Shown one piece after another: positions 1-64,000 of a DNA stretch of 64,000 nt. Source of the DNA: Neoechinorhynchus agilis (lineage: Eukaryota > Animalia > Acanthocephala); assembly GCA_051530055.1 (NCBI GenBank), contig CM121343.1, positions 4,930,389 through 4,994,388 of the forward strand, written 5' to 3'. Position 1 is the stretch's first letter. Each line of letters begins with the position of its first letter. Both the position numbers and the translations under genes were made by a program. The notes under the pieces were generated by a model. That model had not been told where the DNA came from, did not search any database, and saw only the letters and a program-made list of their open reading frames with translations.

Positions 1-1375
1 ACTTCTTTGCGCTAATCTGGCTATATAAGACAACATTTGGGATTTGGCTACTCCAGGATCACCCATCAAACATACGTTTATATTCCCACGGATTTTCATC
101 CCTTTAGAAGCGTGGTCTACACCACCGACCAACATCAATACCAATGCCTTCTTTATATCTTCATGACCGTAAATCTCCGGAGCTAAACTTGAAGCTAACG
201 TTTCGTACATGTCGTCGCCGTATTCTTCACGCAGTCGACTAATTTCCTCTCTCGTAATTTGAGAATCTATCAGAGAGGTTCACATGACGGCGAGAAAATC
301 AAGGCTTATTTTCACGAATTAGTGTCGATCTACACTAGGAAATTTAATAAAGATCAAAACATCTAACTTATGAACCCCATATGTTTACGTCATCGTCTGA
401 TTTATTGACTTTGATCAGTTGATGAGCCACCAACGCTACATCCGTAAGAAGGCCCTGCATCATTTGTTTGTAAGGAGTATTCTTTTGAACGGGCATAAGA
501 ACGCCCGTTATTTCAACGATCTCTCCTGGCTTACATTGTCTTGTGTTTTCACCTATACACCAAACGACTAAACTGCTGGGGATTCCACCAACCGGTACTT
601 GTTCGCTAAGCTCTTGGACCCGTATTTCCTGGAATTTCAGGAACTTTGATCCTTTCGATTGAAGTGTGAGAGTTCCCGTGGTTCTATTAACCATACATTC
701 TTTACCGGGACAAGCGGTCAATGGCATAAAAGTAGGTGACGTGATCGGCTGATATGTTTCGATACCGCATCGATCGCAAGTGTACGTTGCGACAGCAAGC
801 ATTGGTTTCACCTCAGATATTCTTGTAACTATCGATTTTATCCATATCAAGCGGCCAATACTGCTGGATTTTATGTCTCGAGTCGATAATCGTTTTGTGT
901 GCGATGGAGGATGAAAATAAATGTCGAAACGTAACTTCAACTCGTCCGGAACACTCGGCATCAATTCCGGCTTCCGTGCATATCCGCCGATTTGTCGTTC
1001 TTGTTCGACTCGCTGAGCATATCTTTGAGCATTTAAATATTCACAAGTCTCAATGTATACATCCAGAGCGTCCTTACGACCAACGGGTATGTTTCCACCT
1101 TCTAAAGCAGAATCCTTGTACTTATCAATCAAATCACCTATGACTTTAGCGAACAAGCGCACATACCGAGGACTGTTGACCATCATGAATGAAGCCAACT
1201 CGGAGTCGACCGTTTCGACATCGTCCAGGAAAATGGTGACCGATCGCTTACTTCGAACCGATACGCGCTTCACCTCATCGATATACTTCAGATCGCCTTG
1301 TTTTGATTTGAAATTTTCGAGAAAGTGTCGAATCTTCTCCCTATCAGCTTCATAATCTCGAATCACAGTCGTCAT
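1..1375 (-). CDS. MCM7: DNA replication licensing factor MCM7, 5' part (runs off the window start; short introns)
   Basis: N-terminus [17 protein letters not shown]. Zinc finger [14 protein letters not shown] and [24 protein letters not shown]. Read by hand, positions 1-260 give [22 protein letters not shown] and [17 protein letters not shown] (MCM Walker A). Confidence 0.95.
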
Positions 1376-1465
1376 CTACGAGAAAGAATCCAACACGAAT
1401 TATTTTTTGCTTGTAAAACCACTTCCAGCGCGACATTCATACAAAACGAATAGAGATTCCGTCAA
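1376..1465. promoter_or_regulatory. 90-nt head-to-head interval between MCM7 and UBE2M (putative bidirectional promoter)
   Basis: Divergent ATGs at 1375(-) and 1466(+). The interval contains an ETS-like CACTTCC and a CGCG motif. Confidence 0.55.
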
Positions 1466-2122
1466 ATGTTTCACAAAAAAAGGAAAGAAGTAAACAAGCA
1501 AGAGACAGTGAAATCGTCCGCTTATTATAGAATCCAACGAGACCTGGCGGACTTGAGGGACCTTCCGGCTGGATGCAAACTTAAATTCGACAACACAGGC
1601 GACATCATGAAATTCCAAGTCCTAATGAACCCCACCGAGGTAGGTCCAAGATTTGAACCTTCGCCAACTAACAATTCCATCAAGGGTTACTACACTTACC
1701 AGAATATCAAATTTACAGTAACCATCCCTCCCGATTACCCATTCGATCCTCCCAAAGTAAAATGCGATTCACCAATATATCATCCAAACATAGACACAGC
1801 GGGCGGCGTTTGCCTGACCATCCTGAGGTTCGAAATTTGCAGGGCAGGGGGTAGCACTGTTTTAAATTCTTTCGTAGTAATAAATATACAAAATTAGTGA
1901 CGTAACGATTACTATAGGGAAGAATGGAGGCCAGTACTATCTATCTTGTCGGTTATAATTGGACTTTTTCACGTTTTGATTGAACCGAACGCCAATGATG
2001 CATTGAACAAAGAAGCGGGTGAGCTGCTAATGAACAATCCAGCTGAATTTGCCAGAAAAGTGAAGTTTTATTCTAAGTTGCACGCGGCGGGTGACGTTCA
2101 CGCTGTACATTCACGAAATTAA
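1466..2122 (+). CDS. UBE2M: NEDD8-conjugating enzyme Ubc12 (at least 3 exons; 3' end approximate)
   Basis: RIQRDL, YPFDPPKVKC, active-site YHPNIDTAGGVCLTIL|REEWRPVLSI and EPNANDALNKEA match Ubc12. Introns at about 1641-1688 and 1828-1918. Confidence 0.9.
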
Positions 2123-2318
2123 ATGCAGTTCAAACGAAAGGGGCACATACATGGGAGAATTTTAGTTTTCGTGATAAATTACAGTCGTTTTACGGAAAAT
2201 CATGCTTTTTGTTTTCGCACACGCACACCAAAGGCCGATATTTTGGCTTGGAAAAAATTGGGTTTTGATGATGATGATGAAAAAGTTTAATTTTAAAGCA
2301 CGAAAGCACCTGAAAAAT

Positions 2319-4871
2319 CTATATTTCAACAATTGATTCGTGTTTCCTTGTGTTGCTTCGGTACTTCACATACATGGGACTCCATAGATTTATCAGTGTC
2401 AATAATTGATTGAGCATTGAACACCATGTCTTCGACTCTAGTAAAGAGTCTCCGCAAAGCCAGTAACTAAAAATATCCGCAACTTTGAGACAAGAGACAC
2501 AAGAACTGTACTTCAAGCGTTTCCCGTCGGATTGTACGCAGGCCAACTCAAACGAATTCTGTCTTGCGCACTCAGCAAATGGAAGTAGCGACACGGGGAA
2601 TTTGCAGATACCCTTCGATCCCCAATCGAGTAGATCGATTGTGTGGGCGGCCGCCTTCGTAAACTGAATATAGAAATGTTCAATTAAGAAAAAGATGAAA
2701 ACTACCTTTTTATCAACGGCCGATAGGTCAGTGCAGTTCCATAGTCTTAAAGTATTCGCTCGTAAAACGGCCCACATTCTTCGCCAAGCACTATAGCCTG
2801 CTACGATTTCATGCATGGTCTAAATTCGTGTTGGAATATCTACTATTTATACGAAAAAAATATTCTCAAGCATTAACAAAAAGCTCCCACGTTTTAAAAG
2901 AGCAATCATCAATACATACGAGGTATCCTTCATGTTCGATGACGTCATCAATAATGAATAGCGGCGTACAATAGAGTGTTCCACTGATGGGCGTTGAAGA
3001 AGACACGGCCTGCGGATACAAGTTATCTGCTCCTAAAAACTTGGCGTACTTTGAGCTTGAAGCATCGATCATAGAAGTTCTGTTTGTTTATTTGGACGCT
3101 GTCAATCTGAACAAAGTTTGATAGGCGGATTTTGGATGGTTGTTTCGCTAGATTGCAGACTATGTGATCAGAGATGAATCGCCTTCATTTTAAACGACAA
3201 CACCAATGTACCTTTATTGCCAACTGCACGTTTGATTGCGTTCAATGGCGACGTGAAGTTCAAAGCACTCGAGAGCTTTGCGGATGTTTTGAACAACGCT
3301 CGAATATCTGATCCGGTATAGGTTCGTTCGAGACAATAGATGTATATTCGAAGTTCAAAGTCCGACTCTACGTTTTCAAAATTCATATGAGTACCGAGAA
3401 TAATCATCGGTTTGTTGGGAACAGATTGGCAGCATAAAACAATATCAGCCGTTGAGGATACGCAAGTGTGATAAGCATATCCCATGCAGTGTACGAACGC
3501 TATGAAATAAAATACCCGCTTTTCAGTACCGTCCATTAACCGCTTTATATAGTCCGGCTCTAGTGGTATTATAATCGAATTTATCGATATGTTAGCCTTT
3601 GGGCTCTCCTCCTGCAACGTTCTTCTGTTCAGTTTAGTTGTCAGACGACCGGCCTCCTCAAGAAATGCTTGGCGCTTATGTGCTAAAAAGGAAATGGTGA
3701 GCTTAAGACATAATTGACAAAAAATTACTTTCCGATAAAAGGGTGCGTGAGCAATCGATCCATTGATCATAATCAATCTTATGCGTTTTACTCCTTTCCA
3801 GGAAATTTCTTAATGCGGCGGCAGCCTGTCGTATGTGACCTTCACAACAAATTGCTTGATATTTTATGTTCTATAATCAAAAAAATAATAAAACATATAA
3901 CAATGACCAAATCTTACTTTTATTTTTTCATTTAATCCATTGATCATTTTTGTCGCTTCATCTACCGACAAGGAGCGTCTAATGCGATCAACAGCTTGTA
4001 AACTATTTGGCTGACTGTGTACTCCTGAGACTGATTCGTTCAAATGAGAACAAGATTGTGTTGTCCTTTGAGACGACTGTTCAATGATACAAGAACTGGT
4101 TTGAACGCACTCCGAGATCATGGAGTTGTCGATATCAGCGAATGCTTCGGAGATCTCCAATATCATATTGTCCAGGCTAGAAGAACCAGTGCAATGTCCT
4201 TCGATGTCACTCACAGGCTCCGACTGTTCGAATTCGCAGTTATTCGAGTTAAGTGTACTACTGCAATAGCCCTTATTTCCATTCGGATCTGATCGATCTG
4301 AAACATTGTTAGGATGACCGTCACCGGACACTTTCATGATTGTACCGTGGTTCGTTGGAAGATGTGGCATGTAGCGAAGCAAGCCATTTGCATCACTGGC
4401 AAGCGCTTCCCACCTCGCTTTAAGCTGTGCGAATGGAAAACTTTCTTCCTCAACACAAGGAAGCTTTAATGTATGGTTTACTGGTGTGCTTTGACTGTGT
4501 GATCGTTTTCTTTTACCAAGTTTACCAACGGGATATATCGGTGAAAGGAAATCTCGGCCGTCAAAGAGATTCTTGGCTTGTTTTATCCGACCACTCTTAT
4601 CCAAATGACCAAAATCGGTACCGATCATCTCTAGATAAATACCTCGCTTGCTCTTACTCACATCGATCGACGTGATCTTATCTTGAAGGCACGGGGAGAC
4701 TGTTATCTTTGTCGACTCGTCCTTGTCCCACTCTTTCACCATCGCCGATAGATTCAGAAATGCCGGTTTACGACCAACCGATTGAGACCGCCCGGCCATG
4801 TTCCCTGGACGGAATGTTCTCTCATTAGTACTATCCAAACCGGCGGTTGCAAAGTGTCGTTGTTTCGACAT
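2319..4871 (-). CDS. ANLN: Anillin-like protein (disordered N-terminus, anillin homology domain, C-terminal PH domain); multi-exon, true start may be slightly upstream
   Basis: PH exon AWRRMWAVLRANTLRLW...PFAECARQNSFEL matches anillin WHRRWCVL...EFCARRNTFEL. The AHD-like exon has SDFELRIYIYCL. Confidence 0.8.
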
Positions 4872-5849
4872 CTTACGATGGAAGGATTCTAAACCCTGAT
4901 CTTTTTTTGTTCAAATGAGTTTTTTTGTGTCTAAAATTTAAAGTCCAACTCACTTAGTTTATCTTCATCCCACTCTTCGTCGCTATTTTGGTGATTCATG
5001 ATTTTGAAAATCTTATCTAAAGAAGCTCCATTCGAGTGTGTGCATAAAAGCATTATTATCCGTGAAGTAGCCTCTCCCCCCCCCTACGCGCCACCGCCAT
5101 TTACGCTATAATTCGCACTGGTGACAGTTTCGTGACCCCTATCCGGTGATGATACAGATCAGTTGTATCCACTCTATCGCTCGCAGCGCAAACTCTGACA
5201 CTCAAACTGTGTCGTCGGTGTTTGTGTATCCAAAAGTAATAATGGTGCCACTAGGTCGCAGCTTTAGGAAGTTAAAATTGCCTTCAAAAAGGGTCTAGAT
5301 GAATTTATCTTCATTCACGAGATTATATCTACTTTAGCTATCATGAATTGTAAATAAACAATATTGATCTTAGACTTATTAGCTAATATTTAAGTCTTCT
5401 GCCGGTACGTATCCAAAGTTGAAACATTTGTAGATTTCATTATGTGTTGAAGTGAATATCCCTTAAGTGGCTGATCTTTCCGTGAGTACACAACCCGTTT
5501 TACCGATATGAAGGAAAAACACCGTCCGGATTCTCAGATATCTCCCGGGGAGACCAACGAGTTATTTCGTCCCCATCGGTCGTGTGTGTGTGTGTGTGTC
5601 ATCGGCACTAACGCATTAGAACTGGCTCAGAGTTTAAGTGATTTTATCCCCTTCCTTGGCCAAGATCAGTGGAAATGTTCACTTCAACACTTAAAAAATG
5701 TAACATATTATTTGAATTGTGGTGATCATAATCCCCGAGTAAAACTTATTTTGTCAATTGACGATACTTCGAAAGAGGAAGCACTCCGAAGAATTTTCTC
5801 TCTGTGATTCACATATTATAGAGCATGTTAGATGGATTCTAAAGATAAA

Positions 5850-7350
5850 TCGTGCAGAGACAATCCTTCGGGATGACGAAGTTAGAATTATCGTGAAGAT
5901 GCTCCCGGTCCAAAATACATTCTTATGAAATATTTCAAAGTCGCACGCTTCCTGTTTCGAAAAATTTCTTTACAATAAGATACCTGCTAACCGGGACTAT
6001 TTTCCCCACAATTCTAAATAAGACTAAATGTATATGTTTTCAAAAAAGATGAAGCCTTATACACAGTACGTGGAATTCGATTTGTGTTGCCTGTCCGAGG
6101 ATTTATTGGAAAATACCAGTACCATAAATTGCCCATTCGATCGCATTTAAAATTGAATTTAAAGAAGGTGTCGACGCATTAAAAGCATCAAATCGAGAAC
6201 GCTTCTCAGATGCGGTTCACAATAATCGTAAAGTGTGACATTATCGTTGGTTACACTGTTTCTCCTTAGCGTCAGTTTCTATGGCAGTTCAAAACTACTT
6301 TCTTGATTTCGATTTATATGCCTTCTTTTAAAAATCAAAGTAACGAATCGAAGAAATAAGTCATTGTCACTCAATCTGTTTTTTAGCATTGTGCTTAGTA
6401 AGAAATCTCAGACTTGGATTTAAAACAGTAAACGCAGGCATCGAAATTTTATCCCCTTGTCGAACTGCAATGGCGTTCTTGGTTATAGAAATTTCCTTTT
6501 TCACCATATTGAAGTTCAATAGAACCCGCTCTTAGTAGCTTCTTGTACATCTTTCATAGAGATTTAAGCGATTTACCCAACTACAATCGCGTTCTTGCTA
6601 AAAGAATTTTTCCATTTTCCCATGATATCCTTTAATCAACTGCTCCTGATTTATGATCTCATATTTCGTTTATTTAATTGCAAACGTGTTCTAGATCGAA
6701 AACTTAAAACAACGAATGTTGAATCTTGATTACAGATTCCAAATTGAATCTTAACCCACCATTATTTTAACATCGAACAAAACCATTTTTAGTATTTGCA
6801 GCGGCTCGATAATGCTATTAAATATAACAATTTTATCTTGATTTTTGTGCTCGTGTTCCTTCACAATTTTCTTCACCAAAAATAGTGCCATAATCGTATT
6901 TCTACTACACCATGTAGATTTTATTCGAGAAACGGGTGTAAAACAATAATTTTGCCGTTTAGATTACAAAATTATATGTGAACGCAACGAAGATGACCAT
7001 TATTTTCCTTTGTGCTAAGATTATTCTTCTCGCAAAAGAATGGATTCTGATCATATCCCCAGGTTACAATGTAAATGCGCGTGCTCTATAAATCTTCAAA
7101 TGTACAATTTCAAACTTGGTAATCCAGAATAACTTCCTTGATATCGAATTTCTACATTATGGAATAACGTAGCCTAAGAATTAATAGCAACAAATGATCA
7201 ATTGAAGTTGCCACTTCGTTATAGGTCATGATGCTCTAGTGAATATCTCAAAGATATCAACTGTAAAACAAGAAGGTAAATTCTATTCAGCGAAAAATGA
7301 AATATGTCAGTTCAATAATTTTAATCTGTTTCTATACGTCCAGTAAATTA
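5850..7350 (-). mobile_element. Degenerate RTE-like non-LTR retrotransposon reverse transcriptase
   Basis: Minus-strand translation with stops and frameshifts gives AVRQGDKISMPAFT (cf. GVRQGDTISPKLFT) near 6440-6480 and LFLRFVTLIF (cf. HLRFADDIVL) near 6330-6360. Confidence 0.5.
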
Positions 7351-7399
7351 TAAGAACTTGAACTTTTGACGACACTTTCCTATAGCTTTTATACTTTAA

Positions 7400-7860
7400 T
7401 TATGATGGTGAACTGAAGGAAGACAAAAAATTGTTCGAAAACAAATTTGGTTGTGTATTCCCAGAGCGGTCGTCAAAGCTCTGGTCGATTGGAGAGATGC
7501 CTTAATCTGTGAGCGATGCTGCTTCCAAGGAATGGAAGTTAAATTTGCAATGAACAAGATATCGAAACTGGATGATTTCACGTCCCCACGCTGCAGCACT
7601 TGTCAATCCTGGGATCATTGGCTGAACGATGCCTTACAAAAAGGATCGTTTGCGCATTTTGTGTGCGCAACCATCACTCTTCGGCTTGCCCGAGGGACAC
7701 GAAATGTTGCTCAGACTGTAAACAGGGCACTGTGCCTTTTCGAAATCATGTTCGGTCTTCAAACATTACCTCCGTTGGGCTCAAACGAAACCTTCTGCTA
7801 AGAACAATAAAAGCATCGTGCGCCAGGCACCCACTGAACAAGTAGTCCATGTATCTGTTC
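7400..7860 (+). mobile_element. Degenerate non-LTR ORF1 (gag-like) with zinc knuckles
   Basis: PRCSTCQSWDHW, then frameshifted VCAFCVRNHHSSACP and KCCSDCKQG..H: a triple CCHC pattern typical of Jockey/I/R1-type ORF1. Confidence 0.55.
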
Positions 7861-7879
7861 CTCCACCAATGAACGAACG

Positions 7880-9300
7880 TTATCGAACCAAGATGCTATT
7901 GATGGGAATTTTCGGCCAGGATCTTACAGATGGTTGATCTCCGTATAAACATGGCGCATTAAAAATGGATAACAATCCTTGAGAGTTAGTAATAAAAAAA
8001 AGTAAATTTATCACCAGAGAGTAGGGAGTGAAGTAGTCCATTGATATTATAAAGTGGTTTAGTCTCCTGAATAAAAAATAATATATGGATCGTGTAAGAA
8101 AGCCGTATGTCTGGAAATGCCAGAATCCTCCTGAGTTCCATTGCACCAGTTGTAGCTCCATTTAAAAAAACCCATTATGAATCATATTACTGATTCCCTT
8201 GGCTGAAACCTGTTGTTGTTCATCTATTATTTGACATATCATTTCCTCGTTGGTATCATTTTCCAAATCTATGTCAGCATTCCAATTATTGTTGTAGGCT
8301 ACGATTCTAGACGCACTCCTTGCACCGATTTATTTGATGATGTGTGATATTTTGAATAGGAATCTAGTGATTTCGTGATGCTGGTCAATAATGAATCGAA
8401 GTGTATAGCCAATCGTTTTTCCAATCCCTGAATAGCCATTTGTACTCTTGAGTCTACCATAGACAAAATGTTGCTTTTTTTACTCTTCAAAATTGCATCC
8501 AGTGAGCGTGGTAAAGGCTCGCTGTTTTGCTTCCTGGAGGAAAAGGACTGGTTCGAGTGAAGGTGAGCAGAATTGTGAGTTCGTAGATTGGATAATGGTG
8601 GATGTTAATTATTTCAGGCGTTGTGTTTGTGCGCCCAAGCAACGTATTTCTTAAATCCTTCGCATTTTTTGAAAAGGCACAGTGTCCATCTTTATCACAA
8701 TTGGCACCGTATTGTTTGATTTTCTCAAATCTTGAGCTGTGATGATCTAAAGAGCATCCCAGTGACCCCATTTCTGACATTTGTTACATCGAGGAAAGTT
8801 AAATTTGTCAAAGTGAGAGATTTCATTGGTTGTGAAATAGATTCCCACCGATTGAAAGACATATCTGTTGGACGTTAAATAATTCCTCCTCTCAACAGAG
8901 GCTTTGACAGTCGCTTTTGGAATGGACTTATTGGCTCTGGACGATTTTAGGAAAAAAGAATTTTGCAATGGAACTTCTTTTGGAATTCGTTTTTATCCGC
9001 TTCATCGGTGTCTGGTTATAAACCAGAGACCATGAAGATGGATTCATAGCTTACATTCCGAATATTCACCCCAGTGAGATCACAGTTCTTCGTGAATTCT
9101 TGGAAGGACTTGAGAACATTGAAGCAGGAACCTTCAGTAGAGTTCTTCTCTATGAATTATTGGATTGTATAATCAGAGCATGCGGCCATTTTTTGATGCT
9201 ACATCCGTGCCTTTTGGATTCCGTTCTTCAAGACGATTGACGCTTGTTCAATGCAACTTATTGTAATCACACTACCGACAATTTAGAAGGGAGAATGTAA
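7880..9300 (-). mobile_element. Degenerate non-LTR element: ORF1 zinc knuckles plus start of the ORF2 APE endonuclease
   Basis: PRCNKCQKWGHW, CSLDHHSS and ANCDKDGHCAFS. The downstream ORF begins MELQLVQWNSGG, an APE N-terminal (QWNxxG) motif. Confidence 0.6.
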
Positions 9301-10478
9301 CACAAGGATGTATCGGCAAACTGTGGCAATCTTTTCTATTTTAATCCTGATGTCCTACAACGCACAACATGATTGCAACAATTAGTTTGCTCCATATCGG
9401 CCGGATATTCTCCATGGTGAGTTCGTCTAAATTCCATTTTTCTAACAGAGCCACCCTGGTATTAATGGCTAAAAGATCTAAAAGTAACTTCAACATACAA
9501 TTAAAGTATCCAGATTTGTACAATATTTTACATTTCAAGAGATTGTAAAGTTGTTCTTATATTTTTTGGATTGTATTGGGGGGAATAAAATTAGAGAATA
9601 GTTTTGGCCACTTTTCTCTTAACTTCCCTGAAGGAAGTGTGAGATCATTTTCGGGCTTCACGACCCCCGGTACCTGAGTTCCTTTCATGCAAGCACCAAT
9701 TAATAACTTAAGCCCATATTGTAGATATCTGAAGAGGACCGCATTCGGTCGAAAATTTACAATAAGTCAATCAATATCGAGGAAGAGTAAAGTTGCACCA
9801 GAACAATTAATTGCTCTTATATATGTATTTTTGGTGATAAGAAAAATAGAGATTGATTTATTAATTTCCAAAATCCGTCCCGTCCGACTTTTTCAGGTTG
9901 CTTGCCCCTAAGAAGTCCGACGAAACGGACGAAATATTGACAAATCAATCTTTATTTTTCCTATCACCCAAAAAAACCGTATTCCAAAGAAAATATTTTA
10001 TTGAAGATGTGAAGTGGAAGCCTCGGTCATTGCTTGAAGAGGCGAGGCTTTCCCTTTCGAAATATCTGCAATATAATATTTTCTACGTGGAGGGGGAAAC
10101 GATCGCCACATCTTCAATTCTATCATCCCATAGGATTTTCTCTTTATGATTCAGAGTTCATTTCACGATACATTTTCACATGGCAGAAGAAGATTTGTAG
10201 ACCTTAGTAAATGTTACGTTCTTTGAGAGTTAAAAGACGCATTGAGCGTTCAAAAATCTTAATCACCATTCATCGATTTGTGTATATTTTGTGTTCTGAT
10301 TGCGATTCCAGCGCGTTCTTTGGTTGTGAAAAGTAGGAAAGTGCATGGTTCGGTTCTTTTTTTTGCTGGCGAACTTTTTAAACCCGCGCCTGGTGACACA
10401 GCGAAAGTATCGTCCAATGGCACTGGTTGTCGCGATGGAGTTTCAGGAGGAATCGTTTTTCTCGGTAGCATCTCTCCA

Positions 10479-13019
10479 ATGATATCTAATGGTAGTGATT
10501 CGTTATTGCTTTCAATGTACCGGCAAGCGATTCAAAATTTCAGTTCACACAAACTGACGGATAGTAATGTTTTTGAAGTTAAAACGATTGATCAGTTAAG
10601 TGAGTACATGAAGATGAGAGTAGACCGTGTGAAGCAGTCCGTGAAAAAAGGGAGTCTTGTAAAGTCAAATAGAGACGATTTCGACAATGCCGGAGCGTGC
10701 CTTGACGTGACCGGGAAGGTCTATGCCCGCCGAGTCGATGCCCTTCACGAACAAGCGACCCGTATGGTTTCTAGTTTCGCTGGAGTCACAAAGACCGATC
10801 CTGTGAAGACTATTCAGAGTTTGGGATATGATACCATTCAATCGATTTGCGAAGACCCGTTAGAAATCATTCCTGCTCAGGTAGAAGAACCCGTTGCACG
10901 CCAGCGATATAAGCCGCGAAATAAAACGAAGAAAACGTATTTGGCTCTTAATACAGATAAAATAAACCTTAAGATTGATCGATCAACGTTTGCTCCCAGA
11001 ATTGACGTGATATCGCAGTTGTTCATTTTCGGCGACCAAAATATGTTATTTGGAAGAGATCAGAAATCAAGTGACCTGCTTATACATAATTATTCCGTTG
11101 AAACATCATATGGAGGACATTTCTTAATGCCGGAATTCGGCTCAGCGGACGGATGGTTCAAAAGTCCTTTTGCCGACAATTCTGTAGACGATTTTGAAAA
11201 GGCTGTAATCTGTGAACCGCTCGAAAATTACTTGGATACCAAGAATCCGAATGACTTAATACCGCTTTTGAATCCAATCACGCAAAACAAAATTAGTGAA
11301 ATCGTAGATATCGATGTAGGCGCTGATCAATTCGATTTCGACAACCTCATTTGTGATAATATGGTGACCGAGGAAGCAAATGATGCAGTTGCTGATTCTG
11401 GGGGTGGTCCTGAAACCTCAAGTATTCATTCTACACGTATTTCGCATTCCTCAATGTTGCCGATTTAGACTGAGTTTTCATTTTATTCTCGCGGCATTCA
11501 TCGATTCGAACATATCTCTTTAACCAGGAAATAGTTCGGAGTTTCTGCTAAGAGGGTATTCCAATACAGTCCAATTTTTAAATTTTAATACTCTTAGTTT
11601 CTCACATTTGTCGTTTTTGTATCTTTAGTAGAGAATCATAAGTTTTCTAATTTTTCAACTTAAAGATTAAAATTATTCAAAGTCCATTTAAGTTCTATTT
11701 TGTTTTCTAAGAGGCCAATATAATTATTGTTCGCATTCCAGTTCAACATTATTGCAATACTATGAATTTTCTTCGTACGACATCGCCATCATCAAAGAAA
11801 TAAAAAAAGTTGCTGATTGGAATTTTAAAATGTCGATATGTGACGAGATGCCGGGGAATGTGATTGGAATTATTGTCTAGAAGTTCGCTAATAATTACTT
11901 AACCACTTGTATTTTAGAACTGATGATGAACCCGACGTGGTTCGAAACGTCTTTAATAAATAATCATTTACCGGTTATAGGAATTTTAAAAGATTCTACG
12001 AGTAAATTTTATACCTTTTGACTACGTTAATTTAAACGGCCTTGAGGTTGCGAAACCGAAATAGACGATCTTCTTTATTGCGTGACTTTGCTCGAATTCA
12101 ATCTGAGGCATTGAATAATATAGACAATTGGAATTCGCGACCAAAATCGTGCGTTTTATCCGAGAAATCAACGAGTTCCCAACCAATTGATGCACAGACG
12201 AAGACTAAAAAACGGGAAAAGGTAAACAAGTTGAAGAAAGTATCGTCGGAAGATGTTATTGGGTTTGATTTTACAAGTGAGACAACGAAAGCAATACTAG
12301 AATCGTTTAAGAAATTTAAAACGATTCGAAACGTCCGAATCGGGTGTTCATTGGAAAATACCTTTGCTGATGATCTCATCCGCTTGCATCATTCGCATTT
12401 TTTTGAATATTCAGATTTGAGCAAATGGTTTCTAACGGATGACCCTTTGATCACGGATGACAGCTTAGTTGATTTTAACATATCGGATCTCGATATTTCC
12501 GAGGAGGTACACTTCAATCTATCGTTTTCGGATGAAGATACTTTAGGTGAGCAGGATCATGGTGTTCCTTTTGCAGCCACTGGATTTCATCCTGTCGCTG
12601 ATTTCACAATGATCGATCCTTGTCATCAAGATGGTATATATGGAGCGACTCAATCGAAGGATCAACGTAATGCCCTTAGACTTGCGGATATGCACAATGC
12701 CCAGCATGCGGATCTCGGGAAAATGAAAAGAAAATTAAAGCTAGCATTGAGTAAGAAATTAAATGAAGGATTTAAGGCGATTTCATTTGCTGATCTATAC
12801 GCAATGACCAATCCATCAAATGATTACGAAGAATTGGTTAAGTGTTGGCCGGTCGCACTTTTCGCATTGTTGCAGTTGGCAAATCAGTATGGACTCAAAC
12901 TCAATCAAGTGCATGATTTAAGAGATATAGAAATCATGCCCTCTTCGACAAGCGAGATATCTCTTTCTAAAGCTGAAGCGGAGAAGTCGAAAAATGTGAG
13001 CAAAAGCTACCGAATCTAA
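10479..13019 (+). CDS. NCAPH: Condensin I kleisin subunit (Barren/CAP-H); multi-exon, start approximate
   Basis: N-terminal FDNAGACLDVTGKVYARRVDALH (cf. [20 protein letters not shown]). C-terminal VALFALLQLANQYGLKLNQVHDLRDIEI (cf. AFACLLHLANEKNLKL..DLSD). Confidence 0.9.
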
Positions 13020-13287
13020 AAAGGTTTAACTGAATCGATCTGTGAGAAGAATGTTCGTGAAATAGCAGTTTGAATACCTTATGAACTTCGTTTTGTGCGC
13101 GAGTTTGTACGGGACTTTGAAAATCCATCTTCAGCGATGCCTCTTCATGATTAAATTTCTTACTCTTTTATGTCAATTGTTTTTCTTATGGAATATAGCG
13201 TTATTTATAAATTAACCATTTCGACCTTTTCCAGCTAGATGATGATATCGTCGGAAATTAAATAAAGCTCCGATCTTAGAGAAATGT

Positions 13288-13598
13288 CTGACAGGGCTGG
13301 AGCCAAAAGTGCTAAGGACAAATTATCCGCCGATTGAGCGACTGAAGATGTGGGTGATTGATCCGGTAGCGCTGTTGAATTCGCAACCACACAGAGCGGG
13401 AGATATGAACCGAAATCCGTCCAGTTCGGTCAACTTTTCGAACGGCACCCCGCCCCCAGTGTCGCGGTCTCTAAGCGAACACGAGCGAGAGAACGCGTCC
13501 AACGCATCGAACAAACCAAGAAGTTCCTTACGAGTTGTACGCGCCGTGGGCATATAGAGAAGGCAATGCTGATTTCTCTTTCTGTTCGATGGCTGCAC
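13288..13598 (-). pseudogene. Decayed, internally deleted duplicate of the Roquin 5' region (paralogous to about 23033-23546)
   Basis: Long shared strings, e.g. CACAGAGCGGGAGATATG, CAGTTCGGTCAACTTTTCGAACGGCACCCC, ACGAGTTGTACGCGCCGTGGGCATATAGAGAA and GCGACTGAAGATG. Confidence 0.85.
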
Positions 13599-14903
13599 AA
13601 AAGATATGGATTCGTTGAACCTACAGCGATATTTAAGAAACAAATTTTTAGGCGAGAATTTCATCTGATTTGAGATTACCGGTGCGAAAACTAAAATTCA
13701 CGTGGAAGTTTTTTAAACGATGCATTGAAATATGGATTAGTTGGCAGTGGACACAAAACCATGCTCCTTACTCACAATTTAGCGTTCCGAAATTCCATTT
13801 GCCATTTGTACGTACATTATGCCATCAGGCATTGAACTTTGGAATAATTTCTGAATTTTGAAAATTTAGGTTCCAGATCAATAACGCTGATTTTTCCAAG
13901 TCCATTTGCATTGTGTTGATTATCATTTTTAGCCACGTAGATTCGCCTTTTTTTCACAAAAAAATCATCGGATTCTGTGCGCAATTGCATTTTATTAGAA
14001 AAGCTGATAAACTACCCGAAGTAAATTGTAGGTTTCTATACATTAAATATTGAAGCTTGAAACAATGTTTTAATATTGTCGCTTCTTGAACGAAAAAGGT
14101 GAGAAATTTAGCTTTGCGACGATATTTTGGCATTTTCTTTAGACATTTCGGCATGATAGAATGAGTTACGGCTCCTAGTGGAGTGCAAAACACCGATCAC
14201 CAATAAATGTAACAACCTCACTTTTGCCAAATTTTAGCTGCCAAATAATATCCTTCATTTTTCAAGTATTAATTCTACTTTTATTCCTTAAAGAGAGACT
14301 GAGACGAATCACTGGTGATCCGAAGTAATGAGCATTCCTCCTAAATGCAACGGGGAATCATGCACCCGTCCTTCCGACCATTAGTGATCCAGAGCGGTAA
14401 CGTTAATATATATAAACTCTTGTGGAAAACAAAACTTATGGTTATAATTGAAGGAAGGTAAACGGTATTCGAATTTTTAATATATATATGCGATTCGGTT
14501 GTTTTACTCATCATATATTATCTATGGAATTTTTCCTTATTTTTTATCACATTGCTTTCAATAACAAAAGGAATTTATGACTTAATCTTGGTTAAATACT
14601 AAGCGTTGCTTTGAAGGAATACATTTTGAAAATCATAATTCCGTTTATTCGGTTACTGTAAGAGATTTCCCAATGCTTATCAACTAAATTGCGTAGATTT
14701 GACTTTTTTTATATACTGAAATGCTGACTTTCACAAAGTAATTAAACAGAGGTGTAAATGGTTACATTTTTTAAAGGTTGGGAGTTTTAGAGATCTACAT
14801 GGTGTCTTCGATATTTTTGAAGAATTTTCAAATTCACGGCTAATAATCAGGTCTATGATTTACTGCAAAATGTTTTAAAGACGCTTTCGCGTGAAATAAA
14901 TCT

Positions 14904-15683
14904 TTACAATCTCTCGTTGCGTATTATTTGTCCGCTCTGAGGAATTATTTTCCTTGAGGTTTCCTTCTTCGAAGAAATATTTGACACTTCCATCCGACGG
15001 TTACTGTACGCGTACTCGGGCATATTATCCACTAATTCGATTTCTTCCAAATATCCTGGCTTTCGGTGTGAACTTTTGTGCATAATAAAGACATTCTGAA
15101 TGTCGCTACTGAGGTTGTTGTATAGATCCCATCTTTGCAGAAATTTTCTTCTGCGAAAGCGTACAAAATCGCCCAATGTATCAGGATCTATTTCTTTAGG
15201 CTGAACGATTTCCCTAAAACGGCGACTGCCTCTCTTTTCGATGCGGCGTAAACTGGATGTGAGATGCGCTGACAATCGAGCCTTATTTGTTTCATCGAAC
15301 TCTATATATTTGGTCGATAGCCTTTCGAAAACCGCGTTTACATTTTGTGTATCCTGCAATGCTTCGAGATACGGTCTATTTAGCACAAAGCAGTGCGAAG
15401 CATTCAATTGGTTTTCCACTGCACTGTTAGATTCTCTTGCCGGATTGAAACGATGGTGCCGCCTTCTTAGCCAATTGGTACATCGAGTGTCCTTATTTAG
15501 TTTGAGGTAATCAAGACTATCAGTCGTTTGGCCGTCGGTTTTGAATGATCTTACGGCTATAATTGGAGAAATCGCTACTGTTTTCATGGGTCTCCTATTC
15601 CCTGCCCAAAACCGTGTATTGTCTTTAGGCAATTTATTTCTTAACATGGACTTCAATACTGTCCGGGTTTCTTGCTTTTCCAT
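14904..15683 (-). CDS. Hypothetical basic protein, 259 aa, no recognised domain
   Basis: A 780-nt uninterrupted ORF in AT-rich DNA. No motif recognised. Confidence 0.45.
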   Translation of the reverse strand: MEKQETRTVLKSMLRNKLPKDNTRFWAGNRRPMKTVAISPIIAVRSFKTDGQTTDSLDYLKLNKDTRCTNWLRRRHHRFNPARESNSAVENQLNASHCFVLNRPYLEALQDTQNVNAVFERLSTKYIEFDETNKARLSAHLTSSLRRIEKRGSRRFREIVQPKEIDPDTLGDFVRFRRRKFLQRWDLYNNLSSDIQNVFIMHKSSHRKPGYLEEIELVDNMPEYAYSNRRMEVSNISSKKETSRKIIPQSGQIIRNERL

Positions 15684-16479
15684 CTCTCACCGGACTAGTC
15701 GTTGCCTCTTCTAGGTTTATGATATCTCCTACATCCTTCTTACTCACATCGCATCATTTCACGAATAAACTATTGTGGTGTTCGTCACTGTTTAGACGCT
15801 CACGTACCCACTCGTGCGCGTAGGCGTCGTTGCAACATTAAGGTGAACGTTTTTTTATAGCAGAACTCGTGTATGCGTTTTGTTCCCATTCGCACTCCCG
15901 TTGAGTTCGGAATTTTCATTATTATGTTCCTAATGCCCACTGATACTTGCTTAATCGACTTGAAATGGAAAATATCAAGTGATCGGGGATCCGGCCACAC
16001 GGAATACCGTTGCTTCAACTTTTTAAACCTAAAACACTGCCCAATTTTGCGAAAAACGTTACTCGCTCGGATTTCATGCCGAGCGAGTTAAATCGCGCTC
16101 TGGCGATCGAATCCGTTCCTATGGAACAATCGATAATACCACCGTGTATGGAGGTAATCTCCTTTTTAGAGAAAACGATTTATAATAACTTTGTAGATTC
16201 GGTACGAAAATAAATGCCCAAAGACAATTGTGAAATGAAAGCGTTGTCCCTAAAACGAAATTTAGAAAAATTGATGTTTATAAGAAATCGCTTTTTGGGG
16301 TACTCATCAGCTTGTTCCTATTGAAATTTAGAGTCTTTTAAATAAGAGAAGTCATCTATCTATACAGATTGTATATTTTTTTGCATTAGTTAGGTTCGTG
16401 ACTGAGGTTCATGGAAAAAAACCTTCGTGGAGAACAATTCATTTGTTGAACCGAATCCAAAAAGAACAAGAGAATATCA

Positions 16480-19400
16480 ATGGTTCGAATAATAACACGT
16501 TATTTATTAATCCACAAAAAAATAGGACCCATGTACCTTTGGGTCTTCATGAACACTCGAGTTTTGAAAGGAAAAATGAACGTGGCAGTTTAGTTTTGGA
16601 GTGGATTACAGGTCAGGTCGGATGAGAATTGGCGGTTATTGTTTGCAACAGTTTGCGAGGTTAATCTTTCCTCAGGTTCAACTCCTGTAATGATATCCGA
16701 GAAGATTGGGACCCATGGAAATGGGCCGGAGGTGGAGGGAGATGCGAGGCATAAAAGGATGAAATGAATTGGGATTGCGAGTGTTGTGCTCGTGTGAAAA
16801 AGGAAATAAAATGTGGTAAAAATTGTAGTGGTAGGAATGAGACGCGCTTTGATTGTTTGTTGAGAATCTTATAAAGGTGTTTAGTGCAAGGGGGAAATCA
16901 ACTGTGCAAATTTTAGACGATTGCGAACGAAGGGATAGTTGGTGAGGGAGGGTAAGATAAAGCTGCAGTAAAATTTAAGGAGTTCAGACGAAGGAACTCC
17001 TAAATGGCGGAGGGAAAGTGTAATGCGCGAATCCCATTTCAAGTTTTATTGAAATTGGATACCCAGAATTCTGAGGGAGGTGACTCGAAGGATGTCATTT
17101 GGAAGATCGGGGTAGGATGCGGAGTTACGAGAAAATGACGGGTGGTGCAGAAATCTTTGATGTGGATAGGTGGAAGGGTGATTGTGTAAGAAGGGTGAGA
17201 TCTTTGACATATAAGAAAAGCTTAGAGTGAGAGGAAAGAGGCTGAAGTTCGTTTATGAAAATATTTAAAAGAAGTGGAGACAGGACGGCACCCTGAGGTA
17301 CGCCTTTGGTGAGGGATATTCTGATCAAGGAGGTAAAAAGGCAGTGAATGTATTGTTTTCGATTGTGAAGATAAGGGACCAGCCGGCGGATCTGCCACAA
17401 GTTGAGACCAAAATCGGAACAGGTCTGGAGGAGTAGTGAATAATCTGCGGAGTCGAATGCTTTCGACAAATCCAGTTGAATAAGACGGCTGATGTGAGAG
17501 GAATTATTGTCCAGGTTGCGTAAGAGCGTGCCATAAATGCAAAGTAAAGCATCCGTTACGGAAAACGTGGTACGGAAGCCGAATTGAAGGGGCGATAATT
17601 TGTTGTTGAGAAGTGAAAAAAGGCGAGTTTTAATACATTTTTCGATGGATATAGGACGAAATGATTCAGTGGAAATTGGATGCCCATTTTTCAGAAGAAG
17701 GATCATTTTAGCAGTTTTTAGGCGACCGATGAGCTTGTACCGTCCGATAAACAGATAGTGTATTCGCCAATTCCAGTCTCCGTGTCAACGGGGTAATCAG
17801 AATCTATTATCAGATCGAGTGATTTATGGAGTTGAGAGCAGTGGTAAAGACGACATGGTTTCGCTAGTAGTTGACTAACTTTGTGTCGGTCATCGCGGTA
17901 TAATTGAGGAGGTGATTGGTCAACAGTATCAGCAGATATTTGGCCTACATCTTCCTCTACACTACTTAATCTTTTCCTTTTCCGTCTACTACGTTCATAG
18001 CAATCATTCGACTCTCCTTCGACTTCCATTTTAATCCGTATTAAAAGCTTGTCCATCAGTTTCTCGCATCCGCTATATGATCCACGAATGCTAAATACTT
18101 TGAACAGTCGTCGTTGAGTGGAGTCATCCCGAACGCATGCACTGAACCGAACGGACGTTGGTGACGTCCGCATGATTCTCATTTTATCAAAGATAGGAAT
18201 GTTCAAGATAACACGCTGACTTCCCGCGGATCTAAATAGAATTCGGGCCATCGTTGGTCTTTCAAATCCCGTTTATCCCAGACGGGTGAGCGAGGTTATT
18301 TTTGACGTTGAGGTGTGCGGTGGAGGGACTAATAAGGGCACAAATGGTCAGAGTTCGCGGAAGGAAGGAGTTTAGAGGCGGGTGAATAGGGGCTCGATAT
18401 TGGCGAATACTATGTCGAGTTGAGCGTCAAAACGTGTTGGGAAGTCAATTTGTTGATTCAAATCGTAGAAAGGTGACAGAGGAAATGGTTTATTGAAGTC
18501 GCCTGCAATTAGGAAATGATATGAATTTGCGAAGTCTATGAACTCCATTATGGACACCAGCTGATGTAATGAGTATTCAGGACGAGAGGCAGGAGGGCGG
18601 TAGACGCCAACAATCGTGAATTCACTAAGACCATTCCTTAGAGGAGCTTTGAAATGTGCGGCGATCAATTCTAGAGAGCCTATGAGTGATGAAGAGTAGG
18701 GTAGTGATTGTCGTACGAAGATTGAGACACTCCCCATGGACGGTCCTCGCAAGGAAAAGTGTCCGAGTAGGGTGGTTAGCAATGCTTCAGTTACGATGAT
18801 TACATCAGCTTTTGAAGTAGATGAAATGGGTGATATTTCATTTAGTTTAGGCAGGAGGCTTCGAGCGTTGGGGTAGATTAAGATGGGGAAGGAGATTTTG
18901 TGTTGGGTGGAAATGAGGGAGACTGAGGTCGCTTTGGTCGTCGTGGGTGATAAATTAAGGGAGGAATCGATACAGGTTGTCGATCTCAAAGGACTGACTA
19001 TTACAAAAAGGGAAGTACGGGAGCGAATCGAAAATTTGTGTTGGGATGAGTGATTGGCATCGTGAGGAACGAGTTTTGCGTTGAGAATTTGTGTGGATTA
19101 GCCACGATTGGATATGCCAATTTATGGTATATTTGTGAAGGGGTTGAGTGGTATTTCTTTACTTGTTTCAGGAGGGAGATCGTATTTAATTGGAGTTGCA
19201 CGAAGTCAAAGAAGTTGAGTAATCGCTTAACTCTACGAGTTTTTGGGATGTGTAACATGATCTACGATATTCGTTAAATCGAAGTTTTATACTAAGAAGA
19301 TGATGTCTGCATTGAGTTTGGAGGGGCACTGGAAATATGCGATGATCAGTTTTTATCTGAACAGATTCGAAAAGGAAGTTGTGAAGAAAGGAGCTTGTAT

Positions 19401-20060
19401 TTCCTATTAAGGAGGAGATGCGATTTATATCCTTGAGGGAGGAGTGCAAGACACGACGGGTCGAGTTCAGATCGGCGAGGTCATGACAAAAATGAATCGG
19501 AGGGTTGATTGATTGTGTCGATGTTGAGATCGACCTCATATCCTTATAGTTATTTGCTCCTCCTTTTGCTCTTTTTCCTATTCGTTCAGATGTTTCTTTG
19601 GCCGTTTATTCAACCGTAGCTTTCTTAATAATTACTGGAGGTGAACCGCTGCTCCTATCCTTCACAGTAATTTTAGAATCATTAAGTACACTCGCAGTAT
19701 CTTCAACACAACTCGTTTCCAACGAGTCTTCGTTTGAGTTTGCCGTACTGATGGAACGATTACCTTCGTAGCCACTTCACTAGCCGATTTATGTAAACCT
19801 TTAGCATGTTTTTTAGAATTCTCCATGGGAACCTTTGTCTGCCTCTTTGAAGAGTTAAATTTGTTCTCGTTGCACATTTTGATATCAACCAACTGTTCAT
19901 TTCTAATAACTTCTTTTTCATATTGATTAGCATCAGTTTTGGCATCCTCAGCTGTGTCCACCGCTTCAATTAACGAGTGCTGTAGAGTATCGGTAACTCG
20001 TTCAAAGTACTTTTTAGTGCGATATCGATAAGAGCAGAATGCTCAGCAGAGTTCTGTTCA
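16480..20060 (-). mobile_element. L2/CR1-group LINE, near full length but degenerate (ORF1 remnant about 19000-20060, APE about 18330-18990, RT and C-terminus about 16560-17716, 3' tail about 16480-16560); 5' end uncertain
   Basis: APE: YPNARSLLPKL, FTIVGVYRPP, IAGDFN, QLDIVFAN, NSDH. RT: FRPISI, QFGFR, QLDLSKAFDS, GVPQGAVLSPLL, LYVKD, VTSLRILGIQF. AT-rich tail. Confidence 0.85.
17718..18272 (-). pseudogene. RANBP3: Orphan fragment of RANBP3 (C-terminal half of the Ran-binding domain plus tail) embedded in the LINE
   Basis: ARILFRSAGSQRVILN..M.I...S..SVRFSA...FKVFSI...KL...RI aligns with RANBP3 SRLVMRTQGSLRLILN..MQIDKASEKSIRITA..VKVFLI..QL...RI. An in-frame TAA lies 8 codons upstream of the ATG. 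Confidence 0.75.
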
Positions 20061-20228
20061 CAGTTCATTGATTATTTTTAAAAATTTAGAGTATACAACG
20101 AGCGAGAGAGACGCGACGAAAGAGAGCGATAGGGCGACGAGATAAAGTGAGTGGTCAAATTAAAATAAACTAGATTTCCCTTGCATTGAGGTCTTATTTA
20201 AAGATGTACTTGCGAAGCACACTCATGT

Positions 20229-23162
20229 TTAATAAAAATAAACCGGTGACTTGAATTTTGGGTCGATTGACCCATCCCACGCACTAGAGTTAGTAATCCA
20301 TCCGTCCTCGTTAACGCTTATTTCGCCACATTCAGTGGGATCCTCTTCGTCTTGAATAACCGGGAGAGATTGCGCGTGTCTCAATGTAGACGAGTCGTTG
20401 TGCATCACTCGTTGCCAGGGACTTGCTGGATTGCTATTACCAATAGTTATGTCGAATCCGACATTAGATTCAAGCACTGTGTCCGAAGATACTGGAGATG
20501 AGCTCTAAAAAGGTATGACAAATGATGGATTAATGTAGCTTAAAATTTTAAACTTAAAGATGTACTGCCGCTTGTTAAATATGGTTTAGAAATTGTCGTT
20601 TAAAAGCAACAATCTAGCGAACTTCAAATAAATGTAGTTTCACAACCGCCGAATTTATAATTACGAGTCTATAGAATTCGGTATTGTTTACTTACATTGA
20701 ACGAGTTTTTAAGGTGGCGCCGGTCTCTGCTTATTGGACCATATTTGTTGTGAGTCGGTGTTTCCGAAAATGGAATAACAGTCTCGTGATCGTATGGTCT
20801 AATAAATGGCGATCAAAGGGATGTTCAGAATGTTAGATTGTACCTTGCTGGAATGGAGCTGAGGTAGTTTGATGGCGATGTGTGTTGCCGCTTGAAAGAG
20901 AGCTCCCGTTGCTGCTGTTGACGCAGGCTGGATGGATATAAATTGGGAACGCTTTCAACTCTTCGAAGAACGTCATAAGGATCATCAAAGCTTGCAACAG
21001 GCAATGGATGTAAGGCTAAATATTAGTTTTTGAGTGAAATGAAAGTATAGATTAGAACATACGAATCGGCCGAATTTGACTGAGCAAGTTTTGCTTTCTT
21101 ATTTGAAGGTTTTCGATTTGTTTATCGAGACTGATGATTGCATTCGTCAAATCTCCGTTGGTTTCTGCTCCTTTCATCAGTTGATCACGAATCTCAGGTG
21201 ATCCAAATGCGGCCGATCTTATAATGGGTGGTGGTGGTACCTCAGCGTTGGTATTTCCGTATGCAGCGGTGACGGGCACAGATGAATTTTGGCCCACGTT
21301 CCCAGTTCCATCAAAAGCTTTTAACGGTATTAATAAATCCGATCTATGGTTTGATTGATACACGACAGGTGTAAGACCCGGCGGCGGCTCGACTGTGGGG
21401 GGTGCTTGTAGTTCATATAGTGAACTATTTATTACGTCCGCGATAGAAAGCTGGGACATTGGCTGTTGCTGTTTGGATGGCTGAGAAGGCGGCAGTGGTG
21501 CAGCGATCGGTGGATGTGTTTGGGCCGCCAGAACTCTGGGAGGCATCGAAAGAGATGTCGGTTTCGAGCCTGCTGATATAGACGAGTGAGCAACCTGAGA
21601 AGGCATGAACAATGACATCTTTGGCACTTTGGAAGTTGACACTTGTTGGACAAGTGAAGACATGCTGTTGGACCATGTTCGGCGATGAAGTTTCTGGTTA
21701 GCTCCATTCTGGCAGTCGACTGCAGCCATGACGGATGACACCGCAGCCGCCACATCGTTCAGATTAAGAAATTCTACGGAGTTTGATAGTGAGTTTCTCT
21801 TACTGCAGATGATTGGATCAGATCGATTATGTCGTCGAAACGCTGATTGGATAACGTGAGACTTGGTCGAATAAATAAACAGGCAATTTGAAATTCGATG
21901 AAGACAATTAAATAGAGTCGATTGAAAATCGGTCCATTCTGCATTCCACTGCGGTATTTGAGTATGGTAGACATGATTACAGTCCGCGACAACAGTGGGC
22001 AGGAGTTTGAATGGATCCCCATTATATTGAAGGACGTGCTTAAGTTCACTTATTATTTGAGAGAAGGATTGAACGCCGGGGTGTATGATGGCGTTCGTTG
22101 AAGAGCACTGCTGTGAAGTGGATGAACACTGCTGATGATCATCTGCTTGAATAGGTTGCCTGCTTATCCGATCAATCACAGCGTTCATATGATATTTGTG
22201 ATTCGCGTCACCGTACAATAGAATAGACCAGGTTTCGGGCGAAATTCGAAGTCCCGCGTCCATAGCAATTTGAGCGATTTGAGCGTCGTGTTCACGTCTC
22301 AGCGCTTCATAGGTGCGAAACTCTTCCTTTAATTGCATTAGCGAACTCTCTTCTTGTCTCTTTTGCAACTGCAAAGAATCTTAAGGAACGTGTTGACTAA
22401 GCGGAATGCAACTAACCTTGAAACACGACGCCCTATAAAGTAATTGAACTACATGGCCGATACTGGTTTTCGATGCCCTCGGGAAATGAGGTTGAAGTTT
22501 CTGCACAACAAATAATACGAGCATTTTTCTCGACAAGGCAGATCCATCGCCTAGTGCAACGAGAACTAATTTTAAAGTTTCCTCTTGCATTGCTAAAAAG
22601 GAAAGGTTGAAGGTATTTCAAAGTGCGTACATTCTATCATACCTGGGCCTAAGAATTGGCAACCGCGATTTCTGACAGCTAACCAAAGACTTTTTGTGAT
22701 TTGAGTTTGATTCTGATAAAGCATCAGAAAATCTATTGCAAGGCGTTCAATCAACGATCGGCAATTCCGCAATGCGTTATTGAAGTAAATAAGTCTTGCG
22801 CTACTATCTTCATGTGGAAGTGGTTGTTTAGCGATTCCATTGATCAATGTCATGAGCCGTCGAATGGCCGGTCTGGTCAATGACTGTTGCTTACTAAGTC
22901 CTCCTCCCGTGATTTTGGTTGACGACGGCACCGTATAATTTTGAATACAATCCATCATGTCAACGAGCTGATCGCTGATACTGTCTTCTTTAAACACGGC
23001 ATGCCTGTTACTGTCAATGCAAGCGTTTCCGGTGACAGTGCCGGAGCAAGAAGTGCTAAGGGCGAAATTACCCGCCGGCGCCACCGCCGCTGAAGCGACT
23101 GAAGATGCGTTTGGTGGATCCGGTGGCGCTGTTGAAGTCGCCACAATATCTTGGTTGTTCAT
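20229..23162 (-). CDS. RC3H1: Roquin (ROQ-domain RNA-binding protein); multi-exon
   Basis: [15 protein letters not shown]|[53 protein letters not shown]|[38 protein letters not shown]-terminal YGPISR motif near 20730. Confidence 0.95.
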
Positions 23163-23164
23163 GG

Positions 23165-23830
23165 AGTCGTCGTCGTCGTCGTCGTCTAAAGCTTAGAGCG
23201 CCCCGCGTATATATCTCCCGGAACACTTTTTTTTCACGCTTCCTGCGCTTTGATTGGCGTTAGTGACTAAGTGAAACGACGTGCGAGCACACACAGAGCG
23301 GGAGATATGGAAGCTTTTCTCATTCAGGACCGAAATCCGTACAGTTCGGTCAACTTTTCGAACGGCACCCCACCCTCCCCCTTCCAATGCTGCGGCCTCT
23401 AAGCGAAAACGAGCGAGAGAACGCGCCCAACGCATCGAACGCGACATATACAACAAACCAAGAAGTTCCCGACGAGTTGTACGCGCCGTGGGCATATAGA
23501 GAAAAGAAGACAATGCTGATTTCTCTGTCTGTTCGATGGTGGCACATTTACCACCACCACCACCGCCGCCGCCGCCGCCACCGACGCCGAGTCGCACACG
23601 CGCCCAAACTTCTCTCACCGTGCTGCTTTGCCGTCATCGTTTTCTTCATACGCTGAATGCACGGCGCGTAGGCATGGAAGATCCGGCGCTAAACGCTGTG
23701 CCATCACGTCGACGACCCTGTGCCCCACGCACGCACGAGCGCGCGCGCGAGCGAGCGAGTAACCACTGCTGAGAGGGGACGCAAGGAAGTGACCACTCCG
23801 GGTTAGGTTCCCTTTTTAAATTTAGAAAAG
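23165..23830. promoter_or_regulatory. CpG-rich island upstream of Roquin with (GTC)n and (CCA/CCG)n microsatellites
   Basis: Clearly GC- and CpG-rich relative to its flanks. Minus-strand CCAATC and CAGGAAG motifs. Repeats at 23165-23187 and about 23550-23585. Confidence 0.55.
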
Positions 23831-24619
23831 ATCCACCTACTGAGTTCCTCCACGATCCGTGTAGCGTTGTGAGAATGAAAATGACCAAACGTTTTGCACC
23901 CCTCGGGGAAAGGCGAATAAATACTAGCTTAAATTTGCAATAAACAAATGATTTCGAAACAGTCTCATTGTGGACCCTTGAATACGAAGGGGATTAAAAG
24001 TCCTAACGAAGAACGTTAGACATTGATGATTCTTAGTGCTTCACGACTTGAATTGACAAGGTTCGAGCGGGGTTGCAATATATCCTCTAGATTGTTTAGT
24101 AAGAAACGTAATGTGATAACTCATAAGCTTGAACACATCCGCTGTTTTCCCGTGGTATACATTGGAGGAGCCCGCTCAAGTTTGTTCACTTAAATCAGGC
24201 AACAATAAAAACGCTACTTTTACTGCCACGGTTCCCTTACACAAGAGATCTAACGAAACTATTCAAAAAAGCGAGAAGGGGCGGTGTCGTCCAACAATAC
24301 TAGGTTTTACAGAAAAGTCCTCGTGGATTCAATACAAGCTATTTCTGAGATAGATTCCAATCAAAAAACGGAATAAACACTTTCTGTGTTTCATTATAAT
24401 CACAGAATTTAAGAAAATTAGCATTCTTACACAAATGCTAATAAGTATAATGCCGGTATATGGAAATATTTAACGATAAAGGATTAAACGTGAATACGAT
24501 TAATCATTGTTAAAAAGAACAAAAAAAAATCAGTGCTGAATACGAACATTTGCGACAAGTTTAAAGGATAAATTGTTCAAAAAATATTGTAAACTATGAA
24601 GAATTAAAGGCCTGACTAA

Positions 24620-25822
24620 TGGCGAAATTATGAACCATGAGAAGCTTCGATGCATTCATTCGATTTGAACTTTAGTGCATTCAAACCAAAAGTCATGTAA
24701 ACTCTTCTTGGCAAAGCGTAAGTCATAGGATTCATCAACGAGTGTTTCTACGTTCGTAGACAGAAAGGAAAGCTTTTTTTGACGTACAACTACCACTCCG
24801 AATTCTCGCAGGGATGATTGTTTCTAAGCGCATACCTACGGCAAAAATCAGAATAAAATGTAAAATTTATGGAGCTATTAAATCAAAAAAGCAATTGTCA
24901 GTTCTAGAATCACGATTTCCACTCAGCCAAAGAATTTTCTCAGAGAAGGCTTAGTTCAAGATATTTAGATTCGTGGATCTTAGAGAGGAAATTGCGATCC
25001 AGCTTTTGATAGGAATATAGAATGAATGGGCCTGTCACCAATACTTTTGAGCATACAAATAGCGAAATAAAAATGATGTTGAGGTGTCGATAGGATCAGC
25101 ACGCTTGTTCCTAAGGAATGTTACTCACACTGGTATTCTGATTGGATATCCACTCAAGGATTGCGATATAATGTTTGTCGAATATGGTGGAGAACCTAAC
25201 AGTTCGAAAAAATGAAAAACGCGTTCTAATTCTGGAGTTGAAAGGTTAGTGGCTTCCAAAAACAGACGATGGCTAGTGATTGAATAATGAAGAAGTTCAA
25301 TATCGACAAAGACATCGCTCATAAATTTAGTCGACTATTATGATGTCGAGAGAGCGCGATCAAACCTGTGAAAAAGCACCACAGCTAATAGAGGCATCAG
25401 TTCCATTCTATGTTCCATCAAGAACTGATATTTGATGGATTTATCCAATTTTGCACCGTGCCGGCACGTAGAAATTGCGATTACAGAATATCGTCACCCA
25501 GAGTCGCACATTGGTGGCGGTTAAAACGTGTCAAGTCTATATTTTATTAATTAAAACTCTGACCATTAAGTCTATATTTTCGGATTTAGATTTCAACGAG
25601 TTCATAATGCGCTCGATATGTCGATGGTTCAACGCCACCGGTCGCTGGGTTCCACGGTTGTGCGAGGCTACTGGAAGGGGTTGGGTTCGGATTTTGAGAT
25701 TACCCATCGGCCCCAAAAAGTGGGTTGGCCCAGGCCCTTCGAGTGCGGCTAAGCGCCTCCGACGTGTGCAAGTCAGCCGAAAGGCTCAAAAGAAGATGTC
25801 GCAAGACCAATCTGGAGAACAT
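24620..25822 (-). CDS. Probable multi-exon gene of unknown product, possibly mitochondrial
   Basis: Arg/Leu/Ser-rich start MFSRLVLRHLLLSLSADLHTSEALSRTRR, followed by several short open segments bounded by GT..AG. No family recognised. Confidence 0.35.
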
Positions 25823-26488
25823 AACCGTGCGTATGTCCGACTGTAAAGATAAATAAAAATAAATAAAAAAAGATTTCAACGACAACACGGTCGGTCATCA
25901 CCTATTTACATTGGTGGATGTCTATCGATAAAAACACAGCGATCAAAACCTGCATCTACATGTTGTCAGGTTGAGAGAAGTGGGGACGAATATGCCATTT
26001 AAAAATCAATTGATAGGACATACGATTGCTTCCACATTTATGGTTACATGCGTTTGGGATGCTAAAGTCACATTTTAAAACCTTTTATTCGTACAAAGAA
26101 AACTAGGCATTAAATAAAGGTCACATTTATAGCCATAGAAAAGGTTACTTTTTGTTATTGTCAAAAGAGCAACTAACTCGCTCAAAGTCAATGAATGCCG
26201 AAAATGAAGGTATAATCAGTGATGTACATAATTTGTCTTCTTTTAAGAGTAAACACATCCAAAAAAGACATTCTATAACTGTTAAGGAATTATTGCAAAA
26301 TTGGGAAGGGTGAAACTGGGTGGAAGAGTGTTATATAAGCCGCGGATCTAGCGAAAAGTAACCCATGAAATCTTACGGTTCGGAATCTCGAACTGGAACA
26401 CGCTTTTTCAAATATATTATGCCCATTAAACGCAGTACTGATCACGAGCTCACATCGCATTTATTCGTTGGCAAAACAAGCATAATTT

Positions 26489-27261
26489 TTAGTTAAACGT
26501 ATCTTCATTCATTGGATTTAAGCTGTTCGGGATGCGTTTGTGTCTATAAAATACTTTTTGCTCTGCCTTTTCTTTAGCATCTTTCATGATTTGGTGTTTT
26601 CGCTGCAGTTTTATTATGTCATCCATAGAAACCTTCTCCATATTAGAAGGATGTCGCGTTCTCTTTCGACCATCATCCTGAGTAACGATTGTAAAGAATC
26701 AGTAATAATGCATTTTCAAACTTGTTTCTAAAAACGATCAATCGATCTATCAAAATTCAATAGCGTGGACTATGCACATTGTGCCTCGACTTCTTTTAAT
26801 CTTTTATTGATCAAACGATTTAATGTATCGTAAATTCAATAAAGGATCGTGAACGCTTCTTCGCAAACGTACGGCAAAATGTTTTAAGAGAAAAAGACAA
26901 AATACAGACCGTTTGACCAACAAAGGCCACGTTTTCTCCTCTAACAAGGAAAATTCCTCGTTCAACATCATGATATTTATGATCGACTACGAGTCGTTCG
27001 ATTGCATTTATCAACACAAGATTACCTTGGATGAATCTATCAAGATGAGGGGAGATTTATAGAAAAACAAACCGAATTGATCGATATTTTTTAAGATACC
27101 GATAAGCGATCTGTCATCTCTGAGTACAACCATTACTTTCTCTAAAATACCGGATACAACACAGGTCGTCTAAAATTAAACCCACTATTCAGATCTTGAA
27201 TAAGGGATGCCACACCCGGCATGTAGACAGTTCCATCGGCATTCGCTGTTGCCTGCATCAT
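26489..27261 (-). CDS. LSM1: U6 snRNA-associated Sm-like protein LSm1 (4 exons)
   Basis: Spliced by hand: YMPGVASLIQDLN|KKVMVVLRDDRSLIGILKNIDQF|GNLVLINAIERLVVDHKYHDVERGIFLVRGENVAFVG..|..KVSMDDIIKLQ. Confidence 0.9.
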
Positions 27262-27380
27262 TTTATTCTACAAAGGACCATTTTCATGATTTTAGGAGCA
27301 ATCTATTTTTTATTACATGGATATATCTCATTAAAACAATAAACAAGAATTTATTGATTTGAGGAGTTTTGTCGTATCAT

Positions 27381-30300
27381 TCATACTGAAGATATGTCCA
27401 ATTTGGAAGAAGATGATAGAGGCTCCATGGACGGTTCGGCTTCGACGTAACTCAGTGACATTTCATCTTCACGAATTCCATTGATTGCGGATCGAACATT
27501 ATCCACTAGTTCTCTTATAAGTCGTCGAATGCCGATTACGTGAAGAATGTTTATTCCCAAAGAAGGAACGCATGTTGGAAGGGAAGACTCAGATTGATCA
27601 AACCGATTATCCATTGAGAGAGCAACGAAGCATAGGAAAAAACGAGTGATTAAGGAGCACAGAAACACGTCCCGGACGAAATATCGAAAAACGTTGTTTA
27701 CATCCTCATTCTCTTCTATTGCAATCCTTACTTCCCGTTGAAAAGCCTCAACCCGTCTACTTAGATCATCGAATTCATTTTGGGTTAGCTCAACGCTTGT
27801 TCCACCGGGAGAGACCAGACAGCAGAGTGCTTGGATAGGGCAAGACAAGAACATTGTTAATAAATCACCTGTGTTCGCCGACATTGATTGGAACTTACTG
27901 GGAAGATTATTTGGAGATAAAAGTACAAGTATCGGTTGGTTGAAACGATTGATTTCAATGTCTTGAAAGTGCTTAGCCCCTCCGTTGGAACTGTCGATTA
28001 TTAGAACCATTGGTTTCCGAGTAAAAGGAATAAAATCATGTTTGCTTAGTATATGAGGATCTTGTTTAACACTGTTGGATTCACACGATGGACGACGAGT
28101 ATGAGTTAAACGGATATGGTTAGCAAAATCAAAGAATAACAAACATTTCACTGTCCTATTTTCGTTATGCTTTGGCGTTAGGTGCCAAAAGCGCCACTTC
28201 GCATACCGAGGCAAAACTAGAAGTATAACCTGCTGCAACGTCTTAATTAGTCACTGAGTGTCACATTGTCTATGAATTGCCAAAATATTTTGGAGGAAAT
28301 GACTTGTGTGTTCATTTCAACAATCGTCAGTTATCAGTTAAAAAAAATTTAAACTGAAAATAAATGCAGATTAACTCGAGAAATGATCGCCTAGAAGTAT
28401 GATTAAAAGTTGTGTTCTAAACATTTTCAAGAAGTTTAAAAATTAAAATGCGATCCAAAACTTAATTCAAGAATTAGTATAAACATGAGCCAATTCAAAA
28501 AAGCATTAGATACAAAAGTGCTTTGTGACAATAAAAGAACTTCGGATCTAAGATTTCAAGACATGCAAATTATAAAGCACGCCTCACTTCTATTCAAACG
28601 TCGTGGCATATTTAGAAAATGGTAAAAGGTCTACCAAAAGCATTAAGACAAAGCAGCGAAATTTAAATGGAATAAAATGCATTACTAACCATATACCCAA
28701 AGATAAAAGACCACCTCCATCATTCTTGAAAAGGTGACCGAGTGCTGCAATGTAAACAAGTAAGACTCCGTAAGGTTGACAATCCCTGAATGTAGTGGCT
28801 ATGCCAGCTAAAAGGCTAGAAATCGAAGGTTTGTACAGCAGGAGTTTTCTTGGGTTTAATCTGCACTGTGGCGCATCTTCATCTTCAGTGGAGGAAAGTG
28901 TTTTCCTAAATCCGATTTCAGTACCGTCATAAATTTGCGGTGCTCGCTCAATGGTCTGTAGGATCCGGAACATATTAATAGTGAGTTCACTGACTTTAAC
29001 CTGTAAACATAAAATGACTTTCCGAAAAAAACAAGTTAAAATATTTGATTACCTGATCATACAAACAACTCGCAATAACTGCTTGTTCCAGTTTATACAA
29101 TGGTAATGCTGAGCACCTAGCAGCGTAGGCATCATCGAAATGATTTGCCGATATTTCAGAAGATGGCAATCGTAGTCGAAGGGAGCTATCTCTGCTGTCG
29201 GGCATGTCTTTAACTCGGACAATGTTTCGATCACTGTGAACAAACTGCTCGATTTCCTTGGCCAATAGCAACCAATCTCTGGAAGCGGCATCGTCTTCTT
29301 GCAAATACAATGATATTCTCGCCTTCATCTCCTGAAATGACATAAAAAAGTAACGGTCAGCCCGTTTGCAAAGTAGTCATGTTTGTATCGCTTACTCTAA
29401 GCAACGTATCTGCGATGAAATCGTCCTTTCTAAGGAGAAGACAAACAATAATAAATCGCGCATAGTACCGAAGAACTCTCAATTTCAACCCAATGTCTTT
29501 TCCATCACATAATGAGCCGGGCTCGTAGTAGAAACGAGTACGAATAGCCGAATAAAACGAAAACGCCTCCATCAAATAGTTACATTCGCTCGTCCGTAGA
29601 TAATAGTGATAATAAAGTTGTCCTACCTTTGAGGCGATTTCTCCGATTTGGTGCCGCTTTAGGTTACAACAGCGCTCGAGTACATTTCGTTTAAATAGAA
29701 AAATCAATTAGATTTCACCTGAACAACAAAGCGAAAACTCTTACCTATGCACCTGTTGAAACTTCCACAATTGACTAAATACCTGAAACGTCCGTGCGAA
29801 ATAAGGTTCCCATTGTTCAATACCCATTTGAGGCATATCTCTATCATTAAATGTTAAGTATCAAAATAAATCCTTCGAAATGCTATCATTGGAGACGTGA
29901 TTATCATAATCCGGCCCAAAACAGAAACACATTGAAATAAAGGAGAAGCTTCGCCTCATCATCAAGAGAAATTTGTTCGGCGCGAGCCAACGAAAAAAAT
30001 TTAAAAACTTACAAACAATTGAATTGACAATGATCAATTCAATCGGTCGAAATCTATACATTCGTCTTTAATGATCTTCCTCGGGTGTCGTCGACAAGCG
30101 ATCAAAACAATAACAATAGAAAACAACTAAAACCTTTGAATGATTTGGATTATTTTCTTCGAGTGAAAAGATACCTCCTTTTGGCATAAAAACTTGGATT
30201 TAAATTGACTAATTTATCACCGATATTTCACATCGGATAATGGTTGTTTTATATGGATGAACAGTTCAATCTTCAAACATATCGGATAATGCCGACATTT

Positions 30301-30610
30301 TCCCAAGGTTTATTCGGAAATAAATCAATCAATTTTAGACCCACACTGGTATAACTATCAAAAGAAAGTAAAACCTTTTAGATGACTGATGAGGTTTCTT
30401 TTTTCTAAATGTTTTATCCGGCTGGGTATTACGATCAGCCCGTCTCCAAATAAAGGTTAATGTCATTCATGTTCCCATGCGAGCTAACCTTAAGCAATTG
30501 AACAATTGTTTTGATCTTGACAGAAGTTCATTGAACTCCTGAACCGTTAATGCATCGGATGAAGCAATACGAAGATTATCGATCTGTCGATTGCCACTAG
30601 TCCACGTCAT
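27381..30610 (-). CDS. SCAI: Protein SCAI (suppressor of cancer cell invasion); multi-exon
   Basis: EFNELLSRSKQLFNCLR|DMPQMGIEQWEPYFARTFQVFSQLWKFQQ and LKRHQIGEIASKVGQLYYHYYLRTSECNYLMEAFSFYSAIR. Also LRYYARFIIVCLLL and NPRKLLLYKPS. Confidence 0.93.
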
Positions 30611-31186
30611 AAGATCCAATGATTGCTTTGATCACACCAGGAAGCTATTAGTTGGAACGGCAGCAATGCGCCATAAATGGAGGCGTCTTCTTCGGATTGG
30701 GTGCGTGTGTACGATTTAAGCGGCGCTATCTACGTCACTCTGTTTTCTTACGCGTCTGCACACGAGAAGATCAGGCGTGAATAGTTCGCGGCGCAAAGGG
30801 AGCGGGGAAACGCTTTCTACTCCCTTTTAAACATTGAATGCTGGATGGATCAGTCGCGGAGGAACGTATTCTCAAATGAGGGTATCGACAAATCGCTTTG
30901 GTACGTTTCCAATAGGATTTAATGCCATTTGGGTTTCGACAAGGAAAATATTTCAACAAAAACTGACTGGGTTTGACATTCCGTAGTTGTGCTGAGAGGG
31001 TCAAGTGGACTAAAGCTCTTGATCCCAGTTTGTTGGGTCAACTGGTTCGAATCCGTTACCACCAATGACGTACGGAGACGAAAAAGCTCGTTGAAGGGAG
31101 GAGGTATCTGAGAATCCGGAGGAATGCGTGGTTTGGCTTTATGCCTAAAAAATAAGCCGGGTATAAGGGACAAACTAAAAATTTAA

Positions 31187-31410
31187 TATTATTTTGGTGA
31201 TAATAATCCCGGTAATAGCACATTTGATTTATTGGAAATATTTCGCGATAACACGAACTCGAATATTTAAAAACTTAAGCAATGACTGATGAGGCGAGGT
31301 CACCTCGCGAAATATATCCAATAAATCAAATGTGTTATTACCGGGAATATTTTGACCAAAATAATACTTTGACTAATCCGAAGGATTTTTTTATCGATGA
31401 TTAAAAATTT
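31187..31410. repeat. Foldback (inverted-repeat) element related to the 48-49 kb array
   Basis: Arms TATTATTTTGGT..AATAATCCCGGTAATAGCACATTTGATTTATTGG..TCGCGA and TCGCGA..CCAATAAATCAAATGTGTTATTACCGGG..ACCAAAATAATA. Followed by CCGAAGGATTTT..TCGATGATTAAAA as in the array. Confidence 0.85.
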
Positions 31411-31523
31411 AATGATGAAATAATGATAGTTCGAATGCGGTCAATCGACTTGGCACTTCATGAAGAAGCATACTTTCGCCAGGTCGGAATCTGCACAGTT
31501 ATGTCCGCGGACAAACACGTTAT

Positions 31524-31807
31524 CAGCAGCTGAGCTTCGTAAGGTTGCAAAATACGCCGATTTTACAAATTCTCATCATTTTGTCCCCTTCGCAGTGGAA
31601 ACCTTAGGAGCTTTCGGACGTGCGGCGAGGAGTTTTGTTCTCGAACTGGGGCATCGACTGATCAACTCGACCAATGACAGGAGGGCTCGCTCGTTCCTAG
31701 TGCAGAACATATCCTTGGCTATCCAGCGAGGAAACGCAGCGAGTGTCTTGGGGACGGTGAAGGACAATTGAGAATAATATAAGTTAATAAAATCATTTAA
31801 TTTAAAA
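31524..31807 (+). mobile_element. 5'-truncated CRE-clade non-LTR retrotransposon (restriction-like endonuclease end) with target-site duplication
   Basis: AAELRKVAKY..FVPFAVETLGAFG..FLVQNISLAIQRGNAASVLGT. A-rich tail. AAACACGTTAT is repeated at 31513-31523 and 31808-31818. Confidence 0.8.
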
Positions 31808-31879
31808 AAACACGTTATAGTGGTTGCTAAAAAATAGATGTTGTGTATCGATTTCTGCGAGACCTTTATTTGACTTATA

Positions 31880-31955
31880 ATAACACATTTTGTTAAAGAA
31901 GAGGAACCATGTACCTCTGAGTCCTCGTGATCACCTGAACTAGTGAACACTCGAA
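31880..31955 (-). mobile_element. Short 3'-tail fragment of the L2-like LINE family (related fragments at about 32327, 32710-32775 and 37793-37821)
   Basis: Shares ATAATAACAC, AGGA(C/A)CCATGTACCT, TG(G/A)GTC(T/C)TC(A/G)TGA and GAACACTCGA with the tail at 16490-16560. Confidence 0.65.
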
Positions 31956-33049
31956 TACTGACCGGATAAATGAATTTGATTGTCTATTTTGGAGTGGATG
32001 AAGGAAGAAGATGAAGATGACGGTCGACGACGAGAAAGAGGTTGACGACTTTGCTTTCCGCGAAGACTTGCACGATCACAAACCCGTCCACCGGCCACAC
32101 AGGAACGTATTCTCGAATCCGGGGAGTATATAATCACCGTACGGACAAGATTGTTCGATCTCAGATTGAGAATGTTTTTGGTCGACAAAGAGCTTCTAGG
32201 CTTTCCCGTTAGACTTTCGTTAATCGTCAAGCTGGGCTCCTTCTGCAATCGTTCACCTATATTTTTCTATTTTCATCTATCGATTTTATTGTTAACAGAA
32301 GAGCGATTCGTTGTTTTTTGTTTCTTCATGTACCTGAGGCGATATTATCGTATTCTTCATTAACTCGAGCATTCGAGATTTAACGGATTCAGATTGTCCA
32401 AATGGTAACGTTTATGATAATTCGTTGCCGAAGATTTCCGAGGATCACGTAAAGATCCTAGACTGTATGGATGCTCAATTGTACTGGGTTTTCCAGCATC
32501 ACGTCCATTAGAACTAAGCTTCTAATTGCCGAATGGAGTCTTAGTGCGTTTTTGATGTTTCCGTGATTTTCTTACCGGAACGAATCCTATGGACGTGCCC
32601 AACGAAGAACTATCTAAATAAGCCAAGTCTTGAATGGGAACATTCGCTTTAACGTTTGAGACACATAGTCATTGCTTTAGCTGCTTCAATATGCGAATTC
32701 GCAGTTTTAACATAATAATAACATTTTTATTCTTAAAAAATACAAAGAATAGGACCCATGTACCTGTCTGTGATATGCTGGGTTTTTTGAAGCAAGCACC
32801 AGCGCGGTTTCTGGGTAAATGGAATCATCCAAGGCTGATGATTTCACACTCGCGATGCAAATGCTAAGGCTGGGATTAAAAATCCAGATTTTATTTAAAA
32901 ATAAGCTATTTAAAAACGATTGCAAGTTGTCCAAATCCACATGAAGTTTATAAAATAGCTTTCTAAGCTTATTAACAAAGTTTATAAAAAAGAAGGCTCT
33001 GAGTTCCGGGGGTCGGCCACGTGCAAAGAAATATAACCATCAACCCATT

Positions 33050-35600
33050 ATTGGTTTCAATGAGCGATATTAAATTGGTGAGTCAACCAGGAGGTGTCTA
33101 GAACGTTCAATAAAATGGATTTTGTTAAAAGTACTCTTCAAGAAAGAGGTAATAAAAATTCTGTGATTTTTACAACAAACGTCGATACCTAAAATTCTTG
33201 CTTGTCTTTTAATGTTGAAATGTTTAAGGAATGAGGTAGAATTAATTAAATTGATTAGTGAGGTTCTTGCGGTATAAAATTTAATTGGGGGATGTTATAA
33301 GTCTTAACATGAATGATTATCTTTTGGAGTGAAAGACGAATGCGATTTTGCTGATGTTAACGGTTTTAAGGTTGTGGTCTTCAGATTTTACCTGGTTAAA
33401 GGACTCCGACCCTTCATAGTTGGTGCCTACTGTCGTCGTTTTAGAGTGGCCCATTTGAATTCTATTGCCATCCAAGAAAATACCATGTCCTAGAAATATT
33501 TAAGTGAATGTGCAAATGCTATTTTGGAAATCCAGTTCTCCTTTTTTGGTTCACGTATCCTTGAGTCATTTTGTTTACAATAATGTTTGTTGATCTTTAC
33601 TCCATTGATGATATTCTTGACTTTTCTCAAGCGCCATAATTTTGTTTGTTTTACCCTTTCAATCCCTTGAATAAATTGGATGCCATTCTTGTTCTTAGTA
33701 TAATTATTTTGGTACTATGGTTCAAGCAAATATTTAAAAAAAACGACTATAGAAACAATCATTGAGCATCTAGAGTTCATGGACATATTATCTTGTTACT
33801 GCAATATAATTTATCTATTTCTATAATTCAGCACCCGCGATCATATCCTGATTAATGCGACGGCTGAGGTTCCTTCCTTGGCACAATTTCCTTGATTTGA
33901 GGTTGTCATTGCACATCGAATATCTGCCTCCAGGAGTGCCTAAATTTTGATTCTATGGTTGACATTGCGACAAAGCTGTCTCGCATTTGTAGATTGTTGC
34001 GAAGAGCATCAAGGCGCGCTTGCTTTTCTTATACAGAAATAAAAACTTAGGCACGCAGTTGTCAGAACTATTTGGGATCATCATCCTGAAAGTTCGGACT
34101 TCATTGCTAATTCTTCGCCGGAATAGCTTCCTCTGATTAGACTTCGGCGAAACGAAATCGGATATCATTCCACATCTTTCGATGGTGTAATTATCCAAGA
34201 TGTGCCTTTCTTATACAGACCATCTCCAGTTTTTATTCAACCGCAACTTTTTATCTTGCACAATTATTGTCGTCGAACTGGGCCATTGGAAACTCCTTGC
34301 AAATGAAGAAGTTCAGCGAATTCCTTAAATTCTATAATCTTCTCAAATTGTATAATCTGAGTGGTTGGTAAGTAAATTTCGGTTCCGTGGAAAGGTATCA
34401 AAAAACGAATAGTTGAATGTTTTCCTGATAATAAAAGCTTTTAAAGCGGTTTCACAATTTTTAAGGTAAATGAGGATCTAATCAAAAAACTCCGCGGGTT
34501 AATGACAGTTATCATAACGGCAATGTCCTCTTAGTGTTGACCATTAAAAAAGGCCTTGATGGTCTATATTAATGTCTATATTGATGGAGCATTAAAAAAA
34601 GTGCGAGTTCTCGTGTGATTGATACTTACGTTACCAGATTGAATCGACATTTAAATGCGCTACCAATAGATCCTTTTGCACTCAATAACGTGATATCGGC
34701 ATTTTTTGAGAGTTACGCTGCTGGTTCAAGTAACCCACCTCAAAAGCACATAGGATGGATGGGAAGATACACTAAAACTCAAATGTTTTTTATCTCGGTT
34801 GCAGGTTGACCAAAACTAAATCATCTCGTTTACCAGTCCAATTAAAATCTACGGCCAATGAAGTCTTACTCGAGATTGCAGCCAAAATTAAAAGATTACA
34901 GTGTGCTCCTTTCATTAAACGCTTCTTTTAGCTAACTTCTAGGGGAAATTCGGGATAAAGCAATAGAGATCTTTGGATCGCCAAAGCTTTACTACGCGAT
35001 CTGTTGCATCTCGTGAATTATACGGAACGTACTCGAGATAAAAAGGCTTTTAAACGTTCAAAATATTAGACAGAAATAAAAGGTTTGGTTTCGCCGCAGT
35101 ACCCATTCGATTTCAGGTAAAATCGGATCAAGGATTTGATGACCGTGAGTTGGAAAGTTGACGTTCGCCAATTTCGATTTGTTTTAAGATTCCTAGCCAA
35201 GAAGAGGTTTCAGTGAAGTGCAGAACCGCAATTTCAGACGTGTACTAAATTCAGGACATAAATTGTTCCAAAATAATGAACACATCCGCCTATAGACTTG
35301 ATAGCGTTACAATACGATGCCAACCTTGGTGCGAGCTACAATGGTGCATCAATCACGTCAAATTTTGTATGACAGCCAATCAGCCTCCTTCAGGGCAAAT
35401 CCATGGCATCTCCAAGGTTGCTGCTACTTTGGGTGATAGCATCCCATACGCAATTTTTAAGGTTTGCATCAAAGCGATCCATATTCGCAGTTATTTCAAG
35501 ATTGACGAACACTTGCCTGGCCCATACGCCTAAATCATTATTTACGTTGGGATAGTTTCGGTCATCGGTCCCCGACCAAACAGGCTTTTTCGAAATTTAA
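33050..35600 (+). mobile_element. Highly degenerate non-LTR element (APE and RT traces)
   Basis: Scattered motif remnants: PFIVGAY, LDAIL, NLRP, FGFRRST, LGDSIPYAIFKVCI (cf. QGDSLSPLLF) and IIYVGD. Many stops. Confidence 0.35.
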
Positions 35601-35999
35601 ACGAATATTCAAAATGATGAACAATAAAGATGTACATTAAGACAATTTATGGTAATCCGCATTTCTGTGTCATTTATTCACTTCACTTGCATTGGGCGTC
35701 ATTAGTGATTAGAGAAAATGTTAAAAAACCAAAAGACATCCTAAGTGAAAATCTCCCAATACACTGAATTCTGCTCAAAAAGGCAAAGCTCAAGCAGTTT
35801 CTCCCGCCAATATCTTAGATATGCAATCTTGTGTTTTTTCGCAGGTGATAATGGGTTTACCAATCGATATTGTTGGTTCTAGAATATTTGGCTCTTTGTA
35901 AATTATTATTTTAATAAAAAGATAAATTTACAAATCTTTCATTCTGGGAAAGAGAATGCCAAGTGGTTTTAGCTTAATTTTTATTTTATCTAAGAAATA

Positions 36000-37400
36000 C
36001 TGCCAAACTCTTTCCCTACGCCAAAAAAATGGAGGTTCCTCCGGTGAATGTTCTTATTATATTTATCATAAAGGTGGATGCTAGCCTCAATCTTCGGAGT
36101 ATGGATGTAAGATCTGTTAGTTTCAAAAAGAAACCTCGAAGAGAGGAAATATTTAGGCGTCGAGTGATGGAACATTGTAAATCTATGCTCAACACTCCAA
36201 TAAATTTTTTACAATTCAGCGATCCAAAGTCAGGATCATCTTTGAATTTTATTAAGTCTCTTTCGAGAAACGTGTTTACCCATGTTTAAGAGCAGGTTAT
36301 CCTTCGATAAAATATAGTTCATGGTATTTAAGGAGCTTTTAGTCATATTAGTAACTTTCTAAGCCCTTTTGTGGTGAATAAATCAGAACACATCATCCGT
36401 ATATATTGCCGGATAAACGAATTTGTGTTTAGGAAAATCTTTCAGTAAGAACGCCATAACAACCGCGAATAGAGTCGGTGAAAGCGTAAATCCTTAGGTT
36501 CCCCACACTTGTATAAAACTTGCTTTTATTACGAATGATTTTATACAAAAAGGCTTTCGTTTCAACTAAAGATCGAATTTTGGCAATCGACAATGTCAGG
36601 TGCCAACCTATGTACAGCATCGAAAGCTTTCGAGATGTTATGCTGAATCAATAATCTGTATGAACATAACATCTCATTTAATTTGTGTAATTTCAGATTC
36701 ATTCAAGTATTGAGATTATTTTGGATCGCAATAAAGCGGACATCTGACAGGCAAGATATTTTCGTGAGCCTTCCTTTGGGTTGAATAATTTTCTTGGTAA
36801 TATTGATGCTTAGCGCGTCCCTGTGATTTATAAGTTGGTTGAATTTCTTGAAAAACAAAATTGGCTCTACCACTAAAGCATAAGAAGTAGAATGAATCCA
36901 ACAAGAAGCTTTTCGTTGCCAGGAGCGATAGTTCTTGTTCAGAACCATATCCCAAAACTGTTTTTACACAGTTTGTTTTGCGAAGTTTATTTTTGTCTTT
37001 TTCAATGTTCTCTCTCAAAAAATCTGTTTACAAAACGTTAATTGTAATTTTCGTTTCCCTCACAGGCCTGCGATCATTACCTCCTTCATCAATTTATTAG
37101 CACCGAAGATTTAAAAAAATAAAGTTTTGCTGCTTCGCAAACAATGTCGTTAAAATCCCACAGGAAACCTTGACTGCCCCTTTAAGACTGATAAAAATCT
37201 TTTGATTGAAATCGTTAATCTTTTCTCGGTGTACATTACTCTCTCCCGTCTTCAGGATTCGAACGATAGGTGTTAGTATCGTTTTTAGCCATTTTTGCAG
37301 CAGACAACCATCGATAAGGGAACAAAAATTCCTTGTAAAATGCTTGTGGAAAAATAGGCCGACGTGACAATCCAGTAGTCATTTTCATACGTTTCAAAAT
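36000..37400 (-). mobile_element. Degenerate non-LTR reverse transcriptase
   Basis: Minus strand about 36400-36510 reads GT*GFTLSPTLFAVVMAFLL...AIYTDDVF (RT motifs QGxxLSPxLF and YADD). KWLKTILTPI..LKTG occurs upstream. Confidence 0.5.
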
Positions 37401-38533
37401 TAAAAAATGGATTTAAGTTAAAATCGCAGCATTATTTTTAAAAAATGTCTTGCTCTTCCAGACGATATGTAAAAATTATATAAAATTACAAATGGTTTGG
37501 ATTTAAGATCTTTGAAAAGATACTTTAATTTGATTGTTTAAGCAGCAAAATCCTCGTTTTTAATCTCAAATTAAATCACCGGATAAAGTTCCTTCTTTAT
37601 AGTGGTGGTTAAGGAGCCCAGAAATCTACTGATCCGTTTCCTGGTTTAATATAGAGCGGAAGTACAAATGAGATATAGTTGTCCAACTTTTAGGTGTTGA
37701 AAGACCGAACTTTTGGAATGCACAAACGTTTTAATATTATTCGATTCGTTCTTGAAACTTTAAACCGCTTCTTCGTTCGTTTTATTTTGTTTCCCATGTA
37801 CCTCTGGGTCCTCGTGATCACTTTAGAGTTGATGACGGATACGGAGTCCCCTCCGATATTGGTCCTACTTGAACAACATGCTTCAGAAAAAGCTAAGTTT
37901 TGATTGGTGCTAATGTCTTTAAAGTTTTGTATCGATTTAAAGAGGCTTCAAATACATATATTTAGTTTGTCCACTGTTTCGCAAAATTTTCTATTTTCCT
38001 CCATCAAAATGAGAACACGTCTCTTCAAATTGCCACTAGAGCATTCGGTTGTGCGGCTAATCGGTTCTCATTGATTCTTAGATGTGTTCAGGAAAAAATT
38101 AAAGTGCTATAAAACTGCTTTACGGAATCTCTTGCTTGCACATTGATCATTTTCATGCTCTACAGCGCAAATAATGCGTTTTCTGATGCCAGTACCAGAT
38201 CTAGTCGTCCACAACCATCCGGAGCATCTTTGGTGCTGAGTAAATAGTCGTGAATATTTCTACCTTTAGCTCGGAAAATCTACAATAATTGGTGAAAATT
38301 ACTGAAGTATTCGCTTGCAATGTCAACTTTGCTAAGCCGAGATCAAACCTCTAAACTCTCATTTGTCAAGCCTTATTGGTAAATTGAACATCAAAAATGG
38401 CAGCGTTCTAAAAACAAATCCTGAAATTTTATATTTATATTATCGAGTAGATCAACAAATACGTTACGCCTTTGGCGTCCAAAAAATATTAACAAAACGA
38501 CACTTGTTGGTCCTGTTGAAAAGATAATTCATT

Positions 38534-38706
38534 GTTATTTGTCGATAGGAGAAAATAAATGAAATTAAGAATTTAGTGATTTGATATTTCGATCCACTAC
38601 CTCGGATCTTCTTCAGCTAAAAGCAAGATCTGATCCGAAATAGTGGATCGAAATATCAAATCAATAAATTCTTAATTTCATTTATCTTCTCCTATCGACA
38701 AATAAC
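38534..38706. repeat. Near-perfect inverted repeat: 75-bp arms and a 23-nt loop
   Basis: 38534-38608 matches the reverse complement of 38632-38706 at 71 of 75 positions (counted by hand). Confidence 0.95.
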
Positions 38707-39177
38707 TTGTTGGTCCGTTTTCTGGATAAAAGGAAATCGTTGTAATATATTTTTGAAATATATCGATAAAGAGTACACAATTCCTCCCTTATTATTTAAT
38801 AAAAAGTCCTATTTATAAACCCGAAATCCAGGGGGATCTTTTTAGCCCACATATTACATACAACAACACCAGCGGTCTAGCCATCGCCCGTCTCATACGA
38901 AAACAAACAAAATTTTCGTAACAGACGTCCATATCTGAGCCGGGCCCTCCCAAGTCGTTGGATGGATGGCTCGGAACGTCTCACATCATCAACAGCTCGA
39001 TTAGACAAAGTGTTTTCCGCTGCACGCATTTTTCGGCTGTTTTAGTCCTTCCGTGTTAACGGACGCGAAGATTAAGATCATTTGCGCAACATTGTGTGGC
39101 AAAAAAAGTAAGAGACTTTTAGCTTAGGCGCTCGACCCTATTTCCGATAAGCAGTAGCATGACGTCACAGACCTAGG

Positions 39178-40956
39178 GAAAGGTCGGATAAGAGTCGAAA
39201 TTGGGAGTGATGCGATCCGGGGGACTGAGATTTCTCCGCAGAATAATCCGGTAGTTTATATCGCCTACAACTTTCTAGTGAATCTATCCAAGTCGAAATT
39301 CAGGGTGAGTGGGTCTTATCGACTAAAGCACCCGCCGCGAGTAGCTCGCCTCAAGTGTCCTCGAACTGACGAAAGGTCCGATAAGATTCGAAATTCGGCG
39401 AAAAGCGAACCTTCAAGTCCGAGATTTCGCAGTCCAATAATCCGGTGGGTTTTATCGCCTACAACTTTCTAGTGGGTCTATCCAAGTGAACATAAACTGG
39501 CTCATGGATAAGTCGGATAAGGTTCGAAATTCGGGGTGATGCGATCCGGGAGGAAGGAGATTTCTCCGCTGAATAATTGGATGGGCTTCATCGCCTACGA
39601 CGCCGCCGCCCCTGCGTGAGTGGTTCGCTCTTAGTGTTCTTGAATTGACGAAAGGTCGGATAAGATTCGAAATTCGGCGAAAAGCGAAACTCGAGGATCG
39701 AGATTTCGCAGTCCAATAATCCGGTGGGTTTTATCGCCTACAACTTTCTAGTGGATCTATCCAAGTGAAGTCGAAATTTGGGGTGAGTGGGTCTTATCGC
39801 TTACAACATTCTAGTGGATCTATTCAAGTGTCCTCGAACATACGAAAGGTCCGATAAGATTCGAAATTCGGGGCGATGTGATCAGGGAGGACGGAGATTT
39901 CTCGGCCGAATAATCCGGTAGGTTTCATCGCCTACGACCACGCTACCGCGCAAGTGGTTCTCCCCAAGTGTCCTCGAATTGACCAAGGGTCCGAAAAGAT
40001 TCGAATTTCGGGGTGATGCGCACTTAAAGGACGGAGATTTCGCAGTTCAATAATCCGGTTGGTTTTATTGCGTACAACTTTCTGGTGGGTCTATCGAAGT
40101 GAACTTGAACTGACTAAAGGATAAGTTCGATAAGAGTCGAAATTCGGGTGACGCGATCCGGGAGGAAGGAGATTTCTCCGCTGAATGTGATCCGGTAGGT
40201 TTCATCGCCTACTGTCCCACCCCTGCGCATGTGGTTCGCCCCAAGTGTCCTCGAATTGACCAAGGGTCCGAAAAGATTCGAATTTCGGGGTGATGCGCAC
40301 TTAAAGGACGGAGATTTCGCAGTTCAATAATCCGGTTGGTTTTATTGCGTACAACTTTCTGGTGGGTCTATCGAAGTGAACTTGAACTGACTAAAGGATA
40401 AGTTCGATAAGAGTCGAAATTCGGGTGACGCGATCCGGGAGGAAGGAGATTTCTCCGCTGAATGTGATCCGGTAGGTTTCATCGCCTACTGTCCCACCCC
40501 TGCGCATGTGGTTCGCCCCAAGTGTCCTCGAATTGACCAAGGGTCCGAAAAGATTCGAATTTCGGGGTGATGCGCACTTAAAGGACGGAGATTTCGCAGT
40601 TCAATAATCCGGTTGGTTTTATTGCGTACAACTTTCTGGTGGGTCTATCGAAGTGAACTTGAACTGACTAAAGGATAAGTTCGATAAGAGTCGAAATTCG
40701 GGTGACGCGATCCGGGAGGACGGAGATTTCTCCGCTGAATGTGATCCGGTAGGTTTCATCGCCTACTGTCCCACCCCTGCGCATGTGGTTCGCCCCAAGT
40801 CTTCTCGAATTGACGAACGGTCTAATAAGAGTCGAAATTGGGGTGACGCGATCCGGGAGGACGGAGATTTCTCCGCTGAATGTGATCCTTTGGGTTTCAT
40901 CGCCTACTGCCCCGCCCCTGCGCAAGTGGTTCGCCCCAAGTGTCCTCGAATTGACG
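39178..40956. repeat. CpG-rich tandem satellite with ~135-140-bp monomers (two ~190-bp variants) and a 277-bp dimeric higher-order repeat
   Basis: Recurrent GATAAGA(T/G)TCGAAATTCGG, GGAGATTTC and ATCGCCTAC. GACCAAGGGTCC recurs at 39981, 40258 and 40535 (period 277). Confidence 0.95.
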
Positions 40957-41449
40957 TAAGAAAACTGCATAACACACGCAGCCACTAAGTTTTCTTACAA
41001 CACGCACACACACAGGATGTTTGTCTAAGGCTACCCGATATGGCGGCACTAGGGCACAGCGTCTCACCTTTCACCTCACGAGTGCACCGAGAAGATATAC
41101 AGAAATCGTTAGCTTTGGGGATCTTTTGTTCTCCGCTGCGGTTCTTCATTTTTATTCCTGTCCATATCCGCGCTCGTGGTATCCGGGGAGTAGACGTGGT
41201 TTAATTTGAACTGTTTAGTTATCTTACAAAAAGAATGCACGTGCCGCAGTAGGCGGTTTTTGTGTGCGTTCTCATTTTGATGGTGTTAGACACGTGCCGC
41301 TTTTGTCGCCATTCGTCAGCTTAAATAGGAATCCTAGCTTTCCAATAGTCTTTTTTCCTAGTCTGATCCGCATAGTGAGGGCATTTATAAATTCGTCCAC
41401 GACGACGTGTTGAAAAATTATGTTTTAGATTGTTAATGATATTCCCATC

Positions 41450-43911
41450 AAATGAACTCTCAAGGTGGCACCAAGGCGCTAGATGACCAAATATTCCATG
41501 CCTTCATCGCCGATACACTTAGGTGACTCCTATTCCATCCCCAAGTACTGTCACGCTCAATACTTAATAGGAAAGCGTATGAAGAGTCCTGTGATAAATT
41601 AATGCAACTGGACTCAGCCGTCAAATCAGGCTACTTCTCCCAATCCAAGGTCTGTCGAACTTATACCATTCAGCGATCTGATCAGTGCCAATTTTTTTCT
41701 AACAGCAACTCTTCGAATGTCAACTCCGCTCGACTCGCTTTTCGACGTATCTCGGCTATCTTCTATCGATCAGAACCGAGTTCGATGCCTATCTGAGAAT
41801 AGTCAAAGGGGCACAAAGTTTACTTAATGCCCATCTCGCAAATGGATCTGCCAATTCAATTCTTGAACGAGTTAAGAGACAATGCAGGCTTAATGGCCAG
41901 GTAAGGAGCGAGACTGTAAAATTTCTATTGTACCGGCTTTCTATTAGAGTGGATTTAAGTACACTTTACATATTTATTTTGCTTGAATTTTTAGGGTCGA
42001 GAGGTTCTTTATCTAAAGCGATTTATATGATAGCATTTGATTTTGTTTATCAATGAACTTTTATGTGAAGTGGAGTCAAGTTTCTCTTTTTTGTGTGTCA
42101 ATTTTAAACATAATCCCGTGATAGATAATGTTTTAGAGAAACCGTAGGGATGAAAAACTACCACCTGAAGTGCATTTAATCTGAATTTTACAGGGAAGAC
42201 TTAAAGCCCTCAAACTATTCCGATCAAACTTTTTTCGTTATGTACTACATTCGAAACAGAGTGTGCCACCATTTTTGAGCAGTATAAACGAAGCTACATT
42301 CTAGGTGCCGGGATATCCGAATTTAGCATAAAAATGGCTTAAATTATACCTACGGATGTTACAGCTTTTACCTTATGAATTACCACATTAAATCTTTAGA
42401 TCCTTAATAATCTTGGGACGCAGTTTGAGTCATCTCTTGGAATTATAAGGATCGATTTTAAAGGTAGACTTTAATTTTAATAAATACTAGCAATATAGAT
42501 AAGAATCCATGTACAGAATTGGTAGCTTTCACTCGAATTTGTCCACTGGATGAATACCTCATTACCGCATCCTATTGCAAGCAGCGATTTTGCTGCCGGT
42601 GCAAGATTAACTCGGACGGGACTCAATGCTGGACACACAACATGATGCTAATGCAATCCAATGGCTTTCACCAGGAAATGCGCCTTAAGGTTCACGAAAC
42701 TCGACATTTGGGAAAGCGTAGAAACAAGCTCGGCGTGATCGCTCTCGATCGAACTCAGCTTTTTCAACAGCTCAACGAATTACAAATGTTGTGTGAGGTA
42801 AACGAGTGTGGGACTATTAAACTTAGGATATGCCTAAGATGGATACCGTACGTATATTGTCAAACGATCGTTTCTAAAATGAATACTTATAAGACCGTTT
42901 GATTCGGCTGAGCTTTGGCGTCTACAGGAACATATTTTCAACTCAAGGTCATTCGACCTTCAACAGCTACCATTTATAATGAAACTAAACGATCAAGATC
43001 AGCACAAATTGGGAGGTACAAATGATGTACAAGCTACGCTGAACCGTTCTATTTCCTTGAGATCGAACGTCATGGCTTTTAGAAACGACGCTACCTCTGA
43101 GAATCAATCATTACCGAAGAACTGCAGATTTACATCCTTTCACATGTCGAAACTATGTCCAGCTTTGAGCACTAATCGCCAACAAAGATCAAAGAAACAT
43201 TTCACAACAATGTCAACTATAATACCCACGTCAAGTGCATTTTGTCCGCCAATCCACAACACCAGTCGCAGCAGCAGCAATAGTAGTAGTACTCATGAAC
43301 TTACCGACCAAAGCGTTGTTGATTGCGTTGCTGGAACTCAAAGTTCTCCCTGTCATGGAAAAACAGATGCGTTCAATGTATCCATATACTTGCCGGCTAT
43401 CGACGGTATACTCAGCGAGCCTTCCGCTTCATTAGCGTTACGTAAACAAGTGGTTTCCGTTGCCACCGGATGCGTCGAGAACCGGAAAGAGGTGGTATCG
43501 TACTCTGAACAGTCTACAAACAATTTTAGAACTAAAAAGGTTCACGAGAAGCCACCGAACTCTTCTGAGGTCCAGAAAGTAAAAGGCTGTTTTGAGTCAC
43601 AATCAACACCTAATCTTATGTTCATTGCCTCAAAGATGACTAGTGTGGTATCTGCAATTGATGGTCAAAAATCCGATATACTTTTCAATGAAGCCGATTT
43701 GATGATCGATGATTGCTTCAGCTTTCTCGACTCAGACTATGGAACAAACGAAACTGACGGGAAGGGCGAAATCCGGCGTAGCGACATTGGCGACATTAGT
43801 CTCTTTAACCGGCTAACTACTTGGCCTGCAACCTTACGTGCTGGCAATTCGCATAAAGTCACAACACAATCGAATATCTCAGTAGAACGAATAACTAGTC
43901 GTCGTACATGA
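41450..43911 (+). CDS. RIPOR: RIPOR/FAM65-family Rho-interacting protein; multi-exon, start approximate
   Basis: KINSDGTQCW..MRLKVHETRHLG..CEVNECGTIKLRICLRWIPY aligns with FAM65 RIEGSGKQVW..LSIKVTELKGL..VDINDLGTIKLSLEVTWSPF. Upstream EFDAYLRIVKGAQSLL. A long Ser-rich exon follows. Confidence 0.65.
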
Positions 43912-44532
43912 CGATTGTTCTTAAAAACGAAAAGGATCGTAGGAACGAATTTGGGATATTAGTAGTCCGTTGTAAATTGAAAAAGAACCTTGTAGTTAAA
44001 TGTGTTTTATCGATGTGATTTACAGACGAAAAAAATTCGTGATTATTTGAAAATTATAAAAGTGAGAATTTCACTTGGTTAGCACTAAACCCCAAAATTC
44101 ACGGCTAATCGAATTTCCACCCTTTCTTTTAAATTTGTAAAATTTAGTTCTTTGCATTAATTGCGTTTATCTACGTCCACAATCTTGATGGGACCAAAGT
44201 TGGTTCGGTCAATGCCTTTGATATGAACTGCCGATATATAGTCAATAACCAATCCGAAGGTGCTCTTTTATATTTAGATGTTGCTGCAAATAGGACGCAC
44301 GCCGAATCTGACAGGATGTTTTTGTAAGTTGGATAAATTCAAAGAAGCTCGACTTTGACAACAAACATAGAAAACGTCGTTCCGAAACCTGATATGAATT
44401 GGGGAAGACAAAATTTTAAAAACGAAATCATATGAAAAAATCGCGAACAGAGCGCGGTGCCCAGTGCTTTATCAGTTTGATTAATAATCGAACCCTTAAT
44501 GCATTCCTCGCACGATTGAAAAATTTATGTTT

Positions 44533-45421
44533 TTAATAATAAGGCGCCGGATTACCATCAGTATAATGGCATATTTCCTTATCGTCAAACACTGATAAAT
44601 CAAGTATTTTTGGAAAAACAAAAATAATGTCGAGGTTATTTACCACCTTATAATAAGTCAGAAGATAATTTCTAGTTGGCGTTTTAGGGAGTCTAAGCGG
44701 CTTTCGCACAAATTCAGCCAAATCAGCTTTCTCACTTGAAATGGATTTTAGCAGTATAGTTCGATTCTCCGCCAACGGAATGCATTGTGCAAGTAGTGTG
44801 AGTGTCCATGGACAGCGGTATATCCCCCGCCTGAAATTTTTCAAGTCACAACTGCCAGTTGGTTTCATTCCATATATGCCCATGAGAAAATCCATAAATT
44901 TCCGTTGGTTTTCTTCACCTTTTCGACGGTTTTCGCATGCTCGCTCAAACCAATAAGTTATATCTTGTGATTGTATAGGACAAGGAAGATGAAAAAATTA
45001 GTCCTTTACTTTTATCTTCCCTTCCATCTAAACGCTTCCGACGGGATATGCAGTAGTATTTAAAGGCATATTCGATTAGTTCATCGAAAGTTCCACATAG
45101 AAACAGTTGCAGCATAGCTAAGAAATTTTTAAATTTTATAGCATTGTATGAGTCCTCGAAAAGGTTATATAGTCGTCGAATATATAAATCGTTCTCCATC
45201 CCAAGCCAAATTCTAGCAAATGTATAAAATGCGTGGTAACCCATTTTACCATCGGGACCCGTTGCAGCTAAAGCATCATAAAGTTTCGATATTTCCGATA
45301 ATTCAAATACAGTAAATCTGTTCGATTTTTTGTTGACATATAATAGGGCCCGATCAAGGTTCTCACATTTTAATGCCAAACTTTGAACTTTTTCATTGGC
45401 AGGCTCAAAACTGGTACGCAT
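44533..45421 (-). CDS. EFCAB1: Calaxin/EFCAB1-like EF-hand protein, divergent
   Basis: FTVFELSEISKLY..AFYTFARIWLGMENDLYIRRLYNLF..LFLCGTFDELIEYAFKYY and TLLAQCIP parallel calaxin FNKFEV..FGMTDDMIMDRVFRGF..LFLRGSLEEKMKYCF..EAFGPCLP. Confidence 0.6.
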
Positions 45422-46276
45422 TGATTTTGTTGCCCATGCCCATTACAAATAATCTGGTAACCATGGCAACTGAAGCTCGATTCGTGGTAAAAAAGCGATC
45501 TAGATGCCTTCTTGTAACAAATGGGCGAAATGCAACACCCAAATCTCTTAAGGGCCTTTGACTAGTTTTTCGTATATTTTATAGAACTGACTATTGGATT
45601 CCTCTATAATGCCGAATTAAATTAGGTCGTCCTTAATACGACTTAAAAGATACGTTCGACTTCGACTCGCCTGTCCACTTCATGATTTTTAATGAAATCC
45701 GGCGGATCGTGAATCGTTCGTATTTTGCCATTGTTTATTCTTAAATTTTCTAGTGAAAAAATTAAAGCTTCGAGGATTGATCGATGTAAATGAAAATGTT
45801 TACAGATTCCGGCAGTTTATCGTCGAAATTCCTCCGATTAATACGATCGATCTGAACTCATGTCCTTTTGTAAATTCGTCAGCAAGTTTGCATAGAAACA
45901 TTTTAATTCAAATAAAAGTATTTTTTTGCATCGTTTCTATCGGCAAAAACGAAATTCAATAAACAAATATTGTATTTGTAATCGATATTGATGCGATCTT
46001 TCTTTATTGAAATTTGCCGCTTGTTAATTTATGCAATTAATTTGAAAGCACAATAGTTCATTTTAGAGATTACTGGCCAAAATGAAGGCCAAGTGTTTTT
46101 TTAAAATCATAGCCCAATGCATTAGACTTTATAAAGACACTACGAGAAGCCTGTAATGGTTGGCTTTTCAGAAATCACTTCGAGTGTAAAAAATTTTTCT
46201 TTTTGCAATAGGTCGTCCAAGTTGAAAGCGTTCGAAACATATAAAAGTGGTACCCTCTAACCAATATCTGCACGTA

Positions 46277-46373
46277 CAGAACATATCCTTGGCTATCCAG
46301 CGAGGAAACGCAGCGAGTGTCTTGGGGACGGTGAAGGACAATTCAAAATAATATAAGTTAACTTTAAAAAAAA
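46277..46373 (+). mobile_element. Second, shorter 3' fragment of the same CRE element
   Basis: The first 67 nt are identical to 31703-31769 (QNISLAIQRGNAASVLGTVKDN), followed by the same AATAATATAAGTTAA tail and poly(A). Confidence 0.85.
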
Positions 46374-46865
46374 TGCTTATTATTGTTTAAAAAAAATTAA
46401 TTTAAAAAGTACATTTTATGCCTTGAAATTATACGTCTGAAATGTATCAATATAACAAACTTTGTGAATTTATTAATGATGGAGAAGCAAATAAAAAGAT
46501 CCATGTAAAAATCATGGGAAGTTAAAGATAGCGCCTATTGCGATTTATTTAAATTTTAAAAAATAAATCGTTATAAGAATTCGATGAGCTATAAATGAAT
46601 TTTTAGAGATAAATTGGTTTTATCTAAACAGGTCAAATTTTGCTGTTCTCAAATCCGCTGGGTTTGTTGTTCGCATGAACGGACATGCGTGAAAGTAAAA
46701 TAGCGCTGTGATTAGATTCGCGGGCAAAAATTTGTCATGATTCAGTGATCATTCTCGCTTCGCCTGATCTTCAATTACATAAACTGGGATTTTTGCGTCT
46801 AAGAATGGATCCAGATTCAAAAGACCACCGTGTTTTTTGACTCTGTTGCAAATTAGATCGCAAAA

Positions 46866-47957
46866 ATGTGGCTTGACACACAGGTAAAATAAAAGAATTT
46901 CGATCGGCTTTAACGTTTTTAGTTGGTGAGTCTTAAGTGCAATGTTTGCAATCAAGAAATAAGTAAAGGTAAACAATCTACTGATTTGGATGGCTTAAAT
47001 GTTTTTATTCAGGTGACCAGCAATACGTTATCCTTTATCCAATCAGAACCATCTATCACATAAAGTGTATAAAATGTAACATTTGCTTTAAAGACATTTC
47101 AAAGCAAAGAACGTGCGTTTTGATTCAAAATATTCTGGTTTGCATGCAAGATTATGCTACCTTGTAAGCTTAATGAGTAAATTGAACTAATGTTCAAATC
47201 AATACTGTTTAGTCTCCGGCCAAGTAGCATGAAATCGAAGAAACGATGCTTTGTTTGCTCTGGGAACATTTATTTTGGTGAACTGGTTACTCGAATCGGA
47301 CGAATTTATGACCAACGTCTAGTTCATGTGAGATGTTTCAACTGTAAAGTTTGTGGGAACTATATTAATGCGAATGATTGCTATTATACCGTATATTGTG
47401 GAATTATTTGCTCGCAATGCATTCTCGAATTCGGAAAATCTGATTGGGATAATGACAGTAATCGATCAGAAGTTCAATTGGATGCTGAGGTTCGAAATGT
47501 GCACAAAAAGATGATGGTCGAAAATAGATTCAATATTACTCAGTCATCTCAGCGATGTTGTGATTGCATCCTGTTAAGTCACGCTGAAAGCTCATGTGCG
47601 TGGACAACTTATTTAGCTCATTATGAACGAAGAAAACGACCAAGGACTACGTTCAAGTATCAACAATTAAAACTTCTACAGGAGCATTTCGATCGCAATC
47701 ACAATCCTGATGCAAACAGCTTGAAACAATTATCGATTGATACCGGATTAGACAAAAGAGTACTCCAGGTTTAGTAATCTTACGTTTTTTTAAACTTATC
47801 ATCATTATAAAGGTTTGGTTCCAAAATAATAGAGCCAAGTATCGAAAGCAGGTAATATCTCATACATCAAAACTATTTAATTTAAAGACATTATTAGTTC
47901 AAGAAACAAAAGACTGAATCCAGTGATTCGCGGGATAAAAATGATCAATTGATTTAG
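46866..47957 (+). CDS. LHX2/9: LIM-homeodomain protein, Lhx2/9 (apterous) class; about 6 exons
   Basis: LIM1 KCNVCNQEI|SDQQY..YHIKCIKCNIC..LVCMQDY. LIM2 CFVCSGNI..ELVTR..HVRCFNCKVC..CSQC. Homeodomain RPRTTFKYQQL..NHNPDANSLKQLSIDTGLDKRVLQ|VWFQNNRAKYRK. Confidence 0.85.
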
Positions 47958-48022
47958 TGCCACACAGAATCAATAAAAGTATACGTGCATGTGGATTTCA
48001 AAATATTAATTTTAACAAATAG

Positions 48023-49345
48023 CAAATTATACCTTTTTTGAAAATAATCCCGGTCATAACATATTTGATTCATAGGGGAAATACGTTATGACCAGGATTT
48101 TTTGCAAAAAAAGTATAATTTGATTAACCCGAAGGATTTTCACTGTCGATGATTAAAATGATTTTAAAACTGCCGATTGGCTTCGAAGAGGCACACAATC
48201 TTGTACGCCTTAAGTTTTTAAAGTCACAAATATTTAAAAACTTACAAGCAACAACCTTGATAAAAAGGCGAACAAGATTGTGAGCTTCTCCGAAAACAAT
48301 CATTTGAATTTCTTCACCATATAAAACAACGAATTGTATAAATGCATTCAAATTTATCATCGACAAAGAAAATCCTTCGGGTTAATCAAATTATTTGTGT
48401 TTGAAAATAATCCCGGTAATAACTTATCAAACAATGACTGAGGAGGCGGCGAGGTTACCTCCTTCGAGATGTTTCCCCTATGAATCAAATATTTTATGAC
48501 CAGGATTATTTTCAAAAAAAAGTATAATTTGATTAACTCCAAGGATTTTCTCTGTCGATGATTAAAATGATCTTAAAACTGTCGATTGGTTTAGGAGAGG
48601 CACAATCTTGTACGCCTTTTGATCTAGGTCGTTTGGAAGTTTTTAAATATCTGTGAGTTTAAAAACTTACAAGCAACGACCTTGACCAAAAGGCGTACAA
48701 GATTGTGTGCCTCTCCGAAAACAATCGGCAGTTTTAAAATAAAATCATTTTAATCATCGACAAAGAAAATCCTTCGGGTTAATCAAATTATTTGTGTTTG
48801 AAAATAATCCCGGTAATAACTTATCAAACAATGACTGAGGAGGCGGCGAGGTTACCTCCTTCGAGATGTTTCCCCTATGAATCAAATATTTTATGACCAG
48901 GATTATTTTCAAAAAAAGTATAATTTGATTAACCGGAAGGATTTTCTCTGTCGATGATTAAAATGATCTTAAAACTGTCGATTGGTTTAGGAGAGGCACA
49001 ATCTTGTACGCCTTTTGATCTAGGTCGTTTGGAAGTTTTTAAATATCTGTGAGTTTAAAAACTTACAAGCAACGACCTTGACCAAAAGGCGTAGAAGATT
49101 GTGTGCCTCTCCGAAAACAATCGGCAGTTTTGAAATAAAATCATTTTAATCATCGACAAAGAAAATCCTTCGGGTTAATCAAATTATTTGTGTTTGAAAA
49201 TAATCCCGGTAATAACTTATCAAACAATGACTGAGGAGGCGGCGAGGTTACCTCCTTCGAGATGTTTCCCCTATGAATCAAATACATTATGACCGGGATT
49301 ATTTTCAAAAAAAGTATAATTTGATTAACCGGAAGGATTTTCTGT
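48023..49345. repeat. Tandem array of ~396-bp units (~3.3 copies), each made of two hairpin modules (~268 nt and ~117 nt)
   Basis: CGACAAAGAAAATCC recurs at 48361, 48758 and 49154. Module B (48524-48791) and module A (48797-48913) are each self-complementary. Confidence 0.95.
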
Positions 49346-50935
49346 AAACCTACTATAAAAATCTTTACTTTGAAGTGAGCTGACGGTTCTACTTTTCTAT
49401 TTGTGTTGAAGAACTCCGTTTTTTTTCTCACAAAAGCGCAAAAAAGATGAGGGTGGTTCATAGAAACGGAAAACACGAGCTTTTCAAAAGGCACTTAGCG
49501 CCACATGGAGCAAAAGTTGTACTTCCCCAAATGCGTGCTTCTCTATAGATTTGAGCATATTGGTTACGCCATTCATAAAATTATTCCATTCTTTATGGGG
49601 TACTTTTGCGAACATCTCCGGAAAATAAGTCAAATGGCGCCGTGTTCACTGCGAAGCGCCGGAAAATTCGTTAATATACTTCGAAAACAATGCCTTTTGA
49701 TGTGTTCTTCGTTAAAAATCCCAAAGGTGGAAATGAGTCTAGATGACCAATTTATTCCCCACAGTGTTTAAAATGAACGCGGGATTGAATCCAAATTTGC
49801 CATTTCTGATCAACTTTACCGATCAAATACGAATGTAAATAACCGGATTTATCCGAGAAGGGCACGCGATCCAGACAACGATTAATACGAAGGAGGGTTT
49901 TAACCGAAATGGCAAGGGAGTCTCCTCAAGTTCGCCGACTTCCAAATTCATCGATCGCGATAACTTCAATATCGATTTCGCTCATCGACCTCGCGGTTTT
50001 TTGAAGGAAGACAGCATTCAATTTTTTTGATTTCAGTCCTTCAAACAGTGAGTGCAATTTTTTAAATCCAGTTCTTAGTAAATTTCTCGCTGTACGCCGA
50101 GCTCCGTGAGTTATTCAAGGGTTCAAATGCGCCTACTCGTGTTTAGATCGTGACGTCATTGCATATTGGAGCGCCGGCACATAATTTCATTTTGGCACTA
50201 TGTGGAATGCCATTCTTCTACGAGTGATTGAATTCCTCTCAGTGAGCGGAAATCTTAGTTGCAGTTTTATTCGTTATTGCATTCGATTCTCAATCCTTGT
50301 CAAATCTAAATTGCCTTAGGATTTGACGGTACCATTGAAGATAGAAGACAAAACTTTTAAATAATTTAACACGTTAATCGCCTCTTTTTTTGCGATCAAA
50401 GTTTTAAAGTATTATTCTCCTTTATGATTTCAACGATAAAACGTATACTGCAGGTGGATGCTTTCTTTTTTGTTACCGAGCACTTAAAAATTTCTTTATT
50501 CATTTCTAGATAACTCAGATTGTCATAAAAATATGTGAGTATATTTCATCATGTTCAAAATATTTGCAGACTTCATTTGCCTATTTATAAGCTGACACAT
50601 TAGAGTTTAATGAGTCGTCGTTGATAGAACCTTGGATATTTATATCAATAGCTACACTGTATACCGATTGCAAACCAAAGGTTTATTTTTGGCGTAAAAT
50701 GCGCAATAGTCGAAAAAGTGTACGTTTTGAGGCAAACTAGAAATCAAAAAATAATATATTCTGTATTTGCTCGCGGGTGATTCTAACGGTCCACATCACT
50801 TTCATATTGGTGGAAAAATCGATCGAGTGGACCTTTTTACTCAGACATTTGCATTGTGTGCCACTCTTCCGATTGTTTAGTCGTCTCTACATTTCCAATC
50901 AATCGAAAATACTTCTTCTATATCCTGATCATCAG

Positions 50936-52434
50936 CGTACTGGGAGTCGCGTAGGAGCGAGCTCTTTAGTTTTTCAAAGACAATTAACTCACGACCATCG
51001 GCGCGAGTCCGCTGCAGCATCTAACCTGTCCGCCTTCTCTTTGTCCAAAGCGACCGAGGAAGGTGCCAAGGTACCTGAGAACGCTGAAGATGTGGTCCAC
51101 GAGTCATCTACTAATGTCGCTGAGTATCCAAATGTGGTTGAATCGAAGCTTCGATTTAATATAATAAGAAAAATAGGTTTGTATTCGAACAATTCGATTG
51201 CGTGTTCAAACCGCTTTCGTCTTCTAGGTGATGGTATGCTAGGTCAAGTTTTTTTACTTAGGCAGTTTGAGCAGAAGACGCCGTTAATGGCTCTTAAGGT
51301 GATGAACAAACAAACAATCTTGACACAACAACAATTTGAGCATGTTTTGAACGAGAAAAAAATTCTCAGTGAAGTTAAGAACCCGTTTATTGTTAATTTG
51401 TAAGCTACAAAACATTGCGGCTGTCATCGGTAGTAGTAATATCTGATTAGCTATCAAACTCGAAAAGACGCTCTGCATTTGTATATATTTCTAGAGTATG
51501 TTGAAGGAGGAGAACTGTACAGATATATAAAAGCTTTCAAGAAGTTCAGTGCCGATGTTACTCGCTTTTATGTCGTCGAAGTGATTTGTGCTATCGTGTA
51601 TCTGCATTCAAAACATATTATATACCGGTACAAGAATGTCTTTAAACCACTGATATATTCCGCATCTAGAGATCTTAAACCCGAAAACGTCATTCTCGAT
51701 TTAGAAGGCCATCTAAAACTCATTGATTTCGGATTCGCCAAATATGTTACTCATAGGTAATTCATGAATATACGGCCGGTGTGCAAAAAAATTCTTTTAA
51801 GTACGTGGACTCTGTGTGGAACACTTAAATATCTCGCGCCGGAAATCATCTGTAAGCGAGCGTATACAAAAGCTGTCGATTGGTGGACACTTGGAATTAT
51901 GACCTTTGAAATGATGACGGGCAATCCACCCTTTAACGATCAATCAGTGGAAGATGTTTCTAATCAAATTCTTCATGGAACAGTTCAGTACCCGGTAGAT
52001 ATTGATGGAGATGCCAAAGAATTCGTGAGACGATTATTGGTTCGTGAGCCACACCGTCGAATGGGATCGTCTAGAAATGGATCAGCTGAAGTAAAGCGTC
52101 ACCAGTGGTTTCGCTCACTTTCATGGTCAAATATCGAGGCTAAGAAAGTCGACGTAGGGACGGATTTTGCCAATCCACTATTAACTTCTCTCTTTAGCCT
52201 CCTATAGTTCCCGCGGTTTTACTCGGGGATCATCGTCATTGTCACACCGACTCGGACGATGCTGTTCCCGTGAACGACGAATGGATTCCGGGATTTCAGT
52301 GGGATGGTACGAATTTTGTGCCTATCGAAAAAGCGGGAAATAAGAGCAATGATGGATCTGCGGATTTGTTAGTTATGAGCCCGGAGTCTAGTATAACGCA
52401 AAATGTTGGAAAAGATCCCTTTGAAGATTTTTAG
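50936..52434 (+). CDS. PRKX: cAMP-dependent kinase catalytic subunit, PRKX/PKA-C3 type; 5' exons uncertain
   Basis: MALKVM, EHVLNEKKIL..NPFIVNL, LEYVEGGELY, IIYRDLKPEN, LIDFGFAK, TWTLCGT.YLAPE, KAVDWWTLG, RRMGSSRNGSAEVKRHQWF and terminal PFEDF*. Confidence 0.88.
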
Positions 52435-55115
52435 AAGGATGTGTACATTTTATGCAATTGTACGTACGAGTATTGTTTCCTTAAGTGTTGGTCAAAGAAA
52501 ATATCGATGGTGTGAAGTGTTACGGCGAGGCTGGTGATTGAATGGTTCACCTTTGCAGAACCACACAATCAACTACCTCACCTCTGGATGCAGATTGAAG
52601 AGGATTCCAACAGCCCGTAGCATCTAGCTTGAGTTGCTTTACGGCTCTTGTGGAGAGGGTCCAACTCAATGTTAGATCTACGGGTTATTGTCGAACCTCT
52701 TCGAGACTCCCGAAGAGTTTGCAGCGTTCTCGCGGACGGGAGAGAGATCGGCGAACGGGGAAGACTTGGTCCGAGGGGTGAGTGAAGACGCCTTTCCTAT
52801 ATAGTCGTTCTGGTTGCAGACAGCAAGACCGGAATGTCATCAGGTTATGTAACCACTGCCACACATTCGCGTTCTATTCTCGCATTTATGGGGTCACTGA
52901 CAGGAGCACTGACTTACATCATTCGTGTCAAAGAGACACTTGTGAGGTGCTATTGGTGGAAGATTTAGATCGTCTAGACGCGAAGAAATTGAAGTAGTAT
53001 GCGTCCGGGAATCAATAAATTCGTTTGTCTAGACAATTGGGAATGGGACATTGTCTTTTATATAATACTGCGAATGCTATCCGTTTCATGAAAGCATAAT
53101 CCGGATCGCGGTAATAGATATCCTCACAAGCGCAAGCAAACAGAGAGCTATTGGTGGGTTCGAGGATATCATGAGCAACCGTTGCACGGGCTCGTTTCTG
53201 AAGTCGCTTGAGAAAAATGCTCTTTTGTACTAGACAGGTCACAAAACTTTGTGACTTTTGACCTAAGACCAATCCATTATGTCTTTATGCGAGATATAAA
53301 TGTTAGAACGTTTCTAACCCAAAAAAAAGATCATGTCTCTTCTCTGTGCTTTGTCAAGGTCATTTCCCTTTACGAATTATGCAGCAATATGAGAGCAGCA
53401 GCAGCTAATGCACACTGCACATAAAAAAAATCCCGGATAAAAGATAGCAGCAAACAAAAGCATTTATCTGCTAGCACCCTCCTTCCACAAGCACATACAT
53501 ACACAACCTGGTCCTGTAATTATATCAGCAAAAGCTGCATCCGATTTGCGACAGCTACTCGAGATATGTCACCAGCCTCTAGGACAGAGCAAACGTCAAA
53601 TAGAGATCATTTGTAGTCTTATTTAAGTATCCATCCAAACATCTTCAGTCGCTTACTGACCGCTTTCATCTCTATTGGATTTAGCGGAATTAATTTCGAA
53701 AAAAAGATCAATAAATTTATTAATCACCGGGCGGAATTCGCCACTATATGGATTTGAAAAATAAAAACTCTTACACAAAAGTACAATCTAAACGACTATT
53801 TAACACATTCAAACTAACCATTCTCAACTCCATGAATACTATGAAGTCTTATGCTCACGAATAAAATTTATCGGTTATTTAAAGGCATAAATGCTTATTT
53901 TCCATTGAAAATCCATACTTTGATCAAGCCTAGTATACTTTTAAGGTTTATGAAAAAGGTTGCAAATATATTTATTTTACTGACAGTGTATTGCCGTATT
54001 ATTCAGTAGATCCGATAACCCTGTCACGGTACATTTTTATTCTCTTTATAACGAGAATGCGCCCAATTATGCAAGAGAAATTATTTAGCATTTGATGTAT
54101 CCACAATGCCGGAAATCATTGCTGATTTTAGTAACTTATATGATCTCAAAATTGCTCTTTGTTTGCGCGCAGTCAATAAAGACTCGAAAAATTAAGAAAA
54201 TTTCTACGACAATAATATTTCAGTACTCATTCAAGTAAATGGTATTGGAAATATGCATATATAAACATACAATTTTTTTAAAGAATAAATTATCAACTTA
54301 GAAATATAAATGGTACAAGATATCAGTTCAAATGTGGGCGCAAATATTTTTAAGATATCGCTAAAAAATTAAGTTGATGAACCCACGAATTATCTTGTAC
54401 TGCCTTCAACATTCACTGATAAGTCAACCAAACTTCATGGATTCCTGAGTTTGGCAATGCAGAATTAGTACCATAGTTGCAAATATTAATTGATTCATTG
54501 ATTTGCAGGTGATTTTTTTTGGCCCGCTACATATACGCCCATCTACGTATCGACGTTGTGAATGCTAGTTTTTCAAGTTAAATTTTGTTTTAAAAATGCT
54601 ACTGTATATTTGGATCTTAAAACTGGGTGTTTATTTAATATTAAAAAGATGTCAAACTGTAAAAACTTTGTTTTATATTTTTGCTAATAAACAATGATTT
54701 AAAATTTTATTATTTTTTTAGCCCAAGCATGGAGTTTGCAACAAATAAAATTTAGAAGCTAGAGAAATGACTTCAAAAATCTCCGAATTCTATTGGCTTC
54801 TGACATTTATAAAAATTGTGATACTCATAAAAGTTTTTGAAAAGCCTTAGATAAACTTTAACCTTCTTAAAAATTTAAAATGCTGAGTAATATGACATTG
54901 AAAGTTTTGATAAGAATTATTTTGACTTGCGCTGTAAAGCTACATAATTGGAAGTTGGTATTTGCTACATTAATTGATAAGAAAACGAATTTGGAATATC
55001 GAGTATATCATAAAGCTCTTATACTGAGCGATATATAGTTTAGTATTGGTCCTTGTATAAATAAATCATAATATTTACTCTCTTAAACCCATCATAGAAC
55101 GCCCTTATCCAGAGA

Positions 55116-56411
55116 ATGATTTCAGACGATGATAACTGTGGAATAGTAATTACAGACAATCATATCGAGTTGGGACCGTATATTAGGTCGAAAGCGAATT
55201 CGGGATGTCTGCCAAGAAGAGGAATGACAGTGGTGCACTTTGATGCAAGTCCAGATTTGGACTCTCCAATGAACTTTTTGGTTGACTCTTCTGGAAATGT
55301 CTTAAATTCGACAGTCGATCATCGAGAATGCTGGCTTCTGCCTCTGATCTATCAAGGTTATATTTGCAAACTTGTATGGTTCAAACCACCATGGTCAGCT
55401 CATTTACTTGACGGAATTTATGAATTTTTGGTGGGAGCATGCAAAGAAACCCGACGCATAAAGTGCTCTTGCAAGGACAACTATTTTGTTTTTAGAGAGA
55501 TCTTTTGTCCAGCAGCTCAACTCATTAACCCGAGACCATTGCGTCTAATTGTTGCAACCGTCGGAATTCCTGGAAATTATGCATTTCTGCATCACATGAT
55601 CCATCAATCCTTCACGGACGACCAGGTTCTGAAATACCCGTACCCCACGGAGGAGTGTGACTTGCGTTGCTTAGTAAATTGCAAGAAACCTTGCAAAGAA
55701 GATTTTAAAGTAATTAGCCATACTCGTCTTTGGGAGTACAAATATTATTTTATCTTTAGACGAGATTAGCTTTCGATCAAAGATATGGACATGGACTTTG
55801 ATGATGAGGCAAATGGCGACTCACGTATCTTGTACAAAATGTCGAAGAGCCCGCACTGGATTTTAGACTTGGATCTAACCTTCTTTGCTGTTCTTGACAA
55901 ATTCAAAGATCTGCTTAAGAGTCCTAGTGCTGACTATCGAATTTTCAAATCCGTTTACGCTCCTAAAATGAAAAATCTGGACGAAAATTCTGTATTGAAT
56001 GAAATGAGCATTCGGGAAAATAATATGGATGCTTTGGAAATGTATAGTGAGGAACTGTTAGATGGAGATGCACCTACTGGGTCAAAGATAGCAGATCTTG
56101 CCAAGATGATCGTGACCCATAAAATGGACTTTAATACCGTCCACTGGAGTGGTCGGCGTTTGATTGGAATATGCGAACCGCATCATCGATCGACCAAATT
56201 TGAGATTGAATATCTAGCTGCTTGTTTCGCTGATCTAGTCATGGGACTTAAAACGAACCCCATAATGATAAGCCTGTCAAAATCACAAGATCACTTTCCG
56301 ATTGAGTGCAGTGCAAGCGTAGTTAGACTTGTTAGTCGTTGCTTCAATGATTTGTATAGCGATTACAGGCCGTATTGTATGACAAATACGATGTTCACAG
56401 CCAATCATTAA
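55116..56411 (+). CDS. C5orf22: UPF0489 / C5orf22 homolog (2 exons; intron about 55711-55769)
   Basis: VITDNHIELGPYI..LP..VHFDASPDL, ECWLLPLIYQG..VWFKPPWSAHLLDG..FLVG, WILDLDLTFF and CEPHH parallel C5orf22. Confidence 0.85.
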
Positions 56412-57282
56412 GAAGACGAAATTGAATTACAATAAAATGAATACTAACAATGGCTCTTTGTTTTCATTTTTGATTTTTAAATGAACCCCACAAAGTTCAT
56501 AAAGTTAGTAAGCAAGTGTACTTTGTCGCCGTTGTCAGTCATCACCATTAAAATATTTATTAAGACATGAGTATTGTACTCAAATGGTACGAAATCGATC
56601 TTTAAAAACGCAAAAACCGGATCTGTTGAAATATCGATAGTAAGCTTTAAATCACTTCGACTTAAAGCAATACAACTTGCTAAAAGTCGTACATTTTTAA
56701 AAGGAACTATGAACTGTCATCCTCTGAATACCATGAAAACAGTAAATCCACAACTATTGCAGGTCGTCGTGTCGTGATTTGAGTATTGGTCGTTGAAATG
56801 TAGACTGCATAACATCCAAAGCAATGTATTTTAAATTGCAATTTAATTTGCTGCCAAGTCAATACACGTGTTAGGATATTATATCTCCGGTTTTATAGAG
56901 AAAATTAATGGCTATACAGAAAAGTAATTTTTTAAACACGGATAAAGAACCTCAAATGTGATCTTAAGGAAAAGCTTTATGGTGTGCCCTAACCTCGCGT
57001 GTCGCATCAGTTATGCGACATTAAAGATTTAAAATAGATGTGAAACAATTACTGGACACGAAGTGATCTCATTTTCTCATGCCAGGCCAAGTCTCATAAA
57101 TCTACATGTTGGCTCTGTAGTTCCGTATAAGATCGGTCAGCAGCTTAAGTCCTTTAAAATTAGCGAGATTAGGAAAAGTTCTTCATGTGAACCTATGCAG
57201 GGATCATAGTTTTCTTTGATTTTGACACATTACAATGATGCCTAAAGCTTAATTATCCGGCTTTTCTGGGGTGGGGTGCTAA

Positions 57283-57700
57283 TTGAATGTTTTTAACTCT
57301 CGTCTCTCACCGCCCTGTAGATCACTCAATGAACACCCCACCAAAGGAATCGGGATAATTAAGAATTTCAACAGTCAACCTATTGCAATAACTGCTTTTG
57401 TGAAACATCCGAATGTGTCGATGATGACCTGTAGCCTGTTCCAGCCGACGGAATATCCCGTCGATAAAGGGGACAAAATATATCCCGGAGAATGTTTCAA
57501 GCTCAAGACGTCCCTATATGGACAGTAGATAAATGAGTGTGGCAAGAGAGGTGATGAATTAAAAACACTCGATATCTAAAGCTCTTTGATTTGGAAATCG
57601 GGACTCACATTGAACTTGGGTGTATAAAGGAGTTGCAATAGATCGTGATGGACAAATCGTATTGTCAGATGTGGAATAGTGGAAATTTTATTGCATCTGA
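57283..57700 (+). mobile_element. Possible Ty1/copia RT remnant
   Basis: ECFKLKTSLYGQ resembles VCKLKKSLYGL. Downstream sequence is too decayed to confirm. Confidence 0.25.
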
Positions 57701-57884
57701 AGCCTACATGAAATCAAATTCGCTCCATATGCAATGCCCATTAATTTCCGATCAGACGAGCAAATACGCTGAAATTTGCATTGTTTTGGCAACTTGTTTT
57801 CAGTGTTTAAATTATCTTTCCAGGTAAACTCTTGCATACCTCTCTTCTACATGGCTGCTTGTCTATGTTCATTTTAAGTTTGAT

Positions 57885-58181
57885 TCAGTTCATAACAATG
57901 CATTCAGGAATTCCGATTGATGTTGATTGTGAACGAGTCGTGCTCGGTTGAGGTTCGTAATTGTTTCCACATTTTTTGCACTTGTTGATCCACTCAACAA
58001 CCAATCTATCCCAAATAAGGTGTTTGATGCCATAAGCACTGATGACCAATAGAAGAGCGATCAGGCAGAGTAAGGTAACATAAAAGTAAAACGCTCGATG
58101 AGGTGGATACGCTGTTGTTAAATATCCGACCGAAGACTGCTCGGAAACATCGTAAGTATTAGGTTGTTTTTGATTAAACAT
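57885..58181 (-). CDS. Small single-pass membrane protein (or last exon of one), unknown
   Basis: 98-aa ORF with one strongly hydrophobic segment (AFYFYVTLLCLIALLLVISAYGI). Confidence 0.45.
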   Translation of the reverse strand: MFNQKQPNTYDVSEQSSVGYLTTAYPPHRAFYFYVTLLCLIALLLVISAYGIKHLIWDRLVVEWINKCKKCGNNYEPQPSTTRSQSTSIGIPECIVMN

Positions 58182-59504
58182 TCAAAAAAAAGAAGGTTTT
58201 TGTGTGCGGATTGCTGCCTGATTTTAAAATAGCTTTTGATTGGTTTTGTCTCATATACGGTATCTGCTGTGAGATATATATACTAAAGATTATAAGAGTG
58301 TAGGAGTGGATTCACTGGTTCCACAAGTTTGCATGATAAGAGCGTGAAGTTGAATAATTCAGCAGTTTTTAAAGCAGTCTCTTATAACTAATTTTTTCGG
58401 TTCGAAATGTAAATTAGATAGAGCAAAGAAGGGAATGAGGTAAGGATGTGAGTCCCCATTAAATCAAGCGCAAAAGAAGAAAATGTTTGGATGCATTATC
58501 AACGAAGGGAAGGACGAATAATGGGCAGCGTAAGGCATACCCGACTTAGCGTATAATGCAAATTGATGAACTTGGATGAGAGGAATGATTTCATGCGAAG
58601 TTACTTTTAAATGAAGACAGTAGTAAAAGAATGAAACTCTTTATAGTTTCTTCTTGTAAGATCAACCTTTCATGTTCGAACAAATCGTATGGCTTTTCTA
58701 AATGGATACATTTTCCATTTAGGTGAGAAACAATTCACTTATTTCTCCCTTAAAGGTCAGCCACTGAAACAAAATTCAATTAGCACTCTTGTCAGTAGCA
58801 TTGCTGATAGAAATCTCAGCAGATGTTCTCTCATATAAAGCATTTAACTTAAATTTTCTTTCACAATACATCATGTCATGTAAAGACAAACTCAATTGTT
58901 GATCCCCTGGAAATACATAATTTACTCAACGTTTGACTCCACTTATCATAATCGCACTTCGACAAAAAGCAATGCAAAAATAAGCATAAGAAACATCGAT
59001 ATTAAGCTTTGTACGTTAATCGCCACTATAAAATGTTTAAACAATGATATGTGGTGGTGACCTTAGGTGGAGGGTATCATGGTTCAATGAGAAAGTAAAA
59101 TTTTATTCAGATCTAATTACTAATAGAAACACATTCCATACTACTAATATTAAACCTAATCGATCTCTTCTAATTCCGTTTTTCGATACTTGCATACAAT
59201 AAGGAACGGTATTAGATTTATAATCAAATTATAATGCTTTGAAATATCCGCAAGCACAAGCATTCCAGAATTTCCTCTCCTTTAAGTAAAAAATGTATCC
59301 AAGTCGACGTCTCATGTGAAGATTTTTTTCCGTAAAAAACAATGATTTAACTTTTCTAGGTTTTACAACAATAAAGCACAAAACGTGCAATCACCACCGT
59401 CCGCAATATTCAAGCTCAATTGCCCATCACGATTTATCTCCAATTTACTTAATTCTTTGCCTATGCTAGTTGTAGGATTCCCTAATTGATTGTAAAATAA
59501 AAGA

Positions 59505-60590
59505 CAACAACAACTTTCTTCATACTTTTCCCTTCTCGGGGTTGCACAAAAACTAGCAGTCCTAGGACTTCACACACCCCTCCTGCCCCGTTTCTCTAAA
59601 ACGTCGGTCCTCAACCACACAATCTTTCCATAGTTTTCTCGGCCTTCCGCGTCTCCTGGACCCTTCGATTTCCATTTAGTCAACTTTTCGAATAAATCGA
59701 TTCGGCTCTTTTCACCATATCGCTCCATTTGATCCTCCGTTTTGCGATAGCTTCCTTTACGTCCTCCACCTTCAGCGAGCCCCGAACCGCATTATTTGTG
59801 ATCATTTCTTGCCTGGTCACCTCACACATCCATCTAATCATTTTCATTTCATCCTCGCCTGCATTCGCTTGATGTGATTGGCACCGTCCAATATATAACA
59901 TGGCTGGTCAGATTGCTATCTTGAAAACTCTACCTTTCAAGACCAGAGATACTTTGCTATCACACAAGATCTCAGTTAGACTTTCCACTTCATACATCCG
60001 CTATTTATTCTCAATGAAATCTCGGCGGTGATATCGTTTTGCATCGACACTATAGAGAGCCGAGATACTTGAATTTGTCAAATTTCTGCAGCGCTGTCTC
60101 TTGAAGGAAACTGCTTTCCGTTCTCACATAGACTGGTTTCTCCACCGGGAAATTTTTTAGACCTTGACTTTCCAGAGCTTCCCTCCATTTCTCTAAGTCA
60201 TTGTTGAGATCCTGGGAATTATTGCTGGAGAGGACGATGTCGTCGGCGAAAAGCATGTTCCATGGCGGACCTCTACTGATCGGTTTGCTGATTTCATCCA
60301 TAGTGACTACAAACAAATAAGGGCTCAAAACTGAACCTTCATGCAATCTCACGTTCACCGAGAAGCTATTCGTATTACCAACTGGCGTCCTTATATTTAC
60401 TTTGCTCTGCCTGTACATGTAGTCTCGGGGTAGAGTTTTCTTCTAAGACAGTTCCATTACCAGTTTTCTAGAGACAGTGCCATTGGCTTTCTCGAGACCA
60501 ATGATCACACTGTGTATTTCCCTTCGCGTTTTTCATGGCATTTCTCATTTAACTGGCGTAACGCGAATACAGCTTCGGTACTACTTCTGC
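59505..60590 (-). mobile_element. 5'-truncated RTE-clade LINE
   Basis: VRLHEGSVLSPYLF..MD, WNMLFADDIVL, LEKWREALESQGLK, FKYLGS and EMKMIRWMCEVTRQEMITNNAVR are typical of RTE. Confidence 0.85.
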
Positions 60591-61066
60591 AGACGCTGCA
60601 AAGATACTTCCCGTATCTTATAAAAAGTAAATGGGTATTAATGAATAAAAAAATCAATTTTTAGAGAAAAATATGCAATACATTGAAACGGTTTCTGGTG
60701 ATTTCCCTGCATATTTGTTGTTTTCTATGATTGGAGAAGAAAAAACATCCAGCATTTTTATAACCTCGCATCCCTTCTACGCTTTGAGATGATATACTTA
60801 CGAATTTTTGAATGTAGATATTTTATTTGGCGATTAGAATAGTATACAATGTAGTAAATACGCTGTAAAGATACTTTCCTGTATCCCTTAACATTTGAGT
60901 GGTTATTATTGGAACAAAATAACTCAACAGAATTTTTCCAAACATGACAAAGAAAGTTACAATTGAATCTTACTTTTTTTCACGGAATTTTCGTGTTTTA
61001 CCGGGTTAAGTGATATTTTAAGCAAAAGGTGCATTCGTTTATTTCGAATCTAAGCATTATAGTCAA

Positions 61067-62906
61067 TCAAACGATTCGATATATTTGACAGGGTTGATCG
61101 CATTCAGTCACATATATATCAAACGAAAAAAGAATGCATAACAGCACTTTATCGGTCGTAGCATCTGTCAAAACCTTCATTGGTGTATATTGAACACAAA
61201 TTCATTTAAATGAACAAAAACATACCGTGATGGCGTTCAATTTGTCTAGAGCAGTTCGAGCAGTTTGGAAATTCTGCAGATCTACCAGTCGTTTCAAGAA
61301 CTCGACTAAAAATTCACAAAGTGGATACTGTGAAAATCCATATTCAAATGTTCCAATTGAGTCAGGTGAGCCATATACAGTCTAATGTTTCAGATGAAAA
61401 CAATTTTGATCTACGATTGTACTAACTTCTTGTTTCTCAATCATCTCTTCTCCGAATGAGTATATCCTGGTGGTCGCTGTTATGGAACGATAATTCAGAT
61501 TACTTCTATAACTTAATTTTATGACTGCTTAAAACGTAGCATGAGTTTCATTTGTGAACTTACTGAGCTGATAATCGATAGTTTTCCCGAGGTAGAAAAG
61601 AGTCAGTTGGTCTATAGCCGATGTTTATCTAAATACATGCGTCCATTTGACAACTCGCGAGAATGCAAGACTCACAAAGGTTCTAATATGATACGCGAGC
61701 ACATTCGCTTTGACGTGAGCATCGAAGAAAGCGGAAGGTTTCGGTGACTTTATCCATATATTCAGCCTCGATCGCTCCTAAGACTTGCTTCGATAATTTC
61801 AGAACTGAAATAGGAACATACCATGCATTCACCATTGTAGTAAAGTGGTAATATTTGAGCGAGGCAATGAGAATGTGTAACCTTGAACGTGAAGTATAGA
61901 GATCATCAATATAAACATTTTCAACTCACGGTATCTGTCGGTTTCCTAGTGCAAACTCCTGTGGAACAGGAATTTCGTATATAAGCATACATACTGACGA
62001 GGTGCAAATCATCTCCACCGATACAAAGACTGAATGTCCAATCGTAGAACGATGGAGTTACATCGCAGGGCATATACTCTTCGTTTACAGTACCATTTTG
62101 AATATGTGCATTGCCGTATTGATTTGTGCCGGCGTGATAAATTTCGCTGTTTTTATTAGTTAGCGTAGTCGTAGGAGGCTCATAAGTTTCAGACTTAGCG
62201 TACTTATTCAAAGTTGACCATTGTTGATCTTGTGACCTCTGTTGCAGTAATGTGTCGGAACAACAATTTTGGTCGAAAGTAGCCGAAGAACGTATTTGGT
62301 GATCTAGTGTTGAATGCGACCGCTGATCCACAATGCACTTGTTGGCGCCCAATGTTGACGGATCCAATGTTTCTTTATTATTGCCTAAAACCTGAGAGAC
62401 GCGTTTAACCGTTAGAATGATATCAAAACTTGGGCGACACATTGATTCCCTTGCCAAAAATGATTTTGTTGAATTTTAAAAGTAAACCTTTGCAGGAGTT
62501 TGGCACTCTTTTGCTTTCCTCTTGGCAAGAACTTGTATGTGACTTGAGACCTGCTTTCTGGTTCGAATCTTCCCCGTTTTATCCCTGATATACTTTGCAA
62601 TCAGCTCATTACGTCCATACATTTTTCCCTCTTCTGATAATATAATCTTTCGCCTTCCGCATGGCGGATATAACGCAAGAGCCTCCTAGATCAAAACGGC
62701 AGTGAATGGTTTCGGATTTAAATCCCATTTGCCTGGAAACATGCTTCGATATCAGCACTCCATACTCCTTCGGCATCATTCGCACTATCACTATCTCCAC
62801 TACTGGAGCTATTGCTGACTCTAGAAGTGATTGACGGAAATCGAGTACCGGCACCACCACCACCACTACTGGTGTAGCCATTGTTTCCACTTCCATTAGA
62901 CAGCAA
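61067..62906 (-). CDS. TEAD: TEAD/scalloped transcription factor (TEA domain plus divergent YAP-binding domain); first exon may lie upstream
   Basis: [16 protein letters not shown]|[52 protein letters not shown] exons [33 protein letters not shown] and [17 protein letters not shown]. Confidence 0.93.
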
Positions 62907-63694
62907 AACCGAGGCTGTGTTCTGAATTGAGAAAGGCCTGAAAAATAATTTTAGTTAAATATGTATCGTATAATGCTAGTTTGTAATTGTGCAGTGGGGC
63001 TAAACTCGTCGTTCTTAACACGGGACTAACAAATCAAAGGCAGAAACGGGTCTTTATCAACGCTGAATATTTAGGATGAGGCTATTGATAAAGAATATCA
63101 AAAAGTGAAAAAGGAGGATTAGTTTTAGGATAAGCCTTTTAAGCTTACAAAGTTCTTTTCGTACGTGCTCTGGTGTATAGCGCGTCCAAACTTACATGAG
63201 CAGTTTATACATGAATGTACCAGAAATATGCTTGGAATGGACAAACGAGAAATTCCTGGTGAGTACCAGCGGTGATGATCGGTATTCGTGGTTCTTACTT
63301 AGGAGTATGGAATGTATGTGTGGAATGTGGTAGCTGGTATGCTGTGCTTTTATACCAAATAATTATCATCTCCAATACATGCATACGGCGACGAAGGATT
63401 GGTGTGGTACGTGTACAACGGTATTGGTAGTGGCTCTAGTAATGGTGACAAATGGCTTAGGATGATAGAGAATAGACCAATAATCTTTCTTTGATCCATG
63501 GAGAAATAATACTAAAGTATTCACGTGGAATAATGGGCAATATTCGCGTGTTTGAGCGTTGAAGGGTGCAATAAATTGTATTGCCATCTAAGTAAAGAAA
63601 AACAACATTGTTGCTCTTCCAATGACAAATCATCCGTAATCAATCTCATGCAAATTAAGAAAGTTGTCAGTAAATTTACTCCGTATCAAGAGTA

Positions 63695-64000
63695 TTAAGC
63701 GTATAGCTTTTCCCCGAGCGACTTTTTCATTGTCTCGTATACAATATAGCTGATTGAAACTGCAGGAAGCACCTTACAAGCATTGGGGACTATGCCTTTA
63801 TAGAATCCAACGAGGCCTTGTTGTCGCCAAATATGGGCAAACATTTTTGACATTGTCATCTCCTTATTAACTATATTGAATGACTCAGTATTCGGATTAA
63901 GGAAATACCAATTAACCTTGCGCTTGAAGCCGAGTTCGAACAAGTGCTAATGGATATGAAACGATCTGAGCTGTAAATGTACTAACTGAGCCGCACATCA
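63695..64000 (-). CDS. SLC25A24/25: Mitochondrial ATP-Mg/Pi carrier (SCaMC type), 3' end only
   Basis: SYPLALVRTRLQAQ| and GFYKGIVPNACKVLPAVSISYIVYETMKKSLG. Confidence 0.85.

Follow-up and report, generated by a model that had tools for sequence, protein, structure and literature searches.

A RANBP3-like coding fragment between the endonuclease and reverse transcriptase parts of a dead LINE in Neoechinorhynchus agilis

Two arms of one LINE

The window, by which we mean the entire 64-kb stretch of Neoechinorhynchus agilis DNA that was analyzed, carries on its minus strand two parts of an APE-type LINE and, between them, a stop-free frame resembling RANBP3. A preliminary description made from the letters alone had placed a RANBP3 frame between the endonuclease (APE) and reverse transcriptase (RT) in this orientation, and our analysis bore this out. 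The features are as follows.

16488..17124, minus strand: LINE arm B, frameshifted remainder of the RT and 3' end (shared terminus)
17125..17717, minus strand: LINE arm B, RT domains 1-5 (Pfam RVT_1, identity to L005/L006)
17145..18050, minus strand: patch shared with positions 9980-10860 of a second locus, L001 (905 bp, 99.4% identity)
17716..17727, minus strand: 3' junction, RANBP3 tail to LINE RT (gtcgcc followed by taaaaactgc in both loci)
17718..18251, minus strand: annotated single-exon gene, 177-aa hypothetical protein (GCA_051530055.1 annotation)
17721..18039, minus strand: RANBP3 fragment part 2, post-domain tail (phmmer and tblastn alignments)
18040..18272, minus strand: RANBP3 fragment part 1, C-terminal ~60% of a RANBP3-type RanBD (structure and homologue alignments)
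18263..18295, minus strand: 5' junction, LINE post-APE to RANBP3 fragment (sequence, homology start, composition switch)
18291..19097, minus strand: LINE arm A, APE-type endonuclease (motifs, frame listing, weak Pfam match)
19098..19540, minus strand: LINE arm A, part upstream of the endonuclease (G 12.2%, C 28%; GC-skew profile)
19641..20105, minus strand: region X, A-rich, non-LINE-like, directly upstream of the LINE (blastn and global alignment)

The endonuclease in arm A has an open frame of 241 codons (19097..18375, minus strand). Its motifs occur in the correct order (NARS, TEA, VYRPP, GDFN, DFPTR, NSDH), upstream of the RT and on the same strand, with NARS at 18869, GDFN at 18503, and NSDH at 18355. 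A frameshift precedes NSDH, and about 18 further LINE codons follow beyond SDH. The Pfam family Exo_endo_phos matched this arm weakly (E 0.016, 15.4 bits, below the cut-off of 24.5). The sequence ahead of the endonuclease is G-poor and C-rich, matching the rest of the LINE. Region X, further upstream, matched nothing in Pfam or the PDB and did not resemble RANBP3 significantly. A counterpart, X', which is 67% identical to it, lies directly upstream of the second copy in L001 (window 20093..19692 corresponds to L001 9541-9906 by blastn and global alignment), and the reading frames are broken in both. Region X could represent the element's own 5' end or a flank duplicated along with it; the origin we favor below does not account for it, which weighs against that origin.

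In arm B, the RT begins with KTAKMILLLK (17718) and FRPISI (17661) on the minus strand and is open over 197 codons. Pfam RVT_1 matched it with an E value of 3.4e-19 (69.8 bits, cut-off 29.6), and it is 32-34% identical to the LINE RTs of L005 and L006. Domain 0 of the RT has been replaced together with the linker, and the catalytic box has degenerated to YVKD instead of YxDD. With frameshifts before NSDH and after 17125, and no continuous ORF2 with YxDD, the element is not an autonomous one. The LINE had also been described as riddled with stops, which does not hold for the parts adjoining the insert with their open frames of 241 and 197 codons. The 3' end of arm B terminates in ...GGTACATGGGTC...ACGTGTTATTATT, and all three LINE 3' ends (one in the window, two in L001) finish in ACGTGTTATTATT, followed by unrelated flanks.

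Several observations assign the two arms to one element: orientation and a rare composition (G 12-13%, C 28-32%) are common to both, they are collinear and suitably spaced, and their 3' terminus occurs in two other copies as well. The distance from SDH to the RT is 634 nt, compared with 717 nt in the distant relative L005, in agreement with the proposal that the insert is about the size of the missing linker. The best RT matches in a search for family relatives had 32-40% identity, the motif spacing of L005 being the only feature usable for comparison, and the called ORFs of the best RT relatives gave no APE match in Pfam. No further copies of the element were found within the 64-kb window. 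Searching for a target-site duplication (TSD), we found no common word of at least 8 nt between the 3' flank and either candidate 5' flank, the true 5' end being uncertain; this weighs against the origin we favor below, and target-primed reverse transcription (TPRT) at this site is thus putative.

The RANBP3 fragment and its partial second copy

The frame between the arms comprises 184 codons (18272..17721, minus strand), bounded by TAA at 18275-18273 and at 17720-17718, and none of 5000 shuffles kept it open. It is not in the reading frame of the RT, which lies in another frame. Its composition (G 22.7%, C 21.1%) is host-like, and the change in base composition noted previously at both junctions (G 22.7% versus 12-13% in the LINE arms) is confirmed. 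Part 1 of the fragment aligns with residues ~56-116 of the 2Y8F chain (138 residues in all) and with residues 160-236 of P0052, and keeps 13 of the 13 columns invariant among homologues. Part 2 is KRKR-rich, continues with CRLY...EYTICLSDGTSSSV, and is cut off inside the coding sequence (CDS); it is homologous to P0052 residues ~237-336, with alignments reaching 336/337 of 430. The top three PDB matches by phmmer were 2Y8F, 2Y8G, and 2CRF, all structures of the human RANBP3 RanBD (E 0.0028). An exhaustive phmmer search gave P0052, a 430-aa RanBD-containing protein, as the closest full-length match (E 1.7e-16, query 9-182), and also a RANBP3-like protein of Pomphorhynchus laevis, KAI0990600 (E 4e-6); rotifer RanBD1 proteins matched at E 3e-4. 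The homologues so matched carry PF00638 (Ran_BP1). The proposed identity as the second half of a RanBD is thus real as regards homology to the PDB structures and P0052, although Pfam itself makes no call: it reported no family for the fragment at E<=0.1, nor for the frame translations at E<=10, and a complete RanBD is absent. To judge by these alignments, the similarity to RANBP3 is not due to chance.

The fragment is 47% identical to P0052 and 43% to P0054, acanthocephalan homologues whose mutual identity is 48%. With these identities near the mutual one and all invariant columns kept, the insert looks fresh. P0052 extends 159 aa before and 94 aa after the matched part (160-335), and on this comparison the fragment is an internal piece of CDS, with the N-terminal region, the first ~50 RanBD residues, and the last ~94 aa missing. 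There is no 3'UTR and no poly(A) at its junction with the RT. This 3' junction lies at the (W)K-x-A motif just ahead of RT domain 1, and homology of the LINE to L005 begins at query residue 1 (KTAK). The frame had been said to end at the RT junction; it does abut the RT, but the TAA there is junctional and not the natural stop of RANBP3, since the closest homologue continues for 94 aa. The annotated 177-aa ORF runs from an ATG at 18251 to this TAA. The 5' junction contains the TAA at 18275-18273, RANBP3 homology begins there at ERP/TMAR, and the switch in composition falls within it. It was observed at one locus only, outside the repeated patch and in sequence unique within the 84 kb examined. 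The sequence contains no Ns.

We searched the window for other RANBP3 parts by tblastn with P0052-P0064 and by phmmer with --max on 852 six-frame tiles, and ran Pfam on the stop-masked frames of 17700-20230. As stated in the preliminary description, no other RANBP3 exons were found, and nothing beyond 18272..17721 was recovered in the 64 kb. The first half of the RanBD (TGEE..KLF.F..W.ERG.G) is absent from all six frames of the window, and no DNA-level paralogue of the fragment was found in the flanks. ATG12, the sole called neighbor of P. laevis RANBP3, occurs neither in the window nor in L001, a result that is uninformative for synteny. Among N. agilis proteins, an exhaustive search of representatives and a look-up of 90%-identity clusters yielded only P0001 as close to the fragment, as did a word-index search with the fragment; a profile search returned only rotifer proteins, P0052, and two Logan proteins, and missed P0054. 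That none of these protein searches yielded a parent RANBP3 weighs against the favored origin.

The RANBP3-like gene of P. laevis has introns at aa 229 and 275/276, and Rotaria has introns at the same two positions (between ARL and IMR and between FII and KSS). The fragment is continuous across both positions, and its ends miss the exon borders. Because it is uninterrupted at two intron positions shared by Rotaria and P. laevis, the fragment probably derives from spliced RNA.

The second locus, L001, lies 67 kb away on CM121343.1 and carries the identical tail-RT junction within different flanks. Since this junction recurs there, it is not an assembly artefact. The shared patch differs by 5 substitutions, all in the RANBP3 tail, and by one 27-bp deletion in L001; 3 of the substitutions are synonymous and 2 non-synonymous, which is not informative on selection. 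Its right edge grades into ~75% LINE homology, and its left edge abuts X' without homology. The copy in L001 lacks the RanBD part, so the earlier question of other copies carrying the insert is answered in part: the tail-RT junction is present 67 kb away and the RanBD part is not. Models in which L001 is a segmental duplicate, a 5'-truncated retrocopy of this locus, or the product of plain internal deletions were all rejected because identity forms a mosaic (67% / 99.4% / ~75-80%) that breaks at the rearrangement points. In the reading that we favor, ectopic gene conversion or break repair later transferred a stretch of ~0.9 kb over the tail-RT junction into another LINE copy, a diverged one at a distance of 67 kb.

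Origin of the chimera

Capture of RANBP3 sequence into a LINE is supported. The host capture reading of the preliminary description stands insofar as a RANBP3 piece occupies the place of the APE-RT linker and looks RNA-derived. What falls is its selection argument, namely that the fragment is either later than the LINE or under selection, because the adjoining frames of the LINE are just as open.

We give roughly an even chance to the reading that we favor, a chimeric, dead APE-type LINE with an internal piece of spliced RANBP3-like mRNA acquired through two template jumps. About 0.65 kb between the endonuclease end and RT domain 1 would have been replaced by a 0.55-kb RANBP3-like piece, corresponding to codons ~152-337 of a ~430-aa homologue, in a single retrotransposition event during which the LINE reverse transcriptase changed templates twice. 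We infer an order in which cDNA synthesis would have been primed at the 3' end of the LINE RNA and have run through the RT-coding part, then jumped onto RANBP3 mRNA, of which ~555 nt would have been copied, and finally switched to the LINE RNA again at a point just past the endonuclease region to continue towards the 5' end. The parts lie head to tail in one orientation, with no poly(A) between them and the LINE 3' end last, as in template-switch chimeras. What counts against a double jump is that the polymerase must come back to the LINE RNA it had left, and at an almost collinear point, which is a particular demand. The anatomy, the homologies, the absence of the conserved introns, and the second copy are observed, whereas the jumps, their order, and the lack of a function are deduced.

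Double template switching is the likeliest route, and capture of cDNA at a break is its main rival, the second of the two routes named in the preliminary description. Here, a double-strand break in the APE-RT linker of a resident LINE would have been resected by ~0.65 kb and sealed with RANBP3 sequence, either a cDNA fragment or a copy of the RANBP3 gene if that is intronless there. We consider this possible, if on the unlikely side. Repair fits the anatomy as well as template switching does and does not require a TSD, of which none was found. The 905-bp, 99.4% identical patch, with an edge in LINE homology and a non-homologous joint to X', shows templated DNA patching between these loci, and the second copy therefore favors repair. 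On the other hand, a deletion and an insertion of similar size are needed at one spot, cDNA fragments whose two ends both lie inside a CDS are rarely captured, and a DNA template presupposes a parent without the two introns, which are conserved between rotifers and P. laevis. N. agilis has possibly lost both introns, and a DNA template would then be equally possible.

That this is the native RANBP3 locus, with one exon left after two independent LINE insertions and deletions of the remainder, has in our view a small chance of being correct. The protein collections searched yielded no other RANBP3 protein of N. agilis, and X' adjoins the tail in L001. There are also faint collinear resemblances to P. 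laevis RANBP3 at the end of X (NEDS..SSGS..T.(K/E)E; shuffle P ~0.02) and just downstream of the LINE (shuffle P ~0.004); both were rejected because the same queries score equally or higher at many unrelated places in the window, and phmmer does not see them. The 64 kb contain no first half of the RanBD, a strongly conserved region, the two conserved introns are missing, and the frames of X are broken while the fragment is intact. Simple TPRT insertion, moreover, cannot leave an arm consisting of the LINE 5' part only, and the collinearity, composition, and spacing of the arms would all be coincidence. A misjoin of the APE arm to the RANBP3-RT part at the 5' junction is very improbable. The assembly is a MaSuRCA hybrid draft from Illumina, ONT, and a few HiFi reads, scaffolded with Hi-C (PMC12690905), a near-identical 0.9-kb repeat lies 67 kb away, and the 5' junction was observed just once. 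Yet it lies outside the repeat, in sequence unique in 84 kb and free of Ns, the 3' junction occurs independently at two loci with different flanks, and the arms are collinear parts of one element type.

Domestication, in which the 177-aa ORF and a 103-aa paralogue would be expressed and selected, for example by interfering with CRM1/Ran export, appears improbable as well. Gene annotations cover both copies, the 184-codon frame is free of stops and retains every invariant RanBD residue, and of the 5 substitutions that separate the copies 3 are synonymous. However, the neighboring dead LINE frames are equally open, and openness of the fragment therefore indicates youth only; the share of synonymous differences is not significant (estimate P~0.13). 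In addition, the RanBD fold is without its first ~50 residues, none of the RanBD part is present in the L001 copy, and exhaustive phmmer found no homologues of so short a protein in other species. In the reading that we favor, the 177-aa ORF is an accidental product that probably has no Ran-related function. Its start codon is an internal Met and its stop the junctional TAA, it lies out of the RT frame, and it encodes a partial RanBD. There is a slim prospect that the chimera is a transcribed, selected gene or a mobile module, a truncated RANBP3 peptide captured by a LINE and already present in two copies. If so, half a RanBD with an NLS-like KRKR tail might act on the parasite's Ran/CRM1 export pathway, and the truncated module might be spread further by the 3' end of the LINE.

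Comparison with known chimeras and significance

Double template jumps that give tripartite chimeras are documented (PMC2104539). Like these chimeras of the Buzdin/Gogvadze type, the locus consists of directly fused transcript copies, all oriented alike and not separated by poly(A), and its 3' part is a LINE piece carrying the LINE 3' end. It differs in that the outer parts come from the same LINE and are nearly collinear, in that the host piece is substituted for an internal stretch of the LINE, not placed at the 5' end, and is an internal fragment of a protein-coding mRNA instead of a small or non-coding RNA, and in that no TSD was found. Chimeras of LINE-1 and mRNA are likewise documented in mammals, with template switching, RNA ligation, and splicing discussed as routes (bioRxiv 10.1101/2025.02.02.635956). 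They share with our locus the joining of mRNA fragments to LINE sequence, but mostly have 5' exons upstream of LINE-1, often at splice sites (bioRxiv 10.1101/2025.02.02.635956), whereas the present fragment is flanked by LINE sequence on either side and both of its ends miss the conserved exon borders.

A classical processed pseudogene resembles the insert as regards the latter's probable origin from spliced mRNA, with conserved introns absent, and its presumed production by LINE machinery; the insert, in contrast, is a LINE-embedded fragment without 3'UTR, poly(A), or TSD, and its ends are internal to the CDS. In the capture of cDNA or templated sequence at double-strand breaks, a short foreign stretch fills the gap and resident sequence is deleted. 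The outcome could be identical to this chimera, and only junction details and the structure of the parent gene would separate the two. With respect to RANBP3 and Yrb2-type proteins, 18272..17721 is homologous to the C-terminal part of the RanBD plus an acanthocephalan-type tail, and, unlike them, is a fragment only.

Overall, the chimera is real; it represents a rather uncommon by-product of reverse transcription, and nothing about it points to a function. To our knowledge, the mobile elements of Acanthocephala are almost unstudied. Two annotated hypothetical proteins, the 177-aa protein and KAL7668989.1, can be flagged as products of transposon chimeras. As the evidence comes from a single dead locus and a partial copy, its wider importance is modest. 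The locus is a natural chimera of LINE, host mRNA, and LINE again, with a coding fragment, probably spliced, in place of an internal LINE segment. A double jump, if confirmed, would extend template-switch chimeras to a new animal lineage and add a new configuration in which the polymerase returns to its own RNA. The chimera further illustrates a way in which LINEs could exchange internal modules and give rise to small new ORFs.

The RANBP3 frame and its LINE flanks

The chimera locus lies in a window at about 4.93-4.99 Mb on chromosome CM121343.1 of N. agilis (GCA_051530055.1), and all of its relevant features are carried by the minus strand, in the following order.

Features of the chimera locus (window coordinates)
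23162..20229, minus: annotated Roquin-like gene (850 aa, ROQ domains)
~20105..19641, minus: A-rich region X, delimited by alignment to its counterpart at a second locus
19640..19541, minus: A-rich gap of 100 bp, from composition
19540..~18291, minus: LINE arm A, a pre-APE part followed by the APE endonuclease, from frames and motifs
19097..18375, minus: APE open frame of 241 codons, with NSDH at 18355, from frames and motifs
18272..17721, minus: stop-free frame of 184 codons, from the frame listing
17718..16488, minus: LINE arm B, made up of the RT (opening with KTAKMILLLK..FRPISI) and the LINE 3' end, from sequence and Pfam

The Roquin-like gene ends ~120 bp upstream of region X on the minus strand, and a poly-Gly run (G-rich codons) occurs upstream of that gene in the translated frames of the same strand (~23550-23633). 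An annotated single-exon gene of 259 aa (14904-15683, minus), with no Pfam family among its precomputed hits, follows the LINE 3' end at a distance of about 800 bp.

The stop-free frame between APE and RT is real, as it stayed open in none of 5000 shuffles, and its residues 1-75 correspond to roughly the last 60% of the Ran-binding domain (RanBD) of RANBP3. Human RANBP3 accounts for its best three PDB matches (2Y8F, 2Y8G and 2CRF; E 0.0028; residues 56-116 of the 138-residue 2Y8F chain), and Pfam did not call the RANBP3 half-domain on the fragment. When 1.84 billion representatives were searched exhaustively with phmmer, seven proteins matched, among them the paralogous copy KAL7668989.1 (P0001), the 430-aa RanBD protein P0052 (E 1.7e-16, its residues 160-335 aligning with query 9-182), KAI0990600 from the acanthocephalan Pomphorhynchus laevis (E 4e-6) and RanBD1 proteins of Rotaria. 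Because these alignments run past the RanBD, the post-domain tail is also RANBP3-derived and is not LINE linker. P0052 extends 94 residues beyond the end of the alignment, which makes the TAA at 17720-17718 junctional rather than RANBP3's own stop. In the RanBD part the insert shares 47% of residues with P0052 and 43% with P0054, two acanthocephalan homologues that share 48% with each other; it retains 13 of 13 RanBD invariant columns and looks undecayed.

Both LINE arms lie on the same strand in the expected order and have an unusual G-poor composition in common. The RT is secure (RVT_1 in Pfam, 69.8 bits, cut-off 29.6), and the endonuclease was assigned by its full motif series, Pfam giving just E 0.016. 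The LINE coding strand (16488-19540, minus) is extremely poor in G, uniformly across arms A and B and different from the surrounding host sequence; composition shifts at both junctions as described, from G 12-13% and C 28-32% in the arms to G 22.7% and C 21.1% in the fragment, which resembles the neighbouring Roquin exon. The 3' terminus, ACGTGTTATTATT, is common to three copies with unrelated flanks and is a genuine element terminus. No close family members were found in protein collections, the best RT identity being 40%. In a distant relative (L005), 717 nt separate the (S/T)DH motif from the K-K-A-I-V motif before RT domain 1, and 634 nt in the window LINE. Hence, the preliminary description was roughly right that the insert has about the size of the missing linker, with ~655 nt including RT domain 0 swapped for ~555 nt. 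The RT is read in another frame than the fragment. Contrary to that description, the flanking LINE is not riddled with stops: chance would explain the open frames of 241 and 197 codons beside the insert no better than the frame of the insert itself. It therefore does not follow that the fragment is later or under selection.

A shared patch at a second locus

A word-index protein search found only one other match of the fragment, the 103-aa KAL7668989.1, encoded ~67 kb away on CM121343.1 in the same orientation (locus L001). The two loci share a patch (window 18050..17145, about L001 9970-10884) of 905 bp with 99.4% identity, five substitutions and one 27-bp deletion in L001. All five substitutions, three synonymous and two not, fall in the 330-bp RANBP3 tail (P ~0.007 under even spread), and the ~550 bp of RT have none. 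The tail-RT junction is identical at both loci and thus not an assembly artefact. The question whether other LINE copies carry the insert has a divided answer: L001 has the tail and the RT junction but lacks the RanBD half, the APE arm and the 5' junction. No third annotated copy was found at 90% identity.

Identity falls abruptly outside the patch. To the right, L001 goes on as a LINE copy of ~75-80% relatedness that has a 3' end and a flank of its own. On the left, the patch abuts X', the counterpart of region X, with no homology there to the RanBD part. As these breaks in identity coincide with the rearrangement points, we rejected a simple duplicate or retrocopy; L001 is best read as a LINE copy of greater age that recently received a window-like stretch through ectopic conversion or break repair. 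About 100 bp upstream of X' lies one more 5'-truncated member of this LINE family (L001 8976-9425, ~75% identical, terminus ACGTGTTATTATT), so that two LINE 3' ends stand almost in tandem.

Regions X (window 19641-20105) and X' (L001 9515-9960) share 67% identity; indels between them are numerous and their frames are broken. Both lie directly 5' of LINE-derived sequence, with homology setting in at a common point, CGTTGTAT[A/G]CTCTAAA. X may represent the element's 5' end or a further captured piece, and it overlaps an annotated gene of 117 aa (window 20226..19662). Two tandem arrays occur elsewhere in the window, at 39852-40871 (unit 277 bp, 3.7 copies, 94% matches) and 48356-49343 (unit 396 bp, 2.5 copies, 98% matches). 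The 396-bp array partly resembles window 31178-31402, L001 4313-4412 and L001 16860-17100, and thus belongs to a dispersed repeat family.

Template and origin of the insert

We searched the whole window for RANBP3 with acanthocephalan and rotifer queries, using tblastn and phmmer --max on six frames. The stretch at 18272..17721 was the sole one to score, in agreement with the earlier view, in which no other RANBP3 exons were recognised in the window: the strongly conserved first half of the RanBD was absent, as were the 159 N-terminal and 94 C-terminal residues. Two faint collinear likenesses to P. laevis RANBP3, at the X end and just downstream of the LINE, looked promising in shuffle tests and were discarded because many unrelated window sites score equally well or better. 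These absences argue against a remnant of a native gene, which we consider quite improbable. No N. agilis parent RANBP3 protein was found in the protein collections searched.

Introns interrupt the 18-kb P. laevis gene at residues 187/188, 229, 275/276, 323 and 368. Rotaria has introns at positions equivalent to the first three, and these are thus older than the separation of acanthocephalans from bdelloid rotifers. The frame is continuous over positions 229 and 275/276 and probably also over 323 and 368. It starts ~10 codons upstream of position 229, so its ends are not exon borders. The sequence points to a spliced mRNA as template, although N. agilis may instead have lost these introns.

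A classical retrocopy is excluded, since the insert lacks both a 3'UTR and poly(A) and begins and ends within the CDS. We favour, at roughly even confidence, an origin by two template jumps, in which LINE reverse transcription would pass from the LINE RNA onto RANBP3 mRNA and then back to the LINE RNA, because this one event covers the use of a spliced template, the direct joints, the shared orientation and the collinearity of the arms. Tripartite chimeras of the double-jump kind (PMC2104539) and LINE-1/mRNA chimeras (bioRxiv 10.1101/2025.02.02.635956) are documented. A less likely explanation is that a break in a resident LINE was filled by capturing a piece of cDNA or of ectopic DNA; it is favoured by the L001 patch and by the absence of a target site duplication, none having been found around the element. 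An assembly chimera at the 5' junction, the one that L001 lacks, is very improbable. Selection for function on the 177-aa ORF annotated within the fragment, which concerns function and overlaps the models of origin, appears improbable.

Overall, the finding stands, and so does the core interpretation of a RANBP3 fragment within a LINE, a chimera with no evidence of function. Chimeric retroelements of this kind are known; this variant of them is new.

Follow-up and report, generated by a model that had tools for sequence, protein, structure and literature searches.

The closest described systems are the foldback elements FB, Tetris and Galileo of Drosophila, the last known from D. buzzatii. Their copies are non-coding and combine long terminal inverted repeats with a modular interior of tandem repeats. 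The target duplication measures 9 bp for FB and 7 bp for Galileo, and the cognate transposases of FB/Tetris/Galileo-like elements are MULE-like or P-like. Rolling-circle elements make no flanking direct repeats; Helentron-derived elements with central tandem repeats can seed satellites. Satellites are also seeded by MITEs, small hairpin elements that are AT-rich, non-coding and dispersed, with tandem amplification at one locus. The long terminal repeats of Tetris in D. virilis include 220-bp repeats, which vary in number and have a stretch in common with the terminal domain; the repeat number shifts by duplication, the target duplications are 8-10 bp long, and Galileo is similar (PMC4079207). 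Among hairpin-RNA loci, Drosophila esi-2 at CG4068 has been described as a set of 20 palindromic repeats of ~260 nt (PMC11840564).

We analysed a stretch of 64 kb, referred to as the window. It is gene-dense metazoan DNA with 39 % G+C and contains genes for MCM7, an E2 enzyme, anillin, the condensin Cnd2, Roquin, SCAI, FAM65, a kinase and others. In a search of 5.8 billion proteins, the closest match to the N-terminal MCM7 exon (371-1375, minus strand) came from a bdelloid rotifer with 46 % identity; the source lineage is thus without a close relative in the searched protein collections. The subject of this study is a tandem array of hairpins at 48023-49345. It is probably a non-coding, non-autonomous DNA element of the foldback type (MITE-like) with an expanded interior, and most likely a repeat of an ordinary type, not a novel sort of system.

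Anatomy of the tandem array

The array comprises 3.3 units of 396-409 bp, in total 1.3 kb. For 48356-49343, TRF reported a period of 396 with 2.5 copies, 98 % matches and a score of 1911. A diverged first unit was added by self-blastn, which aligned 888 bp with 90 % identity at a shift of ~409 bp. The flanks of ~80 nt each (47940-48022 and 49346-49430) did not resemble the unit more than shuffled sequence did, thus the array limits of 48023 and ~49345 stand. A continuation of the array into these flanks was rejected, the similarity being not significant, and the junctions are unique and clean. Each unit consists of a long hairpin, module A, and a shorter module B. The parts of the array are as follows.

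48023-49345, plus strand: whole array (TRF, repeat search, self-blastn, unrelated flanks)
48023-48122, no strand: module B0, a compact 100-nt hairpin with the left arm 48023-48081 as left terminal inverted repeat (fold z = -9)
48113-48396, no strand: module A1, a diverged long hairpin of 284 nt with 102 bp (fold and unit alignment)
48386-48531, no strand: module B1, an imperfect palindrome with an outer stem and a small inner stem (fold z = -3.5)
48522-48793, no strand: module A2, a 272-nt hairpin with 115 bp (fold)
48797-48916, no strand: module B2 (fold)
48918-49189, no strand: module A3, a 272-nt hairpin with 114 bp (z = -22)
49193-49323, no strand: module B3 with the right arm 49265-49323 as right terminal inverted repeat (59 nt, 95 % complementary to 48023-48081)
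49324-49345, plus strand: truncated tail T, the first ~20 nt of the module-A arm (half-unit alignment, flank k-mer search)

Module A is a near-perfect hairpin of 272 nt with 114-115 base pairs and a loop of 8 nt. It folds with -156 kcal/mol, compared to -55 +/- 4.6 for shuffled sequences (z = -22), and none of 200 shuffles was as good. In the first copy, A1, 18 nt are deleted from the left arm and 28 nt inserted into the right arm. At 48302-48357 in this right arm, a segment of ~55 nt occupies the place of 28 nt of the consensus; the 8-nt inverted repeat ATTTGAAT/ATTCAAAT marks its borders, and it could have arisen as a tiny secondary insertion. For module B, the terminal copy at 48023-48122 is the only clean hairpin in the array. 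The internal copies, e.g., 48797-48916, have only an outer stem of 14-18 bp and an inner stem of 7 bp (z = -3.5), and B1, when aligned to a dispersed copy at 31.2 kb, appears as a derivative whose left arm has an internal deletion. A previous sequence-only reading of the window had described units of ~396 bp, each built from a hairpin of ~268 nt and another of ~117 nt. The unit length and the long hairpin were recovered in our analysis; the shorter hairpin is real in the terminal copy and was overstated for the internal ones.

Units 2-4 are mutually 98-99 % identical. Unit 1 is diverged (78-90 %, three indels) and differs from unit 2 in 91 alignment columns, the three indels included. The final 130 nt of units 1-3 are 100 % identical although the rest of unit 1 is diverged, which implies gene conversion or a history, such as staggered duplication, that is more complex than simple serial duplication. 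An equivalent description of the array is a series of ~198-bp half-units in alternating orientation, each reaching from a B centre to an A centre. Half-units of units 2-4 share 98.5-99 % identity in the same orientation, but ~77 % in opposite orientation. The palindromes are thus old, and the latest growth was an ordinary direct duplication of a 396-bp block. Rolling-hairpin, inverted-duplication or hairpin-primed copying was rejected as the recent mechanism, because copies of the same orientation are far more alike than inverted ones. Near-identical last units and a diverged first unit had also been stated in the previous reading, as now expressed by 98.5-99 % against 78-90 %.

A site of 3 nt in the left arm of module A varies between the units. 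It reads CCG (48130-48132) in unit 1, TCC (48539-48541) in unit 2 and CGG (48935-48937) in unit 3, with CGG again in the partial unit 4; perfect pairing with the right arm occurs only in the unit-1 version. Apart from this site, units 2 and 3 differ in only four other columns.

Against its reverse complement, the complete array gave an alignment of 1.3 kb with 69 % identity. Its outer inverted repeat, 48023-48081 against 49265-49323, is 59 nt long and 95 % complementary, in agreement with the ~58 bp noted before; the left end pairs equally well with 48869-48927. This repeat is partly trivial, since the array starts and ends in a palindromic module and inverted ends are unavoidable. The expression 'palindrome of palindromes' used for the locus in the previous reading describes largely a geometric consequence, the array having one and the same palindromic module at its start and its end. 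With the right arms of units 2-4 the left terminal arm shares 94 % identity (47/50); with the internal left arms, in which an internal deletion is present, the value is only 73.5 %. The two outermost arms hence resemble each other more than the inner ones, as would be expected if both were the terminal repeats of the element. On the right side, the tail T of the array stops ~10 nt before the tail end of the dispersed copies. A k-mer search of the flanks revealed no direct repeat around the array.

The array lies downstream of a plus-strand gene that encodes LIM domains and a homeodomain, the latter interrupted by an intron of 47 nt. Among solved structures the homeodomain matched best to Lhx9 (E 3e-18), followed by Lhx4 (1e-11) and LMX1A (1e-9), which agrees with the Lhx2/9 label given by the previous reading. 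Past the homeodomain follow 21 more codons and a TGA at 47915-47917. An AATAAA motif is located at 47972-47977, and the array begins 45 nt downstream on the same strand as the gene, as had been noted. The homeodomain exon ends at 47851/47852 with CAG/GTAATA, a plausible splice donor; if this putative donor is used, the array may sit in the last intron. The array could thus be placed in the 3' flank or in the last intron of the gene, and transcription through it is conceivable in either gene arrangement.

Dispersed family members and other repeats of the window

The family occupies four loci in the 64-kb window, the array and three dispersed ones.

31188-31401, plus strand: dispersed member, B hairpin with 35-nt tail T (blastn, fold z = -14.4)
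5848-6010, minus strand: old degenerate member in opposite orientation, T left and B hairpin right (nhmmer E = 1.4e-4)
9828-9973, no strand: hairpin element with 38-nt arms, 87 % (arm tip akin to the arm at 31.2 kb; 0/1000 shuffles reached the score)

The copy at 31.2 kb was already known from the sequence-only reading, and two further copies are added here. It has arms of 62 nt with 92 % complementarity, a loop of 56 nt and on the right side the 35-nt tail T, which matches the start of the module-A arm. An exact 12-nt direct repeat, TAAAAATTTAAT, flanks the copy at 31176-31187 and 31402-31413. In random window pairs, the chance of a shared word of at least 11 nt between flanks was 0.00075, and that of a shared 8-mer 0.026. 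The loop has 21 of 23 nt in common with the centre of A1 and 27 of 30 nt with the inner B left arm, thus modules A and B are related. The copy at 5848-6010 aligned locally over ~165 nt, which was reached by none of 1000 shuffles, and has an 8-nt repeat, ATTCTAAA, on either side (5836-5843 and 6011-6018). For the 9.8 kb copy no flanking direct repeat was found; it probably represents a diverged subfamily.

The dispersed copies measure 146-214 bp. Their flanking repeats have a length of 7-12 bp, varying with where the element ends are drawn. The copies at 31.2 kb and 5.9 kb have opposite orientations and coincide at both ends within a few nucleotides, thus the mobile unit is the B hairpin with the one-sided tail T; these ends are defined by two loci, two of the four copies being degenerate or distant. 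Four loci in 64 kb hint at an abundant family. The dispersed, apparently mobile hairpin family proposed in the previous reading is upheld by these four loci and by the direct repeats that flank dispersed copies. Pattern scans of metagenomes yielded no match in the first instance; a second scan returned 10 loci, all in GC-rich bacterial coding sequence, that shared only a 21-mer. A literature search with sequence strings of the hairpin, of a 277-bp repeat and of the adjacent element (both described below) retrieved only a chance primer match.

Further repeats were observed in the window. An unrelated element at 38514-38704 consists of a 173-nt hairpin with 75-nt arms (95 % complementary) and a one-sided tail of 20 nt, flanked by the exact 12-nt direct repeat ACTTGTTGGTCC at 38502-38513 and 38705-38716. 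Its layout of hairpin, one-sided tail and 12-nt repeat matches that of the 31.2 kb copy. Membership in the family was rejected, the sequence similarity being not significant. It seems characteristic of this genome to contain small hairpin elements flanked by duplications. A second tandem array, unrelated to the first, occupies 39178-40960. TRF reported for 39852-40871 a period of 277 bp with 3.7 copies, 94 % matches and a sub-period of 141 bp; older degenerate units extend back to ~39178. This array is richer in G+C than its surroundings and has open frames on both strands.

Two 5'-truncated copies of a transposable element, at 31430-31800 and 46274-46380, share 96.6 % identity in their final 88 nt and terminate with TTTAAAAAAA. 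The longer copy encodes a 113-aa C-terminal domain that belongs to no Pfam family; homologues are multi-copy unnamed proteins, e.g., of the butterfly Pararge aegeria. The copy at 31430-31800 is located ~30 nt from the 31.2 kb hairpin. A link between the hairpin family and this A-tailed element (31430-31800, 46274-46361) was rejected: the two are adjacent only at 31.2 kb, at 46-48 kb the Lhx gene intervenes, and the homologues of the element are such multi-copy unnamed proteins. The neighbourhood at 31.2 kb is treated as a coincidence. Just upstream of the same hairpin, at 30990-31075, a tRNA-like stretch with the box-B motif GGTTCGAATCC was observed. ARAGORN called no tRNA in it, and it may represent the head of a SINE or a remnant of a tRNA. 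A dispersed repeat pair, 13289-13599 and 23033-23546, has 74-81 % identity over ~310 bp, the latter copy adjoining a low-complexity run that codes for poly-Gly/poly-Pro. Fragments of reverse-transcriptase (RVT_1) open reading frames at 17128-17784 and 60053-60442, both on the minus strand, represent retrotransposon remnants in the window.

Explanations for the array

Of the options named in the sequence-only reading, a Foldback/Galileo-like element fits best. The ends of the array are those of the small element, and the interior repeats derive from the terminal arms, further copies of which are held by the interior units. The basic mobile unit would have ~165-215 bp, a hairpin with ~60-nt arms (module B) and a one-sided tail T of ~35 nt, and would insert with a short target-site duplication of 8-12 bp, presumably by the action of a DNA transposase. 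In the array, both ends of the family appear to be kept, the tip of a B arm on the left and a B arm with T on the right; because these ends match those of the dispersed elements, the array is read as one family member with an expanded interior. This interior would have grown from tens of nucleotides to 1.2 kb. A block of 396 bp, to be read as B right arm, T, palindromic core, inverted T and B left arm, would have been duplicated in direct tandem, most recently yielding units 2-4. Unequal exchange or replication slippage between the repeated arms is the likely cause. The long hairpins would then be a DNA-level legacy of inverted duplication rather than a maintained RNA structure, and the array would be neutral. 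Its right end is short by ~10 nt and a flanking duplication is absent, thus the copy in the array is probably immobile.

The MITE character is seen in the dispersed copies, which stay below the ~800 bp taken as the limit for MITEs and have open reading frames without homologues, and in inverted repeats of 62 nt (92 %, 31.2 kb), 59 nt (95 %, array) and 38 nt (87 %, 9.8 kb), with an asymmetry introduced by T. In units 2-4 no open reading frame exceeded 67 aa, and the longest frame through B and T, 71 aa, had no homologue in the protein database. Neither a transposase nor an autonomous partner was found in the 64-kb window. As with MITEs that seed satellites, dispersed small hairpins, AT-rich and non-coding, are amplified in tandem at one locus, but the array has only 3.3 units and is not a satellite.

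The family shares the non-coding copies, the terminal inverted repeats and the modular tandem-repeat interior with the foldback elements, but differs in several traits. The arms reach up to 1.7 kb in Tetris and only ~60 nt here. The repeated block consists of two palindromes, so that the interior alternates in orientation. The family has a one-sided tail, its flanking repeat may be 12 bp long, and the host is a metazoan that is not arthropod-like. A duplication of 7-12 bp is compatible with the lengths observed for foldback elements and not diagnostic. Several observations argue against a foldback element: no transposase or autonomous partner in the window, the lack of a flanking duplication at the array, the ambiguous duplication length, the number of only four copies and the full identity of the final 130 nt of units 1-3 beside an otherwise diverged unit 1. 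The flanking repeat is exact with 12 nt at 31.2 kb, 8 nt long at 5.9 kb and absent at 9.8 kb as well as at the array. To our knowledge, an exact 12-bp duplication fits no standard DNA-transposon superfamily.

Such a 12-bp repeat would also be consistent with target-primed reverse transcription, so that one may think of a non-autonomous, SINE-like retroposon that is mobilised by a LINE or a Penelope-like element and has an RNA folding into hairpins. A variable right end and long flanking repeats would result from target-primed reverse transcription. Among the alternatives this one ranks first, although it is unlikely. The exact 12-nt flanking repeats exceed those of most DNA transposons, the repeat at 31.2 kb opens with AAAAA, which resembles an L1-type nick site, and a run of A closes the tail. 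The window contains reverse-transcriptase fragments and a 5'-truncated A-tailed element, one copy of which lies 30 nt from the 31.2 kb copy. Arguments against a retroposon are the coincidence of both ends in two dispersed copies, which leaves no variable 5' truncation, the long terminal inverted repeats and the lack of a poly(A) or simple-repeat tail. An internal head similar to a pol III promoter and a hammerhead ribozyme are likewise missing.

Slightly less likely still is a hairpin-RNA gene for endo-siRNAs. Read-through, a 3'-UTR or an own transcript would provide stems of ~130 bp for cleavage by Dicer. The architecture is strikingly similar to Drosophila esi-2/hp-CG4068, also with tandem palindromic repeats of ~260-270 nt by the 3' part of a protein-coding gene. 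The 272-nt hairpins have tiny loops, a potential to fold is present in the array, and it starts 45 nt past the AATAAA of a same-strand gene; with the donor at 47851/47852 in use, the array would be intronic and transcribed anyway. However, AATAAA motifs inside the right arms of module A would end transcripts of the plus strand. The comparison of A1 and A2 revealed no compensatory changes, 14 one-sided changes that break a pair and three that preserve it as a wobble, with limited power from three A copies but a clear direction. Substitutions break pairs and none is compensated, thus nothing indicates selection on an RNA structure. In contrast to esi-2, the pairing decays between the units, and the sequence belongs to a dispersed repeat family. 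Its flanking direct repeats indicate a transposon origin. Arms derived from a target were not found: the arms had no detectable similarity to any gene or other sequence of the window beyond the repeat copies, nor to any entry of the protein database. No Rfam family matched at the gathering score; the E-value mode returned only generic long-hairpin miRNA models far below their thresholds, the best being MIR856 with 74.5 bits against a threshold of 297. Just as improbable are, taken together, a domesticated or emerging endo-siRNA gene fed by Lhx2/9-type transcription and a transposon group with an unusual 12-bp duplication.

It is very improbable that the array is a locally born micro-satellite or an assembly artefact without a mobile history. 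The missing flanking duplication would agree with either, and near-identical units of 396 bp are a type of sequence mishandled by assemblers. On the other hand, related sequences occur at three other loci, and the graded substitutions and indels between the units together with unique, clean junctions are unlike an artefact of collapse or duplication.

Metazoan retrozymes and hammerhead satellites resemble the array in their tandem units of 170-400 bp and in transcripts that would fold rod-like. They were rejected as an explanation, since cmscan at E up to 10 revealed no hammerhead. The loop of the 31.2 kb copy holds CUGAUGA, a 6-bp stem and then GAAA, for which the array copies have GAGA; manual inspection of this string revealed no helix I.

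Least probable of all is a Helentron/HINE-type rolling-circle element with expanded internal tandem repeats, an option of the sequence-only reading that the analysis did not support: the asymmetry of hairpin and one-sided tail would suit it, but direct repeats flank the copies at 31.2 kb and 5.9 kb, no Rep/helicase was found in the 64-kb window, the ~60-nt arms far exceed the subterminal repeats of Helentrons, and the latest amplification was a direct duplication with a period of 396 bp.

Significance for the genome and the family

The finding matters mainly for annotation. A hairpin family of the MITE/foldback type with at least four loci in 64 kb is present in a metazoan genome without a close relative in the public protein collections. 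Replication instability and the formation of dsRNA could occur at the long near-perfect palindromes beside a developmental gene. If the endo-siRNA interpretation were true, a transposon-derived tandem with 130-bp stems would be the counterpart of esi-2 in a distant, poorly sampled metazoan lineage. As an internally expanded foldback element, the probable explanation, the array would be a clean, small example of a transposon interior that starts tandem expansion, the first step from a transposon to a satellite.
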